Source: Bacteroidota bacterium (lineage in GTDB: Bacteria; Bacteroidota; Ignavibacteria; Palsa-1295). Taken from it: a DNA stretch of 64,000 bases. Below are positions 1-64,000 of the stretch, in pieces; position 1 is the stretch's first letter, and each line of letters opens with the position of its first letter. The position numbers were made by a program, and so were the translations under genes. The stretch is from positions 967,233-1,031,232 of the forward strand of contig JAFDZW010000005.1 in NCBI GenBank assembly GCA_018266755.1, read 5' to 3'. The notes below the pieces were generated by a model. The model was not told where the DNA came from and did not search any database. It saw only the letters and a program-made list of their open reading frames with translations.

Positions 1-506
1 GAGAGAATTCCGCTTGCCGTGTTCTGCGAACCGCCGGCAACGATCCCCCACCAACCCGATGCGGTGTTGAGTTGTCCGCCGCCGATGACGCTTTGCGTCC
101 CGCTTGCGACCTCAGTCGTCGCGCTGCGCGTGACTTGCAGATCGATCGCTTCGCTGCCGCGCGGATCGCCGCCTGCGTCACGCTGAATACTGCTATTGGT
201 ATTGAGTCGCAGCCGAATGACATTATTCGTACGCACGTCGAGGGCTTGATTATCGAGCGTGCCGATAAAATTCGTACCAGCCGTTGTACTGAGATTGCCC
301 GTCGTCAGCCATGCCGACGATACGCCCGGCCCAGTTTGCACCAGCAGCGTGCCGCCGCCCGACGGTAGTACGAACGTTCCGCCCGGATTAGCACCGGTGA
401 TGAGTGAGTAGTGGCCTGCACCGTCATCGACCTGCGCCGAATGCCCTTGTGCAAATGCACCCTGTGCGAATGCCGCCATGGCAGCGAGAAGAACGAATGT
501 TTTCAT
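1..506 (-). CDS. N-terminal part of a secreted repeat protein (signal peptide MKTFVLLAAMAAFAQGAFA, then Gly/Thr-rich 'GTNFIGTLDNQALDV' tail-fibre/collar-like region). Partial, runs off the window start
   Basis: Translated by hand from the minus strand. ATG at 506..504, clear signal peptide, open to the window edge. Absent from the ORF track because there is no in-window stop. Confidence 0.45.
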   Translation of the reverse strand, partial: MKTFVLLAAMAAFAQGAFAQGHSAQVDDGAGHYSLITGANPGGTFVLPSGGGTLLVQTGPGVSSAWLTTGNLSTTAGTNFIGTLDNQALDVRTNNVIRLRLNTNSSIQRDAGGDPRGSEAIDLQVTRSATTEVASGTQSVIGGGQLNTASGWWGIVAGGSQNTASGIL

Positions 507-774
507 GTCTGTAGCTAGTAACGACTCATCGCCGACCCCGAGGCCGTCGATGAAACGATGAAGAATGATCGCAGAGATGGCTCACCTCATATTTCTTCCG
601 CGAACATATTACAAAATACAAAGATACGCATTGTCTCCCAATAATTTCTAAAACCAATCGATGGGTTGCCGGACCCGGCGGTTGGTAAACAAAACTGCGT
701 GTCGAAACTACCGTATATTTGCAGGGTCATTACTGTTAGACAATTTCTCGGACACGCAGATCGTTATTCACACC

Positions 775-1290
775 ATGCGCAGATTACATTCCATTTCATC
801 CGTTGTTGTACTCGCGTTGCTCGCCCTCACTCTTGCAGGCAGCAGCACTGCATTCGCGCAGCGAGCGAAGAACTCCATCGCCGTCGGCGCTGCGTTCGCT
901 GGCCTTCCGACGCTCGTGCAGGCGCAGTACGAAACTCGTATCGGTGACGACCAGAGCATCGTCGGCCGTTTTATTTACGGACTCAATACCAATGATTATT
1001 CCGGTTACGGGCTCGGCGCAGCGTACCGCTTTTATCTGACGGACGATCAGCCCGTCAAAGGGCTTAGCGTCGGGCCGGCGCTCGAAGTATTGTTCTATAG
1101 TAATTCGAAGTTAGTGCGCAGTTCACGCATCCTCATGATTGGCGCCGAAGGGGCGTACAAACTGATGCTCGGTCAGTTCTCGATCGAACCGGCGTTGTCG
1201 TTTCGTATCGGTGTGAGCGGCGGAGAAAGTCTTTCTAAATTTACGAGCACGCTGATCTATCCTGCCGTCTATCTCGGCTACGCGTGGTAG
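775..1290 (+). CDS. small outer-membrane beta-barrel protein (paralog 1 of 3)
   Basis: Signal peptide MRRLHSISSVVVLALLALTLAGSSTAFAQ inside ORF 661..1290. Alternating beta-strand pattern and C-terminal aromatic 'YLGYAW'. Confidence 0.55.
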   Translation: MRRLHSISSVVVLALLALTLAGSSTAFAQRAKNSIAVGAAFAGLPTLVQAQYETRIGDDQSIVGRFIYGLNTNDYSGYGLGAAYRFYLTDDQPVKGLSVGPALEVLFYSNSKLVRSSRILMIGAEGAYKLMLGQFSIEPALSFRIGVSGGESLSKFTSTLIYPAVYLGYAW

Positions 1291-1856
1291 GTCGCCGGTT
1301 CGTATTCCTTCATCGCACCCTTCGGCTGTCCGCAGCCGGAGGGTGTTCGCTTTTGATTCTGCTGGTCGCGCTCGGCGCGGCACACGCACAGACCGATAGC
1401 GCCAGAACGCCGATGCATCGCTACGCGCCGGCTGTCGGGCTCGACGTCGGCTACGGCTGGCGAAGCGGTACCGGCGAGCACGGACCGGATCTTGCCGTCA
1501 TGTACCGCGACGCGCTCGGTACGATTGACCTCGAAGCGATCTTGTATCAGCGGTGGTTCAATAACGATACCTATAGTCTCGGCCACTTCGGCTTCGGCTT
1601 CGGCTTTCTGGTATTCATGCCGGGAATGTTTGACCATGTGAGCGGCCGCGCCGGACTCGAACCGAAGATCGGCGTCGATTTCACCGTCTGGACGACAACG
1701 CTCGGAATCGGTATTCCGGTGGGAGCCGAATACTACCTTCCGCTTGTTGCATCTTGGGACGCATCCCTCGGTGCGTCGGTGGAACCACAGTTTAATTTGA
1801 ACACGGACAAGAACACCGTCGTGTTCGATCTGAGAATCGGAATTCGATATCATTAA
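1284..1856 (+). CDS. small outer-membrane beta-barrel-like protein (paralog 2)
   Basis: Signal-like N-terminus LLILLVALGAAHAQT, Gly/aromatic-rich beta pattern, ends in aromatic 'IRYH'. Overlaps the upstream gene by 7 nt. Confidence 0.45.
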   Translation: MVGRRFVFLHRTLRLSAAGGCSLLILLVALGAAHAQTDSARTPMHRYAPAVGLDVGYGWRSGTGEHGPDLAVMYRDALGTIDLEAILYQRWFNNDTYSLGHFGFGFGFLVFMPGMFDHVSGRAGLEPKIGVDFTVWTTTLGIGIPVGAEYYLPLVASWDASLGASVEPQFNLNTDKNTVVFDLRIGIRYH

Positions 1857-1859
1857 GAA

Positions 1860-2639
1860 ATGATGCAGCACCGCCTACGTCGTATCATCCTTCCTCTTGC
1901 ATGCGTTCTCGCATCGCTTACGATCGTGTTCGGCGACACCGCCTATGCCCAGGGGCCTGCAACGCCCACGGTGCACGATACAGCGAGCTCGATCCAGAAG
2001 CGCCGCCAGGATATGGCGCTCGTTCGCAAGCTCGGCGTGATGCCGTATGCGACACTCAGCTACAATCTGCAATCGGGCCAGGCATTCCCGAAAAGCGCCG
2101 CCGGCGTGGGGTATGGCCTCGGCATCGCCTTCGACTTCGCGCCCGACCGCCAGCCGCTTGGCCTCTATATCGACTTTGCGTATCAGGATATGCGTGCATC
2201 TTCAAACGATGGCGCATGCAAGCTCATCCATCCGCAGACCGATACCATTGCGGTTACGGTGCCGGTGACGCACTATTTCTCGTACGCATTAATGGAGGTG
2301 TTCGCCAAGCTGCAATCGCCCCGTACCAACGGGTATTTCCTGATCGGTCTGAGCGCCGGTATTTCGACGACCAGCCTGACCGACAAACAGGGGCCAGGGG
2401 TGGATGAGTATTCGGAGTGGGGGCCGACCACGGAATACCACAAGGTACGTCTCGATCTTCGGGCCGGTCTTGGCTTCCGGCTTGCGCAGATCAGCACGCA
2501 CGATCTCATTTTCGAAGCGCGTTTCGGCTACCCGCTGACAACGGTCCTCTCGGATTACCAGGATGTGTGCAACGGTTCCGAAGCACACGGGCCGTGGCGT
2601 ATCGTGACGCTGCAAGGCAACCTGGGTCTTCGCCTCTAA
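1860..2639 (+). CDS. outer-membrane beta-barrel-like protein (paralog 3)
   Basis: Signal peptide MMQHRLRRIILPLACVLASLTIVFGDTAYAQ. The repeated 'LGLxIDFAY / RAGLGFRL' pattern is typical of OMP barrels. Confidence 0.5.
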   Translation: MMQHRLRRIILPLACVLASLTIVFGDTAYAQGPATPTVHDTASSIQKRRQDMALVRKLGVMPYATLSYNLQSGQAFPKSAAGVGYGLGIAFDFAPDRQPLGLYIDFAYQDMRASSNDGACKLIHPQTDTIAVTVPVTHYFSYALMEVFAKLQSPRTNGYFLIGLSAGISTTSLTDKQGPGVDEYSEWGPTTEYHKVRLDLRAGLGFRLAQISTHDLIFEARFGYPLTTVLSDYQDVCNGSEAHGPWRIVTLQGNLGLRL

Positions 2640-3399
2640 GCTCGCTCGCGTTCCTCCTGCACATTCGTCGAATGCCGCTATGATCGGCATGCGTTCTCCT
2701 GCGATTCTGCTTGAATTTTGATATTTTTTTTCGATTTCCCGTCCCGTAATTTCGCAACGCGTTGTTGCACATTCGCAATGCTCACAGCATGCGGATGTTC
2801 CGCGGACGCGCTCGACGCGTGCGCAATGCAATCGTGCCACGGGAAAACAAGCAGTGGATCGGGGTGGCCGAAACCCGCTACGGTTCGTAGCGCTTGCATG
2901 GGTATCAATACGTTTACGCGCTCGGGTATTCCCCGTGCGATGTGAGAGTAATGATGGTTCTGTCGATTGCATCGCTCGATGCAATCGACACAGACACATC
3001 GGCCACCCTATCCGCTCAGCGCAGCACCGATCGTTTCGGTCGCCGGATCCACTCGCGCCGGCAGCGCTCAGCCTCCGAGCCTTCGTGCTTCGGAGGAGGT
3101 ATGTGTGCCGTTTTGCGCAAGGACATTATACCGATCATTAGACGGTAGTTCGTGTAGACACAACGGCGCAACAACGCAGCCCGCGCAGAGGCGGAGAGAA
3201 CCATCGTTTGGGGAGCCTGTTCGTCCTGTCTGCATCGCGCGGTCCTATGTATGGTTACATCATCGACGCGCGTGTGGCGCAGTGATCGTTGCGGTCGCAT
3301 CCGATCGGCAGCGTCACCTGTATACATCTCTATCACCCATGCGAGATCGCCCCGCACGACCACCAGCGGCTGGTAAGGGTTCCCCACATCGAAGTACTT

Positions 3400-4827
3400 A
3401 TGGCTGATCGCCCCATCAAGATCGCAAAACTAATTCCGGTTCTGCATTCGGACGAACTCCGAACCATCGGTGAACATCTCACCCCGGAAGAAGCGGAATT
3501 GGTCGAGGCCGTACGATCGAATCCCGCCGTGACACGGTCCCAACTCCTGAAGCGCTTCGGACAAACGAACCGACAGCTCAATCTGAGCGCCCACGCCGTC
3601 TGGCGGAAAGTGATGGCACATTGCGCCGGAGGAAGCGAGGAGGACGTTGCGGAGTTTATGGCCGAACGCGGACTCTTCGATCAGGTGATGCCGCAACTTC
3701 GGCGCATCGAACGCCAATTACTCGATCAGCGCGCATCCGCCGAGCGCATGACGTCGTTCTATCACCGCGCGTCGTCGATCGTCTTCAACAAACTGCCCGC
3801 CAATATCGTCGACAGTAACGTGCTGGTCGAATATGCTCGCAAGCACGACGCCCACACAAAACGCGGCGCTGCCACGACAGCCGACCAGGAAGTATTCCTC
3901 TATGCGATCGTTACGCAGGCGCTCTCGCCATATTCCGATATCTCCGGCACGCTGCACGACAAACGCAACCGCACGATTCGCGCGCTTGCATCGGCGTATC
4001 GTTTCTTTCGCAATTCGAACGACGCATGCTGTGAAGCACGCTTCTCGTTCACCTATGCATACAACCTCATCCTCGCCGACCGCCAACCACGACTCGTCTC
4101 GAGCCTGATCGAACGAATCCGAACGATCGGCGAAACTGCCCCCTGTCAGCGCGAACCGTTCGTGCGCGATTACCCGCATATTCTCGAAGCACTTCGCCAT
4201 GCATTCAAGGGTGAGCATGCGTCGGCATTAGACGTATGTCGTCGCGCGTATCCGAACGATCTGCATCTGGACTCGCAGCCTCCGGCGATCATACTTGCAA
4301 AATGCGCATCGTTGCTCGCACTCGAAGAAGACGATCGGTTTGCGTCGATTGCCGATGCGTTCGATGCGCAGATCGAAACGAACGGCCGCGATCTTGCGAC
4401 ACTCTTTCGCATGCGCCTATTGATGCTCGAACACCGCATCCTCAACGGCACACCGCAGGAAGTTGACCAGGCGCACGCACAACTTACCGTTGCACATGCC
4501 CGACTACCCCGGCCGGATTTCACACAGGAGTGGCTCTACCGGTCCATCCTCCCGTTCGCACTCTTTCCGGGTAAAGACGAGTTTGGTGCGGCGACAGCAG
4601 AGACGGAAGTTGTCCTGCGATGGCTCGCACGCCGCGGCATGCGCAGCGATCATCCGCAGACGCTGGCACTGCAAGGGCTCCAAAGCCTCATTACACATGC
4701 ACATCAACGCGACGTCCTCGCGCGCAAGGTACAGCTTTATCGTGCAAAATTGCAGACGCTCTACGGCACACAACAAGCGATCCTTGGGCGTCTGCTCGGC
4801 CGCGCGCACGAGGCGTTAGTACGCTGA
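3400..4827 (+). CDS. hypothetical all-alpha protein (ORF 3289..4827; likely start MADRPIKIAK at 3400)
   Basis: Long ORF on the coding strand with no recognisable motif. The start is inferred from the internal Met after a ~700-bp non-coding gap. Confidence 0.4.
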   Translation: MADRPIKIAKLIPVLHSDELRTIGEHLTPEEAELVEAVRSNPAVTRSQLLKRFGQTNRQLNLSAHAVWRKVMAHCAGGSEEDVAEFMAERGLFDQVMPQLRRIERQLLDQRASAERMTSFYHRASSIVFNKLPANIVDSNVLVEYARKHDAHTKRGAATTADQEVFLYAIVTQALSPYSDISGTLHDKRNRTIRALASAYRFFRNSNDACCEARFSFTYAYNLILADRQPRLVSSLIERIRTIGETAPCQREPFVRDYPHILEALRHAFKGEHASALDVCRRAYPNDLHLDSQPPAIILAKCASLLALEEDDRFASIADAFDAQIETNGRDLATLFRMRLLMLEHRILNGTPQEVDQAHAQLTVAHARLPRPDFTQEWLYRSILPFALFPGKDEFGAATAETEVVLRWLARRGMRSDHPQTLALQGLQSLITHAHQRDVLARKVQLYRAKLQTLYGTQQAILGRLLGRAHEALVR

Positions 4828-5012
4828 GTCGTATTCTCCGAAGAAATTTCCACGCACTACGTGAGGTTTTTGTGAGGCGGTTTTCGTGCATAGCCACATA
4901 TATTCGTCCGTACTCATTCCATCGACACAGGCGCCCGCTACGAATGGTCACGATCGTATACGCCCGTCGGCCGACGGTGGTATTTCATTGCAACTACACA
5001 TCACCTACTACT

Positions 5013-5309
5013 ATGGCAACGTCAACGATCAAGACACGAGAAGAACTGGCGAAGATTGCCGCCATCTCCGCTGCGAACACGCTCAAACAACACGGCTTCG
5101 ACACCAAGCATATTGTCGCCGGCGAAGGCACGATATCGAGCGTACCGGACAAGCACTGGATCGGGATTTGGATCGACGAGAATCCGCATATTCCTGTCGG
5201 CGGACCGCATGGACCGATCTGGATCGGCATCATCGCCGACACGAAGTTCGGCACGCACGCCGTCAACGAAGTGAAAACCGGATTAAAAGAGGCAGGATTC
5301 TCGCGGTGA
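5013..5309 (+). CDS. hypothetical 98-aa protein (MATSTIKTREELAKIAAIS...)
   Basis: Internal Met of ORF 4620..5309. The upstream part of that ORF is Arg-rich junk. The stop overlaps the next start (GTGA). Confidence 0.35.
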   Translation: MATSTIKTREELAKIAAISAANTLKQHGFDTKHIVAGEGTISSVPDKHWIGIWIDENPHIPVGGPHGPIWIGIIADTKFGTHAVNEVKTGLKEAGFSR

Positions 5310-5779
5310 ACCCAACCGAACCTCACGCACTGCCTGAGGCGGAGGGAATGCTCTGCCCAAGTGTATGGCCCGATATGCCGGGTGCGCAGGTCTTTGGCGT
5401 CATCGATCGTTCGGGAGAGAAACCGGTACTGACTCCGTTACAGAAGCCCGTACCGGTGACGCCGGAGATTCTCGAACTTGCCGCACCGGCTGATCCTGCG
5501 CTCGTCTTTCGGTTCACCGGGACCTGTGCCGAATCGAAGTGTCAGCACTTCGACGGACACGATTGCACGCTTGCAACACGAGTCGTCCAGTTATTACCGC
5601 CGGTCACCGACGATCTTCCCATCTGCAGCATCAGACCCGATTGCAGATGGTGGGCGCAGGAAGGTCGCGCAGCGTGTATGCGTTGTCCCGAACTCGTCTC
5701 GCACGTGTACGAACCAACGATCACGATCGCTGCGGTCGCCGATCCGCCGACGCATGCATCGGCGATCGTCTCCGGCTGA
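5306..5779 (+). CDS. hypothetical Cys-rich protein (CxxxxC...CxxxxxC...C, possible metal-binding)
   Basis: GTG at 5306 overlaps the TGA of the upstream gene (alternative ATG at 5345). C-terminal half of ORF 4886..5779, with several spaced Cys pairs. Confidence 0.35.
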   Translation: MNPTEPHALPEAEGMLCPSVWPDMPGAQVFGVIDRSGEKPVLTPLQKPVPVTPEILELAAPADPALVFRFTGTCAESKCQHFDGHDCTLATRVVQLLPPVTDDLPICSIRPDCRWWAQEGRAACMRCPELVSHVYEPTITIAAVADPPTHASAIVSG

Positions 5780-5783
5780 AGCG

Positions 5784-7268
5784 CTAATTATCGATCTGCG
5801 CGCGCTGCAGATGGCCGGAGTAGTCAATGTAGACCGACTTCCATTCGGTGTAGAAATCGAAGACAGCCCAGCCGCCTTCGCGGTGGCCGTTGCCTGTTGC
5901 TTTCGTCCCGCCGAACGGCATGTGCGCTTCGGCGCCGATGGTGGGAGCGTTAATGTATGTAATGCCCGCTTCGATGTCGCGCACGGCAAGCATGGCTGCA
6001 TTGATATCGCGCGTGTAGATACTCGACGAAAGACCATAGATCACGTTATTCGTGATCTCGATCGCCTCTTCGAGTGAGTGACACTTCAACACGGACAGCA
6101 CCGGCCCGAAGATCTCCTCTTTTGCAATGGTCATTGTCGGCGTCACGCCGGTAAAGATCGTCGGCTCGAAGAACCAGCCCTTCTCTAATCCGGGTCCGGT
6201 CGCAGCCTTGCCGCCGAGCAGGCAATTGGCGCCTTCGTCGTTGCCGATGCGAACGTAGCGCTCGACGTTGCGCAGTTGTTTTTCGTTTACGATCGGACCG
6301 ACTTCCGTCCCGGCAACAAGCCCGTCGCCAAGTTTCAGCGTCGAAACGCGCGCTCGCAACATCTCGACAAACTTGTCATGAATATCTGCATGTAAGATCA
6401 GCCGCGACGTTGCGGTGCAACGCTGCCCCGTCGTGCCGAAGGCGCCCCAGAGCACACCCGTCAACGCAAGTTCGAGATCGGCGTCGGGCATCACGATCTG
6501 CGCATTCTTGCCGCCCATTTCGAGGCAGACATGCTTTGCGCGTGCGCCGCATTTCTCGGCAACCGTCTTCCCGGTCGTTGTCGAGCCGGTGAAGCTGATC
6601 GTCGTGATCCGCGGATGATCGACGATTGCCGCGCCGACAACACTGCCGATGCCGTGGACGATATTGACTACTCCGGCAGGCAATCCGGCTTCGAGTAAGA
6701 TCTCGAGCAGCACATTTGCCGTGCGCGGCGTATCTTCTGCGGGCTTGAAGACGAACGTGTTACCCGCAACCAACCCCGGAAACAGATTCCAGGTCGGGAT
6801 CGCCATCGGAAAATTCCAGGGCGTGATGAGTCCGCAGACGCCGACCGGCACGCGGAACGAGAGATTCATCTTGTTCGGCAACTCGCTCGGCGTGTTATAG
6901 CCGAACAACCGCCGGCCTTCGGTGGCGCAGTAGAATGCGGTATCGATTCCCTCCTGCACATCGCCTTTTGTTTCGGCAAGTGGCTTGCCCATTTCGCGAG
7001 TCATGATAGCGGCGATCTCGTCCTTACGCTCAATCATGAGTTCGCCTGCTTTGCGGATGATCTCGCCTCGTGCCGGTGCCGGAACCAGCCGCCATGTCTT
7101 GTATGCCTCCGCCGCAGCACGGGCGGCTTCGTCCACGTCGTGCGGCGTCGAGAGTGGAAATGTCCCGATCACATCGTCCCAATTGGCAGGGTTGCGGTTC
7201 TCGAAGATTTTGCCGCCGGTGGCATCGACCCATTTGCCGGCAATATTATTCTGAAATTTTTGCGACAT
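5784..7268 (-). CDS. NAD(P)+-dependent aldehyde dehydrogenase
   Basis: 494 aa. ALDH family motifs 'FTGSTTTGK', 'LEMGGKNA' (catalytic Glu) and 'GQRCTA' (catalytic Cys). Confidence 0.9.
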   Translation of the reverse strand: MSQKFQNNIAGKWVDATGGKIFENRNPANWDDVIGTFPLSTPHDVDEAARAAAEAYKTWRLVPAPARGEIIRKAGELMIERKDEIAAIMTREMGKPLAETKGDVQEGIDTAFYCATEGRRLFGYNTPSELPNKMNLSFRVPVGVCGLITPWNFPMAIPTWNLFPGLVAGNTFVFKPAEDTPRTANVLLEILLEAGLPAGVVNIVHGIGSVVGAAIVDHPRITTISFTGSTTTGKTVAEKCGARAKHVCLEMGGKNAQIVMPDADLELALTGVLWGAFGTTGQRCTATSRLILHADIHDKFVEMLRARVSTLKLGDGLVAGTEVGPIVNEKQLRNVERYVRIGNDEGANCLLGGKAATGPGLEKGWFFEPTIFTGVTPTMTIAKEEIFGPVLSVLKCHSLEEAIEITNNVIYGLSSSIYTRDINAAMLAVRDIEAGITYINAPTIGAEAHMPFGGTKATGNGHREGGWAVFDFYTEWKSVYIDYSGHLQRAQIDN

Positions 7269-7474
7269 AAAACGAATTATGGGATTGTTGTATCATCAAA
7301 CGAATTCCGCACCGAAAACGGTCGCGGAAGAGTTGTTTTCTCGTTGTCATTCCGAACGGAGTGCAGCGATGTGAGGAATCTGGTGCCGCACCGATCGACC
7401 GCCGAACGTGTGTCGTCACAGATTTTTTCCTTCGGTCGCAATGACGATGGAAGAATACGGTTAGGAACACGATC

Positions 7475-7990
7475 ATGAAAGCCACACAAATTCTCTCGCT
7501 TCTTGCGCTCGCAGCAGCGCTAAACATTCTCTCGACGAACTCCTTTGCGCAAGGCGGCATGGGCAAGATGCCCCGCGAAGATGTCGTCATGATCTCGCAG
7601 GTCGTACGCGATTCGCTTTCGGACGAGATGTACGCCCGCATCAACGACCTCAAGCGCTATGCACTTGCGAACAACGCCGACAGCGCCGCGCCGCTGATCG
7701 CCTTCAACACCGGTGCCGGGAAAGTCTGGGCCTGGACTAAAGCCTGCGACCTCAAGAATCCGGACGAAGCGAAGCGCGTCGCCGACGTGCTGGCGAAGTT
7801 CAAGAAGTTCTATACCGATTTCCCGGACGAGATGCATCAGCAGTACTTCGCGATGTTCAAATCGAAAGATACACCGTCGGGCCAGATGCTGCATTACCAA
7901 ATCGATCTGACCAAAGGCGGCAAGAAGCGGATGGTCAGTTTCCATTTCTTCCCGATCGGCGACAAACTGCTCTTTGGAGATGCATACTAA
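7475..7990 (+). CDS. secreted hypothetical protein
   Basis: Signal peptide MKATQILSLLALAAALNILSTNSFAQ, 171 aa. Confidence 0.5.
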   Translation: MKATQILSLLALAAALNILSTNSFAQGGMGKMPREDVVMISQVVRDSLSDEMYARINDLKRYALANNADSAAPLIAFNTGAGKVWAWTKACDLKNPDEAKRVADVLAKFKKFYTDFPDEMHQQYFAMFKSKDTPSGQMLHYQIDLTKGGKKRMVSFHFFPIGDKLLFGDAY

Positions 7991-8062
7991 GGGAACGGAC
8001 GAATGATGCAGAATGAAGGATGAAATTCATTTCGACATTCACCATTCACGCTTCACACATCA

Positions 8063-9067
8063 TTGATGATCATTACGTTCGTCGGTCCCGCACAATCGAG
8101 GTTCGTCCAGAACGATATTGAGATCTTGAGTCGCCGGCATACGCTGCGGCTCGTCGATGCCAATGTCGGGCGTGGAAGCTCGGCAGCGATGAACCTGCTG
8201 AAAATGGAGTGGGAGATCATCCGAAAGATCTTCGGCTCGCAGGCCCTCTTCTTCTGGTTCGCTGACTATTATTCGCTCATCCCGACGATCGTCGCCCGGC
8301 TGCTCGGCAAGAAGGTGTATGTCGTTGCCGGCGGATTCGATGTGACGTATATCCCGGAGGTCAAGAGCGGCGCGCGCGTGCGGCCGCTGCGGTGGTTTCT
8401 CGTGCGCAACACGCATCGCTTCGCGACGAGAGTATTCCCCGTGAGCAACTACGCACAGCATCTGCTCGATACGAACTCGGTGCATCACGGGCCGAGCGAG
8501 GTGATCTATAACGCTGTCGACACGAAACGTTTTCCCTTTTCCGACCGCGAGCGTCAGCCGATTGCGATCACCGTCACCCAACTCGATATCGTTCTCGACT
8601 ATCTGCTCAAAGGCATCGACGTGTTCATCAAGACCGCCGCAGCAATGCCCGATGTGCGGTTCGAACTTGTCGGCATTCGTGGCGAAGCACTCATACATGC
8701 ACGCAACGAGGCGGCGGGGCTATCGAACATCACCATCACCGAAGGGCCCGTGAAGTATGAGACATTGCTCGAATACTATCACACCGCATCGACGTACTGT
8801 CAGCTTTCGATGGACGAGACCTTCGGTGTCGCGACTGCCGAAGCGATGAGTTGCGGCTGCATCCCGGTCGTGAGCGAAGTGCCGAGCCTGCGCGAAGTCA
8901 CCGGCGAAACAGGCTACGTGGTAGACCGTACGGACATCCAAGCCGTCGCAGCCGCGATCCGCAGGAGCTTCGAGGCGACCAGCGACGATCGCCGCCGCGC
9001 GAGCGAATACGTGAAGCAATTCGACATCGACCGGCGAGCGGAAGCGTTGCTCGAGGCAATGGGCTAA
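8063..9067 (+). CDS. glycosyltransferase family 4 (GT1-type fold, 'glycosyl transferase group 1')
   Basis: C-terminal 'ETFGVATAEAMSCGCIPVVSEV...' EX7E-type motif typical of GT4 enzymes. Confidence 0.75.
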   Translation: MMIITFVGPAQSRFVQNDIEILSRRHTLRLVDANVGRGSSAAMNLLKMEWEIIRKIFGSQALFFWFADYYSLIPTIVARLLGKKVYVVAGGFDVTYIPEVKSGARVRPLRWFLVRNTHRFATRVFPVSNYAQHLLDTNSVHHGPSEVIYNAVDTKRFPFSDRERQPIAITVTQLDIVLDYLLKGIDVFIKTAAAMPDVRFELVGIRGEALIHARNEAAGLSNITITEGPVKYETLLEYYHTASTYCQLSMDETFGVATAEAMSCGCIPVVSEVPSLREVTGETGYVVDRTDIQAVAAAIRRSFEATSDDRRRASEYVKQFDIDRRAEALLEAMG

Positions 9068-9103
9068 TAGGAACCATTCACTTCCACGCGAGGTACAATT
9101 GAT

Positions 9104-9307
9104 ATGACCATCAAAGTAGTCTTGGAAAAGGGTGAGGACGGTTTTATCGTGGCTCATTGTCCGTCGCTAAAAGGATGCTGGTCTCAAGGTCGCACGAGAG
9201 ACGAAGCGATCGCTAACATCCGAGAGGCGATAGAACTCTACCTCGAAGTCGAACCGGTCGATCTTGTTGTCGACGAGGACCACGAGGTTGTCGAGCTTTC
9301 GTTATGA
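9104..9307 (+). CDS. hicB: HicB-family antitoxin (UPF0150)
   Basis: 67 aa, 'VVLEKGEDGFIVAHCPSLKGCWSQGRTRDEAIANIREAIELYLE' matches the HicB N-terminal fold. ATGA overlap with the downstream hicA. Confidence 0.7.
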   Translation: MTIKVVLEKGEDGFIVAHCPSLKGCWSQGRTRDEAIANIREAIELYLEVEPVDLVVDEDHEVVELSL

Positions 9308-9519
9308 AGCTTCCGCTATTGCACGCCCGCGAGGTGATCGCGGCTCTTACACGCTTAGGTTTTCAAGAATCGCATCGACGCGGCTCGCATGTGAAACTCG
9401 TGCATCAGGACGGCCGTGTAATCATCATTCCGTACCACAATCCTGTCGACCGTTTTACGCTCAAAGGCGCACTGCGGGATGCAGAGATCTCGACTGAAGA
9501 ATTTCTCAACGCACTCTGA
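9304..9519 (+). CDS. hicA: HicA-family mRNA interferase toxin
   Basis: 71 aa, 'REVIAALTRLGFQESHRRGSHVKLVHQDGRVIIIPYH' is the HicA/YcfA dsRBD-like motif with the conserved RGSH. Confidence 0.75.
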   Translation: MKLPLLHAREVIAALTRLGFQESHRRGSHVKLVHQDGRVIIIPYHNPVDRFTLKGALRDAEISTEEFLNAL

Positions 9520-9523
9520 ACTC

Positions 9524-10840
9524 TTGAAATTTTCCCAACATCTCGGTAAAGGCGCATGGGGTTTCGCGACGAAGCTCTTGCCTGCGGTCTATGGCGTCGT
9601 GACGACCGTGCTCGTCTTTAAGGTCATGCCCAAGATCGAATGCGGCGAACTGAGTCTGTTCCAGGTGATCTTTGGGATGATTTTTACCTTCGCCGACAGC
9701 TTCGCACTCCAGGCCGTCGTCAAGTTCGGCGTCGATCCCGCCAACGACCTGCGCGAACTGCTCACGGCGACATCCGGACTGTTCTTCGCATTCCTCGCCG
9801 TCGTGCTCGGCACGTTCGCACTCTTCCCTGCTGCATTCGGCGAACTGATGAAAGCGCCTTCGCTGCCCGGGCTGATCCCGAGCCTCGTGTTGCTGACGAT
9901 TGTCACGATCCCGCGTGTGGTCGCAAGCAAGATTTTTCAGATGCGCTTCCATACAAAAGAGCTCTTCTTCATGGACCTCATTTACTTCGGGGGTTCGAGC
10001 GTCGTCGTGACGATCCTTGCATTCTCCGGAAAACTCTCGACGGCATCCGACGTGATCTTCATTACGATCATCTCCGCCACGCTGAGCTCTGTGTATTCGA
10101 TCATTGCAGCACGACACGACATCATCTTCAAACCACGATTCTCGAAGTCGATGACGAAGAAGATTTTCGAGTTCACACGATACCAAACGGCGACCGGAAC
10201 GGTGCACGTCGCACAACAGAATCTCGACAGCCTTCTGATTAGCTCGATCCTTGGTGTCGAGGCGTTAGCCAATTATCAAGTGGCGAAGTTCTTCTTCAAA
10301 GGGTTTGACGTACTGCGCGATACGCAGGGCATTTTCGTCTTTCCTGCATCGAGCAAATACTATGCAGCCGGCGACTTCGCGACGCTCAAGAAGATCATTG
10401 AAAAAGCGGCGAGTTTCCTGTTCCTGCTCATGGTGCCGATGTGTATCGTGTTGATCGTGGTCGCTCCGTTTATTTTCCATCTTCTCTACGGTTCGAAGTT
10501 CGACGTCAGCATCAATGTCTTCCGAGTACTGATCGCGACGGGTCTGATTCTGCCGTCGGTGATGGTTTCGATGAGCGCGCTCGTCGGCATGGGGAAAGTA
10601 AAAGAGGTATTTCGCATCATCCTCTCTTCGCTCGTCGTCAACGTCGCACTTGCGTTTGCGTTGATGCCGCATCTGCATCTGATCGGAGCAGCCGTCGCAT
10701 TTTTGGTCTCCATGACGGTGCAGGCAGTCGCAGGATACCGGACGATGTCGAAAGACGTGCGGCTCGAACTGCGCGAATTCCTCTTCCGAGGCCTGGAAGA
10801 CGGAAAGCATTTCCTCAAAGCGCGTCTGGCCCGAGGGTAG
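9524..10840 (+). CDS. Wzx-like oligosaccharide flippase / polysaccharide biosynthesis protein (MOP superfamily)
   Basis: At least 12 predicted TM helices in the Wzx-like pattern. ORF 9479..10840 overlaps hicA, so the likely start is the in-frame TTG at 9524. Confidence 0.65.
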   Translation: MKFSQHLGKGAWGFATKLLPAVYGVVTTVLVFKVMPKIECGELSLFQVIFGMIFTFADSFALQAVVKFGVDPANDLRELLTATSGLFFAFLAVVLGTFALFPAAFGELMKAPSLPGLIPSLVLLTIVTIPRVVASKIFQMRFHTKELFFMDLIYFGGSSVVVTILAFSGKLSTASDVIFITIISATLSSVYSIIAARHDIIFKPRFSKSMTKKIFEFTRYQTATGTVHVAQQNLDSLLISSILGVEALANYQVAKFFFKGFDVLRDTQGIFVFPASSKYYAAGDFATLKKIIEKAASFLFLLMVPMCIVLIVVAPFIFHLLYGSKFDVSINVFRVLIATGLILPSVMVSMSALVGMGKVKEVFRIILSSLVVNVALAFALMPHLHLIGAAVAFLVSMTVQAVAGYRTMSKDVRLELREFLFRGLEDGKHFLKARLARG

Positions 10841-10875
10841 TTGGCAACGGATCGATCTGTTGCGCGAGTCGATAC

Positions 10876-11565
10876 TCAGTCTTTCGATTTCGGGTTCTCT
10901 CCGAAGACCACCACCGGCGTTCCGACGGACATCATGCGAAAGAGTGTTGCCGCAGCGAACATCGGCACGCGGATGCAGCCGTGCGATGCCGGGACGGCCG
11001 GCACGCTTTGCGCGCCATGGATCGCAAAGCCGCCGCGAATGTACATCGGGTCGTAGAGCATTCCGAGCTCGCTCTTTTTCCAGCCGCTTACTTTGTAGTA
11101 AATGCGAAACGTACCGCGCGGCGTACGTGCATACTCCCATCCCTTTTCGGGATAGAAAAACTTCTGACCGTTGCCCGTCGATACGGGGAGGATTCGCCAG
11201 ACGTGATCCACCGAATCCACAACGAATAATACCTGCCGATTGAGGTCCACTTCCATGTGTAAGCGGTGCATCGAGTCGCGTGCGAGCGGACGCTCGGCGC
11301 GACGGATGGCCATGGCAACCGAATCTGAGAGTTTCCCGGTGCGCTTCAAGCGCTGTACTTTCTCGAAGGCGACGATTGCCTGACGATTCTTTGAACTAAG
11401 TGGTGTCGCAGAAGTGTCGGGCCAAAATCCTAAGGAGGATAAGCGGACGAGCGCTTCATGCACATTCCAGCTTTTCTCGATACCGTTCGGACGAGTCTGA
11501 GCTGTCACCGAGTTCGCGGCGAACTGCAGGACGGCCACCATGAAAACCACGGAAGTACGGCGCAT
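10876..11565 (-). CDS. L,D-transpeptidase (YkuD domain) with an N-terminal peptidoglycan-binding-like domain
   Basis: 'HGAQSVPAVPASHGCIRV' catalytic His/Cys motif. Signal peptide MRRTSVVFMVAVLQFAANSVTAQT, start trimmed from ORF 10876..11640. Confidence 0.8.
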   Translation of the reverse strand: MRRTSVVFMVAVLQFAANSVTAQTRPNGIEKSWNVHEALVRLSSLGFWPDTSATPLSSKNRQAIVAFEKVQRLKRTGKLSDSVAMAIRRAERPLARDSMHRLHMEVDLNRQVLFVVDSVDHVWRILPVSTGNGQKFFYPEKGWEYARTPRGTFRIYYKVSGWKKSELGMLYDPMYIRGGFAIHGAQSVPAVPASHGCIRVPMFAAATLFRMMSVGTPVVVFGENPKSKD

Positions 11566-11681
11566 TGACCGGATTGCGTTCAACAACTGTGCCAATAACG
11601 AAAGGCCCCGCACAACCGTGGGCGGAGCCTTTGACAACATGCTCTGTAATAAATCTTAACGGCATTCAGCAGAATCCGCCA

Positions 11682-12344
11682 CTATCGTTTGCGGAGTGTG
11701 ACCGTTGCAGAATCGCGGCCGAAGAGGTTATTTGCCTGATCGAATGCTGAGTACACAATCTTGTATGTCCCAAGACGAAAGAGTGTTGGCTGGGAGAATG
11801 CTCCCATCGGAGCGAGTACCGTATCCAGACCGGTCGTCGTAACGTGTATCGAAACCGAGGACACGTACTTACTATTCGAGTACGCAGAGAACACTGGAGG
11901 CAAAATGCCGAGGCGGAGCGTACTGTCCGTCGTGATCACCGAGGTGTCAACCTGATGTGGAGTAACGCTCATCCAGTGGATCGTATCGTCGACAATTGCA
12001 GGTACCGTTGTGCTTGCGAGCAGTGTATCCCGGAATCGGTCGAAGGCCTTGGCGGTGACGGTGAACGTACCAGGTGTAAGAAAGAAGTGCTCGATCTGAG
12101 ACCCCGTCGGGGGGGTAACACCCGCTCCATCACCAAAATCGAAGGTGTAGTACACGTCACTCTGCGCAACGCCGTTCATGCGGGCGCTCACTGCGACGGT
12201 AGTATAGCGTGTTGCGTGTATCGTTGACGGCAGAACCTCCAACGCATTGTTCGAATTGCTCGTCGTTGACGTAGCCGGGTCGCTTTTGCAAGCACTTAGA
12301 AATGCCAACGCAGCGATGTATATGAGTAGGACTCGAATGTTCAT
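11682..12344 (-). CDS. lipoprotein with a PKD-like domain
   Basis: Lipobox 'AFLSAC' after MNIRVLLIYIAAL. 'YYTFDFGDGAG...FTVTAKAFD' is a PKD domain signature. Confidence 0.55.
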   Translation of the reverse strand: MNIRVLLIYIAALAFLSACKSDPATSTTSNSNNALEVLPSTIHATRYTTVAVSARMNGVAQSDVYYTFDFGDGAGVTPPTGSQIEHFFLTPGTFTVTAKAFDRFRDTLLASTTVPAIVDDTIHWMSVTPHQVDTSVITTDSTLRLGILPPVFSAYSNSKYVSSVSIHVTTTGLDTVLAPMGAFSQPTLFRLGTYKIVYSAFDQANNLFGRDSATVTLRKR

Positions 12345-12708
12345 GATCTCTCTTGAGCTGGTGTATGATCTGCGAGTGGGCTCGCTGGATATAGAATGCG
12401 TCTGACGAGTGAAAGTTACACGGAGTGGTGCGTTTAGAGTTCGACAGGCCCGCAGTGGTTCCGTTTGAATAGACAACGCAACGGTTTACGCAGACGTCAT
12501 TCTGAGCATTCTTCTGCGACCACAGGAGCAGAAGCGAAGAATCCCTATGGCGGAGCCTCGCTGCGTTTCATCAAGGGATTCTTCGCGGAGTTTACACTGA
12601 GCACAGCGAATGTGCTCAGAATGACGTTGTCTACCAGACATAGCCACTCCCACAACCCCAACGCAACATCTTGGCCTGCGCAATCTCCCTCCCCGAACCA
12701 GCGACCCC

Positions 12709-13491
12709 ATGCCCCTGTTGTGTTGGCCAACGCACCTATCACTGCCGATGCTTCTCGGGCTGATTCTTAGTATCGTCGCGGCGACCGCGCAGGTTGCCAG
12801 CGGACTTTCCGCCCTGCGGGCGCGGAAGTTTCCGCATACGTGGGAGCGTGCGCTGCTGGCGCTTGGCGCGGGGTTTATCCTTGCTCTGGTATTCCTCGAT
12901 CTCATCCCCGAGAGTTTCCATCTGACCGAAAACGAGAGCACGTCCGCCTTGTTTATCCTGCTCGGGTTCAGCTTACTGCATTTCTTCGAACATACGGTCG
13001 TCGAGCATTTTCACTTCGGCGAAGAGACGCACGAACATCCGCATGTCGCCCATACCTCCGTCTTCGGCGCCGTAGGCGGGCTGACGCTGCATGCGTTCTT
13101 CGACGGAATGGCGATTGCCTCGATCAGCAACGCACATCCCGAAATGGGCGTGCTTACCTGCATCGCCGTGCTGCTGCACAAGATCCCCGAAGGTCTAACC
13201 GTCGCCAGTGTCATGACCGCCGGGAATAAGAGTACCGGCGCGGCAAAACGAGCGACCTACTCGCTCGGACTTGCAACGATCCTCGGCGCGATGTTCGTCT
13301 ATCTCTTCATCGAGATCAACGCACATATTATCGGCGTACTGTTCGCATTGTCGGCCGGTGCTGCGCTCTATGTCGGCGCCAGCGACCTCATCCCGGAGAT
13401 CAATAAGACCAAAGGTCGACGCATTCCGCTGCTGGTGTTCTTGGGAATGTTGTTGTTTTATTTAGGGACGGTCATCGTCGGAGCACTTTGA
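12709..13491 (+). CDS. ZIP family metal (zinc) transporter, ZupT-like
   Basis: Multi-TM protein with His-rich 'HFHFGEETHEHPHVAH', 'HAFFDGMAIA' and 'LLHKIPEGL' ZIP signatures. Alternative start at 12748. Confidence 0.8.
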   Translation: MPLLCWPTHLSLPMLLGLILSIVAATAQVASGLSALRARKFPHTWERALLALGAGFILALVFLDLIPESFHLTENESTSALFILLGFSLLHFFEHTVVEHFHFGEETHEHPHVAHTSVFGAVGGLTLHAFFDGMAIASISNAHPEMGVLTCIAVLLHKIPEGLTVASVMTAGNKSTGAAKRATYSLGLATILGAMFVYLFIEINAHIIGVLFALSAGAALYVGASDLIPEINKTKGRRIPLLVFLGMLLFYLGTVIVGAL

Positions 13492-13566
13492 ATACGATTT
13501 TGCTCCGCCACACTCCGAACAGCCAGACTCCAATTTTGTCTTATTTTTGAACCCACATATTCACTA

Positions 13567-14187
13567 ATGCTTCGAACTATGAAACTCAAGCTGTTTGCGA
13601 TCCCCCTCATTGCTGCTGCCCTCATCGGCACCGGCTGCGGAAAGAAAGAAGATAAAGCACAAGAAGCTGCCGATGCTGCGCAGAAGGCGGCGCAGCAAAT
13701 GGCGCAACAGACCGCGCCTGCTGCCGCTGGCGGTGCGCATACGCCCGGCGTAGTGATCCCGGCCAAGACGCTTGCCGGCGCACTCGTCGCGCCGTCTGGG
13801 TATACGATCGAAGGCGAGCCGGAAACCATGGAGATGGATCTCCAGGGACAGAAGTGGTCCCATGCGAATGCAACCTACAAGAATGGCGAGAAAACCATTA
13901 AGATCGGAATCTACGATTACAACTACATCACCGGTCTGAGCACGGCATACTCTGCCATGATGAATATGAACATGGAGTCGAACGACGAGTCGATGCATAC
14001 CGACAAGATCGGCGGCTTTCCGGCGTGGGTCGATTGGAAGAAGAAGAGTAACCAAGGGACGATCGGCGTCATCGTCAACGACCGTGTGTTTGTCGTGACC
14101 GAGGGTCATACCGGCACAACACTCGACGAGATCAAAGCTGCCGCCTCGGGCATCAACTATTCCGCGATTGCTTCCGCCACGAAGTAA
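13567..14187 (+). CDS. lipoprotein, hypothetical
   Basis: Lipobox 'LIGTGCG' with an Ala/Gln-rich linker. The antisense ORF 13564..14232 is judged spurious. Confidence 0.55.
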   Translation: MLRTMKLKLFAIPLIAAALIGTGCGKKEDKAQEAADAAQKAAQQMAQQTAPAAAGGAHTPGVVIPAKTLAGALVAPSGYTIEGEPETMEMDLQGQKWSHANATYKNGEKTIKIGIYDYNYITGLSTAYSAMMNMNMESNDESMHTDKIGGFPAWVDWKKKSNQGTIGVIVNDRVFVVTEGHTGTTLDEIKAAASGINYSAIASATK

Positions 14188-14279
14188 CGGCCGAATTGTA
14201 TCGTAGTAGCGCCGGCTGTTAGCCGGAGCCACTGCGTGACCAGTATCTATGATAGGACGGACTCTCAGTCCGTCCTATT

Positions 14280-15032
14280 GTGTTATTAGGCCGAACCAAT
14301 TACCGCATGATTCGCCGTATACTCGCAACCATCGTGTTTCTTATCGCCACCGTGATCCTCTCGGTGCTGTCGATCCCGGCGGCGCTCGTCGATCGCAGCG
14401 GTCGGCTCTACTGTTCGATGGCCCGTGTATGGTCGCGGATATTTCTTACGTTGTTCGGGCTGCGTGTGGTCGTTCGTGGCGCCGGGCATCTTTCGAAATC
14501 CGAGCATTACATTTTCGCGGCTAATCACGCGAGCTATACCGACATTCCGGCCGTGTTTGTTGCGATCCCCAAAGATATTCGCCTCGTGCTTCGCCATACG
14601 CTGACGAAAATCCCAATCTGGGGTTGGTCGCTCTGGGCAAGTCCGTTTCTCATTATCGACCGCGGGAATGCGGTCAAGGCAAAACGCACGCTGAACGCAG
14701 CCGTCACAAAGATCAAAGCCGGCGCATCGGTGCTGCTCTTCCCCGAAGGGACACGCACGCACGATGGGAAGCTGCAAGCGTTCAAGCGCGGCGCATTTCA
14801 TCTGGCCTACGAAAGCGGCGCGAACGTCGTACCGGTGCATATACACGGCACGTTCGATGTCCACAACCGCTTCGAGCGTCTGCCGAGATCGAACATGACC
14901 ATTACCGTCACGATCGGCAAACCCCTCAGCGTCGATACGAGCATCGACGGCGACCGCAATCGCGAAATGGACCTCATGCAACGAACCGAAGAAGCGGTAA
15001 GGAAACTTATCCCGAATGTCACTAGTGATTGA
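14280..15032 (+). CDS. plsC: 1-acyl-sn-glycerol-3-phosphate acyltransferase
   Basis: Acyltransferase motifs 'NHASYTD' (HX4D) and 'FPEGTR', with an N-terminal TM helix. Confidence 0.8.
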   Translation: MLLGRTNYRMIRRILATIVFLIATVILSVLSIPAALVDRSGRLYCSMARVWSRIFLTLFGLRVVVRGAGHLSKSEHYIFAANHASYTDIPAVFVAIPKDIRLVLRHTLTKIPIWGWSLWASPFLIIDRGNAVKAKRTLNAAVTKIKAGASVLLFPEGTRTHDGKLQAFKRGAFHLAYESGANVVPVHIHGTFDVHNRFERLPRSNMTITVTIGKPLSVDTSIDGDRNREMDLMQRTEEAVRKLIPNVTSD

Positions 15033-17091
15033 CGATGAGCAGCCCGTCCATCGATTCTTCTTGTGTGTGAACCCAAATATTGTAAGTTCCATCCGGGACA
15101 TTCGTCAGGTCGATGGAATGCGAGTGCGCGCCTGCAGATTCAAATCCTTCATTGCGTGAAAGTACGAGTTTGCCAAGGACGTCTCGGATCTCGATTCTCA
15201 CCATCGACGCGGAAGGCATGTGGTAACTGATCCCCAGACGCAAAGCGCACGGGTTAGGCCACAGAGTCAATACTTGACTCTGTGGTGTTTCTCCTCGTTC
15301 GACCCCTAGTTCTCGAAGAGAGTGCCTCCAGACTCCATAGCCCCAAAGGCCCACAAACAGTTCGCTGTCCGACTGGATGAGCGTCTTGCCATACGGGCCA
15401 GGAAGCCCATCGTCCATGCTCGTCCACAATGCACCATCATTGTTCGATCGATAGAGATACCCAAGGCCGGAGACGGCAAATACTGAACCACCGACGACAC
15501 AAAAGTTGATCACAGATGAGTCGACCATCCCATTGAATGCGGCGGACCAGGTAGTCCCAAGATCGGATGATCGAAAAATCCCACCTTCCGTTCCTGCGAG
15601 CAGATACTGACCGCTGAACGCTACGGCGTTAACAGCACGTGAAGAGGCGACTCCAAGCTTCAATTGATATTCATGAGTCCAGCTTACTCCACGATCCACA
15701 GACACGTAGAGCCCATCGCGTGTCCCCACACAGATGGTGTCCCCCGAGATGCAGACTGATTCTGACCAACCCAGAACAACGGAGTCTGCCTGCCAGGAGC
15801 TCCCCTTGTCCGTCGAACGATATAGTCCGGCTGTCGTAGCTGCGAACAGTATGGAATCCCTGCTCGCAATTGAACTGACTGTCACATTGCTGAATGCAGG
15901 ACCCGTGCGCACCCAAGTATTCCCGTCGTCAGAGGAACGGATGACTCCCTCTCTATGGGTCCCGGCGTAGAGATCGCCGTCGGCGGCAGCAAAGCAATAG
16001 ACACCATCGAGTGACACGCTGCGACGAGTCGTGCTCCATGTATCTCCTCTGTCCGTTGAACGAAACACCGATCCATCAACGGCCCCTGCGATCAAGGTGC
16101 CATTTCGAGCATAAAGAGAGTATACGAATGTATTCCCAAGCCCGTCGTTACTTGTGTTCCAACCCCTACCCGTGTCCGAGGATCGGGCTATGCCGGAATT
16201 GTAGGTGCCTGCCAAAAGATTACCACCCGCAACTGCGACGGCTAATATGCTTTTGTCCTGCAACCCCAGAGTGTCAATCGCCCAAGAATCACCATTGTCG
16301 GTAGAAACAAATGGCCCGGATCTGGTGCCTACAATAAGCTTCGAACCAAGCGTTGCAAGTGCAGTCGGTCCGAGCAGATAAGGCCCAGTGCGAAGTTCTG
16401 CCCAAGTCTTGCCACTGTCATTTGACCTAAAGACGGAGTTGCTTGCTGTGAAGAGGCTTGTACCGACCCCCACAATGCTGTTCGTGTGCAGATTCGTCAA
16501 TCCGGTATTCAAAGCGAGCCACGTATCTCCGTTATCCTCAGACGCAGCCACACCGCCCCCGTATAGACATGCATAAACCCGCTGGCCGAGAATGGCGAGT
16601 GCTCGAACATCAAGTTTCGTAAGTCCTGTACTGACAGATGTCCAGCTTGCACCATTATTTGTGCTGCGAAATACACCGTTGCTTCGAGTACCGGCAAACA
16701 CCACGCCATCCTTTGCAGCGAGCGCTTGAACCAGTTCTCCCTCAAGCCCATCGCTTACCGAAACCCATGAAGCCCCATCGTCGGACGATCGGAAGAACCC
16801 GAAGTCCCCCGCGGCGTACACAAGTTGAGGTGTTGATGCCAAGGCACTGACACTACCTATCAGGAGGTTCGTTGCGCTCCGTGACCAACTCACGCCTCCG
16901 TCGACCGATCTAAATAGCCCTCCGCCGATCGTTCCTGCATAAACATCGGATCCCTTGACTGCAAAGCATACTACCCGGCCACCGTACGGTCCATTTGTCG
17001 GCAACCACTGCGCCATAGCGGTGCGGTGTCCAAACCCAATGATTCCACTCACGAAGAGCAAGAATATACTTACGGTGATTTTGCTTTGCAT
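15022..17091 (-). CDS. T9SS cargo: BNR/Asp-box repeat beta-propeller protein (Ycf48/GH74/sortilin-like) with Por secretion C-terminal domain
   Basis: Signal peptide. More than 10 repeats of 'FRSxDxGxSW'. C-terminal ~80 aa 'LWPNPCA...YNIWVHT...LLIVNH' is a T9SS CTD. Confidence 0.75.
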   Translation of the reverse strand: MQSKITVSIFLLFVSGIIGFGHRTAMAQWLPTNGPYGGRVVCFAVKGSDVYAGTIGGGLFRSVDGGVSWSRSATNLLIGSVSALASTPQLVYAAGDFGFFRSSDDGASWVSVSDGLEGELVQALAAKDGVVFAGTRSNGVFRSTNNGASWTSVSTGLTKLDVRALAILGQRVYACLYGGGVAASEDNGDTWLALNTGLTNLHTNSIVGVGTSLFTASNSVFRSNDSGKTWAELRTGPYLLGPTALATLGSKLIVGTRSGPFVSTDNGDSWAIDTLGLQDKSILAVAVAGGNLLAGTYNSGIARSSDTGRGWNTSNDGLGNTFVYSLYARNGTLIAGAVDGSVFRSTDRGDTWSTTRRSVSLDGVYCFAAADGDLYAGTHREGVIRSSDDGNTWVRTGPAFSNVTVSSIASRDSILFAATTAGLYRSTDKGSSWQADSVVLGWSESVCISGDTICVGTRDGLYVSVDRGVSWTHEYQLKLGVASSRAVNAVAFSGQYLLAGTEGGIFRSSDLGTTWSAAFNGMVDSSVINFCVVGGSVFAVSGLGYLYRSNNDGALWTSMDDGLPGPYGKTLIQSDSELFVGLWGYGVWRHSLRELGVERGETPQSQVLTLWPNPCALRLGISYHMPSASMVRIEIRDVLGKLVLSRNEGFESAGAHSHSIDLTNVPDGTYNIWVHTQEESMDGLLIVNH

Positions 17092-17349
17092 CCTTCTATG
17101 CGACTATGAAGTGCTATTTATAGAATCAACCTCGTCGTACTCCGTATTGTTACATCGCGATGCCCAGCTACACGCTCACTCTTCCCCCCCGCAGACGGCG
17201 TTAGCTATGGCTATGCTTTATATCTCCATTCTCTGCATAGACGGCGACGTACTCCTCGGCGACAAGGCCAAGCGTTTCCCATCCTGACTGACGTTCACCT
17301 ATCCGGCACAGTAGCTTCCGTAGAGATACCCTACGAAGCCCGCGATGTC

Positions 17350-19440
17350 TCAATGCCGCACCACTAACGGCGTCTGCGAGATACTACCCCCAGCGTTGAC
17401 CACGCAGCGATACATGCCCGACGCCAGGCCACTGAGGTCGAGTGTACAGTTTTGGTCTCCCGCTGCGCCGATCACATCGCGCATATATACCGCTCTGCCC
17501 ACTGCATCGACAAGCCAGATCGTCGTGCCAGTGCCATTATCCTGCTGACCGATATGAATCGTCGTTCGTAGGTCGGCCGGGTTCGGCGAAACCGAAAGAA
17601 GAGGCGATGATTGCGATAGCGTCGTTCGCGGTACATCCAGTTGGAAGAACGAGCGGGTCCAGAGTCCGTAATTGTTTGAACTCAGGTAGAGCTTATCCCC
17701 GGTCAGCGCCATTCCGCCGATCGCCAGATTCGAATATGTGCCAAGAGTAATCTGTACCCACTCCTGGCCTTGATCGGTCGAGAACCAACCGGTGTACCAC
17801 CCGCCGAGAAAGAGCGTCGTGCGATCGGGCGAAAACAACACGATGTAATTCGAATCGCCGAGTGGTGTCGCGATATGCGACCAGTTGGCACCGCGATCCG
17901 TCGTGCGGAATACACCGTTGTACTGTGAACTCACATACACTCCTTCTCGCGTAGCGACAAGTGAGGCGATATGCTCCCCCACCGTCCCGCTTCCGCTTGC
18001 AGCCCATGATGCGCCGTTATCCGTCGAAACAAACACGCCGCTGTTCGTCCCGACAAATATGGCCGTGTCGTCCGAAGCGAAGCAGATAAGCGTCTTCTTC
18101 GGCATCGTGCTGCTCACATCCGCCCATGTATTGCCGCCATCGGTGGAGCGATACATACTACTATCGAACAATCCCGCGAACAGGTTTTTCCCGGCCTCGC
18201 CGATGAATAGTGTCTGTGTGGGCGGTATGCCATTGTCACGTCGTTTCCATGTCGCGCCGGAATCGTCGGACCGGAAGATGTTCGTGTTGTTCGACGTGTA
18301 CACTGTCCCGCTGCGTGTCGCAAACAAATTATATGGGGAGAGTAGCCCGGAGGTGTCCGGTGAACTGTAGATCCAATTCTGGCCCTCATCGACCGAACGG
18401 ACCACCCCTCCATAGCCTGGCATGAGGAGCGTCGAGCCAAGCGAGGTAATCGGGCCCGTACCGTAGATCGACACGCCATAATGAACAGTATTCCAGTGCG
18501 CTCCGAAATCGCTCGATGCGAGGATCGTGCCTCCGGATATCGTCGCGGCGAACAGCAGTCCAGAACGTGCGGTGATCGCTGTGATCATGGTGTCCGGCAC
18601 TCCGGTATTTGCCGATTCCCAACTCAGCCCTCCGTCGGTCGATCGGTACAACCCCGAGTCGCGTGTTGCCGCCACCACCGCATTTCCCGCATGCGCAAGC
18701 CCGATGACGGCTCGATTCCAAATTGTACTGTCGCTCCAGGTCGTGCCGCCATCAAGCGAGCGCATGACGCCGTCGCCTCGACCCACGATGATCGTATCAC
18801 CCGCAATATTGATCGCATTTACAAGATATTCGGTTGGGCGGATGAACGTCCAATGCGCTCCGCGATCGAGCGACCGATAGATCCCGCCGTTGAGCCCAGC
18901 GTATGCGAACGCGAACACGCGGTCGCCGTCGGCCGCCAGCGATACCACACCGCGGTATGCGATCCCTGTATTCACCGGCGTCCAGTGTGCGCCAAGATCG
19001 GTCGAGCGATACACGCCGCTATCGCGCAAGCCACAGTAGATCACCGTGCCGCTCGAAGCAAGCGCGGTCACCGAATATTGTGAAAGGCCGCTGCTGGCGC
19101 CCGACCAACTATTTCCCTGATCGCTCGAACGAAAGACGCAATCCGTCGGGGCCACCAACGACGAGCCGTCGGAGCCGGCGAATACTGTAGAGCCGATCGT
19201 CGCAATGCAGGTGAAGCCCAGAGGCATTCCATAATTCCAGGTCGGTACCCTGACCCAATACCTGCCATTGTCGTTCGAGCGGTAGATACCGTTATTGGTC
19301 GAAGCGTACAGGACGCCTCCCGTCCCTACAAGTCCGTTCACGGTCCCGAAGAAACCGACCGGCTGCCACTGGGCCTCGACGGTGGTGGTCAGAGTGAAGC
19401 TGCTGAGAATGAACAGAATGAGTATTGTGCGTTTTGACAT
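17350..19440 (-). CDS. T9SS cargo: BNR/Asp-box repeat beta-propeller protein, paralog of 15022..17091
   Basis: Signal peptide, repeated 'YRSxDxGxxW' blades, C-terminal 'SVSPNPAD...MYRCVVNAGG...LVVRH' T9SS CTD. Confidence 0.75.
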   Translation of the reverse strand: MSKRTILILFILSSFTLTTTVEAQWQPVGFFGTVNGLVGTGGVLYASTNNGIYRSNDNGRYWVRVPTWNYGMPLGFTCIATIGSTVFAGSDGSSLVAPTDCVFRSSDQGNSWSGASSGLSQYSVTALASSGTVIYCGLRDSGVYRSTDLGAHWTPVNTGIAYRGVVSLAADGDRVFAFAYAGLNGGIYRSLDRGAHWTFIRPTEYLVNAINIAGDTIIVGRGDGVMRSLDGGTTWSDSTIWNRAVIGLAHAGNAVVAATRDSGLYRSTDGGLSWESANTGVPDTMITAITARSGLLFAATISGGTILASSDFGAHWNTVHYGVSIYGTGPITSLGSTLLMPGYGGVVRSVDEGQNWIYSSPDTSGLLSPYNLFATRSGTVYTSNNTNIFRSDDSGATWKRRDNGIPPTQTLFIGEAGKNLFAGLFDSSMYRSTDGGNTWADVSSTMPKKTLICFASDDTAIFVGTNSGVFVSTDNGASWAASGSGTVGEHIASLVATREGVYVSSQYNGVFRTTDRGANWSHIATPLGDSNYIVLFSPDRTTLFLGGWYTGWFSTDQGQEWVQITLGTYSNLAIGGMALTGDKLYLSSNNYGLWTRSFFQLDVPRTTLSQSSPLLSVSPNPADLRTTIHIGQQDNGTGTTIWLVDAVGRAVYMRDVIGAAGDQNCTLDLSGLASGMYRCVVNAGGSISQTPLVVRH

Positions 19441-19559
19441 CTGTTAGCGGATGGTACGTCACTATAAACTCCCAAGCATACCCGATGTTACAACGGGGGC
19501 CGGGGCACCGAGGGAATTTGCGAATAATCTTCCGGCCCGTTATCGTGTTACGATTGCCT

Positions 19560-20387
19560 ATGTTGCAGATCCTGATCCCAACGCCCACAGGTGCATCCAT
19601 CGCGATCGGTGGGGGCACCGAACGCTTCCCTGTGATTGCCGGACCATGCGTCGTCGAGTCGTACGACGTGCTCTCGGCGGTCGCCGAGAAGCTCGCGGCG
19701 ATCCAAACGAAGCTCCCCGTCGATTTTATTTTCAAATCGTCCTACCGCAAGGCCAACCGCACCAGCGGCTTGAGCTTTACAGGGATCGGCGACGTTGCCG
19801 CACTCGGTTTGCTGGAGCAGATCAAGAAGACCTACGGCTTCCCGATCCTGACCGACGTGCATCTGCCCGACGAGGCCGCGCTCGCGGCGCAAGTCGCCGA
19901 TGTGCTGCAGATCCCCGCATTCCTCGCGCGGCAATCCGATCTGCTCGAAGCTGCGGCAGCAACCGCGAAGATCATTAATATCAAGAAGGGACAGTTCATG
20001 TCGCCCGAAGATATGAAGTTTGCGCGCGAAAAAGTGGTGGCCGCAGGGAATCCGAATGTCACAGTAACCGAGCGTGGAACGACATTTGGATATGGCGATC
20101 TTATCGTCGATTTTCGTTCGCTCCCCGTCATGCGCGAGTTCGGCTCGCCGGTGATCTTCGACGCGACGCATAGTGTGCAGCGCCCCAGCCAACACGGCAA
20201 GTCGGGCGGCGCACGCGAATTTATTCCGCCGCTGGCACGTGCAGCCATGGCCGTCGGCATCGACGGGATGTTTATCGAGACGCATCCGAACCCGGCCGAA
20301 GCCAAGAGCGATGCCGCGACGCAGTTGCCGCTCGGCGAGTTGGAAGGATTGCTTACTTCGCTGATCTCGATCCGAAATGCACTGTGA
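19560..20387 (+). CDS. kdsA: 3-deoxy-8-phosphooctulonate (KDO8P) synthase
   Basis: 'FPVIAGPCVVES', 'FIFKSSYRKANRTS' and 'FDATHSVQ' match the KdsA/DAHP-synthase family. Start trimmed from ORF 19425..20387. Confidence 0.85.
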   Translation: MLQILIPTPTGASIAIGGGTERFPVIAGPCVVESYDVLSAVAEKLAAIQTKLPVDFIFKSSYRKANRTSGLSFTGIGDVAALGLLEQIKKTYGFPILTDVHLPDEAALAAQVADVLQIPAFLARQSDLLEAAAATAKIINIKKGQFMSPEDMKFAREKVVAAGNPNVTVTERGTTFGYGDLIVDFRSLPVMREFGSPVIFDATHSVQRPSQHGKSGGAREFIPPLARAAMAVGIDGMFIETHPNPAEAKSDAATQLPLGELEGLLTSLISIRNAL

Positions 20388-20471
20388 TACCGTAGGGGCG
20401 ATGCTTGCGTCGCCCGCGCTTTCGTACACCACCGACCACGGGCGATGTATTACTCTACTCAATAATAGATC

Positions 20472-21224
20472 GTGATACACTTTCCGCGCTCGCTCACGAC
20501 TGCCGAACTCGAGTTCGTTCGTTGGATTCTTCCAGCCGAATGCGAAACCTATCGCCTTGCGCTCGAACGAATCGAGAACGATATCATTGTCGGCGAAGGC
20601 CGATGGGGACACGGCGATTTGATGATGGGCAACCAGGGCGCCGAACTCGACCTCTCGCTCGGTATGGCGCCGGTCGTTGCGTACGGCGAATGCCACACGC
20701 GCGGTGGCGGTTCGATCTCGATCAGCGTGCACGATCCGAATCCGGACAATCTGATCGAGGTGCAATTCAGCGGCCAGTGGCCGATCCCGGACGACATTGA
20801 AGTAACTTCGGGCTGGACGTATTCGTACTGGAAACCCGGCATGCCGTGCCCGGCGACTGGTGAAATAGTACGCGAGGTCGTGCTGACCGACTCGAATCTG
20901 CATCCGCTCTATACGCTTGCGATCTCGACAGCCAAGCATGTTGTATGGCTGCATCACCATACGACTGGGTTCAATCAAATGATCGCTGTCACCGGTTTTG
21001 CCGACGAAGTGTTCCGCACGCATCAGATCCGGGATGCAAAACTCGTAACGCAGCCTGCGAAAATGTTCGAAACGCTTGCGGAATATTCCGACAGCGATTT
21101 GCGGCATGCGCTCTTAGAACAGAATTCGATTGCGAGCCGTAAATTTGATGCGGGCAAGATCGCGCTTCCGCCCGAGCGGGTGAAGCCGTCGATCATCGGA
21201 AAGTTATTCACCCGGCACAAGTAG
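20472..21224 (+). CDS. hypothetical protein, sits between kdsA and kdsD
   Basis: 250-aa ORF on the coding strand with no KdsB or KdsC motifs. Confidence 0.45.
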   Translation: MIHFPRSLTTAELEFVRWILPAECETYRLALERIENDIIVGEGRWGHGDLMMGNQGAELDLSLGMAPVVAYGECHTRGGGSISISVHDPNPDNLIEVQFSGQWPIPDDIEVTSGWTYSYWKPGMPCPATGEIVREVVLTDSNLHPLYTLAISTAKHVVWLHHHTTGFNQMIAVTGFADEVFRTHQIRDAKLVTQPAKMFETLAEYSDSDLRHALLEQNSIASRKFDAGKIALPPERVKPSIIGKLFTRHK

Positions 21225-21261
21225 CATCGCGCCACGCCGGGGCTACACGAATACTATTACA

Positions 21262-22269
21262 GTGCATACAGAGCGTACCCGATCGTTATTCGAATCTGCG
21301 AAACGCACATTCCGCATCGAGTCCGAGACCATCGCGCAAACGATGGCATCGCTCGACGAACTCGATTTCGCACGCGCATGCGAGCTGATGCTTGCCTGTA
21401 GCGGCCGTGTGGTGGTCAGCGGCATGGGCAAATCGGGCCATATCGCCCGCAAGATCGCCTCGACGCTCACTTCGACCGGCACGCCTGCCATCTTCTTGCA
21501 TCCGGCGGAAGCGTCGCACGGCGACATCGGCCTCTTGCAGCGCGGCGATATATTGCTTATGCTCTCGAAGAGCGGCGAGTCCGACGAGCTGGCGCCCGTC
21601 CTCTCGGCGGCGAACGAACGGCAGGTTCCGATCATCGCGATCACTTCGAATGCACGTTCGCAGCTTGCAAAGGCCGCACGCGACGGCGGCGGTGCGACAC
21701 TCTTCGCCATCGTCAAAGAAGAAGCGTGCCCGCACGATCTGGCGCCGACATCGTCAACAACGGCGCAGCTTGTCATCGGCGATGCAATCGCCGTTGCGTT
21801 GCTCGAGGCGCGCAATTTCACGAGCGACGACTTCGCACGATTGCATCCCGGCGGCGCACTCGGCCGCAGACTGACGATGACTGTGCGCGATCTGATGTCG
21901 AGCGGCGCGGACATTCCGATCGTTACTCGCGAGACGCCGCTGCCGGCCGTCATGCTCGAAATCTCCGGCAAGAGATTAGGAGCCGCATGTGTCGTCGACC
22001 GTACGAACTCGCTCGTCGGCATTGTCACCGATGGCGACTTGCGGCGATTCTTCCAGCGGCAGGAACTGGTCGATGTGCGCACCGTGACCGCAGGCGACCT
22101 CATGAGCCAGACGCCGAAAACTACGTCTGCCGATACACTCGCCATCGAAGCGCTCCACCACATGGAAGACCCGTCGCCGAAAGTGATGCAGCTTCCGGTG
22201 CTCGATGAACATGGGCATGTCGTGGGGCTCATTCATCTGCATGAAATCGTCAGAGTCGGGATCGCGTGA
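21262..22269 (+). CDS. kdsD: arabinose-5-phosphate isomerase (SIS + tandem CBS domains), KdsD/KpsF
   Basis: 'VVVSGMGKSGHIARKIASTLTSTGTPA' SIS motif, then 'VTDGDLRR' in the CBS pair. Confidence 0.85.
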   Translation: MHTERTRSLFESAKRTFRIESETIAQTMASLDELDFARACELMLACSGRVVVSGMGKSGHIARKIASTLTSTGTPAIFLHPAEASHGDIGLLQRGDILLMLSKSGESDELAPVLSAANERQVPIIAITSNARSQLAKAARDGGGATLFAIVKEEACPHDLAPTSSTTAQLVIGDAIAVALLEARNFTSDDFARLHPGGALGRRLTMTVRDLMSSGADIPIVTRETPLPAVMLEISGKRLGAACVVDRTNSLVGIVTDGDLRRFFQRQELVDVRTVTAGDLMSQTPKTTSADTLAIEALHHMEDPSPKVMQLPVLDEHGHVVGLIHLHEIVRVGIA

Positions 22270-22991
22270 ACACTGTGCACACAGAGTGTCAGCCTGAATC
22301 TAAGGCTGAGAATTCGTTGAGACCCACCTCACGGGTTGCAATGCGCCGCTACACATGCTTCGGGCGGCTGCCGATGGCAATTTCTCTGGGAATCTCATGC
22401 CGCTTATGCGTTCTGGCAATGATCGTGCTCTTATTCTCTTGCACCAGCGGCGAAGTCACACCGCCGAAATCCGCAACGATCGCCGAACAGGAAGGCCCGA
22501 CACAAATCGGCACCGATACACGCGTGACATTTTCGAGCGACGGCAAAGTTCGTGCAGTGCTCAATGCCAAAGGCGTTCGCATCTGGGAGCGCCAACGCTA
22601 CACGAAGCTCGATTCGTCGGTACGCGTCGATTTCTTCGATAAAGAGAACAAACGTTCGAGCGTGCTTACCTCTCGTCGCGCGTTTATCAACGACAACACG
22701 AAGAATATGACGGCATACGATTCCGTCAAGATCACGAGCGATTCCGGCACCGTGGTTATCACCGACTCGTTGCTTTGGGATAATCAAACCCATGAGATCC
22801 GCTCCGACGCATTCGTGCGCATCACGGAAAAGAACGGCCGTGTCACCAACGGCCACGGCTTCGTCAGCGACCAGGACATGACGAACTACCACATCCTCCG
22901 CCCCATCATCGACGCTCCGGCCTCGGCCTACCAAAACCCGAACGCCCAGGCCCCACTCTCGACACCGATCAAGCCTGGCTTTGGAAACTGA
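22266..22991 (+). CDS. LptC-like / OstA-like lipoprotein (probable LPS export component). Likely start at 22341 or 22374
   Basis: Immediately follows kdsD, as in the kdsD-(kdsC)-lptC arrangement. Lipoprotein signal '...MIVLLFSC'. The beta-rich ~180-aa body fits LptC by size and context only. Confidence 0.35.
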   Translation: MNTVHTECQPESKAENSLRPTSRVAMRRYTCFGRLPMAISLGISCRLCVLAMIVLLFSCTSGEVTPPKSATIAEQEGPTQIGTDTRVTFSSDGKVRAVLNAKGVRIWERQRYTKLDSSVRVDFFDKENKRSSVLTSRRAFINDNTKNMTAYDSVKITSDSGTVVITDSLLWDNQTHEIRSDAFVRITEKNGRVTNGHGFVSDQDMTNYHILRPIIDAPASAYQNPNAQAPLSTPIKPGFGN

Positions 22992-23013
22992 GCAGAACGT
23001 GGGGAGAATGTTA

Positions 23014-23094
23014 AATGTAAAATGTAAGATGTAAAATGTAAAATTGGAATGCAGTATCGCTTAATTTTACATTTTACATCTTACATTTTACATT
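23014..23094. repeat. perfect 32-bp inverted repeat (arms 23014..23045 and 23063..23094, 17-nt spacer). AT-rich, built from ATGTAAA direct repeats
   Basis: Read directly: 'aatgtaaaatgtaagatgtaaaatgtaaaatt' and its exact reverse complement. Lies between the lptC-like gene and the helicase gene. Confidence 0.8.
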
Positions 23095-23172
23095 CTGCAC
23101 GCCACATTCCGTATTTTACATTCGAATTTCCTGCCACATTCCGGACTCAATTCGTGTTAGATTCGCCCCCAA

Positions 23173-25488
23173 ATGCAATCGAAACTTCTTACCGGACTGA
23201 ACCCTGCGCAGGCGGCCGCTGTCAGCGGCTCCGACGGACCGACGATGGTTGTCGCCGGCGCCGGCTCGGGCAAAACGCGCGTCCTGACGCATCGCATCGC
23301 CTACTTGCTCGAGCGCGGCATTCGTCCGTGGGAAATTCTTTCGCTGACCTTTACTAACAAGGCCGCCGGCGAAATGAAGGAGCGCATCGCGCATCTGGTC
23401 GGCGCAGACCTGACGGCCGATTTGTGGATGGGTACGTTCCATTCGGTCTTCGCCCGAATTCTCCGTCGTCATGCCGAACTACTCGGCTACACCCAAAGTT
23501 TTTCGATCTACGACACCGACGATACGCTTGCGCTGATCAAGCGTACAATGGAGCGGCTCAATATTCCGCGCGATCAGTTCAATCCCAACGCCGTCCGAAG
23601 CCGCATTTCGTCGCTGAAGAACAATCTCATCCGCCCCGAAGAGTTTTCGCTGATGGCGCATGACTTCTTCAGCGAGAAAATCGCGGAAATATATCCGGAG
23701 TATATCAAAGGACTCAAGGAATCGAACGCGATGGACTTCGACGATCTGCTTGTAAAGACGATCGAGCTCTTCGTCCATCATCCCGAAGCGCTCGAGATGT
23801 ACAAGCGTCGCTTTCGCTATGTGCTTGTCGACGAGTATCAGGATACCAACCGGGCGCAGTACATGGTCATCAAGCTGCTCGCCGACGAACACCGCAATCT
23901 GACGGTCGTCGGCGACGATGCCCAGTCGATCTACGCGTTTCGCGGCGCCGACATCAAGAATATTCTCGACTTCGAGAAAGATTATCCCGACGTCAAGACG
24001 TTTCGTCTGGAACAGAATTACCGTTCGACCGGCAACATCCTCGCCACTGCCGATACGCTGATCAAGCACAACAAGAAACAGATCGCGAAGACGCTCTTTA
24101 CCGATAATCCGAAGGGCGACCCGGTTCGGGTGGTCGAATGCTCGGACGAACGCGAAGAAGGGGCGTTCATCGTTCGCTCGATCGAAGACGAGATCCGCAA
24201 AGAACGCTACGGGCTCAACCAGTTTGCGGTGCTCTACCGCACCAACGCACAAAGCCGCGCACTCGAAGATGCATTCCGCCGACAGGGCATCCCGTACATC
24301 ATTATCGGCGGCGTCGCGTTCTACAAGCGAAAAGAAATCAAAGATGCGCTCGCATACATTCGCCTGCTTGTCAATCCGGCAGATAACGAATCGGTGGTGC
24401 GCGTCATCAACTTTCCCGCGCGCGGCATCGGCGAGACCACACTCAAGCGTGTGCTCGAATTCGCCCGCGAGAGCGGTACCTATGTGCTCGATATTCTCGG
24501 TCAGGCAGAACAGATTCCGGGCATCATGCCGCGCCTCGTCGGGAAACTACAGGGTTTTCATAATCTCATCGAGAAGTATCGCAAGGTTCGCAACGAACTC
24601 AGCCCCAGCGAACTGCTCCGTTCGCTCATCGACGAAACGGGCATGCTTGCGGAGCTCAAACTCGAGAACACCCTCGAGTCGCTCGCACGCTATGAGAACT
24701 TGCGCGAATTTCTGTCGGCAATCACCGATCACTTCACCGAAAAGCCCGATGCGACGATCGAGTCCTTCCTCGAAGAGATCTCGCTTGTGAGCGACATCGA
24801 TAATGTGGACGGTTCGAAGAATGCCGTCACGCTCATGACGCTGCATGCGGCCAAAGGACTGGAATTTCCGGTCGTGTTCGTCACAGGCCTCGAAGAAGGG
24901 CTCTTCCCGAATCCGAACACATCGTTCGACGATTTTTCGATCGAAGAAGAGCGCCGTCTGCTCTACGTCGGCATCACGCGCGCGATGAAGAAGTGTTTTC
25001 TGACCTACGCGAAGAACCGGCTGAAATACGGCGAGTATTCCTCCGCAATGGCGTCGCGTTTTCTCGACGAAGTGAGCGAATCCGAAAGCGTCGAACTCAC
25101 GACGAGTTACGGTTCGCACGTCTCGTCGCTTCGCAGCCGCACCACATCGAGCGATACCGATTTCGTCACTAACTCTCCGGTCTTCAACCGTTCGGCGACG
25201 ATCGGCAACCGTACGTTCGGTACGAAGAAATATCCGTCGAAGACCTACGGCTCCTCTCCCGCGTCTCGTTCACCCTATGCGCAGGAGGATGCGCCGAGCG
25301 AGTATTCGCAGGTCGAATCGGACGGTCAGGTACTGCGTCGCGGGGTACGCGTCTCGCACGAGATTTTCGGCGAGGGCCGCGTGATCGAAGTCAGCGGCAA
25401 AGGCGACCAGGCCAAAGCCGTCGTCGATTTCGAAGGCCGAGGCCGAAAGAACCTGATGCTGAAGTTCGCGAAGCTGCGAGTCTTATAA
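23173..25488 (+). CDS. ATP-dependent DNA helicase, UvrD/PcrA/Rep family
   Basis: 'GAGSGKTRVLTHRIAYL' Walker A, 'VLVDEYQDTN' and 'GDDAQSIYAFRGA'. The C-terminal 'GxRVxHxxFGEGxV' UvrD C-terminal domain is present. Confidence 0.9.
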   Translation: MQSKLLTGLNPAQAAAVSGSDGPTMVVAGAGSGKTRVLTHRIAYLLERGIRPWEILSLTFTNKAAGEMKERIAHLVGADLTADLWMGTFHSVFARILRRHAELLGYTQSFSIYDTDDTLALIKRTMERLNIPRDQFNPNAVRSRISSLKNNLIRPEEFSLMAHDFFSEKIAEIYPEYIKGLKESNAMDFDDLLVKTIELFVHHPEALEMYKRRFRYVLVDEYQDTNRAQYMVIKLLADEHRNLTVVGDDAQSIYAFRGADIKNILDFEKDYPDVKTFRLEQNYRSTGNILATADTLIKHNKKQIAKTLFTDNPKGDPVRVVECSDEREEGAFIVRSIEDEIRKERYGLNQFAVLYRTNAQSRALEDAFRRQGIPYIIIGGVAFYKRKEIKDALAYIRLLVNPADNESVVRVINFPARGIGETTLKRVLEFARESGTYVLDILGQAEQIPGIMPRLVGKLQGFHNLIEKYRKVRNELSPSELLRSLIDETGMLAELKLENTLESLARYENLREFLSAITDHFTEKPDATIESFLEEISLVSDIDNVDGSKNAVTLMTLHAAKGLEFPVVFVTGLEEGLFPNPNTSFDDFSIEEERRLLYVGITRAMKKCFLTYAKNRLKYGEYSSAMASRFLDEVSESESVELTTSYGSHVSSLRSRTTSSDTDFVTNSPVFNRSATIGNRTFGTKKYPSKTYGSSPASRSPYAQEDAPSEYSQVESDGQVLRRGVRVSHEIFGEGRVIEVSGKGDQAKAVVDFEGRGRKNLMLKFAKLRVL

Positions 25489-25618
25489 AAGCAAGGGGCG
25501 CCGACTACTGTCGGCGCTACCGGTGGGGTACTCATTCTGATCAACCATCCTGCCTCGTCTCGAACTCTACCGCCGAGCGATTGTTCTGTAGCACTCGGAT
25601 TTATCATCCACCATTGCC

Positions 25619-28432
25619 ATGACGCATTTCGAGGCTCCCCGCTTTCGAACGGTCTCACTGTTGTGTTTCCTTGCGATCTTCGTTGTTGCTATTTCGGGCA
25701 GCCGAGCCCAGACGCTGCCGTTCCCATCGACCGGACAGAATATGGACTTCGAAGACGATTCGCTCATGCACTTCCCCCTTCGCGGGTGGTTCACCCCTGC
25801 AAAAGAGTACATGCCGAATTACGCGGCAACGATCTCGAAGACATCGCCGTCTCACGGGGTGCAGTGTGCGCGGATCGCGAGCGTCGCACCGCCGAACCCG
25901 GGCGAGTTCGGCAACCTGATGCAGACGATCGACGCGAAGCCCTATCGCGGGAAAGTTGTTCGGTTTCGGGCAGCGCTTCGTACCGACGGATCGACAACGT
26001 GTTATGCACGGCTCTGGATGCGCGTTGACCGCAGCAAGCAACGCACCGGGTTCTCCGACAACATGTCCGATCGCCGCGTCAATAGCTCGACGTGGCGCAG
26101 CTACGACATTATCGGACGGGTTGATACCGATGCGGTCGTCATCAATATCGGGTGCATGCTCAATGGCAGCGGCGAAGCATATATCGACGATGCACACTTC
26201 GATATCGTCGAAGCGGATAGCATGCTCTTTGCTCGTCAAGAGGCGAAGCCGCTCACGCCTCGGGGCCTCGAGAACCTCGTCGCGTTCGCAAAATTATACG
26301 GATACGTTCGGTTCTTTCATCCGAGCGACGGTGTTGCCGACGCGAACTGGAATATCATCCCGATCAACGGCGTTCGTGCTGTCGAAGACGCGCCGGACGC
26401 TGCAACACTTGCAACGAGACTGCAAACGTTCTTCGCCCCGGTTGCCCCGTTGCTTCGAGTGTTTGCAAACGAGAAGCCGGCGGCCACTCCACCAGAGCTT
26501 GCACATCCATCGGACACGGATGTTGCCATCGCATGGCTGCATCACGGCGTCCGTCTTCTCGGCGACGGCAACATGTATAATAGCCGCCGCGTATCGGCTG
26601 ACGAATTCACCGGCCGCACGGCGACCGAAGGCGCGTACGGCGGTCTGACCCAGACTGTTAATGCTTCATCGCTGCGCGGACAACATGTCACATATTCGGT
26701 CTATACACATTCGGGCTTCGGAAGTCATGAAGTCCCGGTCGAGTTCGCCATCCGAGTCGCCAGCCACGGCGCATTCAACGAGACACCACTCGAGCATACG
26801 CTCGTCGTGCCATCGCCGCAATGGCAGCGAGTAAGCGTCTCTGCAACGATACCGGTCGATGCAGACAGCATCAGCGTCTCGGCTCGCATCTACGCCGCGA
26901 CGGGCGTATATTACGATGACGAAGCGCTCTGCATCGGCGATAGTGTCACGCCGGAGCATCCGAATCTGTTGCTCAACGGCAGTTTCGAAGAAGGCTGGAA
27001 ACATTGGGACGGCTCGCCGACGAACGATTACGTCGAAGATATTCGTACCGGAGAGCATTTCAGCGGCATGGCCGCCGCGTTCTCGACAGTCTCGCAAGCG
27101 GTGAAGCATACAAGTGCATTCCCGAGCACCACGCCTGCTCGCTATGACCTTGGCGCAGGCGTATCTTGTCTGTTGCCGATCGCATTACCCAAATCGCTGA
27201 CGCATCTTCTGGGCACAGGCGGCCACCGAGCGATCGACACGCTTCGCAGCGGGTACTACCCAAGCGGCAACGACCGTGCGACGCGGCTTGCGGACGTGAT
27301 CACTGCCTGGAACATCATTGAGCACTTCTGGCCGTACTTCGATGTCGTCCATGTAGATTGGATGCACGAACTCCGCGCGGCACTCACGCGCGCCGCGAGC
27401 GATGACGACGATCTGCGCTTCGGTCGCACACTCCGAATAATGATGGCATCGTTGCACGACGGACACGCATGGGTCGGAGATATGGCGCCGCACCGACAAG
27501 CCCCGTTCACGGCCGTCATCGCAGACAGCAGAGTCGTCGTCAATCAACTCGCCGAAGGATATGCGGGTGCGATTCGCGTTGGCGATGTGATCAATAAAGT
27601 AAATGGAGTCCCCATCGCGCAATGGTACGCACGGATCGATAGTCTGACACCCGCCGCCACTCGGACGGCGCATGAATACAAGGTGTATGAGAACCTCTAT
27701 GCTGCGCTCGACGCCGATAGCGTGGTATTGACGATCAGCGACCGAGACAATAAGTATCGCGACATCGCCGAAGTTGTGCCGAGTGTTACGCCGACATTTG
27801 CTCGACCGAAGAAAGAACATATCGGTGAATTGCGCGATGGAATCTGGTATGTCGATCTCGATGCGACAACATCGGACGAGCTTAGCGCAGCGCTCGGCAA
27901 ACTCGAACATGCAAACGCAGTGATCTTCGATCTGCGCGGGTATCCGAATCACATGCTTCGCGAACCGATCTCGCACATGATCTCGACGACTGCACTATCG
28001 CCTCGGATGAGCGTCCCGCTGGTGATGTTGCCCGATCGCGTCGATGCAAAGTGGAGCAATGTCCGATGGCAGATCAAACCGAGTCTGCCCCACCTGACGA
28101 ATATCGTCCATCTGGCCGACGGACGCGCCGTCAGCGCCGCCGAGACGTATCTGAGTATCATCGACGCATACCACATCGGCGAGATTGTCGGCGATACCAC
28201 CGCCGGCACGGACGGGAATATTAATCCATTCACGCTCCCGGGAGAATTCTATGTGTCCTGGACCGGCATGCAAGTGCTCAAGCACGACGGTTCGCAATTA
28301 CATGACGTCGGCATTGCACCGACGGTCGTGTGCAAACCGACACTCCGCGGCATTCGCGATGGAAAAGACGAAGTACTCGAAAAAGGCATCGAAGTAGCCG
28401 AAAAAATGATCGCGCACCAACCGATTCACTGA
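25619..28432 (+). CDS. secreted S41-family peptidase (tail-specific / tricorn-interacting type) with a large N-terminal extension
   Basis: Signal peptide. 'AVIFDLRGYPNHM' and 'GDTTAGTDG' S41 signatures and a PDZ-like 'GDVINKVNGVPI'. Confidence 0.65.
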   Translation: MTHFEAPRFRTVSLLCFLAIFVVAISGSRAQTLPFPSTGQNMDFEDDSLMHFPLRGWFTPAKEYMPNYAATISKTSPSHGVQCARIASVAPPNPGEFGNLMQTIDAKPYRGKVVRFRAALRTDGSTTCYARLWMRVDRSKQRTGFSDNMSDRRVNSSTWRSYDIIGRVDTDAVVINIGCMLNGSGEAYIDDAHFDIVEADSMLFARQEAKPLTPRGLENLVAFAKLYGYVRFFHPSDGVADANWNIIPINGVRAVEDAPDAATLATRLQTFFAPVAPLLRVFANEKPAATPPELAHPSDTDVAIAWLHHGVRLLGDGNMYNSRRVSADEFTGRTATEGAYGGLTQTVNASSLRGQHVTYSVYTHSGFGSHEVPVEFAIRVASHGAFNETPLEHTLVVPSPQWQRVSVSATIPVDADSISVSARIYAATGVYYDDEALCIGDSVTPEHPNLLLNGSFEEGWKHWDGSPTNDYVEDIRTGEHFSGMAAAFSTVSQAVKHTSAFPSTTPARYDLGAGVSCLLPIALPKSLTHLLGTGGHRAIDTLRSGYYPSGNDRATRLADVITAWNIIEHFWPYFDVVHVDWMHELRAALTRAASDDDDLRFGRTLRIMMASLHDGHAWVGDMAPHRQAPFTAVIADSRVVVNQLAEGYAGAIRVGDVINKVNGVPIAQWYARIDSLTPAATRTAHEYKVYENLYAALDADSVVLTISDRDNKYRDIAEVVPSVTPTFARPKKEHIGELRDGIWYVDLDATTSDELSAALGKLEHANAVIFDLRGYPNHMLREPISHMISTTALSPRMSVPLVMLPDRVDAKWSNVRWQIKPSLPHLTNIVHLADGRAVSAAETYLSIIDAYHIGEIVGDTTAGTDGNINPFTLPGEFYVSWTGMQVLKHDGSQLHDVGIAPTVVCKPTLRGIRDGKDEVLEKGIEVAEKMIAHQPIH

Positions 28433-28538
28433 CAACCGACGGATTACATGTGCTCCCAAGTAGTGGAAATACGATAGGTTATCGTAGGGTCTCCCGTTTG
28501 GCACGATAGTTGAGCATATTCATGGTAGTGTTCACAAA

Positions 28539-28961
28539 TTGCACACTCCTATGAAAGCATATCGATTCATAGCGGGAGCAATGATGCTGACATCGCTCCT
28601 TTGTAGTTGTAAGGACACGCACGAGAGGCCGGAAGCGCAGGCCATGGCCGCTGTTGCAAGCGCGCCGGTCGTAGATACGGCGGCAATCCTCGCTGCCGAC
28701 TGGGACCGCTTCAAACTTCAATCCGAACAGCGCATCGCCGAAATCGAGGACAGCTTGTCACTCTATGACATGAAGATTCGCAATGCGACGGCGACGAGCA
28801 GAGCGGCGAGAAACGATGTGCGCGAACGCGTGATCGCCCTACATCGCCGACTCGCTCAGCGTGACGAAGCACAAGGAAGCATGAAACGCGCGGGCGAAGC
28901 GATCACTCGCGGCATCGATACACTCGGACGAAAGGTATCGCACCTCTTCACGAAGGATTAG
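28539..28961 (+). CDS. lipoprotein, hypothetical (likely start MKAYRF at 28554)
   Basis: Lipobox 'LLCSCK', 140 aa. Confidence 0.45.
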   Translation: MHTPMKAYRFIAGAMMLTSLLCSCKDTHERPEAQAMAAVASAPVVDTAAILAADWDRFKLQSEQRIAEIEDSLSLYDMKIRNATATSRAARNDVRERVIALHRRLAQRDEAQGSMKRAGEAITRGIDTLGRKVSHLFTKD

Positions 28962-28995
28962 GAAGTTTCTTCCCCTGTGTACGTAGCCTACCTCA

Positions 28996-29039
28996 TACAC
29001 CTACAGTGGCGCACAGTGTATCGCGCTACTGTAGGTGTA
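28996..29039. terminator. 18-bp imperfect hairpin between convergent genes (candidate bidirectional terminator)
   Basis: 'atacacctacagtggcgc' / 'gcgctactgtaggtgtat' with a 9-nt loop. The right arm overlaps the stop codon of the minus-strand GT9 gene. Confidence 0.4.
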
Positions 29040-30108
29040 TTGCTGACTGATAGACTTTTTCGACCGGCAGGTGGTCTAAGCAGAAATACTCGGGATTGAC
29101 GCATGTGCCGCGGAAGTAGCACTGGCACGGCTTGTCCGGTTCGATGAGCTCGCCGAGACCATACAGATCGCCGAACTCGTACTTATTGAATATATTATTG
29201 ATCAGGACAATCTTCTTTTCGAGTGCGACTGCAATATGAAACGCCATCGTCACACCGCTGATGATCGTCGAGCACTTGTCGACAAGCGAGATGAACTGCT
29301 TCAACCCGAACGTCCCGAGGTACTGTGCAGCACCGTCGGCAAGGCGAGCGATCTCGCGGTTGCGCGCATCTTCGTCGGGTCCGCCGAGTAACAGCACGCC
29401 GTAGCCTTGCGACTGTAATTTCTTTGCCAACTCGGCCCAGTGTTCGACGGCCCACAAGCGCGACGTCCAGCGCGCACCCGCGCCGGTGTTCATGCCGATA
29501 AGCGGCTTCGAGAGATCGAGTCCCTCGAACTGCATATCTGCCGGAGCGTCGATCAGATATTTCTCGCCGGCGAATTTGTAGCCGCAGATCTCGAAGAGTT
29601 CTTCGGGATATGATTTGCGATTCGCTTTGCTGACATCGTCGAACACGCCGGTGACATACTTCTCGGCTGCCAACGCATTCGCCGGACGCGACACGCCAAG
29701 CTCGTCGAGCAGGAAGCCTTCTTTACGTTTGGCGTGCAAGCGGTTTGCAAGCGCGCAGGCGTGATGGTCTTTATCGAGATTGATGATACGCGAAAACTTC
29801 AGCGCACCGAGGATCTCGAGACTATCAGGGCTCCACTTCAGGATGCGATCGACCATCGACGTCGGCACCAATTCCGGCGAGAGCGTCAACCACCAAATGC
29901 GCGCAGTCGGGTGCTCGTTCTTCAGCGGCGTAAGCAGCGGTGTGGTGCGCAGCACGTCGCCCGCTGCGCCGAGCTTGATGACGAGGATGTTCTCGGTGAC
30001 GGGTGCGTAGTGTTCGCAGCCGTCGCAATGCACGCCGAACTCTTTATGTGGCTTGCACGGAATGTCGCCTCGAAAATGCCGACAATCGGAATTGATGAGA
30101 ATGTCCAT
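29026..30108 (-). CDS. glycosyltransferase family 9 (LPS heptosyltransferase-like) with an N-terminal Cys-rich segment
   Basis: 'VLVIKLGAAGDVLRTTPLL' and C-terminal 'GPDEDARNREIARL...ISGVTMAFHIAVAL' fit the GT9 ADP-heptose:LPS heptosyltransferase pattern. Confidence 0.65.
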   Translation of the reverse strand: MDILINSDCRHFRGDIPCKPHKEFGVHCDGCEHYAPVTENILVIKLGAAGDVLRTTPLLTPLKNEHPTARIWWLTLSPELVPTSMVDRILKWSPDSLEILGALKFSRIINLDKDHHACALANRLHAKRKEGFLLDELGVSRPANALAAEKYVTGVFDDVSKANRKSYPEELFEICGYKFAGEKYLIDAPADMQFEGLDLSKPLIGMNTGAGARWTSRLWAVEHWAELAKKLQSQGYGVLLLGGPDEDARNREIARLADGAAQYLGTFGLKQFISLVDKCSTIISGVTMAFHIAVALEKKIVLINNIFNKYEFGDLYGLGELIEPDKPCQCYFRGTCVNPEYFCLDHLPVEKVYQSAIHLQ

Positions 30109-30193
30109 CCTTCAATGCAAAATTCGATCTGAACACGGTACGATTTACATTCGATGTACGAACGTCACATGCGTTCGCCGTACATGCAATGTC

Positions 30194-31900
30194 TTAATGA
30201 TTCCTCGGTCGCGGTGCGCGTCGTTGGCGCTCGACCGAAGTCTGCTGGTTGCGCATCGAGTTCTTCACCATCATTTCGCCGAGCAAGCCGATCGAGATGA
30301 GTTGCACGCCGACCAAAATCAGCAGCACACCGAGCAGCAGGATCGGGCGATTCGAAAGCGTCGTGAGTCCGCGTGCCCATTCGACGGAGACCCACACATT
30401 GATGACAAAGCCGATGAAGGCGAAGAGTGTGCCGATCGTCCCGAAGAAATGCAGCGGGCGGCGGCCGTAGCGATTGGTGAAGATGATGGTCAAGAGATCT
30501 AAGAAGCCTTTGAAAAAGCGGCTCGTGCCGAATTTGGATTTTCCGAACTTACGCGGGTGATGCAACACCGGCACTTCCGCAACACGGAAGCCCATCCAGT
30601 GTGCCAGAGCCGGCAAATAGCGGTGCATTTCGCCGTAGACGTCGAGCGAGTCGGTCACGGCCTTGCGATACGCTTTGAGCCCGCAATTGAAATCATGCAA
30701 TTTCAATCCGCTAAAGAAGCTGGTGACGGAGTTGAAGAGCTTCGACGGCGCCGTCTTCGAAAGCGGATCGTTACGCTTCTTCTTCCAGCCGGTCACGAGA
30801 TCGTATCCTTCGTCGAGTTTCGAGATCAGATTCGTGAACTCCTTCGGGTCGTCCTGCAGATCGGCGTCCATCGTGATGACGATGCCGTGCTTCGCTTCGC
30901 GAAATCCTGCGGCAAGCGCCGCCGACTTTCCTAAGTTCGAGCGGAATGTCAGCACCGTGACGCGGCTCGTCCCTTCGGCGATGTCTCGCAAGATCTCCGA
31001 AGAACGATCGGTCGAGCCATCGTTGATGAGAATGATCTCGTTATTCTTCTCGCACAATTTGAACAGCTCTTCGCGGACCGATGCGACGAGTTCGCGAAGC
31101 GATTCCTGCTCGTTATAGAGCGGGATCACCACAGAGATACCCAGGTTTGTCGCCATCGCACGGGCTCGTGGGAATGCGTTGTCCGCCGTTTTCGGTCCTC
31201 CGACACGCATCTCCGGCCTCGGCGGTCGTTGCTCTCTGCGCTGTTCGGGGCGCGCACCTCGATCGGGTCGCTCGCTTCGCTCCGGGCGCTCGCTGCGTTC
31301 GGGACGATCGCCACGATCGGCTCGCGGAGCGCGTTCCGGCCGTTCGCTGCGCTCAGGACGCTCACGACGTTCGGGGCGCTGACCACGAGTGCCGCGATCA
31401 GCACGCGGTTCTGCGGAAGCACCTTCGGGCTGCGCCGTTTCAGCGGCCGATTCGGCAATGCCTGCTGCCAGCGTCGGCTGACCTTCCGGTCTCGGACCGC
31501 GATCGCGGCGGTCACGGCCTCGTCGGTCGCGACCACGATCACGACGTTCTCGCGGCTGGTGTTCGCCTTCCGGCGTCTCGGCGGGTGCAGGAGCCTCGGT
31601 CTGCATTTCTTCCGTCGTCTCGGCGAGGACGGGGCTGAGGGGTTCGACATCTTTGGCCGGGATGAACAAGTCCGGAACCTCGAGTTGCGTACGCGATGCT
31701 GCCGATGCTTCGGCCTCGGTCTTGGGCTCGCTCGCCATCGGTGGCGCTTCGACGGGTTCGCTTGCGGGCTGGGCACTGTGTTGCTGCTTCATGCGTGCCG
31801 CCATCCGTTCGGCGATGATGTCCCGTGCCGGTGCTGGCGTCGGTGCGCGTTCGGGACGTTCTTCGCTCTGGCTTTCCAGAGGGGTCAATTCGTTGTCCAT
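30194..31900 (-). CDS. GT2 polyprenyl-phosphate glycosyltransferase (DPM1/ArnC/GtrB-like, two C-terminal TM helices). The maximal ORF adds a 248-aa Pro/Glu/Arg-rich repeat N-terminal extension
   Basis: 'VVIPLYNE...DGSTD...TMDADLQDDP' GT2 motifs. The internal Met MATNLG at 31156 gives a canonical 320-aa enzyme, so the real start is uncertain. Confidence 0.75.
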   Translation of the reverse strand: MDNELTPLESQSEERPERAPTPAPARDIIAERMAARMKQQHSAQPASEPVEAPPMASEPKTEAEASAASRTQLEVPDLFIPAKDVEPLSPVLAETTEEMQTEAPAPAETPEGEHQPRERRDRGRDRRGRDRRDRGPRPEGQPTLAAGIAESAAETAQPEGASAEPRADRGTRGQRPERRERPERSERPERAPRADRGDRPERSERPERSERPDRGARPEQRREQRPPRPEMRVGGPKTADNAFPRARAMATNLGISVVIPLYNEQESLRELVASVREELFKLCEKNNEIILINDGSTDRSSEILRDIAEGTSRVTVLTFRSNLGKSAALAAGFREAKHGIVITMDADLQDDPKEFTNLISKLDEGYDLVTGWKKKRNDPLSKTAPSKLFNSVTSFFSGLKLHDFNCGLKAYRKAVTDSLDVYGEMHRYLPALAHWMGFRVAEVPVLHHPRKFGKSKFGTSRFFKGFLDLLTIIFTNRYGRRPLHFFGTIGTLFAFIGFVINVWVSVEWARGLTTLSNRPILLLGVLLILVGVQLISIGLLGEMMVKNSMRNQQTSVERQRRAPRPRNH

Positions 31901-32003
31901 TCGTATCTACGTTCTGCCCATACAGGGTAAGCTGAGATAACACGGCACTTGCCAAAAACGTCCGCAGAATGGATCGCTCCGTTCGACCGCTCGGGGCGAG
32001 TGG

Positions 32004-32513
32004 TTATAACACGGCTGCCCGGACCGCTTCGACCGCAGTTTGAGCGTTGGATACATCGAGAATCGTCGGGTCCTCACGCGTCGGTACCTTGATCACCAAC
32101 CGGACCGTTCCGGTGGTATACCCGCATGCTTTCGAGAGGCGGCTGTCCCAATCGAGGATGACACCGGTCGTCGCTTCCTTGCGAAACCCGCGGCGGAAGA
32201 GCCATTTGAATACGCCCGGAACGTCGGGCAAGGCAGCAACGGGGATGATCTTGACCTGTTCGCTCGGCATAGTGCTGCGCAGATGGGTCTCGGGTGCAGT
32301 ATAGTTGCCATTGAAGCTCGTGTGCAGCGCTGCGCCGATGATTCGTGCATTGTCGGAGGCATCGCGGTCGGCGATCACCAGAACGAAGGGCTTTGCAGAA
32401 AACGCAGACCACACGACCTCCTCGCCGAATTGGTCTTCCGCAGGTTCGCCGGAGAGCGCACCAAGGATGCGCCCCCAACTGAGCGTGAGCAGTATGAGAG
32501 CCTGAAGCGTCAC
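32004..32513 (-). CDS. secreted hypothetical protein
   Basis: N-terminal signal MTLQALILLTLSWGRILGALSG. Co-directional with the flanking envelope genes. The antisense ORF 32040..32702 is judged spurious. Confidence 0.4.
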   Translation of the reverse strand: MTLQALILLTLSWGRILGALSGEPAEDQFGEEVVWSAFSAKPFVLVIADRDASDNARIIGAALHTSFNGNYTAPETHLRSTMPSEQVKIIPVAALPDVPGVFKWLFRRGFRKEATTGVILDWDSRLSKACGYTTGTVRLVIKVPTREDPTILDVSNAQTAVEAVRAAVL

Positions 32514-32560
32514 GAATGCGCGTATTATTTTGTCCTACGCTGTGACGGTCGGGCTCGGAT

Positions 32561-34426
32561 TTATTTTGCGGCCGGGCCTCCGGGTGTTCCAGGTTTTTTC
32601 CCGACCACATCGCGTGGGCCGCGAACCGTGAATACCCATGCTTTGAGTTGCCGTTCGAATTGCTCCATCGGCAGCGGACCCATCGAAAGCACTTGGTCGT
32701 GAAATGCTTTCAGATCGAACTTCCCGTCCGGCGTGAGCTCGCTTCGCGTATAGTCGAGCATTTCGCGAATGCGCATCTCGCCCATCTTGTATGCGAGAGC
32801 CTGCCCAGGATCGGCGATGTAGCGATCTACTTCGACTTCGATGTCGTGACTTGCCTTCGGGACATTCTTCGTGAAATACTCGATCGCTTGTTCGCGGGTC
32901 CACCCCTTCCAGTGAATACCGACATCGACCACGAGCCGGATCGCTCGCCACATTTCATAGCTCAACTGCCCCATCCGATCCGCTGGTGTGGTGTAGAAGC
33001 CAAGCTGATCGCCGAGACTCTCGGCATAGAGCGCCCAGCCTTCGACGTATGCCGTGTAATCGAGATACTTACGCAGATCGGGCAATGTATGCTGTTCGTC
33101 GCTGTATGATAACTGCAAGTGATGGCCCGGAACGGCTTCATGGAGAGACAATGGCTGCATCTCCCACTTCGGTCGCGACGAGAGATCGTACGTATTCACC
33201 CGATACACACCCGGGCGATGCGCAGCCGCAGAACCGGGCTCGTAATACGCTGTCGTTGCTTCCTTCGCCGCATAGGCAGGAACGGGTAGCACGACAAGCG
33301 GCGACGACGGAATGTGCGAGAAGATCGTCGGCAGCCCCTTCTGTGCTTTTTCGACGATCTCACGATACCCTGCGACGAGGCTTGCGGAATCGGTATAGAA
33401 GAATTGTTTGTCGTGGCGCAGAAAATCGAAATACGCGGTAAGATCGCCGCTAAACCCGGCAGCCTGACGCACCGAATCCATTTCTTTGCGGATCCGCTCG
33501 ACCTCTTTCGTGCCCATCTCGAAAATCACGTCGGGGACATAGTTCGTCGTCGTATGGTGTGCTGCTTTCCATTTATACCATTCGGGCCCCTTCGGCAGAT
33601 CGCGCATCCCGATCGTCTCGCGGCAGTGCGGGATGTACGTCTTCACCATAAAATCTCTAAACTTCTCGAATGCCGGTACGATCTGCGATGCGTAGATCTG
33701 TTGCGCCTGGCGATTGAGTTCGTCGCGATCAGCAATAGCGATTGCCGTCGGTAGTTCGACAAAACGCGCAAGCAGCGGCGAGTTCAACGGCTCGGTCGGG
33801 ATGAGGGCCGCGATTTGATCGGGCACGCCGCGCATAATGATCTTCGGCTGCACGATGTGTTGGTCGATGCCACGTTGCAGCATCGCGATGGTCTGATCGA
33901 TCAGCTTCGGCAGCGCTCGCAGACGCGCGAGAATGTCATTGTAGTCTTCGAGTGTCGCATGTGGCTGCCGATCGAGCGTGCCGACGGCGTCGATCTGCGG
34001 ACCCGATTGCTGCGAGACGAGCAGGTAATCGTCATGAAACGCGTAGCCTGCGAGACGGTCGATCGCCCAGGATTGGATCGCCTTAAAATCCGACTTTCCT
34101 TGTTCGTCGAGATACTGCTGCCGGTTGCCCCATCGAAGCTGTGCGAGAAATTCGTTAAGATCTTCGCGTCGGCGGCCGGTCGCTTCCGGTGCGAGTTCGC
34201 TCCATCGGTCGTTTTGCCCGGGGTAGCCGACTTCGGTCGCCCACTCCGGAAATTCGTGCATGAGCGACGCCCATTCGCTGTCGAGCAATTCGTAGAGCGT
34301 TGGTTTGGGTTCGTTCGGATTGATCGTATGCTGTGCGCGCAGCGACGACGCTGTGGCGGTGAGCATGGTCAAGGCAGCGGCGGCAAGAATCGCAAACTGT
34401 AGCCCGCGTGTGGATGTATTGGTCAT
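32561..34426 (-). CDS. DUF885-family protein (putative secreted metallopeptidase)
   Basis: 'HEAVPGHHLQ' is the DUF885 signature. Signal peptide at the internal Met MTNTSTRGLQFAILAAAALTML, start trimmed from ORF 32561..34789. Confidence 0.65.
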   Translation of the reverse strand: MTNTSTRGLQFAILAAAALTMLTATASSLRAQHTINPNEPKPTLYELLDSEWASLMHEFPEWATEVGYPGQNDRWSELAPEATGRRREDLNEFLAQLRWGNRQQYLDEQGKSDFKAIQSWAIDRLAGYAFHDDYLLVSQQSGPQIDAVGTLDRQPHATLEDYNDILARLRALPKLIDQTIAMLQRGIDQHIVQPKIIMRGVPDQIAALIPTEPLNSPLLARFVELPTAIAIADRDELNRQAQQIYASQIVPAFEKFRDFMVKTYIPHCRETIGMRDLPKGPEWYKWKAAHHTTTNYVPDVIFEMGTKEVERIRKEMDSVRQAAGFSGDLTAYFDFLRHDKQFFYTDSASLVAGYREIVEKAQKGLPTIFSHIPSSPLVVLPVPAYAAKEATTAYYEPGSAAAHRPGVYRVNTYDLSSRPKWEMQPLSLHEAVPGHHLQLSYSDEQHTLPDLRKYLDYTAYVEGWALYAESLGDQLGFYTTPADRMGQLSYEMWRAIRLVVDVGIHWKGWTREQAIEYFTKNVPKASHDIEVEVDRYIADPGQALAYKMGEMRIREMLDYTRSELTPDGKFDLKAFHDQVLSMGPLPMEQFERQLKAWVFTVRGPRDVVGKKPGTPGGPAAK

Positions 34427-34481
34427 AATAGATGCGGGGGCGTTGATACGGCGCAAAAATACAACAATCGAAGCAGAATTC

Positions 34482-36053
34482 CTAACGTGCCTCTCTGCGG
34501 CGGAACCGACCGGCGATCTCAGCGAAGAACGCACGCTCGCGTTCGCTGAAAAAACCGAAGGCGAAGAGTCCGCCAATGGCAATGCCGGTGCAGGCAACGC
34601 GCACCATGAAGACTGCGGCAGAACCACTAACTGCGCCCACCCCGACAAGAATGCGTTCGGCAACAAACGCAACGCCGACCACCAGCGCGAGCAGTCCGAT
34701 GCGGCCCCATTCATATTGGATGGGATACGCTCGCTGCGACGGAATATAGATCGCGATTGCCATCGCAATATACGCGGCCAACGTCGCAAGCGCTGCGCCC
34801 ATGATGCCGAGCGGCGGAATGAGCAATAAATTTACAGCCACATTCACAAGTGCGCCGAGGCCGGTAATAGACGGCAGTGTCTTGTTGCGCTCTTTGATAT
34901 AGATGCCCGCAATGAAATTCGTGTACATTCCTTGAAAGACGTAGGCGAAGAGCACAACCGGAATGATATTCATCCCGCTCAAATAATCCGCCCGCAACAA
35001 GCGTCGGCCAAAGACGGGCGTCGAGAGCACGTACGGAAGAAAGAACGAAAGCAATAAGAACGCGACGAGCGCAATGAGCATGAAGTACGTGAAGATCCGC
35101 GAGAACAACAAGCGTGCACGCACATCGTCGGTTTTGTGCTGGCGCATAAAGAACGGCCGCCACGCATACTCGAATAGGCTCACAAACACCATCATGATAA
35201 AGCCCATCCGGTAGTTCGCCTGATAAATACCCACCGCGCCAAGCCCAAGATAGAGCTGCACGATCGGCCGGTCGATCACCTGCACCATCATCGCTCCGAG
35301 ATAGGCCGGGACGTTCGTCAGACCGAAGACGAGCATCGTCCGAAGCGAAGTCGCCTTCGAGTCATGCGACGCAGTGCCACCGCCGCTTCTATACTTCGCG
35401 AGGATCGTCGGCACGAGCATCAACACCTGCACCGCCGATGCGACCAGATTCGCCACGAAGATCCCTTCGACTCCTGCATGGAAGCCGAGAATCAGCACAA
35501 AATTCAGGATGAGAGTAATGACGATATTCGTAAGCTTGATCGCCGCAAACTTCTTCGCACGATGTTCGAGTCGCAGGTCGGCGAACGGCAGTACCGAGAT
35601 CGCATCGAGCAGCAGGATGATCGCCGAGTACCGCACGATACGCGTGAGCATCGGCAGCATCGGCGTGATGTCGGTCTTCGGGTCGAAGAATAGCGGCGGC
35701 GCAAGTGTCGGAGCAAGAAAGAAAAACCCGATCGAGAGCAAGGCTCCGACGGCGACGATGGTATTGAACGAACCGCTGAAGAGGCGCGTCTGCCGCATGC
35801 CGTCGGCCGCTTCGTGTTCGCCGCGCGATGCATAGCGGAAGTACGCTCCTTCGAGCCCGAGCGGATACACGACGTTCAGGAATGCGATCCAGGTATAGAG
35901 CACACTCGAGATGCCGTACTCGCTCGTCGAATGCAGGACGTTCACATAGAACGGAACGAGCAGAAAATTGAGGAATCGGCCGATCACGGTACTCGTCCCG
36001 TAAATCAGCGTCTCTTTGGAAAGCGCGGCGAGTTCTTTACGCATGTTCGGCAA
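34482..36053 (-). CDS. Wzx-like polysaccharide/LPS flippase (MOP superfamily)
   Basis: 523 aa with 12-14 TM helices, 'polysaccharide biosynthesis protein' architecture. Confidence 0.65.
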   Translation of the reverse strand: MPNMRKELAALSKETLIYGTSTVIGRFLNFLLVPFYVNVLHSTSEYGISSVLYTWIAFLNVVYPLGLEGAYFRYASRGEHEAADGMRQTRLFSGSFNTIVAVGALLSIGFFFLAPTLAPPLFFDPKTDITPMLPMLTRIVRYSAIILLLDAISVLPFADLRLEHRAKKFAAIKLTNIVITLILNFVLILGFHAGVEGIFVANLVASAVQVLMLVPTILAKYRSGGGTASHDSKATSLRTMLVFGLTNVPAYLGAMMVQVIDRPIVQLYLGLGAVGIYQANYRMGFIMMVFVSLFEYAWRPFFMRQHKTDDVRARLLFSRIFTYFMLIALVAFLLLSFFLPYVLSTPVFGRRLLRADYLSGMNIIPVVLFAYVFQGMYTNFIAGIYIKERNKTLPSITGLGALVNVAVNLLLIPPLGIMGAALATLAAYIAMAIAIYIPSQRAYPIQYEWGRIGLLALVVGVAFVAERILVGVGAVSGSAAVFMVRVACTGIAIGGLFAFGFFSERERAFFAEIAGRFRRREAR

Positions 36054-36112
36054 AAATACGCGTAATTACCGATTGCATCGTATCTTCGTGATGGTGACTC
36101 GTTCGTACTGAC

Positions 36113-37759
36113 ATGCTATCTCCGGCAACACATCGCGCAGCATTTCGTTCGTGTAGGTCGGTCGTACTGACCGCGATCCTGGTGTTCGTCGGCCCATTCG
36201 TTTCGTTCGCACAGTCTATTTATCTCTCCGACTCCTTCCCGGGTGGTGTCACCGCCGGCGGATATGCACCGGACAACGACGGTTCGGGATCGGGCCAGAT
36301 CATGCTCCATTTCCCCGCCGGTGCACAGGTCGTCAAAGCGATTCTCTTTGCCGGGAATTTCGATACGCCGGCAATACTTCCGCTGATGCTTAACGGCCAC
36401 CCAATCCGCTTGGACCCTGCGACCCAAATGACGCTGGGACATTGGTCGAGTTACGGCGATCCTGCCAGCACACATGCTGTCGATGTAACATCGTTGATCG
36501 ACCCGGCTCAACAAACCCAAACGCTCGACGTTCCGCCGCAGCCTCCGACATCGCATCGATATGTGGACTTTTGGCTCGTCGTCGAATACACGTTCGCTGG
36601 CGCGACACAAACGCGCGTCACCGTTGTGCTCGATACGCAAGACTTTGCTTCGTCGCTCAACTTCAGAATTCCGATCGCCCGCCATGCTGTTAGTCGCCGG
36701 CCGCTTGGCTTCGGTGCGTATGTAGGATATGTATGCAATTCCAATTCGGATGGCGAAATCGTCAATGCCAACAACGCTCGTCTCGGTGTTGTCGGCGGGC
36801 ACGAAGCGAATTCGGGTAACTGCGCGGGCCCGATGCCGCACTTCTACTATGAGCGCGGTACGCTCGTCGGGCTTGGCGAGTGTGGCGCCGATCAAGCGAT
36901 GGATACGACCGATGTGCTCAGCGATATCCGGGGGCTCGTCCGCCCGAGCGATCAGACCGTCACGGTTACGCTCGATCACATCTCGAGCGCGACGCCGAAT
37001 GACAACAGTGTATGGGGCCTCGTCGTCGTCGATGGCGACACGATCTGCACGAATCCGACGATCTCACTCTCGCCAACATTCGCCACGGCGAAACCAGGCT
37101 ATGCGATCGACTATGCGCTGATGGCAAGTTCTCCGCTCGTCGACATCGCTGCGCTTGATGTCGATATCGAGTTGATCGGCGACAACCTCGAGCTCAATAG
37201 CATCGAATCCGCAAATACGGTGACGTTCGACCGGTGGTTGCAACCGACGCATCTCTCGTTGCACGGCGCTCCGTATCTCGTCACTCCCAACGATACACTT
37301 GCGCTCTTGCACTTCGATGTCAGTGTAGGACGCGACACACTTACGAGACTTCATTTATCGCACCTGCAGATCGACGAAATCGACGAGTCGCTTGTTCCCT
37401 GCGGCGCCTCGCTGCCGTCCGCAACGACACCCGACCCGACGTTTATCATGACGGATACTTGCAGCTCCGCCGAGATCCGCCAGTACCTTCGAACGGGAAG
37501 GGTGATCGTCGTTTCGAAGATCGTACCGAATCCCGTGTCGAATAGCGCAGTGCTCGAAGTGCAGGCACGTGCCGAGTGCGATGCGTCAATAGAAATTGTC
37601 GATGTATTGGGAAACACAGTAGCTCGGCAATCCAGCCATCTGCATCAGGGTACGAACGACCTCACACTCGACCTTGGCAACATAGCATCCGGCTTCTATC
37701 AAATCGTACTGCGTACTCCCGCAGAGAATACACGAACCCCGCTCGTAAAAATCGACTGA
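36113..37759 (+). CDS. T9SS cargo protein, hypothetical function
   Basis: Signal/anchor 'VVLTAILVFVGPFVSFAQS'. C-terminal 'VSKIVPNPVSNSAVLEVQ...GFYQIVLRTP...LVKID' T9SS CTD. Confidence 0.6.
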   Translation: MLSPATHRAAFRSCRSVVLTAILVFVGPFVSFAQSIYLSDSFPGGVTAGGYAPDNDGSGSGQIMLHFPAGAQVVKAILFAGNFDTPAILPLMLNGHPIRLDPATQMTLGHWSSYGDPASTHAVDVTSLIDPAQQTQTLDVPPQPPTSHRYVDFWLVVEYTFAGATQTRVTVVLDTQDFASSLNFRIPIARHAVSRRPLGFGAYVGYVCNSNSDGEIVNANNARLGVVGGHEANSGNCAGPMPHFYYERGTLVGLGECGADQAMDTTDVLSDIRGLVRPSDQTVTVTLDHISSATPNDNSVWGLVVVDGDTICTNPTISLSPTFATAKPGYAIDYALMASSPLVDIAALDVDIELIGDNLELNSIESANTVTFDRWLQPTHLSLHGAPYLVTPNDTLALLHFDVSVGRDTLTRLHLSHLQIDEIDESLVPCGASLPSATTPDPTFIMTDTCSSAEIRQYLRTGRVIVVSKIVPNPVSNSAVLEVQARAECDASIEIVDVLGNTVARQSSHLHQGTNDLTLDLGNIASGFYQIVLRTPAENTRTPLVKID

Positions 37760-37787
37760 CACGCGACAGACTTCGCGCAGTGTATTT

Positions 37788-38582
37788 TTGATCCGGTATA
37801 TTGCTGCATTGATGAATGTGTTCTATGGATATCTCGGCGCATCGATCGTCGCTGCAGTTGCGTGGCGACTGCGGGCATTGTCACCAAGCGGCGCAGTTGC
37901 GGCTGTTGTTGTTGGCGGGACGATCTTCGCATTCGGGGATCTCTCGGCAACCACCATCCTGCTCGCCTTCTTTCTCAGCGGCTCGCTGCTGTCGCGTCTG
38001 AACGAACGTCATGCCGGTGCGCGCGACTGGAAACAAGTGCTCGCGAATGGTCTTGTGCCGACACTCGCGATCATGTTGCTTGCCGCGCGACACGATCTTC
38101 GCCCGGAGGCGACACTCCTGTTTCTCGGTTCGCTCGCTACTGCAACCGCCGATACGTGGGCGACGGAGTTCGGGAAACGCTTCGGCACGAATGTGTACGA
38201 TTGTCTTTCGTGGCAGCCGATGACACCGGGACTCTCCGGCGGCATATCGCTGGTCGGCACACTCGCAAGCGTCGCAGGCGCAACGGTGATCGCCGCGCTC
38301 TCGCTCGTCCCGTATCCGAACGATGTCGGTCTGTGCGGGTTGGTCTTTGTGAAACCAATGCTTGTCGTCCCGACCGCAGGAGTATGCGGTGCGCTTATCG
38401 ACAGCATTATCGGTTCGGCGCTGCAGGTCAAATACAAGACAAGCGACGGCACCATTATCGAAGAGCGGCGTGCGGACTCCGAACATCTCCGCGGCCTGCG
38501 CTGGCTCGGCAACAACGCAACGAACCTGATCTCGACATTCATCGGCGGCATCGTCGCTGTCGGCATCGCGGAGTGGTTTTGA
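37788..38582 (+). CDS. DUF92-family integral membrane protein (TMEM19-like)
   Basis: 6-7 TM helices, with 'GLSGGISLVGTLAS' and 'ATEFGKRFG' resembling DUF92/TIGR00297. Confidence 0.5.
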   Translation: MIRYIAALMNVFYGYLGASIVAAVAWRLRALSPSGAVAAVVVGGTIFAFGDLSATTILLAFFLSGSLLSRLNERHAGARDWKQVLANGLVPTLAIMLLAARHDLRPEATLLFLGSLATATADTWATEFGKRFGTNVYDCLSWQPMTPGLSGGISLVGTLASVAGATVIAALSLVPYPNDVGLCGLVFVKPMLVVPTAGVCGALIDSIIGSALQVKYKTSDGTIIEERRADSEHLRGLRWLGNNATNLISTFIGGIVAVGIAEWF

Positions 38583-38590
38583 TGAAATAA

Positions 38591-38617
38591 AAAAGGACGG
38601 ACAATGCGTCCGTCCTT
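38591..38617 (-). terminator. rho-independent terminator of cfa (10-bp GC-rich stem 'aaggacggac/gtccgtcctt', 5-nt loop, U-tract on the minus strand)
   Basis: Read directly. On the minus-strand transcript the hairpin is followed by 'uuuuuuauuu'. Confidence 0.6.
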
Positions 38618-38644
38618 CCGTGCTCGACCGGTGATCGTGAACAA

Positions 38645-39859
38645 TCAGTAGTTGATTTCCATAGGATGCGTCAGCTCGACGCCACCGAAGGAGTGGCCGT
38701 TGGTAAAGAGGTCGCGCTCGCCGAGGTTCGTGCCGGCGAACCATTGACGACGGTTGAACTCGTCGCGGTTCTTGTTGCAGACGATCTGGAAGCACGTCGA
38801 ATTTCCCTGCTTCGCAATATCGACCGACCAGCCGAGGAAGATCTCCCAGCACCGGAACCACCACTGGCCATACTTCGCGAGGATCTCTTCCTTGTGCGAC
38901 TGCCAGTTGTAATACCACAATTGGATCGTCTGCGAGTAATGAATACCGATGTTCTCGACCGAGTGAATCTCGAAACCGGCCTTCTCCAAACGCTTCACGA
39001 CGAATGATAGCGGCATAGACGCATCTGCGCCCGGGAAGATATACTGCGCCATAAAGCCACCCCAGATGAGCGACTCCTGATGATACCCGGCTCGCAAGCC
39101 CGCGATCTGCAAATAGAACAATCCGTCATCTTCGAGCAAACCGGCGATCTGCTTCATGAACTTGGTGAAGTGCTTGACGCCGACATGCTCTGCCATTTCG
39201 AGGCAGGTAATCTTATTGTACTTTGCATCGGGGATGCTGCGATAATCCATACGATGAACGCGGGCTTTGTCCTTGACGCCCCAGCGTTCGATTTGTGCGT
39301 TCGCATAATCCGCGCCCGCCTGTGCGATCGTGATGCCGGTCGAATCGGTCCCGTAGTATTTCGCCGAATGCGCGACGAGCGTCCCCCAGCCGCAGCCGAT
39401 ATCAAGGTGCTTCTCACCTGCTTTCATTTTAATTTTTTGGCAGACGAGATTCATCTTTTGGTCTTGCGCCGTTTCAAGATCTTCTTTTCCCGTCTTGAAA
39501 AACGCGGAGGTATAGATCATGCGATCGCCCAGGAATCCGCCGAAGAAATCGTTGCCGCGATCATAATGGTCGCGAATGACTTTCTCATCTTGTGCCGCAG
39601 AATGGATCGTCACCTGCGGGATGAACTGCGAGAATAAAAATTTCAGGTGGTGCGCGACGTACTGATAATTAAAATACTGCCGTCGGTTCTGCAAGAGCTT
39701 CTGCACATCGCATGTCAGATCGACTCGGCCGTTCATATAATCTTCGATGAACGTGGTGATGGGTACGGTGCGTCCGTTGCGGTAGCGATCTTCGACCTTC
39801 GGGTCACGGGGGATTACAATGTCCCGAATGTTCTTCGAAAGCGGCGTTTCTGAGGTCAT
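38645..39859 (-). CDS. cfa: cyclopropane-fatty-acyl-phospholipid synthase family SAM-dependent methyltransferase
   Basis: 'HLDIGCGWGTLVAHSAKYYG' SAM-binding motif I. CMAS/CFA family length and 'YIFPGADASMP'. Confidence 0.8.
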   Translation of the reverse strand: MTSETPLSKNIRDIVIPRDPKVEDRYRNGRTVPITTFIEDYMNGRVDLTCDVQKLLQNRRQYFNYQYVAHHLKFLFSQFIPQVTIHSAAQDEKVIRDHYDRGNDFFGGFLGDRMIYTSAFFKTGKEDLETAQDQKMNLVCQKIKMKAGEKHLDIGCGWGTLVAHSAKYYGTDSTGITIAQAGADYANAQIERWGVKDKARVHRMDYRSIPDAKYNKITCLEMAEHVGVKHFTKFMKQIAGLLEDDGLFYLQIAGLRAGYHQESLIWGGFMAQYIFPGADASMPLSFVVKRLEKAGFEIHSVENIGIHYSQTIQLWYYNWQSHKEEILAKYGQWWFRCWEIFLGWSVDIAKQGNSTCFQIVCNKNRDEFNRRQWFAGTNLGERDLFTNGHSFGGVELTHPMEINY

Positions 39860-40097
39860 ATATCGTGGATGATGGGTGAAAATATACGTAGGTGATGGAG
39901 TACCGAAGTACCCTGGGTGCGTGGTGGTCGAACGAAGGTACGCACGGAATGCGCTGTACGGGTGAAAACGCCGATTTTGTGCCCGGAGCGATTCGCGAAT
40001 GCCATGCTGCGTGAATTCACATTCATCTTGTCACGGGGGTTGCATTCCGGTCGTTGAACGCATATATTTGTTCACACTCATTCATTCACGTACCACT

Positions 40098-40700
40098 ATG
40101 ACACACACACGCAATACCCGTATGACGTTCGCGACGCTGCTCGCGCTGGCGATCGTCCTGTTCGCTTCGAACACATTCGCAGCGCTCAACGCATACCTGC
40201 AACTCAAAGGCACGAAGAGCGGCAAAATATATAAGAGCTCGCTCGATGCCAGCGGCAAGTTCTCGTTCTCGAATGTCGAGCCGGGGACATACAGCCTCAT
40301 CTTTGTCAGCGAGGACGGCAGCAATCCGCCCGCTTCCATCGAGATCCAAAGCTTCTCGTGGGGAGCGACAAACTCCGGTTCGATGTCGTCGGGATCGATG
40401 AGCTCGGGCCGCGCAAGCGCATCGGCAACGACATCGAAGAATTCGCCAGTGACCCGCTCGAACATCTCGAATAACCGAGTAAGCTGCCCGAGCGGCGTAA
40501 CCGTCTCGACCGGCGACCTCGACGGCGACGGCATCCCGGACGTGATTACCTCGCCCGTGACGATCAGCATCAGCAATGCCGACGGTTCACGAGGACAAGT
40601 ATTCTCGAAGGTCGTGCTTCAGGATATCACCGTCTCGAGTGCCTGCTCCCCCTCCGGTGCCTGCAAAGGAAACTGGAATTTGAAAGAGAATGTGAAGTAG
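40098..40700 (+). CDS. secreted hypothetical protein (Ser/Gly-rich linker)
   Basis: Signal peptide MTHTRNTRMTFATLLALAIVLFASNTFA, start trimmed from ORF 39999..40700. Confidence 0.45.
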   Translation: MTHTRNTRMTFATLLALAIVLFASNTFAALNAYLQLKGTKSGKIYKSSLDASGKFSFSNVEPGTYSLIFVSEDGSNPPASIEIQSFSWGATNSGSMSSGSMSSGRASASATTSKNSPVTRSNISNNRVSCPSGVTVSTGDLDGDGIPDVITSPVTISISNADGSRGQVFSKVVLQDITVSSACSPSGACKGNWNLKENVK

Positions 40701-40838
40701 TCGAGAATTGTCAATTGCCCCGTATCCAATGGTTGGAGCGGGGCAATTTCCCTCCACCCTTGTCCGCGTCCCCGTCCGTCCCCGCAACTCTTCATCCACT
40801 GATGTGTTTCACTGACTGTTGGGCAACTATGCTATCAA

Positions 40839-43442
40839 ATGAAGGGTCACGCAATCTACAGATCCATCCGAGCATCTTCACGAGTCGTATGCTTGATGCT
40901 CTTATTCTTGACGGCTTGTTCTACTGAACCGGAGCTCAATCCCGTTCCACTCCCGGGTCTCGAACTTGGTGACTCAGTTCGTTTGGGCACGGCTGAGATC
41001 GGGCCTGGCGGCGGAACACTTGCCGATGATCTCGGTATTGGTCCAACGGTAACGGTACCTGCAAGTGCGTTTACAACGAGTCGGACTTGCACGCTTAGCC
41101 AAGCCTTGATCAAATCACAAACCTTTGGGGAGAACATCTACCCGGAAACGCCGCTGTATCGTCTCGATATCGGTACTGATTATCCCGCACGCAATATTGT
41201 GGTTCGCATCGCAGTGAAGATGAAGTCCGACCGATTCTATATGCCGTTCTATTTTGATGCGGTAACGCATCAGTTGGACGCGATTCCCATCTCGACCATC
41301 GACAATCAAAGCATCACGTTCGTCATCCGACACTCCGGTTCGATCTTCGTCAGTTCAATCGCTCGTACAGCACTGAAGGGAAAGATCACATCTGCTTTTG
41401 ATGTGGCACACGATGCATGGAACATTCCGAATGTGGGCACTTCTGCCTTCCCCAATGGGCTTGCCAGCGGCCTTTCGCTCGGCGCGCTCTGGTATTATTG
41501 TAGCAAGTGGATAACCACCGGAACATCCCTTGGGAGTGCATTCCAGGAACCGACGTACTCGAACGATACCCTTTGGATGGCGCACCCACGGAGTTTTCGC
41601 GCAGTGAACGCGATTGAATCGGCGTGTGCTTGGACGACAACGGCTACCAACCTGATCGAACATCTGACTGGCGGTGACAACACGCTTACTCGAAATGAGT
41701 TAGCCTATGCCTTACTTGCCACTCACAAACCACAGGCACTGTGCCTTACCAATCGTCTAATCACGGCGAGGGTCCCGATCGTCGTTACGGGCCTGAACGA
41801 GAATCTCGCCACCGTATACGACCCCTGCTATCCTGGTGCAACGGATCGCTCTATCGACGTGTCCGCAAAAGCAACGCAGGCTTATAGCACATCGTACACC
41901 GTTTCAAACTTAATACAGTCAGACGAGCACGAATTTCCCTTTATTAGTTATATCGGTGGCTATGCGATCCTGGATTATGCTACAATCGCAGCAGGATATT
42001 CAGCATCCGTCACCGGTGTTCCGCAAGACCTCTTTTCGGGCGTGCGGGCAGATCATGGTGTGATACGAACGGGAGACACCCTCCAGTGTATTGACCCCGC
42101 CATCCGGTTGGACTTCTCGGGCCGAACGAAGACGAGCATCTCGATTTATCTCAATGGCGCATTCCGGTCCTACTCGACAGGCGATGTAATCCCTATCAAG
42201 CGCGGAGAAAATGTGGTTGGGATTTATATGGATTCTGCGTCGCCATACGTGAACAAACGTACATGGGTTGGTTGGCAATGGCTGCACGCATCATTTGAAC
42301 CGTTGCTTATTACGATGAAGCCGACAAATCCGGTCTCTCACACCCGGGAGTACTTTGGAATTGTTTCTCCCTTGTACCAACAATCCGGAGTCACGTTCGA
42401 GTGGAATTTTGGCGATGGGACCACTGAGCAGCGCGCATACCCGAACGACACGATCTCACATGTGTACGACCACGAAGGAAGCTACCCTCTCACGATACAC
42501 ATCAGACCGAGCGCCGGCACGGTTCCGCAGGACTCCTTCTCACAAACGATAATTGTCAGTGCACCCGCTGTAGCCATCATACCATTGGATTCGACGTTGC
42601 CGTTCGTCGGAACGCCACAGGCGTTCGTCGTACAGGTATCTCCGAAACCCGAACAGCGGTTCAGGATTCGCTGGACGGTGGTGGGAGTCGGCGCAAACCA
42701 AGTGTTAGCGGATACAGCGTGGTGGGTTCATACATTTGCGAGCGCAGGCATGTACACGTTGCGAGCGGATCTACTCGATAGCAAAGACATCGTGTTTGCC
42801 TCTACAACGCGCACCATCCAAATTTCTCCGGCATTAAGCCCGCCAACAATCGCCGAACTTCAATCCAAGAGGAATCTCCTGGTCCGATTTACCGGCGATA
42901 TTCAGTTCGACGGCACCGTACAGTGGTACACGACATTTGTCTACGGAACGGGCAGTAGTCGTGACTCGGCAGCCAATCGGCTACAGTGGGACCAACCGGG
43001 GACGACATGCAGTCTGAAGTGGTCGACCTCTTGGAGTTCACACGTCGTTACCGATTCGATCTTCAACTTCTACCATGACGAATCCGACAGCCGATCCCTA
43101 TCGATTAGCATCCACTTCGCGACCGACTATTCTACCGTCTCGAATTTCGCATGTGCGTCATCTCATGCGTGGAGTGAATACTCCAACAGTGCCATGACCG
43201 AGAACTACAATACGAATTCGGATGAGAATGCCTTAGAGGGCAACTCCATCTCGTATCATGGTCGTAATAACGATACAATTGTCTACCGGCGCAGTGGCCC
43301 AATGGTAGAGCAACTCTTGTCAAAGATCGAGTATAAGGCATCTCTATACTACAAGCATGGGGCAAGCGGCCACGCCGACTATGTGAAAACGAATTGGTCT
43401 AACAGCGCCAAACCGCCGATTGTTGATATTCTCTTCTATTGA
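40839..43442 (+). CDS. large lipoprotein with a PKD domain
   Basis: Lipobox 'LFLTACS'. 'TFEWNFGDGTTEQRAYPNDTISHVYDHEGSYPLTIHI' is a PKD domain. Confidence 0.55.
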   Translation: MKGHAIYRSIRASSRVVCLMLLFLTACSTEPELNPVPLPGLELGDSVRLGTAEIGPGGGTLADDLGIGPTVTVPASAFTTSRTCTLSQALIKSQTFGENIYPETPLYRLDIGTDYPARNIVVRIAVKMKSDRFYMPFYFDAVTHQLDAIPISTIDNQSITFVIRHSGSIFVSSIARTALKGKITSAFDVAHDAWNIPNVGTSAFPNGLASGLSLGALWYYCSKWITTGTSLGSAFQEPTYSNDTLWMAHPRSFRAVNAIESACAWTTTATNLIEHLTGGDNTLTRNELAYALLATHKPQALCLTNRLITARVPIVVTGLNENLATVYDPCYPGATDRSIDVSAKATQAYSTSYTVSNLIQSDEHEFPFISYIGGYAILDYATIAAGYSASVTGVPQDLFSGVRADHGVIRTGDTLQCIDPAIRLDFSGRTKTSISIYLNGAFRSYSTGDVIPIKRGENVVGIYMDSASPYVNKRTWVGWQWLHASFEPLLITMKPTNPVSHTREYFGIVSPLYQQSGVTFEWNFGDGTTEQRAYPNDTISHVYDHEGSYPLTIHIRPSAGTVPQDSFSQTIIVSAPAVAIIPLDSTLPFVGTPQAFVVQVSPKPEQRFRIRWTVVGVGANQVLADTAWWVHTFASAGMYTLRADLLDSKDIVFASTTRTIQISPALSPPTIAELQSKRNLLVRFTGDIQFDGTVQWYTTFVYGTGSSRDSAANRLQWDQPGTTCSLKWSTSWSSHVVTDSIFNFYHDESDSRSLSISIHFATDYSTVSNFACASSHAWSEYSNSAMTENYNTNSDENALEGNSISYHGRNNDTIVYRRSGPMVEQLLSKIEYKASLYYKHGASGHADYVKTNWSNSAKPPIVDILFY

Positions 43443-43537
43443 TTAGGGTTTGACTTCAGAAACGGTTCGGGGCACCGGTTTGGGGTGCCCGACCCGTTCC
43501 TGAATATTTCTCACCAGGTGTGCATACTATCAGTGGC

Positions 43538-44203
43538 TCAATAGAACGTCGGCCAGAGGGTGATCTTCAAGTCCGTCCCGTTCGAGAGGGTGACGACGAT
43601 CTGTACTAACCCGAATTTGTGATTGGTGATGTATTTGATCTTCGTCACGCCGTTGAGATCGTTCACCGGCGTTTCCTCGGTCGTGTTGGTCTTGATGAGC
43701 AGGAAGCCATAGCTAAAATCGTCGGTGGTCGATTTTTGCGTCACGGTGCGGGTGACGGTCGTACCTGACGATGTGGTGAACGTGTACTTATCGCCCACCG
43801 AACAGTTGTACTTGATGATAGTGAACGGCTTCGACCAGTCGGAATCCGCCAACCGGTAATCCTGAATCCCTTCCGAGGTCATGCGCACATGGACTTCTGT
43901 ATTCAAGTTGCCTGCCGTGTCGAGCCTGCTGGCCGGAAGGATCGAACGCAACGCGGGGTACGCCGACAGATCGGCCCAGACACGGACCGTCACAAAGCCG
44001 TTCTGATTCTTCGTGATATACATCGTATCGCGCAGCGCTACGTACGAACTTCCGAGATAGACAGTTGGTGAAAAGTCATTGCCAACGGTATTGAGCGGAA
44101 TGTTCGTATCGCCGCCGAGGTCGTTCGGCCCTTCGGTCGAGCTTTGGCTGCATGCCACGAGGGTCATGGCTGCAAGCATGAGGAGCAAGGTTCGGATCTT
44201 CAT
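43538..44203 (-). CDS. lipoprotein, hypothetical
   Basis: MKIRTLLLMLAAMTLVACS lipobox, start trimmed from ORF 43538..44221. Confidence 0.5.
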   Translation of the reverse strand: MKIRTLLLMLAAMTLVACSQSSTEGPNDLGGDTNIPLNTVGNDFSPTVYLGSSYVALRDTMYITKNQNGFVTVRVWADLSAYPALRSILPASRLDTAGNLNTEVHVRMTSEGIQDYRLADSDWSKPFTIIKYNCSVGDKYTFTTSSGTTVTRTVTQKSTTDDFSYGFLLIKTNTTEETPVNDLNGVTKIKYITNHKFGLVQIVVTLSNGTDLKITLWPTFY

Positions 44204-44409
44204 ATATCCTCCGTAAGACATTTGTTTACGCCTGCGAAGCTTTTGTTACGGCCACCGGTACGCTCTTCTTCGTGGCAGTCGCCGGAAGTGCGCTGATAAT
44301 CAACCACTTCCGATGTTCAATCGGCCCCATTGGGCCTAACTACTCGCTATTCTTGCAATTAGAATGCCAAACAGAGATGCGGCGTTGACGTATCTTTGTC
44401 CTTGGCAGC

Positions 44410-46242
44410 ATGGCCGATATTTTCATCTCATACTCACGCAACGATTCGGAACAGGCCCTTGCCTTGGTCGATCGATTGCGCGCACATGGAATGACCGTCT
44501 GGATCGACCAGCACGGACTCGAAGCCGCGACGTCGTGGAGCAAGGAGATCGCGAACGCGCTGCAACAGTGCGATGTGATGCTCCTGCTGCTCTCCTCGAC
44601 GGCAGTGAGTTCGGTGAATGTCGCAAAAGAACTCTCTGCCGCATCCCAGCTCCATAAACGCATCGTCCCTGTCCAGCTCGAGCGTGTCGAACTGCAAGGC
44701 GAATTCCTCTACCATCTATCGGGGCTGCAGCGCGCGAAATACGACGACTTCGATTCGATCCTGCGGGCGGTGGCCAAAACAGATCAGGAAGTCTCACCCA
44801 ATACAACGAACTCGACCGAGCAAGCCCCGCCTCGTGCCCGAAAGACACGGCTTCGGGCTATCGTTGCTGCTTCGATCATTCTGGTGCTCGGCGCCGTAGG
44901 CTACTTCGCGTTCCGCCCGAGTTCATCCGGCAGTACGGCGAGCACGGTCAAGACGCTGTTGGTTCTGCCGTTCGAGAGTCTGAGCGCCGACAAAGAGAAC
45001 GAGTACTTCGCCGATGGCATGACGGCCACGCTAATCGATATGCTTGTCCCCGTGACCGACCTGCAGGTGGCCGACCGCAGCACGTCCATGGAATTCAAAT
45101 CGTCGAAGCGGGACGTCAAAGAAATCTCAAAACTGGTCGGATGCCGCTATATCGTCAACGGCACCGTGCAGCGTGAGGCCGACCGCATTTTGATCAATGC
45201 CCAAATGTCCGATGCCGAAACGGGATCGGTGCTCTTCAGCAAGTCCTTCTTTGGCTCATCACGCGATCTGTTCCAGTTGCAGCAACAGATCGCGCAAAAC
45301 ATTGTCGTAGAACTCCAACTGTCGCTTTCTACCGATTCGGTGTATGTGCCGCTGGGCGGGAAGCCCGCCAGTCCGGAAGCCTGGGACCTGTGCATGAGAG
45401 CTGACTACGAAGAGAGCCACAACCGCATCGATTCCTCGATCGCATTGTACGTACGTGCTACACAGTTTTCCCCATACTACGCACATCCGTATCTCCAGGC
45501 CGCGCGTGAATATGGCAACAAGTACATGGGCGACACCACCGCCACGCGGTCATTGGTGCTGGCAGACTCGTTTCTGGCGATCGGACGCAAACTTGATACC
45601 GCCCAACTATATTCGCATTTTGTTGGCAGTTGGATCGCAACGGTTCATCATGATTACGACCGAGCGATCTCCGAAGCGACCGCGTATCTGAAGAAGCAGC
45701 CCAGGCGCTCAGGCGGCTATTATCTGTTGGCTCTGGCATACGCTACTTCAAAACAATACGGCCTTGCTGCCGACAATTTCCTCGAGTCACTGAAGCGGGA
45801 TCCGACTGCGCCGCAAGACCGGTTCATGGTACTCTACTGTCTGTGGTTTGCGCATGATACCGTGCGATTGCATCAACAAGCGGCAGCGTCTATCCCGATC
45901 TTCGAAGCATGGCTCAAGTGGCACCCGGACGACAAATCCGTCAGCAACAATAGCATCCCGCTGGCATTGGTATGGTCCGGCCGAGGCGATGAAGCCTGCA
46001 AGCGGATGGAAGATCTGCTCAGGACCCCGAACGTCGACTCGCAGTACGTCCTGAATACCGCAGCGATCAGCGCCCTCAGTGGTAAGCTCGACCGAGCGAT
46101 GGAGATCATGCGGGGCAAGATCGCCCGCTCCGGCGTGCAGAGCGTCGACTTCGAACGCCCCTTCTTCGATAATCTCCGCAACCTCCCGGAATTTCAGTCA
46201 TGGGTAAAGCAGAAGGAAGCACTACCGAAGAAGCATGGCTGA
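44410..46242 (+). CDS. TIR-domain protein, paralog A: TIR – TM helix – TolB-N-terminal-like domain – TPR region
   Basis: 'MADIFISYSRNDSEQALALVDRLRAHGMTVWIDQHGLEAATSWSKEIANALQQCDVMLLLLSSTAVSSVNVAKEL' is a TIR_2-like domain. It is the only paralog with a hydrophobic segment 'LRAIVAASIILVLGAVGYFAF'. 'LLVLPFESLSADKENEYFADG...RYIVNGTVQ' is a TolB_N-like domain. Confidence 0.8.
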   Translation: MADIFISYSRNDSEQALALVDRLRAHGMTVWIDQHGLEAATSWSKEIANALQQCDVMLLLLSSTAVSSVNVAKELSAASQLHKRIVPVQLERVELQGEFLYHLSGLQRAKYDDFDSILRAVAKTDQEVSPNTTNSTEQAPPRARKTRLRAIVAASIILVLGAVGYFAFRPSSSGSTASTVKTLLVLPFESLSADKENEYFADGMTATLIDMLVPVTDLQVADRSTSMEFKSSKRDVKEISKLVGCRYIVNGTVQREADRILINAQMSDAETGSVLFSKSFFGSSRDLFQLQQQIAQNIVVELQLSLSTDSVYVPLGGKPASPEAWDLCMRADYEESHNRIDSSIALYVRATQFSPYYAHPYLQAAREYGNKYMGDTTATRSLVLADSFLAIGRKLDTAQLYSHFVGSWIATVHHDYDRAISEATAYLKKQPRRSGGYYLLALAYATSKQYGLAADNFLESLKRDPTAPQDRFMVLYCLWFAHDTVRLHQQAAASIPIFEAWLKWHPDDKSVSNNSIPLALVWSGRGDEACKRMEDLLRTPNVDSQYVLNTAAISALSGKLDRAMEIMRGKIARSGVQSVDFERPFFDNLRNLPEFQSWVKQKEALPKKHG

Positions 46243-47965
46243 TATTTTCATCTCGTACTCCCGCAACGACTCCGAGCAGGCTCTTGCCTTAGCCGAGCAA
46301 CTGCGCGCGAACGGATTGGACGTCTGGATCGACCAGCATGGCATCGAAGGGGCAACGAGTTGGAGCAAGGAGATCGCTAATGCGCTACAGGCCTGTCACA
46401 CCATGCTGCTGTTGCTGTCGCCCACCGCTGTTGCATCGAAGAATGTCGCGAAGGAACTCTCGGTCGCAACACAACTAAATAAGCATATTGTCCCGGTTCA
46501 GGTCGTTCGAACGACGCTTGAAGGCGAGTTCCTCTACCATCTCTCTGCGCTGCAACGCGTCAAGATAGCAGACGTAGATGCAATTCTCCGTGCGATCGCC
46601 GGCACTGCGCAGGATCGACCGGTGCGTCACGCACCTAAACCGATCGATGAACGGAAGTCGCTGATGATCCTGCCGTTCAAGGATCTCTCTCCGACAGCCG
46701 ACAACGGCTGGTTCGCCGATGGGATGGTCAGCGAACTCATCGACTCCCTTTCGCATATCAAGTCATTGCGGTTGGTGGACAAACAGACGACGAACGAGTA
46801 CAAGACCTATCAGGGCCACCTCGCCGACTATGCCCGCGAAATGGGCATCCGATTCTTCGTACAAGGCGACGTCCGGAAGTTCGGCGACCAGATCAAGATC
46901 TCGTGCACCTTGCTCGACATCGATACTGCCGATCACTTATGGCAGATCTCCCATAAGGGGACGATGTCCGACATCTTCGACATGCAGGAAGAGCTTGCGA
47001 GAAAAGTGGTCGATGGTCTGAAGCTGCATCTGCTCGCATCGGAAGAGAAGAAGCTTTCAAGCCGCGGCACCTCGAATGCCGAAGCGTATGAGATGTACTT
47101 GAAGGCCGAGGAATTCTATGACAAAGACACGAAAGTCTCAGTAGAATACGCCATGAAGGCGATCGAACGAAGCCTGGAGTTGGACCCAGATTTCCCGCAA
47201 GCGATGCTGCGGCGTGCGATCATTCTTGTTCGTTACCAACACGGATTTGGGGGTAGTGCGGAAATGCTCGATGAAGCCGAAGCCCTATTTGAAAGGGCAA
47301 AGAAAAAGCTCTCCCCTTCCGACGATTGGCGTGTTCTCGCCGGTCCGGGTATTCTGGCAATGGCGCGCGGCAATTTTGCATTGGCCGAATCGATCGCTCG
47401 TGAGAATGTCTCGATCGATCCGAACGATTATTACAGGCACAATGCACTGGCGTATTGTCTGTTCCTTCAAGGTCGGTACGAAGAGGTGCTCGTCGAACAT
47501 GAAGCATGTCTTGCGATCGTTCCTGAATCCTACAAATGTGCGCGCCAGATCGTCATGATGGCATGGAATATGGATCGGCCCGACCTCAAAGCTGATTATG
47601 CCCGGCGATTCATTCATCTGTTCCGGCGGAGAATGCAGCTCATGCCGAATGACGATGAAGCCTCCGTTCTCTATGGATTGTTACTGTTCTACCTCGGCCG
47701 CAGAGACGATGCACTCAGTCATCTCGACACGATCAGTGACGATCATATCACCGACGAATTGTCTTTTCGAATCCTCGCATGCCTTGCGGCACTTCTTGGC
47801 AGACCGGAGCGAGCAATCCGGTCGATGCAGTTGAGTGCTGAGATGGATCTGAACGAATGGCACCTGGCCTTGCTTAATAAGTCGGAGCTCGATTCGCTCA
47901 GGGACAGAGAAGACTTCCGTCGATTGGCAGAAGCTTGGAAAGCACGGTTGACGTCCAATGGCTGA
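46235..47965 (+). CDS. TIR-domain protein, paralog B (TIR – TolB_N-like – TPR), soluble
   Basis: 'MADIFISYSRNDSEQALALAEQLRANGLDVWIDQHGIEG', 'MILPFKDLSPTADNGWFADG'. The start ATG overlaps the upstream stop (ATGGCTGA). Confidence 0.8.
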   Translation: MADIFISYSRNDSEQALALAEQLRANGLDVWIDQHGIEGATSWSKEIANALQACHTMLLLLSPTAVASKNVAKELSVATQLNKHIVPVQVVRTTLEGEFLYHLSALQRVKIADVDAILRAIAGTAQDRPVRHAPKPIDERKSLMILPFKDLSPTADNGWFADGMVSELIDSLSHIKSLRLVDKQTTNEYKTYQGHLADYAREMGIRFFVQGDVRKFGDQIKISCTLLDIDTADHLWQISHKGTMSDIFDMQEELARKVVDGLKLHLLASEEKKLSSRGTSNAEAYEMYLKAEEFYDKDTKVSVEYAMKAIERSLELDPDFPQAMLRRAIILVRYQHGFGGSAEMLDEAEALFERAKKKLSPSDDWRVLAGPGILAMARGNFALAESIARENVSIDPNDYYRHNALAYCLFLQGRYEEVLVEHEACLAIVPESYKCARQIVMMAWNMDRPDLKADYARRFIHLFRRRMQLMPNDDEASVLYGLLLFYLGRRDDALSHLDTISDDHITDELSFRILACLAALLGRPERAIRSMQLSAEMDLNEWHLALLNKSELDSLRDREDFRRLAEAWKARLTSNG

Positions 47966-49703
47966 TATTTTTATCTCATACTCGCGCCACGATTCGGAGC
48001 AGGCTCTTGGTTTGGTCGCTCACTTGCGCGCGCAGGGTGTGGATGTCTGGATCGACCAGCACGGCATCGAAGGGGCGGCGAGTTGGAGCAAGGAGATCGC
48101 CAACGCACTGGAATCCTGCCATACGATGCTCCTGCTGCTTTCGCCGACGGCTGTCACATCGGAGAACGTTGCGAAGGAATTGGCGGCCGCGACGCAGCTC
48201 AAGAAACGCATTGTCCCGGTACAGGTCATCCGCACTGCCCTCAGCGGTGAATTTCTCTATCATCTCTCCGGCCTGCAGCGCGTGAAGATCGCGGACGTCG
48301 ACGGCATTCTGCGTGCGATCAATACGAGTAAGTCGTCGGCCATCCCGATTCAGCCGAAGGCTGTACAACCTGTTGACGAGCGCAAGAGCCTCATGATTCT
48401 GCCGTTCAAGGATCTCTCCCCGACCGCCGATAACGGCTGGTTCGCCGACGGCATCGTCAGCGAACTCATCGACTCGCTCTCGCGCGTGAAGTCACTGCGA
48501 TTGGTAGATAAACAGACAACGAGCGAGTACAAGACCTATCAAGGTCATTTAGCTGATTATGCTCGCGAGATGCGCATTCGCTACTTCCTGCAGGGCGACG
48601 TTCGGAAGTTCGGCGATCAGATCAAGATCTCTTGCACGTTGCTCGATATCGACACCGCCGATCACTTATGGCAGATCTCCCACAAAGGGACGATGTCCGA
48701 TATCTTCGACATGCAGGAAGAACTTGCGAGAAAAGTGGTCGATGGGCTGAAGGTGCACCTGCTCGCATCGGAAGAGAAGAAGCTTGCGAACCGGGGTACG
48801 TCGAATGCCGAAGCGTATGAGATGTACTTGAAATCCGCAGAGTTCTTCGGCAAGCACACCAAGGTCGGCACGGAGCATGCGCTCGCCTCGATCAGGCGTG
48901 CGCTGGAGCTCGACCCCAACTTTCCACAGGCCATGCTTCGCTGTGCGATCATTCTGATCACATTGCATCAACATTTTGGATGGCCGGCCAACGTTCTGGA
49001 TGAGGCAGACCGTCTGCTTGAGGCTGCGCGGCTGGTGCTTTCCCCTACCGATGACTGGCGGGTGTTGGGGACACACGCGTTGCGATTGTGGGTATCCGGC
49101 GATCCTGATGCAGCCGAAGCATTGATGCGTGAGAACCTTCGCATCGATCCGGCGGACACGGATCGCCTCAACCAGCTCGGAGTCTTCCACTCGGTGCAGC
49201 ATCGGTTTTCAGAAGCGTTGGTCGAATTCGAAGCAATATTCGCCCTCACCCCAGATTCCTATCGCGCCGCCAGAACGTTGATCGGGACAGCATGGGCACT
49301 TCGAGATCGCGACCGCAAAGTGCAGTACGCACACCAGTTTTTCGATCTCGTGGTTGCGCGCATGAGCACCATGCCGGATGATGACGATGCTCGTATCGTC
49401 TATGGGCTGTTGCTGGTCTATCAAGGCAGGATCGACGAAGCACGGCAACAGCTCCATGCATTTCCGGACGATCACATCGTCATCGAAGAATCCTACCGCA
49501 ACCTTGCCGGGCTCGCCGCGATGGTCGGTGAAGGCGACCGCGCCATTCGTCTCTTGCAGACGTTCACCGAGCGGTTCGGGACAACGCTCACTGCTGAGCA
49601 TCTGCTGTGGTTTAGTGATCAGGAGTTCGAACCCATCAGCGATCGAGAAGAGTTTATTCGCCTCGAAGAAGAGTGGACACGCCGCGTACATTCTAATGGC
49701 TGA
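47958..49703 (+). CDS. TIR-domain protein, paralog C. Very similar to B across the TIR and TolB_N-like domains and divergent in the C-terminal TPR region
   Basis: 'MADIFISYSRHDSEQALGLVAHLRAQGVDVWIDQHGIEG'. Same ATGGCTGA junction at both ends. Confidence 0.8.
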   Translation: MADIFISYSRHDSEQALGLVAHLRAQGVDVWIDQHGIEGAASWSKEIANALESCHTMLLLLSPTAVTSENVAKELAAATQLKKRIVPVQVIRTALSGEFLYHLSGLQRVKIADVDGILRAINTSKSSAIPIQPKAVQPVDERKSLMILPFKDLSPTADNGWFADGIVSELIDSLSRVKSLRLVDKQTTSEYKTYQGHLADYAREMRIRYFLQGDVRKFGDQIKISCTLLDIDTADHLWQISHKGTMSDIFDMQEELARKVVDGLKVHLLASEEKKLANRGTSNAEAYEMYLKSAEFFGKHTKVGTEHALASIRRALELDPNFPQAMLRCAIILITLHQHFGWPANVLDEADRLLEAARLVLSPTDDWRVLGTHALRLWVSGDPDAAEALMRENLRIDPADTDRLNQLGVFHSVQHRFSEALVEFEAIFALTPDSYRAARTLIGTAWALRDRDRKVQYAHQFFDLVVARMSTMPDDDDARIVYGLLLVYQGRIDEARQQLHAFPDDHIVIEESYRNLAGLAAMVGEGDRAIRLLQTFTERFGTTLTAEHLLWFSDQEFEPISDREEFIRLEEEWTRRVHSNG

Positions 49704-51438
49704 TATTTTCATCTCATACTCACGCAAAGACCTCGACCAAGCGCTTTCGCTTGTCGAACGACTCAAGGCGGCCGGTTTTGATGTCTGGATCGACCGGCAC
49801 GGGATCGAGGGGGCGAATAGTTGGAGCAAGGAGATCGCCAATGCACTCGAATCGGCCTCGATCTTCTTGTTGCTACTCTCCGAATCTTCCGTCGCATCGC
49901 CGAATGTCTCGAAAGAACTCGGCGTCGCGACCCTGCTACAAAAACGGATCGTCCCGCTGCGACTGGACCGTGTCGAACTCCGAGGTGAGTTCTTGTATCA
50001 CTTGGCGAATCTGCAGTACGTTCGGTTCGAGGAGTTCGATGCGCTCGTGAGCGTTTTGAGTGGCAAGCCGACTCCGCGCGGAGTGACACCCGCAAAGAGC
50101 TCGGACGACCGCAAGAGCCTGATGATCCTGCCCTTCGACGACCTCTCGCCTACCGCGGACAACGGCTGGTTCGCCGATGGCATTGTCAGCGAAATGATCA
50201 GCGCTCTTTCGAACGTCAAATCATTGGTCGTCACTGACCCGCAGACGACCAAGGACTTCAAACGCTATAAAGGCGCGCTTCCTGCCTATGCGAAGGAGAT
50301 GTCGATCCGATATTTCGTGCATGGCGATGTGAGGAAGTTCGGGGACAGCATCAAGATCACCGCCCGTCTTCTGGATATTGCGACTGGAGATTACCTGTGG
50401 CAAGAGTCCATGAAAGGCACGATGAGCGACATCTTCGAGATCCAGGAGCATGTAGCGAAAAAGGTGCTTGATGGACTGGCGGCGATCCTTTCGACCGAAG
50501 AGACATCGACACTTTCCACGCACGGAACCAAGAACACCGACGCCTATGAACTATTCTTGAAGGCCTGCGAGTACTATGCACGAAACACGCTGGAAGGATT
50601 TCGACTTACTGCTCAGCTCTGCGACGAAGCGATCCGCCTTGAGCCCGAATATGTTCAGCCGATCAATTACAAGGCGCTCGCACTACTAGCGATCTATCGG
50701 CATTACGAACGAGACCCTCGGCTGTTGGGCGAAGCGGAGCGACTCTGTCAGGAGGCACTGCGGCTCAACGCTGGTTTTCGCCAAGCATACTTCCCTTTGT
50801 CGCAGATACAGTTGTATCGTGGCAAGATCGCTCAAGCAGAGGAGACCGCAATCGAATACATCAGGAAGGCGCCTGATGACTTTCACAGCCATTTCACGCT
50901 CGCTTTCGTCTACGGTCAAAGCAACAACTACTCCAGAGCGATCCCGCTCATGGAAGAAGCGATTCGTCTGCGGCCCGGCGATCTTGTCTTGTTGTGGAAC
51001 CTTGTGGTGGTGTGCGACAGTGCAGGCGCGAAAGAGAAATGCGCTCAGTGGGCTGAAGAAGCACTTCCGTACTTCGAACGCTATACTAAGCTGCATCCCG
51101 ATCATGAAGACAAACGTCTCATTCATGCGGCGCTTCTGCAGATGAGCGGAAGAACGGATGCCGCCCATGCTGCCGCGACAAGGCTCAAGGCCTCTCGAGA
51201 TGCGGTGACTCTCTACAATACTGCCTGTCTCTTTGGGAAGGTCGATGACAAGAACGAAGCACTCGCGACACTCAAAATGTCTATCGAGACAGGGATGAAG
51301 GACGTCGATGCACTAAAGCACTTTCTTGCCGATACTGATCAGGGGGTCGCGTCACTCTCGGGGACCCCGCAATTCGAAGAGGTGCTACGTTTGATTGAAT
51401 CGCTAGAAGGCGAAACCGATCCAAGAACGCATGGCTGA
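49696..51438 (+). CDS. TIR-domain protein, paralog D (TIR – TolB_N-like – TPR)
   Basis: 'MADIFISYSRKDLDQALSLVERLKAAGFDVWIDRHGIEG'. Start trimmed from ORF 49378..51438 to the Met overlapping the stop of C. Confidence 0.8.
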   Translation: MADIFISYSRKDLDQALSLVERLKAAGFDVWIDRHGIEGANSWSKEIANALESASIFLLLLSESSVASPNVSKELGVATLLQKRIVPLRLDRVELRGEFLYHLANLQYVRFEEFDALVSVLSGKPTPRGVTPAKSSDDRKSLMILPFDDLSPTADNGWFADGIVSEMISALSNVKSLVVTDPQTTKDFKRYKGALPAYAKEMSIRYFVHGDVRKFGDSIKITARLLDIATGDYLWQESMKGTMSDIFEIQEHVAKKVLDGLAAILSTEETSTLSTHGTKNTDAYELFLKACEYYARNTLEGFRLTAQLCDEAIRLEPEYVQPINYKALALLAIYRHYERDPRLLGEAERLCQEALRLNAGFRQAYFPLSQIQLYRGKIAQAEETAIEYIRKAPDDFHSHFTLAFVYGQSNNYSRAIPLMEEAIRLRPGDLVLLWNLVVVCDSAGAKEKCAQWAEEALPYFERYTKLHPDHEDKRLIHAALLQMSGRTDAAHAAATRLKASRDAVTLYNTACLFGKVDDKNEALATLKMSIETGMKDVDALKHFLADTDQGVASLSGTPQFEEVLRLIESLEGETDPRTHG

Positions 51439-51550
51439 TATGTTCATCTCGTACTCACACAAAGACCTTGAGCAGGAAATGTCGCTTGTCGAGCGATTCA
51501 TTTCACCAGACGCCCTGATTTTCTCATTCCATCTATCATTATGTCACTGA
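51431..51550 (+). pseudogene. 5' remnant of a further TIR paralog (MADMFISYSHKDLEQEMSLVERF..., 39 codons then stop)
   Basis: Starts at the same ATGGCTGA junction on the stop of paralog D. Keeps ~22 aa of the TIR N-terminus, then diverges and terminates where the BNR gene begins. Confidence 0.6.
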
Positions 51551-53367
51551 AACACCTTGCCCTGATAGTATTGATCTCTTCTGCCCGAATTGCGACGGCG
51601 CAGGAGGTTGCACCGCAGACTCCGGAATCCGACCGTGAACTCAGTCGTGCTCTGAAAGTCGCGAAGCTCGGCGATCGACTCTATCGGGAATGCGACGTAT
51701 TTCGGCGCGTGATCGATCATCAACTATCTCAACAGCCAGCATCGCAAGTATCGAGCGTTCTATCGACCGAACCACTTCAGTCGCTCGGCGACACATCACT
51801 GGATATTACGCATTCCTCTTCAGACGAGTCTGAGACAACCGTCGCGATCAGCCGTACGAATCCAAACATGATCGTTGTCGGGTTCAATGACGCGGCACAA
51901 ATAGCGAATGGGATAGGCATGACCGCCTGCGTTTCCACCGATGCCGGAAATACGTGGTCACGACAGCATTTGCCAAAAGTGAATTTCCACGGAGCAAACG
52001 CGTGGTGCGATCCTATTCTCACGTGCGATGATTCCGGCATGTTCTACTATGCCTTCCTCATCATCACACCCAACATGTCGCTGAGTGATATTATGGTCGG
52101 GCGCAGCAAAGACGGTCGGAATTGGGTGCTGGGGTCACCGGTTGTCGGTGACACGATCGCACCAACCAAACTGCAGGATAAACCCACGATCGCTGTCGAT
52201 CGCGATCCGAACAGCCCATACCACGGGAGGCTCTATATTGCATGGTCGGAATATCCGTCACTCGCCGACACATTGTGGGATGGGATCAATTATGTGGCAT
52301 ATAGCGATGATCATGGCGTCAGTTGGTCAAAGCCGTTAGAGTATAGCACCGCATTCGGACACTTTGCAACACTGCGTATCGGCAAAGGCGGAACGGTGTT
52401 CATTTCTTCGAATAACTTTCGCGACGAGACCGTTGCCTCGTTCGCCGTGGAAGTCTCGCATGACGGCGCTAAGACGTTCTCTGAGTATCCGATCGCGATG
52501 CGACAAAAAGCATATCCCGTCGATCATAATGTCTATATGTATGCCATGTTAAAGGGGTCGAAGGGTTTCCGAATCGACCCCTACATTAGCTTCGATCTCG
52601 ATCCCGAAACAAATGATCTGTTTGCCGTGTACGGATCGTACGACACGATCAAGAAAGCCGCCCGCGAATTCATCGTTCGTTCGACCGACGAAGGCGTGTC
52701 GTGGTCATCCCCCATTCAGGTAGGCGATCCAACGCTCTTAGGACTCGACCATTGTATGCCGTGGGTGAGCTTCGACCCCTCTACAAAAAAGGCATACGTA
52801 ACAATGTATAGTTCTGAAGAGGATACAGCCAATGTGCTTATGCGGAGAGTTCGATACTCCTTCGATACACCAACGAACGCCGAGCCGCTCGGGACCCGAC
52901 TTTTCAACCCACTCCTCGCTTCAGTCGCGACCGGGGGTCGTTGGGCTAATATGGGCGACTATACGTATAGCGATGCCTTCGGTGGCACGTTCGTCGATGT
53001 CTGGGCCGAGAACCGTCCACCCAGCTACAATGACGGCGATGTCTTCGCATACGTTTCTTCACCGGCGACACACGCCGGTGTGATCCGTCAACTCAATGCA
53101 CCAACGATCGCGATCAGTGACCTCAGCCCGAATCCGGTGCATGGAGATCGGATCAGCTTCACACTGACCGGCGACCGTTCGAGGGAAGTACTCATTCATG
53201 TGCAAGACGTTCTGGGGCACGAAGTCTTGAGTGCCACTGCAAAGCTGGATGCAGGTACTCTCACAGATGTAACACTCGATATCGGAACGCTCGCCGCCGG
53301 GAGCTATCTCATAGTTATCGATGGCAATGACGAATCTGTCTGCCGGCGTTTTGTCATTGTTCGATAA
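51541..53367 (+). CDS. T9SS cargo: BNR/Asp-box repeat sialidase-like glycosyl hydrolase, sitting inside the TIR array
   Basis: Signal peptide. Asp-boxes 'STDAGNTWS', 'SDDHGVSWS', 'STDEGVSWS'. C-terminal 'LSPNPVHGD...GSYLIVIDGNDESVCRRFVIVR' T9SS CTD. Confidence 0.7.
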   Translation: MSLKHLALIVLISSARIATAQEVAPQTPESDRELSRALKVAKLGDRLYRECDVFRRVIDHQLSQQPASQVSSVLSTEPLQSLGDTSLDITHSSSDESETTVAISRTNPNMIVVGFNDAAQIANGIGMTACVSTDAGNTWSRQHLPKVNFHGANAWCDPILTCDDSGMFYYAFLIITPNMSLSDIMVGRSKDGRNWVLGSPVVGDTIAPTKLQDKPTIAVDRDPNSPYHGRLYIAWSEYPSLADTLWDGINYVAYSDDHGVSWSKPLEYSTAFGHFATLRIGKGGTVFISSNNFRDETVASFAVEVSHDGAKTFSEYPIAMRQKAYPVDHNVYMYAMLKGSKGFRIDPYISFDLDPETNDLFAVYGSYDTIKKAAREFIVRSTDEGVSWSSPIQVGDPTLLGLDHCMPWVSFDPSTKKAYVTMYSSEEDTANVLMRRVRYSFDTPTNAEPLGTRLFNPLLASVATGGRWANMGDYTYSDAFGGTFVDVWAENRPPSYNDGDVFAYVSSPATHAGVIRQLNAPTIAISDLSPNPVHGDRISFTLTGDRSREVLIHVQDVLGHEVLSATAKLDAGTLTDVTLDIGTLAAGSYLIVIDGNDESVCRRFVIVR

Positions 53368-53382
53368 TTTCCCGAACGACCC

Positions 53383-55116
53383 GTGGCTGATATCTTCATC
53401 TCATACTCACGCAAAGACGCCGAAGCGGCGCTCGCATTAGCGGAGCGTCTGCGCAGTGACGGCGCGAGCGTGTGGATGGATACAGCCGCATTGGCGGCAG
53501 CCGAGACCTGGAGCGCGGAGATCGTCACTGCGATCGAAGGGTGTACGTTCTTCATCGTCCTGATCTCACCGAATGCTGTGGCGAGCAGAAACGTGACCAA
53601 AGAGGTGTCGCTCGCTTCGGAGTCGAAGAAGACGATCATCCCGATCGAGCTCGTGCGGTGCGAACTCAATCCCGCAATGAAGTATGCGCTCGCCGGCCTG
53701 CAGAAGGTGAAGCTCCACGATGAAGTAACACTGCACCGCAGCCTTTCCAAACTGGGACTCGCTCCGGGAGTTCATACTGCACCGTCGGCTCCCCAAGCAG
53801 TAGCATCGCCATCTCGTGCGGACTCTGGCCCCACACGCCTTGCCGTGTTTCCGTTCGAAGATCAATCGCCCACACGCGACCACGAGTGGTTCAGCGATGG
53901 GCTCACCGATGAACTGATCTCGATGCTCAACAAGGTCGATGCGCTGCTCGTACTCGATCGCAACTCGACGCGCGCATATCGCGATGCGAAGATGACGACC
54001 AAGCAGATCGCTCGTGAACTGCAGGTACGATATGTGATCGTCGGTGCCGTCCGCAAAGCGGGCGAGAAGATCAGGGTTCAGGCATCGCTCATCGATCCCG
54101 AGACCGGAAAGGTGCTGTGGGATGAGAAGTTCAACGGCACCATGGACGATATCTTCGAGATCCAGGAGAAGACGGCCCGAGATATTGTCGAAGGACTGAA
54201 GATCACGCTCACCCCGGCAGAACGCAGCTCACTCGATCAGAAGATGACGGACTCGCCCGAGGCATACGAACTGCTCATGCGAGCGAGCCGCAAACTCGAT
54301 GAGGAAATGGATCATGCCGGAGGAACGCGCTTGGCAGAACGCGCCTTGGAGATTGATCCGAACTGTGCCGCAGCCCTTTATCTGATCTCGGTCGCGACGT
54401 CGAACCAATATCGAATCGGTAACCGATCCGATGCGTCACTGCTCGAACGCGAACGCGGACTCGTCAAGCAACTGATGACACTTGCTCCTGAGACGCACTA
54501 TTGTTATATCGCCCGAGCAAATTATTACCTGAACATCGACGAGACGGAGCTCGCCGTGGAAATGGCGGAGCGAGCCGTCAGCGTTAGTCCGAAACGCCCC
54601 CGATCTCACGGTGTGCTTGGGTTTATTTATTCGCGTCTCAATCGTCCGGCCGATGCGGTCAGAGAATTTCGTCGTGCGATCGAGCTCGATCCGAACTCCG
54701 GTACTGATCATGTCAGCCTCTTGACCGTCCTCTTTGTCAGTGGAGCGCCGCTCGAACAATTGCGCGCCCAGTACCCGAACGTCAAACGACACCTTGACGC
54801 ACGGATAGCTGAGTACCCCGACTCGCTCAGGATTCGGACGGAACTGCTGAATGCTGCCATCCAAGCGCAAATCCCGGACGATGCCGTAGCAGTTGCTGAA
54901 GCCATCCTCGCCAGAGGAGATGTGGACGCTGATACCGAATACTGTTGCGCCGAGGCCTTCGTACTCGCCGGCGATCTCGAGCGAGGCCGCACACATCTTC
55001 GCTCCGCGATCGATCGAGGCCAGGACACCTTCACCATTTGGGATGAATCCGGTTTCCTCCCGCTCAACGGCACGCCGGAATACGACTTCCTGGTTGCACA
55101 TATTGCAAGAGACTAA
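53383..55116 (+). CDS. TIR-domain protein, paralog F (TIR – TolB_N-like – TPR). GTG start
   Basis: '(V)ADIFISYSRKDAEAALALAERLRSDGASVWMDTAALAAAETW', 'LAVFPFEDQSPTRDHEWFSDGLTDELI'. Confidence 0.75.
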   Translation: MADIFISYSRKDAEAALALAERLRSDGASVWMDTAALAAAETWSAEIVTAIEGCTFFIVLISPNAVASRNVTKEVSLASESKKTIIPIELVRCELNPAMKYALAGLQKVKLHDEVTLHRSLSKLGLAPGVHTAPSAPQAVASPSRADSGPTRLAVFPFEDQSPTRDHEWFSDGLTDELISMLNKVDALLVLDRNSTRAYRDAKMTTKQIARELQVRYVIVGAVRKAGEKIRVQASLIDPETGKVLWDEKFNGTMDDIFEIQEKTARDIVEGLKITLTPAERSSLDQKMTDSPEAYELLMRASRKLDEEMDHAGGTRLAERALEIDPNCAAALYLISVATSNQYRIGNRSDASLLERERGLVKQLMTLAPETHYCYIARANYYLNIDETELAVEMAERAVSVSPKRPRSHGVLGFIYSRLNRPADAVREFRRAIELDPNSGTDHVSLLTVLFVSGAPLEQLRAQYPNVKRHLDARIAEYPDSLRIRTELLNAAIQAQIPDDAVAVAEAILARGDVDADTEYCCAEAFVLAGDLERGRTHLRSAIDRGQDTFTIWDESGFLPLNGTPEYDFLVAHIARD

Positions 55117-55117
55117 C

Positions 55118-56839
55118 GTGGCAGATATTTTCATTTCATACTCACGCAAAGATTCCGAGCAGGCACTCGCACTTGCCGATCGGCTACGCTCGAGCGGAGC
55201 GGATGTCTGGATGGACACCGCATCGCTGACGGCGGCAGAAACATGGAGCGCGGAGATAGTGTCGGCGATCCGCAGTTGTCACACGTTCATCGTGATGCTC
55301 TCGCCGAATTCGGTCACTTCGAAGAATGTGGTGAAAGAAGTCGGGCTGGCGTCGGAGCGCGACAAACGGATCATCCCGATCGTGCTCGAGCCATGCGTTC
55401 TCAGCGATGCAATGCAGTACGCACTCGCGGGCATTCATCACGTAAAGATCAACGACCGGGACGCATTGGACCGAGCATTAAGCAAGATCGGCCTCGTCGC
55501 AACCACCCCCGTCGCTGAAGCACCGAGCGACCCGGTATCTGCATTCCCCGACAACCTCATTCGCATCGCCGTGCTGCCGTTCGATGACCAATCCCCTGCC
55601 CATGACCACGAATGGTTCAGCGATGGCCTGACCGACGAACTGATCTTGACATTGAATAAGCTCGATGCACTCTTTGTGCTTGACCGGAAATCTTCGCAAC
55701 TCTACAAGGATGCTCGCATCTCCGTGAAGCAGATCGCGGCCGAGCTCAACGTCCGCTACATCATTAGCGGCGCCGTGCGCAAAGCCGGACAGAACATTCG
55801 CGTGCAGGTGTCACTCATAGAGGCGACATCGGGCGTAACGCTCTGGGATGAAAAATTCTCGGGGACGATGGATGACATCTTTGAGATCCAGGAAAGAACC
55901 GCGTTCGACATTGCCGAAGGCTTGAAGCTGAAGCTCACGCCGGCTGAAATGCTCCTGCTCGAAGAAAAGACAACAACATCTTCTGAAGCGTATCGTCTGC
56001 TTCTGCAAGCCCGGGAAAAGAACAACAGCTTCGCCGACAGTGCCGGCGCCATTGAGGATCTCAAGCATGCCATCAGGATCGATCCCGGATTCCTTCCCGC
56101 ATACGCGATACTCTCTGTCGCGTATGCAAACGAATATCGCAGCTCGAACCGTACCAACGCAACCCTCCTCGATCTCTCGAAACGAGCAATGGACGAGATC
56201 AGGCAAATCGATCCGAACTCGCCCTTCTACTATGGTCCATGCGCCAATTACTATCTGAATATCGGCGAGCGCGAACTCGCATTGGACATGGCGAACAAGC
56301 TCGTTGAGCTTCGGCCAAAACAATTTGTGTCGTACGCGATCCTCGGATTCATGCAGGATTCGCTCGGCAACTACCGCGAGGCGATGCGCGCGTTCCAACG
56401 GGCCATCGAGCTCGATCCGGCAACGGCCACGAACTATGTGAAGCTGGCTACCGCGGCGTTCCGACTGGGCGAAATGGATGCGATCGAATGGTGTTGGGAG
56501 AAAGGGCGGCCGTTGTACGAGCGCTTGATCGCAGCACACCCGGAACGGATGTGGGCCAAACTGGAGTACTTGTTTCTCTCCCTCTTTGCTGGGTATGTTG
56601 ACATTGCTGTAGAAATGGCAGAATCGATCGAACGCTTACCTGACCTCCCTCTCGAGACCCATACGCAGCTTGCCGCAGTCTGGATGGCCAATGGCCAGAT
56701 CGAGCGCGGGACCAAAGCGTTACAGTATGCGATCGACGGAGGGTATGTGGCGTTCGAAGGCATGGACCGACGTCTCTATCGCGCGATCGAAGGCACACCG
56801 TTGTACCAGTTCGTCCTCGATCACATTGTACGACCCTGA
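55118..56839 (+). CDS. TIR-domain protein, paralog G (TIR – TolB_N-like – TPR). GTG start. Closest to F
   Basis: '(V)ADIFISYSRKDSEQALALADRLRSSGADVWMDTASLTAAETW', 'IAVLPFDDQSPAHDHEWFSDGLTDELI'. Start inferred inside ORF 54893..56839. Confidence 0.75.
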   Translation: MADIFISYSRKDSEQALALADRLRSSGADVWMDTASLTAAETWSAEIVSAIRSCHTFIVMLSPNSVTSKNVVKEVGLASERDKRIIPIVLEPCVLSDAMQYALAGIHHVKINDRDALDRALSKIGLVATTPVAEAPSDPVSAFPDNLIRIAVLPFDDQSPAHDHEWFSDGLTDELILTLNKLDALFVLDRKSSQLYKDARISVKQIAAELNVRYIISGAVRKAGQNIRVQVSLIEATSGVTLWDEKFSGTMDDIFEIQERTAFDIAEGLKLKLTPAEMLLLEEKTTTSSEAYRLLLQAREKNNSFADSAGAIEDLKHAIRIDPGFLPAYAILSVAYANEYRSSNRTNATLLDLSKRAMDEIRQIDPNSPFYYGPCANYYLNIGERELALDMANKLVELRPKQFVSYAILGFMQDSLGNYREAMRAFQRAIELDPATATNYVKLATAAFRLGEMDAIEWCWEKGRPLYERLIAAHPERMWAKLEYLFLSLFAGYVDIAVEMAESIERLPDLPLETHTQLAAVWMANGQIERGTKALQYAIDGGYVAFEGMDRRLYRAIEGTPLYQFVLDHIVRP

Positions 56840-57097
56840 CCAAGAGGCGGGCAACTCAACTCAAGTACGAGATAGGGCTACCAACCTCCTCTGACTCTCC
56901 CAGAATTTGTCCACAGCTCCTTGGACTATCACCCAAGATCGTGGCTCTCTGTGCCAATTGAATTATTTGTAACAACTTATATGTTTTGACATAGAATAGA
57001 GCAAGCCTAATGCATCATTGCTTCGTACACCCTGTCTGTTCGATCCAATGAATTGAATTACCTCTTTGATCTTAACTCATAATCTAAGGATACACGA

Positions 57098-58048
57098 ATG
57101 TCAGAAAAGAAAATCATCGTCGTCTTCGGGGCGACTGGCGCACAGGGCGGCGGACTCGTCCGCGCGATCTTGAACGATAGCAATAGCGAATTCTCGGTGC
57201 GCGCCGTTACGCGTGACACCACTTCTCCGAAGGCGCAAGCGATTGCCGCAATGGGCGCAGAACTTGTTGCCGGTGATGTCGATGACATCGCTTCCGTGAA
57301 GAAGGCATTGCAGGGCGCGTACGGAGCGTACTTCGTCACGTTCTTCTGGTCGCACTTCTCGGCAGAGAAAGAGACCGCCGAAGCGAAGGCGCTTGCCGAA
57401 GCCGCGAAGGAAGCCGGCTTGAAGCATGTGATCTGGTCCACGCTCGAAGACGTACGTAAGTTCGTGCCGCTCGCTGACAGCTCGATGCCGACACTGCACG
57501 GCAAGTACAAAGTCCCGCACTTCGACGGCAAAGGCGAAGCCGATCAGTATTTCATCGCAGCGGGCGTCCCGACGACGTTCTTGCTCGCGTCATTCTACTG
57601 GGAGAATCTGATCTACTTCGGTTCGGGTCCGAAGCGTGGTGCCGATGGCAAGCTCGCACTGACTTTCCCGATGGGCAACAAGAAGATGGCGGGCATCGCA
57701 TCCGAGGATATCGGTCGCTGCGCGTACGGCATCTTCAAGAAAGGTCCGTCGATGGCCGGCAAGCGCATCGGTATCGCGGGCGAACATCTGAGCATCGCCG
57801 AGATGGCGACGGCATTGTCGAAGGCGATCGGTGAAGAAGTAGTGTATAACGAAGTCACCCCCGATGTCTATCGCAGCTTCGGCTTCCCGGGTGCGGACGA
57901 TGTCGGCAACATGTTCCAATTCTATCGCGACTTCGAAGAGGTGTGCAACACCACGCGCAATGTCAGCTACTCGAAAGAGCTGAACCCGCAGCTGCAGTCG
58001 TTCGAAACCTGGCTCGCAACCAACGCGAAGAGCATCCCGCTCGACTAA
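57098..58048 (+). CDS. NmrA-like family NAD(P)-binding protein (atypical SDR)
   Basis: 'IIVVFGATGAQGGGLVRAIL' Rossmann motif. Length and 'HFDGKGEADQY' fit NmrA/HSCARG. Confidence 0.8.
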   Translation: MSEKKIIVVFGATGAQGGGLVRAILNDSNSEFSVRAVTRDTTSPKAQAIAAMGAELVAGDVDDIASVKKALQGAYGAYFVTFFWSHFSAEKETAEAKALAEAAKEAGLKHVIWSTLEDVRKFVPLADSSMPTLHGKYKVPHFDGKGEADQYFIAAGVPTTFLLASFYWENLIYFGSGPKRGADGKLALTFPMGNKKMAGIASEDIGRCAYGIFKKGPSMAGKRIGIAGEHLSIAEMATALSKAIGEEVVYNEVTPDVYRSFGFPGADDVGNMFQFYRDFEEVCNTTRNVSYSKELNPQLQSFETWLATNAKSIPLD

Positions 58049-58085
58049 GCGCGAATCTCCGAGGTACGACCAGTACCGCAACCGG

Positions 58086-58127
58086 CCCCTGTCAGCTCGA
58101 TCACCACGAGTGGCAGGGGTTTTGTTT
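58086..58127 (+). terminator. rho-independent terminator after the NmrA-like gene
   Basis: 'cccctg...cagggg' stem followed by 'ttttgttt'. Confidence 0.5.
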
Positions 58128-58168
58128 GGCCGGCGAAATTCAAACCGCCTCCGTCGCAGCACATCCTT

Positions 58169-58371
58169 GAATCAACCACCCCAACCCCGCCTTGAAAAGG
58201 CGGGGCCTCTTGTTATCTTTGCTTACGCAGGTTCATGATTTGCCTACAAGGAGTATTCTGTGCTGCTTGAAGCTAAATGCGATTGCACTTGCGCACTAAA
58301 ATCGTAATTGGCGTAAGCAAAGTAAATTAGATAGCCCCGCCTTTTCAAGGCGGGGTTGGGGTGGTTGATTC
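58169..58371. mobile_element. MITE-like ~203-bp palindromic element, copy 1 (38-bp terminal inverted repeats with an internal 'ccccgcc ttgaaaa ggcgggg' hairpin)
   Basis: Left TIR 58169..58206 'gaatcaaccaccccaaccccgccttgaaaaggcggggc' and its reverse complement at 58334..58371. Inner 12-bp IR 'ctttgcttacgc/gcgtaagcaaag'. A second copy lies 600 bp away. Confidence 0.6.
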
Positions 58372-58383
58372 GTATTTTCGCAC

Positions 58384-58794
58384 ATGCTCCGCCGATTCAA
58401 CAATAACCCGATCAACAAAGACCGCCGTCGCGAGTTACGCTCGAATCCTACGCGCGCGGAATCAGAATTGTGGCACGGACTTCGCAATCATCGCTCCGGG
58501 TACAAATTCCGCCGCCAGCAAGGGCTCGGGCCATTCATCGTGGATTTCTACTGCCCCGCATTTCATCTCGCGGTAGAAGTCGATGGCGCAACGCATGATT
58601 CGCTCGAGCAACAAGAGTACGATTCGCGAAGGAGCGAATACCTGCGTGCAAATGGAATCGACGCCATCCGCTTCACAGACGGCGAAGTGCTGTGGAGCGT
58701 AGATATCTGCGTAGCGAAGATCGCCGAACGGATCGAAGAGATCAAACGAGGACGTGGTGGCACATCGGAATCAACCACCCCAACCCCGCCTTGA
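58384..58794 (+). CDS. DUF559 endonuclease-domain protein (Vsr/PD-(D/E)xK-like)
   Basis: 'LRSNPTRAESELWHGLRNHRSGYKFRRQQGLGPFIVDFYCPAFHLAVEVDGATH' is the DUF559 signature. The last ~9 codons (STTPTPP*) are encoded by the left end of MITE copy 2. Confidence 0.75.
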   Translation: MLRRFNNNPINKDRRRELRSNPTRAESELWHGLRNHRSGYKFRRQQGLGPFIVDFYCPAFHLAVEVDGATHDSLEQQEYDSRRSEYLRANGIDAIRFTDGEVLWSVDICVAKIAERIEEIKRGRGGTSESTTPTPP

Positions 58795-58967
58795 AAAGGC
58801 GGGGCGTCTTATCATCTTCGCTTACGCCGGTTGAAGATATCCGTACATGGAATAGTTATTGCGGCGTACGCTGAACCCAGTTGCACTTGAACACCACATT
58901 CAAAATTGGCGTAAGCAAAGTACATTAGATAGCCCCGCCTTTTCAAGGCGGGGTTGGGGCGGTTGAC
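58768..58967. mobile_element. MITE-like ~200-bp palindromic element, copy 2
   Basis: Same 38-bp TIRs (58768..58805 and 58933..58967) and the same inner 'gcttacgc...attggcgtaagcaaagta.attagata' core as copy 1. Confidence 0.6.
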
Positions 58968-59081
58968 CTCGGCCACCAGAATGAATGCCTGCAATAGACA
59001 GCTGTAATTCTAAAGCTACCCAGCATAATGAGTGCAAAGTAAAAGCCACGTCGTAATCGCTCGGCGAGCTATGAGCAAGAA

Positions 59082-59345
59082 TTGCTGGCGTCGCTGAAGA
59101 ACCCCGACGAAGCGCTCGCATATCTGCGTGTCTCATTTCAGGTCGACGACCCGCGAGTTTTCCTTACCACACTGCGCCGTGTCGCACAAGCCAACGGCGG
59201 TTTCACCGAACTTACCGCCCGCACCGGCCTCAACCGCGAGAACCTCTACCGAACGCACTCCCCCACCGGCAACACGAAGTTCGTCAATATCGAAGCAGTG
59301 CTGCGATCGTTTGGGATGAAGTTGACGGTGGAGAGGGTAAGCTGA
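59082..59345 (+). CDS. HigA-family addiction-module antidote protein (TIGR02684-like), orphan and possibly 5'-truncated
   Basis: 'SLKNPDEALAYLRVSFQVDDPRVFLTTLRRVAQANGGFTELTARTGLNRENLYRTHSPTGNTKF...VLRSFGMKLTV' matches the 'putative addiction module antidote' family. The open frame extends to 59043 with no ATG, and there is no toxin gene upstream. Confidence 0.55.
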   Translation: MLASLKNPDEALAYLRVSFQVDDPRVFLTTLRRVAQANGGFTELTARTGLNRENLYRTHSPTGNTKFVNIEAVLRSFGMKLTVERVS

Positions 59346-59352
59346 TTACGCG

Positions 59353-59436
59353 GACGACATCAGCCTCGATTCTCTCGAACGGATCGCCAAAGCCCTCGGA
59401 GTGGAGATCCAAGTGCTGCTGATGAAGCGAGAGTGA
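59353..59436 (+). pseudogene. C-terminal fragment of an XRE-type HTH protein ('DDISLDSLERIAKALGVEIQVLLMKRE*')
   Basis: 27-codon open stretch with an HTH_3 C-terminal-like sequence, no start codon and no N-terminal part. Confidence 0.3.
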
Positions 59437-59590
59437 GCTTACTTGAGTAATCCCCCAAAAGCCTAGTATGATGCAACTTCGATGCAAAGAGAATGCAAAC
59501 TCTATGTACCGCTAAGTAGTTATAGAACGGTATTGCCAAATAGAGCTACCACTCAAGTAGTAACAAGAATCTCGTTCGGGCACAGCATAG

Positions 59591-60598
59591 ATGGCACAAA
59601 TTAAGTATCTTACCGCTCTAATCCGAGCCCACGTTGAGGGTGATGAGACTACTTTCAGAAGGCTGGTACTTCAATTGGCATCAATCGAAGCGAGTGCCGG
59701 ACATAGTCATGCTGCACAACAGATTAGAGAAGTACTCGACCAAAGTACCACTAAAGTACTCGGACAGCAAACAGGGAAACCCATTCCCTACGTAAATAGC
59801 CCTGGTACTCGTGTCGATCTCTCAGGACTACTTCATGCGAGCAATCGAGAGGAGCGTCTTGGAGATATCGTTCTGGCTCCTGCTACGAGACACACTCTTG
59901 AGCGCGTATTGGAAGAATGGCGTAACAGCTCTCTGTTGGAATCCCACAGCCTAAGGAAACGCAACAAACTCCTTTTAGTCGGACCTCCCGGATGTGGCAA
60001 GACTTTCTCTGCGAGAGTTCTAGCTGGTGAACTGCACCTTCCACTTTTCGTGGTAAGACTAGATGGTCTCATTTCCCGGTTTCTAGGAGAAACGGCCAAC
60101 CATCTTCGGAATATTTTTGAGGCAATGCAATTGACTCCTGGCGTATACCTGTTTGACGAATTCGATGCCATCGGAACAAACCGTGGAGAGGGCAGGGACG
60201 TTGGTGAAATCAGACGAGTATTGAGCGCATTCCTTCTTCTTCTGGAAAACTTCGCGGGCAACAGTCTGATAATCGCTGCTACAAATTATAAGGACTTGCT
60301 GGATCATGCTCTGTTTAGGCGATTCGATGATGTTATTGAGTATCCCCTTCCATCACCACACGATTTGGAATCCCTATTCAAACTTAAGGTCTCCGGTTTC
60401 GTCCATGCTCCGATCGAGTTTCCCGAGCTTGCAAAACTTGCTACCGGTATGAGTTATGCAGATGCTACAAAGTGTGTGATGGAAGCTATGAAGAATACTG
60501 TCATTGCAAAAAAGTCGAAGCTCACCGAATCTTCAATTGTCAACGCAATCCTGGAAAGGAAAGGATTGAAATCTCAGGAACAATATCCCTCCAGCTAG
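59591..60598 (+). CDS. AAA+ ATPase (classical AAA clade). Candidate IetA-like defence ATPase
   Basis: Walker A 'LLVGPPGCGKTF', Walker B 'VYLFDEFDAIG', sensor-1 'IIAATN' and an arginine finger. Lower G+C than the flanks. Confidence 0.85.
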   Translation: MAQIKYLTALIRAHVEGDETTFRRLVLQLASIEASAGHSHAAQQIREVLDQSTTKVLGQQTGKPIPYVNSPGTRVDLSGLLHASNREERLGDIVLAPATRHTLERVLEEWRNSSLLESHSLRKRNKLLLVGPPGCGKTFSARVLAGELHLPLFVVRLDGLISRFLGETANHLRNIFEAMQLTPGVYLFDEFDAIGTNRGEGRDVGEIRRVLSAFLLLLENFAGNSLIIAATNYKDLLDHALFRRFDDVIEYPLPSPHDLESLFKLKVSGFVHAPIEFPELAKLATGMSYADATKCVMEAMKNTVIAKKSKLTESSIVNAILERKGLKSQEQYPSS

Positions 60599-60611
60599 TG
60601 ATTACTAGCGA

Positions 60612-63026
60612 ATGGCACGCAGATTTGAGCTAAAACACCTATCCCTTCCCGATCCTCTAAAAGAGGGCTACAAAGCTCCCCAATCCGGTCGGAAGATTGA
60701 AGTTCCTAGTCGTGATCCTGAAACTCACGCATCCGAACTAAGGAGACAATTAAGAGAAATAAAGCGGGATGCCCTTCCAGGGGACAGGATCGTTGCTATC
60801 AAAGGAAGTCCGTCTCTAATTGCCAAGTTGGACTCCCTAACTGATCGATCAAGAGATCAGGAGGTTCTGCAAACGCGACAGAGCGATAATAACAACCTAA
60901 CTGCCATCGTCCGATTTTCGAGGCGTGGAATTGGAAAGTTCGAGCGGAAGCTGGACGCTTACCAATCCGGATCGAACTTGACGACGAAGAAGCCGAAAAA
61001 CAACGATCTATTTGCAAGCATAGAAGGGATTACCCAAGCTCTACTAGAAGACCTGTTCGTTGGCGATCAAACCATTCTCCGGTCCGATCCAGCGATTCCA
61101 CTATGGTGGGAGTTGTGGATTAGGGGTGGAGTATTAGAACCTCAACTAGCCAAACAGGCTCGGACTAAACTCTCCGAACTGGCAGACTCCTTAGATGTCT
61201 CCATCGAAATGGAGAAGAGGATAGTTCTTTCCGAAAGACAGATTTTGCTCGTTGAATTCACACTTGACCAACTGCGATGGTTGGTAGGAGAGTATGAAGA
61301 CATTGCAGAAATTAGAAAGCCGAGTAGGACTGTAGTACAGAGTCTCTCACACGCCAGACACGTGATTGCTGACATTTCTGCACTAGCTAATCGGATTGAA
61401 CCACCTAGTGATCTTATGGCCCCAAGCGTCGCCCTCATCGACACAGGCTTGAACGATGGACATTCGCTGCTAAACAAGATAATTGCGCAGGATGGTCTAT
61501 TTTCAATAGACTCAGCTTCGGAATCGACAAGTGACTCATACCCTACAGGTCATGGAACTCCAGTGGCAGGGGTGGCGGCATACAGTGACCTTGCGGGACT
61601 GATTGGTGGTGGTGGACATGAAAAACTTGACCATTGGATCGAGTCTGTCCGAGTCCCGCGAGACGAGGATGGTTCTTCACGACACCTTTGGGGTGCAACA
61701 ACAAAAGCCGCGATAGATAAGATTGAGCAGGGGCAGCCACGTCAACGAGTTTTCTGCTTGGCATGGGGCGCCGAAACTGACACCCCAACATACAGAACAT
61801 CATGGTCCTCGGAGGTTGACATGCTGGCATACAACCGGGGAAAAGGACGTGTCGTCATGGTTAGCGGTGGTAACCTCCCTGATGGCAGCAACGATCATGG
61901 ACGGATTCAACGCCCGACGGACTATCCACTACGCAACATGACAACCTTTCTACACGACCCTTCATTTGCTCTCAACTGCTTATGTGTCGGGGGATATACT
62001 GAACTCTGTGACATTCTCCCTCCCCGACCGAATCTTGAAGCACTTGCAAAACTCGGGCAGTTATCACCTTTTTCCAGGACCGGCCAAGCTGGAAAACCGA
62101 TCAAACCAGATATTGTCTGTGAAGGCGGAAATCTTGTGTGGGATGGCTATTTCCTAAGCAACAATGAGGATGGACTTAGCATCTTAACGACTAGTGCAGA
62201 TATACAGCGAGGCCCTTTCGAAAATGCATCGGGTACGAGTCCTGCTGTAGCTGCAGGTGCTCGTATTGCGGCCAAGGTGTGGGCCTCCAATACCAAACTG
62301 AGCCCACAATCCATTAGAGGACTAGTTGTGCATTCCGCCTCATGGACCGATGCAATGAACGAGCAATTTCCAGTCAAGGCGGACAGACTTCGTGCATTCG
62401 GATACGGTGTCCCTAATCTTGGGTTCGCGTGCAGAAGCGCAATATCAGCGACCACACTAATATCCGAGGATACAATATTTCTTCGGAAAACCGTCGAAAA
62501 TCGGACCGTTGATGCTAGAGAGGTTTGTTTCTATGATCTTCCGTGGCCAAGACATTTCTTAGAGTCGATCCCAGACACAGAGGTAGAAATTAGAGTCACA
62601 CTATCATACTTTGCTGAACCCAAATCCGGGGATGGCGCAGACTATCAAGGTGCTGCACTTCGATGGCGGATGCAAGGGCCGGTCGAAAAGGAATTGGAGT
62701 TTCTCAAGCGTGTGAATGCATCAAGAAGAGATGACGACGTTTCTACAGGCTTTAGTGATCCAATTCACTGGGAAATCGGTTACCAGTCCCGCAGCAAGGG
62801 TTCGGTGCAGTCTGATCGCTGGGTAACAACGGCTACCCAGCTTGCTGCCTGTGGAAAGATTGCTGTCTTTCCCAAATATGGCTGGTGGGACTATAACCGG
62901 GTCAAACGCCCCCACCAGGAGCTGGCATTTTCTCTTATCGTCTCCGTCACAGCAAAGGACGAGTCTATCGACCTGTATTCAGCGATTGAGAATGAGTTGA
63001 GAATCCCAGTTATTCTTGAAACCTAG
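60612..63026 (+). CDS. S8 subtilisin-like serine peptidase. Candidate IetS-like partner
   Basis: Catalytic triad motifs 'VALIDTGLN' (Asp), 'GHGTPVAGVAAY' (His) and 'GTSPAVAAGA' (Ser). Follows the ATPase with a 13-bp gap. Confidence 0.85.
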   Translation: MARRFELKHLSLPDPLKEGYKAPQSGRKIEVPSRDPETHASELRRQLREIKRDALPGDRIVAIKGSPSLIAKLDSLTDRSRDQEVLQTRQSDNNNLTAIVRFSRRGIGKFERKLDAYQSGSNLTTKKPKNNDLFASIEGITQALLEDLFVGDQTILRSDPAIPLWWELWIRGGVLEPQLAKQARTKLSELADSLDVSIEMEKRIVLSERQILLVEFTLDQLRWLVGEYEDIAEIRKPSRTVVQSLSHARHVIADISALANRIEPPSDLMAPSVALIDTGLNDGHSLLNKIIAQDGLFSIDSASESTSDSYPTGHGTPVAGVAAYSDLAGLIGGGGHEKLDHWIESVRVPRDEDGSSRHLWGATTKAAIDKIEQGQPRQRVFCLAWGAETDTPTYRTSWSSEVDMLAYNRGKGRVVMVSGGNLPDGSNDHGRIQRPTDYPLRNMTTFLHDPSFALNCLCVGGYTELCDILPPRPNLEALAKLGQLSPFSRTGQAGKPIKPDIVCEGGNLVWDGYFLSNNEDGLSILTTSADIQRGPFENASGTSPAVAAGARIAAKVWASNTKLSPQSIRGLVVHSASWTDAMNEQFPVKADRLRAFGYGVPNLGFACRSAISATTLISEDTIFLRKTVENRTVDAREVCFYDLPWPRHFLESIPDTEVEIRVTLSYFAEPKSGDGADYQGAALRWRMQGPVEKELEFLKRVNASRRDDDVSTGFSDPIHWEIGYQSRSKGSVQSDRWVTTATQLAACGKIAVFPKYGWWDYNRVKRPHQELAFSLIVSVTAKDESIDLYSAIENELRIPVILET

Positions 63027-63405
63027 CTCTTATGGTATAACCACGAGTAGCTTAACACAAAGTATGCCTATGCCCTCCATATAATTGCCGTGATATTTCA
63101 AGAATTCCGCCCGGCCGCGGGTGCCTCTTTCATTAACTTTTCAGAAATCGGTGATGGGCACCTTGACAACGGCCGGAAAATTTCGTATCTATGCACCATG
63201 AGAATTGTGCGACAATGGGCACCTACCCATATCTATCAAGAATTCGATCAGGAGCCGGCGGAAGCCGGCTCTTGTGCGTATGGGGGTGGGTGGTGTGTGT
63301 GCACAATCATGTCGTTGATATCAAAGCAGATAAAATGTAAACTAACCGTTTTGGGCACCTCACGTCGCAACCAGGAAAGGCCCCGGTGCGTTTACCCCGC
63401 TCGCT

Positions 63406-64000
63406 ATGCTACTCGATCAGTTACAGTCAATTCACGACAAGTTCGCGGCCATCGAATCCGACCTCGCGGACCCGGCGCTCATGGGCGACCAGAAGCGCAT
63501 GGCAGCGCTTGCACGCGAACGGCGTCAGCTTCTGCCGATCGAGGAGGCGTATCACAAGTATAAGAAGATGACCGACGACCTCGCAGGTGCCCGCGAGGTG
63601 CTGCGCGAGACGCGCGACCCCGAAATGCGCGAGATGGCCGAAGTCGAGATGCATTCGGTCGAAGAAGAGCTTGCGAAATACGATGAGGAGGTGAAGTACC
63701 TTCTCGTGCCGCAAGACCCCGACGACAGCCGCAACTGCATCGTCGAGATCCGCGCCGGCACGGGCGGCGACGAAGCCGCGCTCTTCGCCGGCGACCTCTA
63801 CCGCATGTACATGCGCTACGCCGAGCGGCAAGGTTGGAAGATGGAGACCATCGACTACAACGAGACGGGTCTCAAAGGCTTCAAGGAAGTGTCGTTCTCG
63901 CTCGAGGGCGAGAATGTGTACGGCAAGATGAAATGGGAAGGCGGCGTGCACCGCGTGCAGCGAGTCCCCGAGACCGAACAGCAAGGCCGCATCCATACGA
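63406..64000 (+). CDS. prfA: peptide chain release factor 1 (partial, continues past the window end)
   Basis: Hand translation: '[23 protein letters not shown]...[33 protein letters not shown]...[20 protein letters not shown]' matches RF1. No in-window stop, so it is absent from the ORF track. Confidence 0.85.

Follow-up and report, generated by a model that had tools for sequence, protein, structure and literature searches.

The window analysed in this study, a stretch of 64,000 nucleotides, carries on its + strand a tandem array of six intact genes and the 31-codon stub of a seventh, built on the plan TIR_2 – TolB_N-like – TPR, and the array may constitute a set of TIR NAD+ hydrolases that are gated by ligands in the manner of one-component sensors, a reading to which we give somewhat short of an even chance. 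TIR domains are the enzymatic core that the innate immune systems of animals, plants, and bacteria have in common, and a preliminary description of the array had proposed amplified, diversifying immune receptors. Its count of six paralogs plus one remnant is supported by ORFs, repeat copies, profile matches, and tblastn; the family as a whole fits better with signal-transduction sensors than with a dedicated mobile anti-phage system. The array is found in an uncultured, Kapabacteria-like bacterium of the Bacteroidota group.

Table. Features of the array, with positions counted from the first nucleotide of the window.
Feature	Extent	Position (nt)	Strand	Remarks
P1	610 aa	44410..46242	+	TIR_2 – TM helix – TolB_N-like – TPR
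P1 TM helix	aa 146-170	44845-44919		hydrophobic segment between TIR and sensor
P2	576 aa	46235..47965	+	TIR_2 – TolB_N-like – TPR, soluble
P3	581 aa	47958..49703	+	TIR – TolB_N-like – TPR; nearest paralog P2
P4	580 aa	49696..51438	+	TIR – TolB_N-like – TPR
P4 TIR	aa 1-120	49696-50055	+	catalytic Glu74 at 49915-49917
P4 TolB_N-like	aa 139-262	50110-50481	+	
P4 TPR solenoid	aa 263-575	50482-51420	+	
Stub of seventh paralog	first 23-31 codons of TIR	51431..51523	+	MADMFISYSHKDLEQEMSLVERF; D4 copy at 51429
BNR/sialidase-like gene	608 aa	51541..53367	+	non-member between stub and P5; T9SS C-terminal sorting domain
P5	577 aa	53383..55116	+	GTG start; second TIR type
P6	573 aa	55118..56839	+	GTG start, 1 nt past P5 stop
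D4 repeat	48 nt, seven copies	44408, 46233, 47956, 49694, 51429, 53381, 55116		six of seven head intact ORFs

The co-oriented genes are probably co-transcribed. The 48-nt unit start that defines repeat family D4 contains ATGGCTGATATTTTCATCTC. The P2 start and the P1 stop share 8 nt (ATGGCTGA), and the stub overlaps the P4 stop by the same length, as at the intact junctions; such stop/start overlaps suggest translational coupling. In tblastn, the stub matches the TIR starts of P1, P4, P5, and P6, best that of P4 (74% over 23 aa). The seven loci, previously called consecutive, do share a strand but are interrupted by the BNR/sialidase-like gene, whose product has sub-threshold Pfam matches to BNR_2 (E 8e-6, 25.8 bits vs 31.4) and Por_Secre_tail (E 2.5e-5, 24.9 bits vs 27) and no PADLOC match. 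For P6, the start is placed at the GTG at 55118 rather than at the upstream TTG at 54893 of the ORF list, and P4 is identical in sequence to the NCBI entry 'MAG: TIR domain-containing protein [Bacteroidetes bacterium]'.

All six proteins match Pfam TIR_2 (PF13676) with 77-85.5 bits against a cut-off of 28 (82 bits in P1), as had been proposed; the domain is however not 'almost invariant', since P1-P4 and P5-P6 represent two types with a mutual identity of ~45-50%. The best matches of the TIR profile are the NADases SARM1/TIR-1, the bacterial TIR proteins 7uxr and 3h16, AbTir, and Cat1. Glu74, aligned with the Glu of the SARM1/TIR-1 motif 'WVHKE' and with that of bacterial TIR structures, is invariant in all 58 aligned family members, and other residues of the active-site region are conserved as well. 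Judged from these residues, the TIR heads are expected to be catalytically competent and to cleave NAD+. TIRs that cyclise ADPR carry an aromatic residue, usually Trp, four residues ahead of the catalytic Glu; this position (W204 in AbTir) is occupied by an invariant Asn70 in the Kapabacterial members, including all six here, whereas the proteobacterial TIR–sensor relatives keep Trp. According to Manik et al. (preprint 10.1101/2022.05.07.491051), ADPR cyclisation requires an aromatic residue at this position, activity is lost in the E208A mutant, and W204A lowers the NADase activity of AbTir. By analogy with W204A, Asn-bearing TIRs could be weak or altered enzymes.

The remainder of each protein is a sensor composed of a TolB_N-like alpha/beta subdomain and about nine TPR-like helical pairs (AF2 model, pLDDT 87). 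Several Pfam TPR families match all six proteins, such as TPR_16 in P1; P2 also matches TPR_END_plus (34.7 bits vs a cut-off of 32). The middle domain has no match to Pfam TolB_N (PF04052) at E 0.01 or better and only weak ones to FlgO (24.4 bits vs 22.6 in P1; 16.9 bits, sub-threshold, in P5), but it is structurally similar to the TolB_N-like fold of the TolB N-terminal domain, LpoB, FlgO, CsgG, PelC, and the CadC N-subdomain. Hence, of the profiles named in the preliminary description, TIR_2 and TPR were recovered and TolB_N was not, and the three-part architecture holds, with the middle fold recognised by structural similarity. The paralogs contain neither a Walker A motif nor a P-loop/NTPase Pfam match, in agreement with the earlier statement that they are not STAND proteins.

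In NCBIfam, the sensor gives sub-threshold matches to CadC, HilA/EilA, and the cyclase family TIGR04510. The CadC model NF007540 scores 18-38 bits in the sensor region only, far under the 400 needed, with P5 (aa 154-397, E 7e-10) as the best match below the family threshold. E. coli CadC, a ToxR-like one-component pH/cadaverine sensor (periplasmic domain 3LY7), has a winged-helix DNA-binding head where the array proteins have TIR; the sensor folds are nonetheless similar, although the helical part is longer in the array, five of whose six proteins are soluble. The same sensor module is carried by kinase-headed proteins in tandem arrays of 3-5 genes (with Pkinase heads in 5-gene arrays at L012, L029, and L038), by one with a Guanylate_cyc head (L061), and by rhizobial 'adenylate/guanylate cyclase' proteins in 550 plasmid records. 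With local HMMs, the middle domain is homologous across the Ser/Thr kinase-, nucleotide cyclase-, and HilA/EilA-type carriers (E 1e-30 to 1e-45), which differ from the array in their output domain. The kinase-headed forms sit, like the TIR proteins, in paralog arrays, and arraying is thus a trait of the sensor module rather than a sign of TIR immunity. A TM helix occurs in 45 of 60 sensors that are preceded by 100-280 N-terminal residues of unidentified domain, and in 2 of 33 TIR forms at related loci plus P1, the sole membrane-anchored member among the six; positive charges ahead of the P1 helix put the TIR on the cytoplasmic side of the membrane and the sensor on the outer side.

These features suggest single-chain sensor-enzymes, in which an N-terminal TIR would be under the control of a CadC/HilA-type sensor at the C-terminus and would take the slot of Ser/Thr kinase or cyclase heads, or of the DNA-binding domain in CadC and HilA. 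Binding of a specific ligand, which could be a small molecule, a peptide, or a protein, would relieve the autoinhibition of the TIR or drive the TIR heads to oligomerise, and as the TIR active site would form only between associated TIRs, assembly would switch on NAD+ cleavage. The products are more likely to be ADPR and nicotinamide than a cyclic-ADPR signal because of the invariant Asn in place of the aromatic residue, and the absence of a nearby receptor gene fits NAD+ consumption. The membrane-anchored P1 may read a periplasmic cue, as CadC does, and the soluble P2-P6 may read cytoplasmic cues. The array would then be a set of old paralogs of differing sensor specificity, grown by tandem duplication, with neighbouring TIR heads kept alike by gene conversion or domain shuffling.

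Identity among the paralogs drops along the protein, from 45-83% in the TIR and 32-94% in the middle domain to 16-50% in the TPR region, which agrees with the strong divergence of this region noted before. Synonymous sites are saturated in every pair (dS of at least 0.9), dN/dS is 0.04-0.55 across all domains, and the paralogs split into four or more old clades that are also represented in other MAGs. The paralogs are therefore ancient and under purifying selection, and a recent amplification is not supported. P1 groups with L010_10174 and L006_2708 in a single clade of TM-bearing TIR proteins, P5 belongs to a clade common to the L009 pair, and the nearest counterpart of P6 is L009_3519 (TIR 69%, middle domain 87%, TPR 62%). 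Inheritance of the family appears to be vertical, in the form of clades shared across Kapabacteria-like MAGs. Within an array, TIR heads have been homogenised or shuffled: those of P1 and P4 are nearest to their array neighbours while the sensors are nearest to proteins of other genomes, and neighbour pairs in L001 are 97% identical in TIR and 29-69% in TPR. P3 and P2 form an identity mosaic, with 83% in TIR, 94% in the middle domain, and 50% in TPR, the nucleotide identity being 0.8-0.94 across codons 136-285 and ~0.5 thereafter. Copy number across related genomes is 6, 2, 2+2, 3, and 4-5, and in each array divergence is greatest in the C-terminal repeats; both observations also fit immune-receptor families.

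Downstream of the array, at 1.3-6 kb, lie an IetAS pair (2.7 kb away, within a low-GC patch), a DUF559 gene, and MITE-like repeats. IetAS and DUF559 within 6 kb count against the sensor reading. This much of the defence island described previously is present, but the setting does not recur: among 17 surveyed loci, most of which come from MAGs of a little-studied lineage, scanned with 2023 PADLOC models and Pfam, a small sample that is no more than indicative, a complete recognised defence system (IetAS) adjoins only the array of this window. Recurrent adjacency to defence systems was not found at these loci, which lie mostly amid housekeeping genes. L001, L083, and L084 share M16 peptidase–LexA-like synteny, the L085 array is near prfA, and the L002 array is near clpX and msrA; no known defence systems adjoin the five annotated related loci. 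At 12 further loci, Pfam neighbours include dcw-cluster, GidA, QueA, NadA, and Dxs genes, and PADLOC matches among 110 flanking ORFs are PDC-S01 and mad3 (2 ORFs each) and DzbB, subtilase, mad8, and mad2 (1 each). The preliminary description had itself named confinement to conserved housekeeping contexts as evidence against immunity, and such contexts are largely what was found.

These data bear directly on the alternative that the proteins are NTPase-less innate immune receptors, whose TPR sensors would each recognise a phage protein or infection cue of their own and directly trigger TIR-mediated NAD+ depletion, resulting in abortive infection, by a logic resembling that of DSR2 or Avs/NLR minus the STAND module. 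The intact Glu and the resemblance to immune NADases are in keeping with it, as are significant PADLOC v2 matches of aa 2-110 to SAVED-TIR, pAgo-TIR, and ThsB TIR models and a sub-threshold NCBIfam match to Thoeris III ThcB4. All significant PADLOC matches are confined to aa 2-114 and no model covers the whole protein, which upholds the earlier view that no defence model exists for it; likewise, no paper on this architecture was found in the literature. Arrayed paralogs with divergent repeats, varying copy number, shuffled heads and sensors, and the nearby IetAS also speak for immunity, and plain NAD+ depletion needs no receptor partner, with which Asn70 is consistent. We nevertheless consider this alternative unlikely, given housekeeping and partly syntenic neighbours at other loci, ancient and apparently vertically inherited paralogs, equally large kinase-headed arrays, one subfamily that would sense outside the cytoplasm, and no relatives in the viral contigs searched. 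Moreover, in the P4-like clade, TPR is conserved as much as TIR (mean pairwise identity 0.63 vs 0.64).

Alternatively, the TIRs may be signal synthases, doing the job of the cyclase heads on the same sensor module: a ligand would elicit an NAD+-derived messenger, to be sensed by a receptor or effector whose gene lies in another part of the genome. The TIR does occupy the architectural slot of class III nucleotide cyclases, proteobacterial relatives keep the Trp needed for cyclic products, and six co-expressed NAD+-depleting toxins would presumably be hazardous to the cell while synthases would not. However, Asn70 stands at the cyclisation-determining position, and no SLOG, Macro, SIR2, SAVED, or STING-type partner was detected among the scanned window genes or at the five annotated related loci, nor a ThsA-like gene in the array and its scanned neighbours, nor a conserved partner gene in this or related arrays, as the preliminary description had held for SIR2, SLOG, ThsA, and any second component. 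Such a role is accordingly improbable. Least probable are non-catalytic adaptor TIRs that join differently tuned sensors in mixed complexes, for example nucleated by P1, for although the heads are homogenised and the substrate-contacting Trp of AbTir is missing, the catalytic Glu is invariant in the aligned members, other residues of the active-site region are conserved, and gene conversion that starts from the best-conserved 5' sequence can homogenise heads without functional meaning.

The preferred reading, ligand-gated NAD+ hydrolases, might be extended to a broader and more doubtful proposal, that Kapabacteria and some Proteobacteria use enzymatic TIRs as ordinary signalling outputs, which could take the place of kinase, cyclase, and DNA-binding heads, and vice versa, on sensors like that of CadC, so that regulated NAD+ cleavage would answer several cues from the environment or from metabolism, in this array one in the periplasm and five in the cytoplasm, with TIR heads kept alike for sensor co-assembly. 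To our knowledge, all bacterial TIRs with enzymatic activity that have been studied serve immunity or virulence, and a non-immune role would therefore be without precedent.

Among known systems, DSR2 and Avs/bacterial TIR-NLR likewise join an NAD+-consuming head, an activity predicted for the array, to a long repeat sensor in one polypeptide, and DSR2, like the array proteins, lacks an NTPase. The head of DSR2 is however SIR2, Avs/NLR need a STAND NTPase that is missing here (PADLOC TIR-NLR gives only a 17-bit stray match in the P3 TPR), and unlike either, the array family has no defence-island association at the surveyed loci. SARM1/TIR-1, the animal NAD+ hydrolase, has the reverse domain order, ARM repeats instead of TolB_N-like and TPR, a SAM oligomerisation domain absent from the array proteins, and Trp rather than Asn ahead of the Glu. 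Thoeris ThsB and BcTir/Tpr share the TIR_2/ThsB-like bacterial TIR; the latter is a two-gene system of a TIR and a TPR protein reported to be anti-phage (preprint 10.1101/2023.05.26.542521). In the array proteins, the Pfam ThsB_TIR match is only borderline (19.5-22 bits vs a cut-off of 21.2). Both systems consist of several genes, one of which codes for the effector or receptor (ThsA, BcTpr), whereas the array fuses TIR and TPR through the TolB_N-like domain.

The array thus combines TIR with a sensor module that is otherwise found in classical signalling proteins, namely CadC, HilA, kinases, and cyclases. If NAD+ is cleaved upon ligand binding, these proteins would offer a simple NTPase-free model of a repeat sensor gating TIR and would allow bacterial TIR enzymology to be tested beyond immunity; a signalling output, if true, would give a catalytic bacterial TIR a role outside immunity and virulence for the first time. 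Were they immune receptors, they would represent a new kind of defence encoded by a single gene, with paralog arrays that parallel the receptor clusters of eukaryotes. The family has many members, and since two tandem copies (L022) are present in Sphingomicrobium nitratireducens O-35, which is in culture, the question of signalling versus immunity is testable.

The array genes encode a family of single-chain proteins, so far uncharacterised, in which a catalytically equipped TIR domain is carried on a CadC-type sensor, in the slot taken elsewhere by a kinase or cyclase head; this reading is well supported. The peptide MADIFISYSR opens six long ORFs on the + strand between 44410 and 56839 (P1 to P6), and a 48-nt unit (repeat family D4) starts at 44408, 46233, 47956, 49694, 51429, 53381, and 55116, with six of these copies heading intact genes and that at 51429 heading only a stub. 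The preliminary description thus counted correctly in giving six paralogs and a remnant, but its loci are not strictly consecutive, as an unrelated gene intervenes between the stub and P5. This gene is absent from other arrays and has been ruled out as a component of the system. An identical 8-nt overlap, ATGGCTGA, in which the stop codon lies within the next start, joins P1 to P2, P2 to P3, P3 to P4, and P4 to the stub, and junctions of the same type occur in L001, the six-gene array of another MAG. In a sigma-70 promoter and terminator scan, terminator-like sites in the array were at chance (15 against 14.4 expected), and promoter-like sites were about twice as frequent as in shuffled sequence (18 against 9.1, sd 2.9), under a model ill-suited to Bacteroidota-type promoters.

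Coordinates of features in the window and at related loci in other genomes (L numbers)
Feature	Sequence	Coordinates	Strand	Remark
P1	window	44410-46242	+	TM helix
P2	window	46235-47965	+	
P3	window	47958-49703	+	
P4	window	49696-51438	+	
Stub of seventh paralog	window	51431-51523	+	23-31 codons recognisable by tblastn
Unrelated gene between stub and P5	window	51541-53367	+	weak sub-threshold BNR/sialidase-like and T9SS sorting-tail matches
P5	window	53383-55116	+	GTG start
P6	window	55118-56839	+	GTG start
Two MITE-like elements	window	58169-58371, 58768-58966		~200 bp each; 38-nt perfect terminal inverted repeats GAATCAACCACCCCAACCCCGCCTTGAAAAGGCGGGGC
DUF559 endonuclease-like gene	window	58384-58794		bracketed by both MITE-like elements
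Complete IetA/IetS defence pair	window	59591-63026		IetA AAA ATPase, E 2e-76; IetS S8 subtilase, E 7e-45
LexA-like (S24 peptidase) and M16 peptidase genes, divergent, upstream of arrays	L001	2079-2756		
Same	L083	8879-9556		
Same	L084	6266-6592		
Five-gene tandem sensor array	L012	2700-13804		
Same	L029	3072-13967		
Same	L043	399-11347		
Same	L038	219-13079		
Seven-gene sensor array, Dokdonella	L040	2827-21066		

Pfam TIR_2 was matched by all six proteins at 77-85 bits (cut-off 28), as were several TPR families, and to this extent HMM searches agreed with the domain order first proposed; no Pfam TolB_N match was obtained in the six, the middle domain yielding just a weak FlgO match. Because Pfam and PADLOC, whose models cover the TIR alone (aa 2-114), gave only TIR and generic TPRs, the fold was established from a predicted structure. 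AlphaFold2, given 58 family sequences, modelled P4 with confidence (pLDDT 87) and placed the TIR at aa 1-122, followed by a disordered linker, an alpha/beta domain at aa 140-260, and 17 helices. In NCBIfam, the sensor region matches CadC, HilA/EilA, and a cyclase family below threshold, and the 'TPR end-of-group' cap exceeds its cut-off in P2 and P4. As modelled, a sensor domain of the CadC type is made up of the TolB_N-like domain and the helices that come first after it, and the resemblance to CadC-like regulators and adenylate cyclases noted earlier is upheld by the P4 fold and these NCBIfam matches. CadC and HilA, in contrast, have a DNA-binding domain where the window proteins have the TIR. 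Neither a Walker A motif nor an NTPase domain was found in P1 to P6 by motif search and Pfam, as the preliminary description had stated, and membership of STAND/Avs is rejected for lack of an NTPase, as is Thoeris for lack of ThsA.

The same sensor carries diverse heads in other genomes. With each species represented by one genome, 577 related stretches were found. Full-length TIR–sensor proteins are present in Kapabacteria/Ignavibacteriae MAGs, Sphingomicrobium nitratireducens O-35 (two in tandem), Sphingomonas, other alpha- and gammaproteobacteria, and an Opitutaceae MAG, while Ser/Thr kinase heads occur at L012, L029, L038, L048, and L069, and a nucleotide cyclase head at L061. Of 60 sensor proteins whose N-terminal part is short, 45 have a TM helix after it. 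On rhizobial replicons (550 plasmid records), the module lies within 'adenylate/guanylate cyclase' proteins. Arraying belongs to the sensor module rather than to the TIR, since kinase-headed proteins form arrays of five and a Dokdonella locus has seven sensor genes; a Ser/Thr kinase head was identified in the Pfam-scanned representatives at L012, L029, and L038, and the Dokdonella proteins have short N-terminal parts without a Pfam match. These arrays are themselves uncharacterised. The heads of the five-gene array at L043 are known by size alone, which is similar to that in the kinase-headed arrays. Among TIR forms a TM helix is a minority trait, seen only in P1, L006_2708, and L010_10174; the three group as one clade and thus make up a conserved subfamily that is anchored in the membrane and has its sensor outside. 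Two ORFs contain repeated units, namely L006 6447-9677 (TIR–mid–TPR–mid–TPR, mid being the TolB_N-like domain; 1077 aa) and L057 1-4419 (three mid+TPR units, 1473 aa), and result from gene fusion or else from effects of assembly or frameshift.

Upstream of the window array lie T9SS cargo genes, a PKD protein gene, and a cyclopropane-fatty-acid synthase gene, and downstream an NmrA-like gene, the DUF559 gene, and the IetA/IetS pair. GC falls to 0.48-0.52 at ~58-62 kb, around IetA/IetS, which suggests, on composition, a separately acquired islet. The MITE-like elements, DUF559, and IetAS of the proposed defence island are real, but the defence neighbourhood looks incidental to the TIR array. One chromosomal site, next to a LexA-like gene and an M16 peptidase gene, holds arrays in three genomes (L001, L083, and L084), with 6, 2, and 2 copies; the site is conserved, and the copy number changes. 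The window gene at 43538-44221 has no similarity to this LexA-like gene (E 1.9), and the window is thus not at that syntenic site. One other array is close to prfA and one to clpX and msrA, and 110 flanking ORFs at 12 further loci are mostly housekeeping (PBPs, Mur ligases, MraW, GidA, QueA, NadA, and Dxs), PADLOC finding among them just PDC-S01 and mad3 (2 each) and DzbB, subtilase, mad8, and mad2 (1 each). No relatives were found in viral contigs. With housekeeping genes adjoining the related loci and so few PADLOC matches, an association with defence islands is not supported at the loci surveyed, and the idea of a diversifying immune array in such an island fails on comparison with related genomes.

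Window paralogs share 45-83% identity in the TIR, 32-94% in the middle domain, and 16-50% in the TPR. Every pair is synonymously saturated (dS at least 0.9), and dN/dS is 0.04-0.55 in every domain, higher in TPR than in TIR, values in which, given saturation, constraint is visible but episodic positive selection is not. The array genes are old and constrained, with the TPR merely under less constraint. In a distance tree they fall into at least four clades containing genes of other MAGs: P1 joins the TM-bearing genes, P5/P6 the tandem pair of L009, and P4 genes of L003, L001, and L083, and P2/P3 form a younger local pair. Among the 52 database homologues of the P4-like clade, conservation is equal in TPR and TIR (0.63 versus 0.64) and highest in the middle domain (0.80), a pattern that points to distinct and lasting specificities instead of an arms race. 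P1 and P4 have TIRs most like those of array neighbours (0.76 and 0.62), whereas their sensors are nearest to proteins of other genomes. Two adjacent pairs in L001 have TIRs 97% identical and TPRs 69% and 29% identical, and one of these pairs (genes 3 and 4) shares 84% TIR nucleotide identity. When 36 proteins of multi-copy loci were compared, 15 TIRs but only 6 TPRs had their best match in the own locus. Such discordance indicates that TIR heads are homogenised or exchanged within arrays. This may answer a need for co-assembly, or conserved 5' sequence may simply have seeded gene conversion.

Glu74 of the TIR, which corresponds in alignment to the Glu of the SARM1 WVHKE motif, is invariant across 58 family members. 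Residue 70, four before it (P4 codon 49903-49905), is an invariant Asn in Kapabacterial TIRs, P1 to P6 included, and the usual Trp in proteobacterial proteins of the same architecture (L022, L037, L044, and L067). In AbTir, in which W204 and E208 occupy these two positions, E208A is dead, W204A has reduced activity, and an aromatic residue at position 204 is required for cyclic ADPR products (Manik et al., 10.1101/2022.05.07.491051). Given the Asn and these mutants, the window TIRs are predicted to hydrolyse NAD+ to ADPR rather than to produce a cADPR-isomer signal.

Ligand binding to the sensor would release or assemble the TIR, and the TIR so released or assembled would cleave NAD+. In SARM1, a helical-repeat domain gates the TIR, an analogy for the proposed gating. 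The biological role is tentatively assigned to one-component-type physiological or stress sensing, which is ranked first because contexts are housekeeping and partly syntenic, the paralogs are old and constrained, sensors are conserved within clades, and the module is akin to bona fide signalling proteins. Against this ranking, we know of no catalytic bacterial TIR outside conflict systems. Dedicated anti-phage immunity, with the IetA/IetS pair nearby for it and the housekeeping flanks of related loci against it, is rather unlikely. A synthase whose signal is read by an unlinked receptor, with the predicted ADPR product against it, is improbable, and a non-catalytic assembly role, with TIR homogenisation for it and invariant Glu74 against it, is the least probable of all.

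No description of the TIR + TolB_N-like + TPR architecture was found in the literature searched, in line with the preliminary description, which was aware of no such defence system. Database labels read 'TIR domain-containing protein', 'TolB-like protein/TadD', or, misleadingly, 'adenylate cyclase'. The nearest report is an anti-phage system of Bacillus cereus (10.1101/2023.05.26.542521), in which TIR and TPR are two genes, whereas the window proteins are one chain. The family can be viewed either as repeat sensors to which a TIR effector is joined, or as one-component sensors whose output is new.

Probable T9SS-secreted genes are located inside or beside the window array (51541-53367, 36113-37759, and 40839-43442) and TIR arrays of other genomes (L001 13700-16531; L002 933-6020; L085 14039-16441). 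Most were called by Por_Secre_tail, some weakly, and the 40839-43442 protein matched PKD models only; such genes may simply be common in the Kapabacteria-like lineage.

What the first reader, a model, noticed from the sequence alone, without database searches (positions are those of the whole stretch)
44410..56839. Catalytic-position glutamate conserved in all six TIR domains
In plant and bacterial TIR NADases the catalytic Glu sits in the alphaC helix motif (for example 'SxWCLxEL'). The aligned position in all six paralogs is 'S.NV.KEL' or 'S.NV.KEV', giving K-E-L in A–D and K-E-V in F and G. The Glu is invariant even though the surrounding TPR regions have diverged extensively.

Conservation of the putative catalytic residue across old and recent duplicates suggests that enzymatic NAD+ cleavage or cyclic-ADPR-type signalling is retained, rather than a purely scaffolding role.
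Basis: inference. Interest (0 to 1): 0.6.

Follow-up and report, generated by a model that had tools for sequence, protein, structure and literature searches.

The report
Conserved glutamate in tandem TIR sensors
Six neighbouring genes encode sensor proteins whose TIR domains all keep the glutamate that TIR enzymes use to cleave NAD+, so enzyme activity is plausible but unproven, and they lack the neighbouring tryptophan needed to make cyclic ADP-ribose signals.

Summary
All six paralogs (A-D, F, G) carry S68-x-N70-V71-x-K73-E74-[L/V] in a strong TIR_2 domain. Sequence and profile alignments place E74 on the catalytic Glu of SARM1 (E642), BtTir and Cat1. It lies in predicted helix alphaC. E74 is invariant in 140/140 family TIR domains from about 26 Kapaibacterium/Ignavibacteriota MAGs.

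- The Glu is necessary but not sufficient: the scaffold TIR of TLR2 has it too.
- The Trp of the WxxxE motif, required for ADPR cyclisation, is Asn in nearly every family member. This argues against cADPR-isomer signalling.
- There are no "recent duplicates". Synonymous sites are saturated in every pair.

Each protein is a TIR domain fused to a CadC-type sensor plus TPR solenoid. In relatives that sensor module carries kinase, cyclase or wHTH domains instead, so the TIR sits in the output position. Paralog A has a transmembrane helix; B-G are soluble. Genes overlap by 8 nt (ATGGCTGA). Arrays of 6-8 such genes recur in related genomes without a conserved partner effector.

Best reading: sensor-regulated, non-cyclising NAD+ hydrolases (confidence about 0.5). 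This is an uncharacterised variant of a known kind. The flagged Glu conservation itself is ordinary.

The parts
44410..46242 (+). Paralog A (610 aa): TIR_2 domain, one transmembrane helix (aa 150-168, nt 44857-44913), then CadC-like sensor and TPR. This is the membrane-anchored subtype.
   Evidence: Pfam TIR_2 6e-23. Kyte-Doolittle maximum 2.39 at aa 150-168, preceded by RARKTRLR. About 30 orthologs of 607-625 aa all have the helix and SxNVxKE.
46235..47965 (+). Paralog B (576 aa), soluble TIR + CadC-like sensor + TPR. Its start overlaps the stop of A by 8 nt (ATGGCTGA).
   Evidence: Full-length AF2 model has pLDDT 92.9. Foldseek match to the CadC periplasmic domain 3ly7, TMt 0.65.
47958..49703 (+). 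Paralog C (581 aa), soluble. 8-nt overlap with B.
49696..51438 (+). Paralog D (580 aa), soluble. The true start is the ATG at 49696; the longer ORF from 49378 is an artefact. 8-nt overlap with C.
51431..51550 (+). Fossil of a seventh paralog. It has the same ATGGCTGA overlap with the stop of D, reads MADMFISYSHKDLEQEMSLVERF..., then decays to a stop after 39 codons.
   Evidence: Matches TIR profile positions 1-24 at E 2.4e-6.
51541..53367 (+). Gene E. It interrupts the array and is not a family member: a BNR/sialidase-like protein with a T9SS C-terminal sorting domain.
   Evidence: Pfam BNR_2 and Por_Secre_tail, both below Pfam gathering cut-offs.
53383..55116 (+). Paralog F (577 aa, GTG start), soluble.
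55118..56839 (+). Paralog G (573 aa, GTG start at 55118, 2 nt after the stop of F), soluble.
44611..44634 (+). Motif S68-V-N70-V-A-K-E74-L in A. The Glu codon is 44629-44631.
46436..46459 (+). Motif SKNVAKEL in B. The Glu codon is 46454-46456.
48159..48182 (+). Motif SENVAKEL in C. The Glu codon is 48177-48179.
49897..49920 (+). Motif SPNVSKEL in D. The Glu codon is 49915-49917.
53584..53607 (+). Motif SRNVTKEV in F. The Glu codon is 53602-53604.
55319..55342 (+). Motif SKNVVKEV in G. The Glu codon is 55337-55339.

Best explanation
The six genes, plus a truncated seventh, belong to a large lineage-specific family in Kapaibacterium/Ignavibacteriota. Each protein is a one-polypeptide sensor. An N-terminal TIR_2 domain occupies the output position of a CadC-type sensor module: an alpha/beta 'TolB-like/FlgO-like' subdomain followed by a TPR-like solenoid.

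Shown:
- the TIR fold;
- E74 aligned to the catalytic Glu of TIR NADases and invariant across the family;
- its hydrogen-bond partner Ser (S7 = SARM1 S567) invariant;
- strong purifying selection on the TIR domain against fast-diverging sensor regions;
- Asn in place of the WxxxE Trp;
- translationally coupled tandem arrays that recur in related genomes without a conserved partner gene.

Inferred:
- the TIR is a working NAD+ (or related nucleotide) glycohydrolase that releases nicotinamide and linear ADPR rather than a cyclic ADPR isomer;
- like other TIR enzymes, it is switched on when ligand binding to the sensor/TPR part drives TIR-TIR assembly;
- paralog A reads a periplasmic signal and B-G read cytoplasmic ones;
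- the divergent sensor domains give the array a repertoire of specificities.

Whether the outcome is anti-phage abortive infection or physiological signalling is open.
For: - TIR_2 at E 1e-21 to 5e-24 in all six.
- TIR model pLDDT 87.5 with alphaC at residues 69-80. Foldseek TM 0.73-0.81 to the NADase TIRs of SARM1, SPARTA and active AbTir 7uxu.
- E74 aligns to SARM1 E642, BtTir and Cat1.
- E74 in 120/120 and 140/140 family domains; S7 in 140/140. S7 equals SARM1 S567, which lies 2.6 A from E642.
- dN/dS of the TIR is 0.07-0.56 with saturated dS.
- The sensor fold matches the CadC periplasmic domain: NCBIfam PRK10153 positions 206-493 and Foldseek 3ly7-3lya, TMt 0.64-0.65.
- The same sensor module occurs behind Ser/Thr kinase, adenylate cyclase and wHTH domains. 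The TIR therefore sits where enzymatic or signalling outputs sit.
- No ThsA-like or other conserved partner lies next to the arrays in the window or in L001, L002, L077 and L078.
- The Asn-for-Trp change predicts a non-cyclase.
- W43 is invariant and aligns with SARM1 F603 / AbTir L177, the other wall of the base-binding site. It co-occurs with N70 in 42 of 53 domains.
Against: - No activity data exist for any family member.
- The Glu is also present in the scaffold TIR of TLR2.
- Loss of the Trp reduced or abolished NADase activity in AbTir W204A, SARM1 W638A, L6 W131A and ROQ1 W82A. A natural Asn could therefore mean low or no NAD+ turnover.
- The BB loop is predicted with low confidence, and its Gly is only 116/140 conserved.
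- There are dozens of copies per genome (at least 17 in one MAG), and neighbours in other genomes are housekeeping genes. That is unusual for a toxic NAD-depleting effector.
- Residue-level 3D superposition on a ligand-bound TIR was not possible.
Confidence: 0.5

Rival explanations
1. Non-catalytic scaffold. The TIR domains act only as homotypic or heterotypic assembly modules, as in TLRs and their adaptors. They would bring array members or unknown partners together, and the Glu/Ser pair is kept for structural reasons.
For: - TLR2 keeps the same Glu and the Trp. TLR4 and MyD88 TIRs lack NADase activity (PMC7282519).
- The family has lost the WxxxE Trp, whose mutation cripples several TIR enzymes.
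- 8-nt overlaps suggest stoichiometric co-production, which would fit hetero-oligomers.
- Very high copy number per genome.
Against: - Human adaptors that are pure scaffolds lack the Glu (PMC11745336). Here E74 and S7 are invariant in 140/140 domains.
- The closest sequence and fold matches are enzymatic TIRs: Cat1, BtTir, SARM1, AbTir and SPARTA.
- Homologous sensor modules carry enzymatic or DNA-binding outputs.
Confidence: 0.25
2. Signal-generating TIR of the Thoeris ThsB or plant type. It would make a cADPR isomer or another ADPR conjugate that activates an effector encoded elsewhere in the genome.
For: - Best NCBIfam TIR hit is the Thoeris type III ThcB4 model, at 35-52 bits against a cut-off of 220.
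- Weak ThsB_TIR Pfam and PADLOC ThsB hits.
- Glu retained.
Against: - No ThsA-like, SLOG or Macro effector lies next to any array inspected.
- All cyclase TIRs tested have an aromatic residue where this family has Asn.
- The HMM hits cover the TIR domain only and fall far below family cut-offs.
Confidence: 0.1
3. A TIR enzyme with a different substrate: NAD-capped RNA decapping, 2',3'-cNMP synthetase or nuclease activity on nucleic acids, or NADP+ or another nucleotide.
For: - Bacterial TIRs including AbTir can remove NAM from NAD-capped RNA (PMC10937652, abstract).
- Plant TIRs are reported as 2',3'-cNMP synthetases (one search list).
- The altered base-binding wall (N70 and W43) could reflect a changed substrate.
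Against: Nothing in the sequence points to nucleic-acid binding. This rests entirely on analogy.
Confidence: 0.1

Closest known systems
SARM1 TIR domain (NAD+ hydrolase; PDB 6o0q, 7nak, 8d0x series)
   Same: TIR fold with TM 0.73-0.79 and 25-27% identity. 'FISY(S/R)R' in betaA, with Ser567 equal to S7. 'V-x-K-E' in alphaC, with E642 equal to E74. Both have a sensor/regulatory region fused to a TIR output.
   Different: SARM1 has W638 where the family has N70. SARM1 has a CC-loop insertion that is absent here. Its regulatory part is ARM + SAM rather than CadC-like + TPR, and it is eukaryotic.
Bacterial cyclase TIRs AbTir / BtTir (PDB 7uwg, 7uxu, 7uxr)
   Same: TIR_2-type domain; profile E 5e-9 to 5e-8. 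The Glu aligns. The model fits the active AbTir filament subunit at TM 0.73.
   Different: They have WxxxE and make 2'cADPR. Here the motif is NxxxE, which predicts no cyclisation. They carry coiled-coil N-termini, not a C-terminal sensor.
Cat1 (CRISPR-associated TIR 1; PDB 9mud)
   Same: Best sequence match among solved structures: E 1.5e-10 over residues 1-121. 'SDWCWDEL' aligns to S68-L75. It is a sensor-coupled TIR effector.
   Different: Cat1 has the Trp. Its sensor is a CARF-type domain for cyclic oligoadenylate, not CadC/TPR.
E. coli CadC periplasmic sensor domain (PDB 3ly7-3lya), ToxR-like one-component receptors
   Same: The post-TIR region matches the fold at TMt 0.64-0.65 over about 302 columns, and matches the PRK10153 HMM at positions about 206-493. 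Paralog A has the same N-in, single-TM, sensor-out topology.
   Different: The output is TIR, not a winged-helix DNA-binding domain. B-G and most family members have no TM helix, so the sensor is cytoplasmic. Extra TPR repeats extend the C-terminus.
Toll-like receptor TIR domains (e.g. TLR2, PDB 1fyw)
   Same: TIR fold. The Glu sits at the same aligned position, 'SEWCKYEL'. An N- or C-terminal repeat sensor is fused to a TIR.
   Different: TLR TIRs signal as scaffolds and keep the Trp. Sequence similarity is weaker than to the enzymatic TIRs.

Membership tests
TIR-domain NAD+ glycohydrolases (SARM1 / AbTir / plant TIR type) | TIR (flavodoxin-like) fold | tested here: met
   Pfam TIR_2 at E 1e-21 to 5e-24. 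AF2 pLDDT 87.5. Foldseek TM 0.7-0.8 to many TIR structures.
TIR-domain NAD+ glycohydrolases (SARM1 / AbTir / plant TIR type) | Catalytic Glu in helix alphaC | tested here: met
   E74 aligns to SARM1 E642, the BtTir Glu and the Cat1 Glu. It lies in predicted helix 69-80. Present in 140/140 family domains. This is by sequence alignment; no residue-level 3D superposition was available.
TIR-domain NAD+ glycohydrolases (SARM1 / AbTir / plant TIR type) | Conserved Ser at the end of betaA that hydrogen-bonds the catalytic Glu (SARM1 S567) | tested here: met
   S7 in 'DIFISYS' aligns to 'DVFIS567Y'. Present in 140/140. Its role is taken from preprint 10.1101/2025.04.09.647920.
TIR-domain NAD+ glycohydrolases (SARM1 / AbTir / plant TIR type) | Aromatic residue four positions before the Glu (WxxxE; AbTir W204, SARM1 W638) | tested here: not met
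   Asn in all six paralogs, in 118/120 homologs and in 136/140 domains. The closest other TIR domains mostly have Y, F or W. This residue is essential for cyclisation and important for activity.
TIR-domain NAD+ glycohydrolases (SARM1 / AbTir / plant TIR type) | Intact BB loop with conserved Gly (AbTir G174, SARM1 G601) | tested here: inconclusive
   G36 is Gly in 116/140 domains. The loop alignment to SARM1 contains a gap. Loop pLDDT is about 67, and below 50 in the full-length model.
TIR-domain NAD+ glycohydrolases (SARM1 / AbTir / plant TIR type) | Measured Glu-dependent NAD+ cleavage | not testable with these tools
   Needs biochemistry.
Thoeris ThsB-type signalling TIR | Adjacent ThsA-type effector with a signal-binding domain | tested here: not met
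   Window neighbours are T9SS cargo, a methyltransferase, NmrA, DUF559 and IetAS. Arrays in L001, L002, L077 and L078 have unrelated neighbours.
Thoeris ThsB-type signalling TIR | Match to ThsB/ThcB family models above their cut-offs | tested here: not met
   NF058526 scores 35-52 bits against a cut-off of 220. PF08937 is marginal at 19.5-22 bits against 21.2. PADLOC hits cover the TIR domain only.
CadC/ToxR-like transmembrane one-component regulators | CadC-type sensor fold C-terminal to the output domain | tested here: met
   Foldseek 3ly7/8/9/a at TMt 0.64-0.65, rmsd 4.7 A. PRK10153 partial HMM hits at E down to 1e-11.
CadC/ToxR-like transmembrane one-component regulators | N-terminal winged-helix DNA-binding output | tested here: not met
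   The N-terminus is TIR_2. wHTH versions exist only as distant homologs of the sensor part.
CadC/ToxR-like transmembrane one-component regulators | Single TM helix between output and sensor | tested here: inconclusive
   Present in A and its approximately 30 orthologs. Absent in B-G and in 0/120 B-type homologs.
STAND/NLR-like TIR immune sensors (Avs, bacterial TIR-NLR) | Central STAND NTPase (NACHT/NB-ARC) between TIR and repeats | tested here: not met
   No NTPase domain in Pfam or NCBIfam scans. The full-length model shows TIR, linker, alpha/beta subdomain and TPR only.

The most novel reading that the evidence does not exclude
These arrays would represent an undescribed class of signal or immune receptors. 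In it, a TIR enzyme with a rewired base-binding pocket is the output of CadC-type sensors. The rewiring is NxxxE in place of WxxxE, with an invariant Trp supplied from the BB-loop/alphaB side. Translationally coupled paralogs, one membrane-anchored and the rest soluble, would co-assemble through their TIR domains into mixed active sites. Many different inputs would then converge on one NAD-derived output, possibly a product not yet seen for TIRs.
Probability: 0.15. Interest if true: 0.7.

Novelty: new variant of a known kind. Interest (0 to 1): 0.38.

Why it matters
The flagged feature, a conserved catalytic-position Glu in bacterial TIR_2 domains, is what one expects and adds little on its own.

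The family behind it is more useful. It has hundreds of members confined to one poorly studied phylum-level lineage. It is a natural NxxxE variant of the WxxxE motif under strong purifying selection. The TIR is fused to a sensor module that elsewhere drives kinases, cyclases and transcription factors. The genes sit in overlapping tandem arrays.

If the TIRs are active, they would give a natural test of what the alphaC Trp contributes to chemistry, hydrolysis versus cyclisation. They would also be an example of a TIR used as a general one-component output domain rather than only as an anti-phage effector.

Tried and rejected
- Recent duplication or gene conversion as the cause of TIR conservation: rejected. 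TIR nucleotide identity is 54-77% with pS 0.52-0.74 in all pairs.
- A known defence system: PADLOC gave only TIR-domain-level hits to SAVED-TIR, Aga TIR-PNTD and ThsB models, with no full-length match.
- PDB entry 9m0n/9umd, a 'Tetratricopeptide repeat protein' with an N-terminal TIR, looked like a possible characterised TIR-TPR analogue. No paper was found, and its alignment could not be displayed because it ranks low.
- The representative-library search was dominated by multi-TIR proteins. It did not extend the family, but it gave the background residue distribution at positions 43, 70 and 74.
- An NAD-salvage link: a NAMPT gene sits between two arrays in L078, but tblastn found it in only 1 of 78 loci and not in the window. 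I treat it as anecdotal.
- Literature searches for Kapabacteria+TIR and TIR+CadC/TolB-like found nothing relevant.


Full report
**Observation.** The interval 44410-56839 holds seven long + strand ORFs. Six are paralogs that begin MADIF or VADIF:
- A 44410-46242
- B 46235-47965
- C 47958-49703
- D 49696-51438. The real start is the ATG at 49696; the listed ORF from 49378 is an upstream extension.
- F 53383-55116 (GTG start)
- G 55118-56839 (GTG start)

The seventh ORF, E (51541-53367), is unrelated. It is a BNR-like protein with a T9SS sorting tail.

All six paralogs hit Pfam TIR_2 at E 1e-21 to 5e-24. A MAFFT alignment has no gaps in the first 100 columns and shows S68, N70, V71, K73 and E74 invariant. 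The motifs are SVNVAKEL, SKNVAKEL, SENVAKEL, SPNVSKEL, SRNVTKEV and SKNVVKEV.

**Is it more than chance?** Among the six paralogs alone, 41 of about 105 TIR columns are invariant, so one more invariant column means little. The wider family settles it.
- A search with B found more than 856 homologs, mostly from Candidatus Kapabacteria / Bacteroidota MAGs. The window itself is a 1.81 Mb contig of a 'Bacteroidetes bacterium' MAG.
- In the 120 best homologs, E74 is 120/120, S68 120/120, V71 120/120 and N70 118/120.
- A scan of species-representative genomes found at least 517 encoded relatives. The best 80 all come from about 26 Kapaibacterium/Ignavibacteriota/'Bacteroidota' MAGs.
- In 140 unique TIR domains from those loci, E74 is 140/140, S7 140/140, W43 139 and N70 136, with H in 3 and S in 1.

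Codon analysis shows synonymous sites saturated in every pair and region (pS 0.51-0.81). TIR dN/dS is 0.07-0.56. Amino-acid identity falls from 46-82% in the TIR to 32-94% in the middle domain and 16-51% in the TPR region. The conservation therefore reflects purifying selection. It is not recent duplication or gene conversion, and none of the duplicates is recent.

**Is E74 at the catalytic position?**
- phmmer of the B TIR against PDB sequences aligns 'KN-VAKEL' to SARM1 'KDWVHKEI' and 'SKNVAKEL' to BtTir 'KNWTEYEL'.
- A 25-sequence family profile gives Cat1 (9mud, E 1.5e-10), BtTir, SARM1 and AbTir as top hits. It aligns E74 to the Glu of Cat1 'SDWCWDEL', BtTir and SARM1.
- Counting along the SARM1 chain reproduces the literature numbering S567, S574, S578, W638 and E642, so E74 equals E642 and S7 equals S567.
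- An AF2 model of B residues 1-130 (pLDDT 87.5) puts E74 in helix 69-80, which is alphaC after betaC 56-61.
- The model matches the TIRs of SARM1, SPARTA and the active AbTir filament at TM 0.73-0.81.

The tools return no residue-level structural alignment.

**What the Glu does and does not imply.** Pure scaffold adaptors (MyD88, MAL, TRIF, TRAM) lack the Glu (PMC11745336), so its retention is meaningful. It is not sufficient, though. The TLR2 TIR aligns 'SEWCKYEL' onto S68-L75 with the same Glu. I recalled that sequence from memory and verified it as identical to PDB 1fyw. TLR4 and MyD88 TIRs lack NADase activity (PMC7282519).

A second catalytic-pocket residue is kept. SARM1 S567 lies 2.6 A from E642 and is needed for activity (preprint 10.1101/2025.04.09.647920). 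It corresponds to the invariant S7.

A third residue is not kept. The Trp of the WxxxE motif (AbTir W204, SARM1 W638) is Asn throughout the family. Manik et al. (preprint 10.1101/2022.05.07.491051) report the following:
- W204 contacts the base of the NAD+ mimic.
- W204A lowers activity and drops 2'cADPR from 93% to 24%.
- L6 W131A and ROQ1 W82A are inactive, and SARM1 W638A is weaker.
- Every cyclase TIR examined has an aromatic residue there, whereas ADPR-producing or inactive TIRs are more variable.

In the 462 TIR domains of the 150 best representative hits, the position is mostly Y (273), F (36), W (16) or H (16). Asn is essentially the signature of this family. Simple hydrolysis, an altered substrate, or loss of activity all remain possible.

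One possibly compensating feature is the invariant W43. It aligns with SARM1 F603 / AbTir L177, the opposite wall of the base site. W at 43 goes with N at 70 in 42 of 53 domains, while F or Y at 43 goes with an aromatic residue at 70. This correlation is not phylogenetically corrected, and the alignment crosses a loop gap. I treat it as inference only.

**What the proteins are.**
- NCBIfam places the post-TIR region on the periplasmic part of CadC (PRK10153 positions about 206-493) and on TPR models.
- A full-length AF2 model of B (pLDDT 92.9) shows a TIR, a disordered linker (125-134), an alpha/beta subdomain (141-261) and a helical solenoid.
- Foldseek matches it to the CadC periplasmic sensor domain (3ly7/8/9/a, TMt 0.64-0.65) and to generic TPR proteins.
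- Homologs of the sensor part carry Ser/Thr kinase, adenylate cyclase or winged-helix N-termini instead of TIR. The TIR therefore occupies the output slot of a modular one-component sensor.
- Paralog A has a transmembrane helix (aa 150-168) preceded by a basic stretch. That places the TIR inside the cell and the sensor outside. About 30 orthologs share this arrangement.
- B-G and 0/120 B-type homologs have no such helix, so they are cytoplasmic.

**Array organisation.**
- A/B, B/C and C/D overlap by the same 8 nt, ATGGCTGA, which carries the stop of one gene and the start of the next.
- The same sequence follows D and opens a 39-codon fossil of a seventh paralog: MADMFISYSHKDLEQEMSLVERF.... 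It precedes and slightly overlaps the start of gene E (51541).
- Arrays of six to eight overlapping paralogs recur in related genomes: L001 has six, L002 eight, L077 eight, and L078 seven plus two. Their neighbours differ (LexA, GroES/EL, T9SS cargo) and there is no conserved partner gene.
- One MAG has at least 17 copies at six loci.
- PADLOC recognises only the TIR domain, and there is no STAND NTPase.

**Interpretation.** The most economical reading is a family of sensor-regulated TIR outputs that retain the core catalytic dyad. They probably hydrolyse NAD+ without cyclising and are activated by sensor-driven TIR assembly. I put this at about 0.5. Rivals are:
- a purely scaffolding TIR (0.25);
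- a signal-producing TIR with a remote effector (0.1);
- a TIR acting on another substrate, such as NAD-capped RNA (0.1).

Defence versus physiological signalling is unresolved. An IetA/IetS defence pair lies 2.7 kb downstream in a low-GC patch. Against that, arrays in other genomes sit among housekeeping genes, and the copy number is far above that of typical defence systems.

**Novelty.** I found no paper on this family. GenBank names the proteins 'TIR domain-containing protein' or, for one A-type ortholog, 'FlgO family outer membrane protein'. JGI names them 'adenylate cyclase' or 'TolB-like protein'. The flagged feature itself is ordinary for bacterial TIR_2 domains. The NxxxE signature, the CadC-type fusion and the overlapping arrays make the family a new variant of a known kind.

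Noticed in passing
window 51431-51550: Fossil of a seventh TIR paralog. The ATGGCTGA overlap with the stop of D is intact. It reads MADMFISYSHKDLEQEMSLVERF and then decays to a stop, preceding and slightly overlapping the start (51541) of the unrelated T9SS-cargo gene E. The array appears to have been broken by insertion or deletion here.
   Followed up: yes
window 46235-46242, 47958-47965, 49696-49703, 51431-51438: Consecutive paralogs share an identical 8-nt overlap, ATGGCTGA: ...(H/N)G-stop of one gene and M-A-D of the next. The same 8-nt overlap spacing is seen in arrays in other genomes (L001, L002, L077, L078). This implies translational coupling.
   Followed up: partly
window 44857-44913 (paralog A, aa 150-168): Only paralog A has a transmembrane helix between the TIR and the sensor. 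A-type orthologs (about 30, 607-625 aa) all have it and often share contigs with soluble paralogs. Their position within arrays is not fixed: first in the window, third in L077, last in L078.
   Followed up: yes
window 59591-63026: An IetA (AAA ATPase, PADLOC E 2e-76) and IetS (S8 subtilase, E 7e-45) anti-phage defence pair lies in a low-GC patch (0.48 against about 0.55), 2.7 kb downstream of the TIR array.
   Followed up: partly
window 58384-58794: A DUF559 / Vsr-like endonuclease-fold ORF (Pfam E 2e-26) lies between the NmrA-like gene and the IetAS pair. It gives a weak hit to a methyl-directed restriction enzyme model.
   Followed up: no
L078 14180-15634 (- strand): A nicotinamide phosphoribosyltransferase gene (NAMPT_N + NAPRTase) sits between two TIR arrays. 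It would recycle the nicotinamide that a TIR NADase releases. It was found in only 1 of 78 loci and not in the window, so it may be coincidence.
   Followed up: yes
window 36113-37759, 40839-43442, 51541-53367; also L001 13700-16531, L077 1326-3116: Genes for T9SS-sorted, PKD or BNR surface proteins repeatedly flank or interrupt the TIR arrays, both in the window and in related genomes. It is unclear whether this reflects function or just their abundance in these genomes.
   Followed up: no
representative proteins P0121-P0136: The highest-scoring relatives of this TIR domain in the global library are giant proteins (up to about 2300 aa) with 5-7 TIR domains each. Most carry Y/F-x-x-x-E. Their origin and function were not examined.
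   Followed up: no
PDB 9m0n / 9umd: A solved 824-aa 'Tetratricopeptide repeat protein' has an N-terminal TIR that matches the family profile (E 6e-4, residues 2-79). It may be a characterised TIR-TPR analogue. No paper was found and no alignment was obtainable.
   Followed up: partly

Follow-up and report, generated by a model that had tools for sequence, protein, structure and literature searches.

Gene conversion between tandem paralogues has been described for TLR1 and TLR6 of mammals (Kruithof et al. 2007, PMC2077338). There, as in the bacterial gene array reported here, tandem paralogues resemble each other more closely than they do their orthologues in a defined block, which in TLR1/TLR6 includes the TIR domain; the ligand-binding region is orthologous and divergent, and independent conversions have taken place in several lineages (PMC2077338). 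A TIR_2 domain in which the catalytic Glu is conserved is common to the array and to the bacterial TIR NADase defence systems (Thoeris ThsB, TIR-SAVED, TIR-APAZ/SPARTA and AbTir/BtTir). The STAND/NLR proteins (Avs/TIR-NLR and plant TNLs) likewise combine a TIR at the N-terminus with a C-terminal repeat sensor, and occur in multigene clusters with recombination between paralogues. In Bacillus cereus, BcTir/Tpr couples TIR-type NAD+ chemistry to a modulating TPR domain, and anti-phage activity has been reported (bioRxiv 10.1101/2023.05.26.542521). Finally, the sensor half of the array proteins, made up of an alpha/beta TolB_N-like and helical subdomains, superposes on the periplasmic domain of CadC, a ToxR-like regulator of E. 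coli (PDB 3LY7-3LYA).

The array lies in a stretch of 64,000 nucleotides (the window) from a metagenome-assembled genome (MAG) that is labelled Bacteroidetes bacterium by NCBI; among the loci we fetched, its closest relatives are MAGs of Ignavibacteriota and Ca. Kapaibacterium/Kapabacteria. Paralogues B and C are part of a tandem array that is old and translationally coupled and comprises six paralogues (A-D, F and G) and one relic, laid out as follows:

44410..46242, + strand: paralogue A, 610 aa; TIR, single TM helix (aa 150-168), TolB_N-like domain and TPR
46235..47965, + strand: paralogue B, 576 aa; TIR_2 at aa 4-110, diverged linker at 121-140, TolB_N-like domain at ~141-270, TPR at ~280-576
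47958..49703, + strand: paralogue C, 581 aa; architecture as in B; orthologue P0007 on locus L001
49696..51438, + strand: paralogue D, 580 aa; its ATG is internal to a longer ORF
51431..51550, + strand: relic 5' end of a seventh paralogue (MADMFISYSHKDLEQEMSLVER...), a deletion/insertion scar that still overlaps the D stop via ATGGCTGA
51541..53367, + strand: BNR-like gene with a Por_Secre_tail (T9SS cargo) domain; not a member, breaks up the array
53383..55116, + strand: paralogue F, 577 aa, GTG start
55118..56839, + strand: paralogue G, 573 aa, GTG start
47958..47965, + strand: 8-nt stop/start overlap ATGGCTGA, also at 46235-46242, 49696-49703 and 51431-51438

The coordinates that a first-pass annotation of this DNA had given for B (46235-47965, 576 aa) and C (47958-49703, 581 aa) proved exact, and the peptide it quoted is present in both; B is 100% identical to the NCBI MAG protein P0001. 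The ATGGCTGA overlap forces C-termini ending in NG or HG and implies translational coupling. An NG or HG C-terminus was found in 34 of 112 homologues, and the overlap is kept in arrays of other genomes, the largest of which have at least eight genes. A scar resembling the relic is also present at 1178-1278 of locus L001.

Profile and structure searches confirmed the TIR, TolB_N-like and TPR domains that had been called from the sequence. Each protein is a single-chain fusion, with an N-terminal TIR effector followed by a sensor made of a TolB_N-fold domain and TPR repeats. TIR_2 (PF13676) was detected in all six paralogues at 77-85 bits against a cutoff of 28 (E 1e-21 to 5e-24), and among PDB sequences the TIR matched that of bacterial 7uxr best and that of SARM1 next. 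Glu74 (E74), present in all six paralogues and invariant in 58 family sequences, aligns with 7uxr and with the Glu of the SARM1 VHKE motif, which we take to be the catalytic E642. For the middle domain, a domain-only AF2 model (pLDDT 85) matched TolB 2w8b in Foldseek (E 2.7e-7, TMq 0.64) as well as PelC, GNA1162 and LpoB, and the domain has a weak Pfam FlgO match; the AF2 model of B had a pLDDT of 91. TPR_19 scored 44-46 bits (cutoff 25), TPR_1, TPR_2 and TPR_8 were above their cutoffs in F and G, and a profile search of the PDB returned mostly TPR proteins. Among the window paralogues a TM helix (hydrophobicity 2.39) occurs in A alone, the sole membrane-anchored member there; none was found in B, C, D, F or G, or in any of the 112 full-length B-like homologues examined.

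Foldseek aligned the sensor half with the CadC structures 3LY7, 3LY8, 3LY9 and 3LYA at TMt 0.63-0.66 and rmsd 4.6-4.9 over ~300 columns. Local matches to the NCBIfam CadC model had E-values of 7e-10 to 3e-5, at 23-38 bits against a family cutoff of 400, and covered aa 154-397 of F (E 6.9e-10) and aa 126-332 of A. Paralogue A also shares the domain order of CadC, namely output domain, single TM helix and sensor. Unlike CadC, however, the array proteins have a TIR rather than a winged-helix DNA-binding domain as output, five of the six carry no TM helix, and their helical part consists of genuine TPR repeats in a longer run.

In contrast to the TIR NADase defence systems, the array proteins have their sensor fused in cis, and the family forms orthogroups across Ignavibacteriota/Kapabacteria instead of being patchily distributed. 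PADLOC matches on the array proteins were confined to the TIR-domain regions, and no SAVED, APAZ/Argonaute or cyclase partner was detected among the 10 immediate neighbours; the proteins matched no model of PADLOC or NCBIfam over their full length. Assignment to Thoeris as ThsB was rejected, with ThsB_TIR borderline at 19-22 bits (cutoff 21.2), NCBIfam ThcB4 at 35-52 bits against 220, and no ThsA among the same 10 neighbours. The single minor PADLOC match in this neighbourhood, mad2, fell on a methyltransferase domain. BcTir/Tpr differs in being a two-gene system whose TPR protein carries its own N-terminal glycosidase (bioRxiv 10.1101/2023.05.26.542521), and by description it includes neither a TolB_N-like domain nor a tandem paralogue array. 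The analogy with Avs and plant NLR sensors drawn in the first-pass annotation did not survive the domain analysis: no NB-ARC, NACHT or AAA match and no Walker A motif was found in any of the six paralogues, and the fold of the middle domain is that of TolB_N. Since there is no STAND NTPase, the array proteins are not NLR or Avs. Membership in STAND/NLR was thus rejected for the missing central P-loop NTPase and also for a repeat sensor that is not hypervariable (86-95% identity between orthologues); moreover, unlike in those families, recombination in the array homogenises the effector end and does not diversify the sensor.

Amino acid identity between B and C was 85% over B residues 1-289 and 47% over residues 290-576, so that divergence is strongly uneven along the aligned proteins. 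In sliding windows, identity was 77-100% up to ~residue 285, ~60% at 286-330 and 35-53% further on. The uneven conservation noted in the first-pass annotation is therefore real, but the conserved part is the N-terminal half rather than near-identical two-thirds, and it is interrupted by the linker (residues 121-140), which is 25-42% identical and contains indels. Nor are the proteins hard to align beyond ~330, as had been stated: the last 246 residues are collinear at 44% identity (BLASTP E 2e-65) with four gap positions, and this near absence of indels indicates that the repeats have not been shuffled. At the protein level, the N-terminal half was more alike than the TPR region in every paralogue pair in the window. 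The F/G pair, which had been said to behave in the same way, does show a weaker gradient in protein identity (64% versus 34%), but has no block of reduced synonymous divergence, its same-codon fraction being 0.41-0.55 throughout against ~0.40 by chance.

Such a block was present in B and C. At identical residues, the same codon was used in a fraction of 0.68 over codons 141-290, compared to 0.39 over both 51-120 and 291-end, where chance gives 0.37-0.40 (Fisher's exact test, p = 3.6e-6). The first-pass annotation had proposed a search for a recombination breakpoint, and the max-chi2 search located two sharp ones, at B codons 145/146 and 288/289 (permutation p<0.0005 each), with identical B/C runs of 27 and 32 nt at the 3' edge of the block. 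These breakpoints delimit the following features:

46670..47101, + strand: homogenised (gene-conversion) block in B, codons ~146-289; TolB_N-like domain and first TPR helix
48399..48830, + strand: homogenised block in C, the counterpart of that in B, codons ~148-291
47102..47965, + strand: TPR sensor region of B, closest to L002_2, P0004 and P0006 and anciently diverged from that of C

In the TolB_N domain, dS (NG86) was 0.77 for B-C, 0.58 for B-P0007 and ~0.72-0.74 for C-P0007, while the TPR of B-C was saturated; dS outside the block is near saturation, and NG86/JC corrects it only crudely. With dN/dS of 0.02-0.07, the TIR and TolB_N domains experience very strong purifying selection.

Trees of the individual domains were in conflict. 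In the TolB_N tree, B formed a clade with C and P0007 (100% bootstrap), whereas in the TPR tree B grouped with L002_2, P0004 and P0006 and C with P0007 (100% bootstrap); both trees were built by neighbour joining from short domains, and support for the key TPR node, that of B, is 78%. TPR identity of B to L033_1 exceeded that of B to C in 99.7% of bootstraps; a close relative of B itself was not found. The orthologues of A (L002_1 and L009_4) join A on the TPR tree with 100% bootstrap. In other genomes, the TIR was closer to a same-genome paralogue than to the TPR orthologue in 16 of 26 proteins, and in one same-MAG pair the TIRs were 97% and the TPRs 18% identical. In three orthologue pairs, two of them from other genomes, for which orthology is based on short metagenomic contigs, dS was lowest in the TPR and highest in the TIR. 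The TIR/TolB_N/TPR values were 1.41/0.72/0.55 for C-P0007, 0.69/0.32/0.09 for L009_6-L016_1 and 1.62/0.53/0.19 for L009_2-L004_1. Amino acid identity between C and P0007 was 98% in TolB_N, 86% in the TPR (omega 0.15) and 74% in the TIR. Because the TPR is best kept between orthologues and the TIR least, we conclude that the N-terminal modules are exchanged among paralogues while the sensors stay orthologous.

The array thus displays a block, reduced synonymous divergence and conflicting domain trees, the features of TLR1/TLR6-type concerted evolution. It differs from TLR1/TLR6 in that its proteins are bacterial, cytoplasmic or single-pass, sense through TPR rather than LRR repeats and carry the TIR at the N-terminus; it has six to eight or more members with overlapping stop/start codons, and no TLR2-equivalent partner is known for it. 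Taken together, our results suggest, with a probability of about 0.7 for the whole explanation including its mechanism, that the front halves of B and C are alike through DNA exchange and that their back halves are old, stably conserved sensors. The N-terminal half is then alike because of both very strong purifying selection on TIR and TolB_N and module exchange between paralogues. Recombination, as the first-pass annotation had proposed, is supported by the low-dS block with its sharp breakpoints and by the conflicting trees, but in the opposite sense: it homogenises or swaps N-terminal modules and does not diversify the C-terminal repeats.

The original proposal of a conserved TIR effector joined to a hypervariable TPR recognition module, shaped by diversifying selection or repeat-shuffling recombination as in Avs and plant NLRs, draws on the protein-level gradient seen in every window paralogue pair and on a complete IetA/IetS defence pair 2.7 kb downstream, which offers a weak defence-island context. 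We regard it as highly improbable. Between orthologues the TPR is 86-95% identical, with omega of 0.15-0.32 indicating purifying selection, and has the lowest dS of the three domains, while the TIR is least conserved. In addition, TPR lineages recur in several genomes as stable orthogroups, the B and C repeats are collinear and almost free of indels, and a STAND NTPase is absent. The per-domain dN/dS that the first-pass annotation had suggested gave 0.16 for the B/C TPR. That value is far above those of TIR (0.07) and TolB_N (0.05), which favours a reading without recombination, in which unequal purifying selection on the domains after one old duplication produced the mosaic. Synonymous sites in F/G are saturated everywhere, so that constraint alone explains that pair, and the same-codon fraction of TolB_N is mildly above chance in some old pairs (B/D 0.58, A/D 0.62), so that part of the B/C signal could reflect codon constraint. 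Yet constraint by itself is an improbable account of B and C, given the abrupt change in synonymous similarity at the two breakpoints, the placement of B with C and P0007 on TolB_N but elsewhere on the TPR, and the differences in dS, up to 8-fold, between domains of one orthologue pair. It is likewise at odds with the TIRs of A and C, which are nearer to same-genome paralogues than to their own orthologues: TIR identity was higher for A-B than between A and L002_1 in 97.9% of bootstraps, and higher for C-B than between C and its orthologue in 98.8%.

A collapsed or chimeric repeat in the assembly could also make N-terminal halves alike, since the source is a MAG and tandem paralogues are difficult to assemble. 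We consider the chance of this negligible: the B and C blocks differ at ~10-14% of nucleotides with intact reading frames, C was recovered in an independent sample at 98% (TolB_N) and 86% (TPR) amino acid identity, and many assemblies carry similar arrays. Doubtful, although with more in its favour than any of these, is the view that gene conversion is real but neutral, with tandem copies simply sharing long conserved stretches and no need for compatible TIR/TolB_N modules. The tracts do fall where the DNA is most tightly constrained and for that reason most alike; recombination substrates are offered by the conserved ATGGCTGA start and 5' codons, and the relic and its counterpart on L001 (51431-51550; L001 1178-1278) are scars of unequal exchange. 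However, exchange also occurs between copies on separate contigs of one MAG, and neighbours need not share a TIR type, as the TIR of P0002 is 46% identical to the P0009/P0012 type that its downstream neighbour resembles.

Under the preferred reading of exchanged N-terminal modules and stable sensors, the TPR sensors of B and C split long ago, purifying selection keeping each as its own orthologous lineage. By gene conversion or recombination, the ~430 bp block (B codons 146-288) moved between the C and B lineages roughly when the window genome split from that of P0007, and paralogues of one genome have repeatedly swapped TIR domains. We infer that the paralogues are ligand-gated TIR NADases: ligand binding by a given TPR sensor would control TIR self-association and thereby NAD+ cleavage or the synthesis of a signalling nucleotide, with A predicted to sense outside the membrane and the other paralogues in the cytoplasm. 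Alike TIR modules could let different sensors feed one shared output, the argument used for TLR1/TLR6 gene conversion. A more ambitious picture, which we think unlikely in its entirety, is that of a vertically inherited TIR receptor panel in which one receptor crosses the membrane, several are cytoplasmic, and every one has a conserved CadC-like/TPR ligand sensor of its own. Its TIR and TolB_N domains would be kept interchangeable by gene conversion for mixed TIR oligomers, as a counterpart of heteromeric Toll-like receptor signalling, and gating would be of the ToxR/CadC type rather than through a STAND NTPase or a partner.

A conserved effector beside divergent repeats is not by itself a sign of an arms-race sensor; here the sensors are of old and stable descent and the mobile part is the effector end, an outcome described for TLR1/TLR6 and now seen in bacteria. 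The array offers a natural experiment on why the signalling domains of co-resident receptors stay alike. In addition, the locus defines a TIR architecture, TIR-TolB_N-TPR with no NTPase, that is uncharacterised and is abundant in Ignavibacteriota/Kapabacteria; should the TIRs be active NADases, the proteins could serve as simple single-chain models of ligand-gated TIR assembly. Their sensor is a module used by CadC-like regulators, and in other phyla we found the same combination of TolB_N fold and TPR downstream of kinase (Pkinase) and GerE (LuxR-type HTH) domains.

The segment at 46235-49703 contains exactly two genes, B and C, both on the plus strand and both part of a tandem array of six full-length TIR paralogues, in which a TIR_2 domain is followed by a linker, a TolB_N-like domain and TPR repeats that form the putative sensor.

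Array genes, relic and downstream neighbours
44410-46242, plus strand: A, full-length paralogue with a TM helix at residues 150-168
46235-47965, plus strand: B, 576 aa, overlapping C
47958-49703, plus strand: C, 581 aa
49696-51438, plus strand: D, full-length paralogue
51431-51550, plus strand: 5' relic of a seventh TIR paralogue, 40 codons, MADMFISYSHKDLEQEMSLVER..., overlapping the D stop codon
51541-53367, plus strand: BNR-like gene with a Por_Secre_tail domain (T9SS cargo), starting within the seventh-copy relic
53383-55116, plus strand: F, full-length paralogue
55118-56839, plus strand: G, full-length paralogue
58384-58794: small ORF, candidate DUF559/Vsr-like endonuclease, recognized by eye (…SELWHGLRN…FRRQ…FIVDFYCP…LAVEVDG…)
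59591-63026: IetA (AAA ATPase) and IetS (S8 subtilase), complete defence pair (PADLOC E 2e-76 and 7e-45)

In a global alignment, amino-acid identity between B and C was 85% up to B residue 289 and 47% from residue 290 to residue 576. Resolved into 30-residue windows, identity was 77-90% in the TIR domain, dropped to about 25-60% in the linker (residues 121-140), reached 87-100% over residues 141-285 and then fell to about 60% at residues 286-330 and to 35-53% past residue 330. Since this profile is clearly non-uniform and excludes even divergence once the proteins are aligned, the mosaic of a near-identical front and a divergent back described in the first-pass annotation is real. The conserved N-terminal part, however, spans only half of the protein instead of the two-thirds originally stated, and it is broken by the diverged linker. 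Nor is the C-terminal part hard to align, as had been thought: the last 246 residues of B and C match end-to-end at 44% identity (E 2e-65), and the TPR regions are collinear with four gap positions, leading us to reject repeat shuffling or a diversity-generating mechanism. The F/G pair, said to behave in the same way, does so at the protein level only (64% versus 34%).

Constraint alone could set the two halves of B and C apart, or the halves could differ in age. By the Nei-Gojobori method, dN/dS was 0.07 for the TIR domain (dS 1.4), 0.05 for TolB_N (dS 0.77) and 0.16 for the TPR region, where dS was saturated. To set amino-acid divergence aside, the fraction of identical codons was scored only where the B and C residues match. 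This fraction was 0.64 for B codons 1-50, 0.39 for codons 51-120, 0.68 for codons 141-290 and 0.39 from codon 291 to the end, with chance lying at 0.37-0.40 given the codon usage of the paralogues. The block at codons 141-290 differed from the TPR region (Fisher p = 3.6e-6), and maximum-chi-square breakpoints fell at codons 145/146 and 288/289, neither value being reached in 2,000 permutations. The 3' edge is sharp, with two identical runs (27 and 32 nt) that stop at codon 289, where synonymous and replacement differences start. Outside the block dS is near saturation, and the distances and trees used here are NG86 and neighbour-joining, not likelihood-based. Among other old pairs, TolB_N codon identity was near chance for B/P0003 (0.39; P0003 is a homologue), F/G (0.44) and C/D (0.47), and somewhat raised for B/D (0.58) and A/D (0.62), so a small part of the B/C block signal may reflect codon constraint. 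Separately, codons 1-50 (about 150 nt at the 5' end, for example 46235-46384 and 47958-48107) carried identical codons at 0.54-0.72, compared with 0.40 by chance, even in distant paralogues and across genomes. This excess could stem from short 5' conversion tracts or from mRNA selection for re-initiation at the stop/start overlap.

Scans of genome and metagenome contigs found no relative of B or C above 55% identity; without close relatives there was no dense orthologue set for codon-site models, and we used three orthologue pairs taken from short metagenomic contigs. The C orthologue P0007 comes from an independent sample (locus L001) and is 86-87% identical to C in the TPR region, with a dS of about 0.5 and a dN/dS of 0.15. 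Across the TolB_N block, synonymous distances among B, C and P0007 are about equal (0.77, 0.58 and 0.74), and in the TPR region B is saturated against both C and P0007, which dates the last common ancestor of the B and C blocks to roughly when the two genomes parted, far later than that of their TPRs. Bootstrapped neighbour-joining trees of the two modules conflict: the TolB_N tree groups B, C and P0007 (100%), and the TPR tree joins C with P0007 (100%) and places B with the homologues L002_2, P0004 and P0006 (78%). Furthermore, in 99.7% of bootstraps over alignment columns the B TPR region lay nearer to the homologue L033_1 than to C, and on its contig L002_2 comes after the A orthologue, the position that B takes relative to A. 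Given these affinities and this placement, B probably belongs to a lineage of the P0003 type and had its TolB_N block replaced by that of the C lineage.

The TIR domains have exchanged as well. The C TIR is 82% identical to that of B and only 74% to that of its own orthologue (98.8% of bootstraps), and the A TIR is 75% identical to B and C and 64% to its orthologue L002_1 (97.9% of bootstraps); elsewhere, A and B are only 33% (TolB_N) and 17% (TPR) identical. Similarly, the B TIR shares 88-90% identity with the TIRs of the homologues P0002, P0008 and P0010, whose TPRs match B at 46%, 35% and 21%. The most extreme module exchange seen is between two TM-anchored paralogues on different contigs of one Ca. 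Kapaibacterium MAG, ant_bin.634 (L009 9679-11535 and L011 6686-8536), which are 97% identical in TIR (dS 0.69), 43% in TolB_N and 18% in TPR. Across the loci gathered, the TIR was nearer to a same-genome paralogue than to the TPR orthologue in 16 of 26 proteins, and dS climbed along the gene in the 3' to 5' direction in all three orthologue pairs, whose TPR dN/dS was 0.15-0.32.

Synonymous divergence (dS) by domain in three orthologue pairs
C-P0007: TPR 0.55, TolB_N 0.72, TIR 1.41
L009_6-L016_1: TPR 0.09, TolB_N 0.32, TIR 0.69
L009_2-L004_1: TPR 0.19, TolB_N 0.53, TIR 1.62

The synonymous block with its breakpoints and the conflicting domain trees thus support recombination, one of the two causes first suggested for the mosaic. 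The other, that a hypervariable recognition module is under diversifying selection, is not supported: the TPRs are ancient and collinear, are conserved between orthologues and evolve under purifying selection. On the sequence comparisons, the modules exchanged and homogenised are the N-terminal ones and not the TPR sensors. Collapse of the assembly was also rejected, since the B and C blocks differ by about 10-14% in nucleotides and their reading frames are intact. Among phenomena already described, this most resembles the gene conversion seen in TLR1 and TLR6, also tandem paralogues, which keeps a TIR-containing block alike while the ligand-binding parts remain orthologous (PMC2077338).

All six paralogues match TIR_2 at 77-85 bits (Pfam cut-off 28) and carry Glu74, which is invariant across 58 family members and aligns with a bacterial TIR structure and with the glutamate of the SARM1 WVHKE motif, the catalytic E642. 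The structures considered here are predictions; the AlphaFold2 model of B has a mean pLDDT of 91, and on modelling grounds the original label of the middle domain as TolB_N-like is correct. The C-terminal region consists of genuine TPR repeats. The whole B model can also be superposed on the sensor domain of E. coli CadC, which is periplasmic (3LY7-3LYA; TMt 0.63-0.66, about 300 columns). The NCBIfam CadC model gave significant local matches to the same region (E 7e-10 in F, 3e-7 in A, 3e-5 in B), which fall far short of the cut-off for the family. The CadC link consists of these fold and local matches, as a profile search of PDB sequences returned mostly TPR proteins and missed CadC. A alone has a TM helix, preceded by RARKTRLR; none was found in B, C, D, F or G, nor in the 112 full-length B-like homologues examined, yet the solved structural relatives of the sensor module are all periplasmic. 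In Acidobacteria a soluble version of the TolB_N and TPR module follows a protein-kinase domain, and in a Hyphomicrobiales MAG one follows a LuxR-type HTH, indicating a portable sensor module. The likeness to Avs and plant NLR sensors drawn earlier was not borne out: the six paralogues have no NB-ARC, NACHT or AAA match and no Walker A motif, and their sensors are conserved, so that by sequence they are not STAND, NLR or Avs proteins.

Alongside the demonstrated domain architecture, conserved catalytic residue, operon-like overlaps and recombination pattern, we propose that each protein would act as a single-chain sensor-effector, in which ligand binding by the TolB_N/TPR module would control TIR self-association and, through it, whether NAD+ is cleaved or a signalling nucleotide is made. 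A would read the periplasm and the other paralogues the cytoplasm, and homogenised TIRs would let several sensors share one output, possibly in mixed oligomers. It is just as possible that conversion is neutral and follows simply from the tandem arrangement of highly constrained DNA.

The A/B, B/C and C/D junctions share the 8-nt overlap ATGGCTGA, in which the upstream TGA stop lies inside the downstream ATG-GCT-GAT start, and the 3' end of D has an overlap of the same type that runs into the relic. Serine codons in the shared MADIFISYS start are TCN, not AGY. Because of the overlap, the upstream protein must end in (N/H)G, as found at 46240-46242, 47963-47965, 49701-49703 and 51436-51438. It recurs in other genomes, in arrays whose size ranges from three to at least eight genes, and an NG or HG ending, present in 34 of 112 homologues, marks non-terminal members of such arrays. 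Truncated TIR starts are left as scars at 51431-51550 and in L001, where about 30 codons (MVSNLFISYSRKDAELA...HG*; 1178-1278) lie after a thioredoxin-reductase-like gene and are fused directly 5' of the C orthologue. As the T9SS-cargo gene starts inside the seventh-copy relic, the array was formerly longer or has been interrupted. Long antisense ORFs, for example those at 44340-44663, 49209-49841, 53304-53750 and 54436-55218 (reverse strand), all contain SLREYEMKISA; we rejected these as genes because they are the reverse complement of the conserved MADIFISYSR starts.

A literature search turned up no description of the TIR/TolB_N/TPR family. B is 100% identical to an NCBI entry, 'MAG: TIR domain-containing protein [Bacteroidetes bacterium]', encoded on a contig of 1.8 Mb, and named relatives of the family come from Candidatus Kapabacteria, Ignavibacteriota and Ca. 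Kapaibacterium MAGs. PADLOC matched the paralogues in their TIR portion only, and hence assigns no known defence system. A TIR/TPR anti-phage system reported from B. cereus differs from the array in organisation (bioRxiv 10.1101/2023.05.26.542521). The case for a role in defence is circumstantial, drawing on TIR chemistry of a kind found in defence systems and on the IetA/IetS pair 2.7 kb downstream of G, where GC is lower (0.48-0.52 versus about 0.55); stable orthogroups across genera argue against a typical mobile defence island. The DUF559/Vsr-like candidate ORF sits between the array and this pair.
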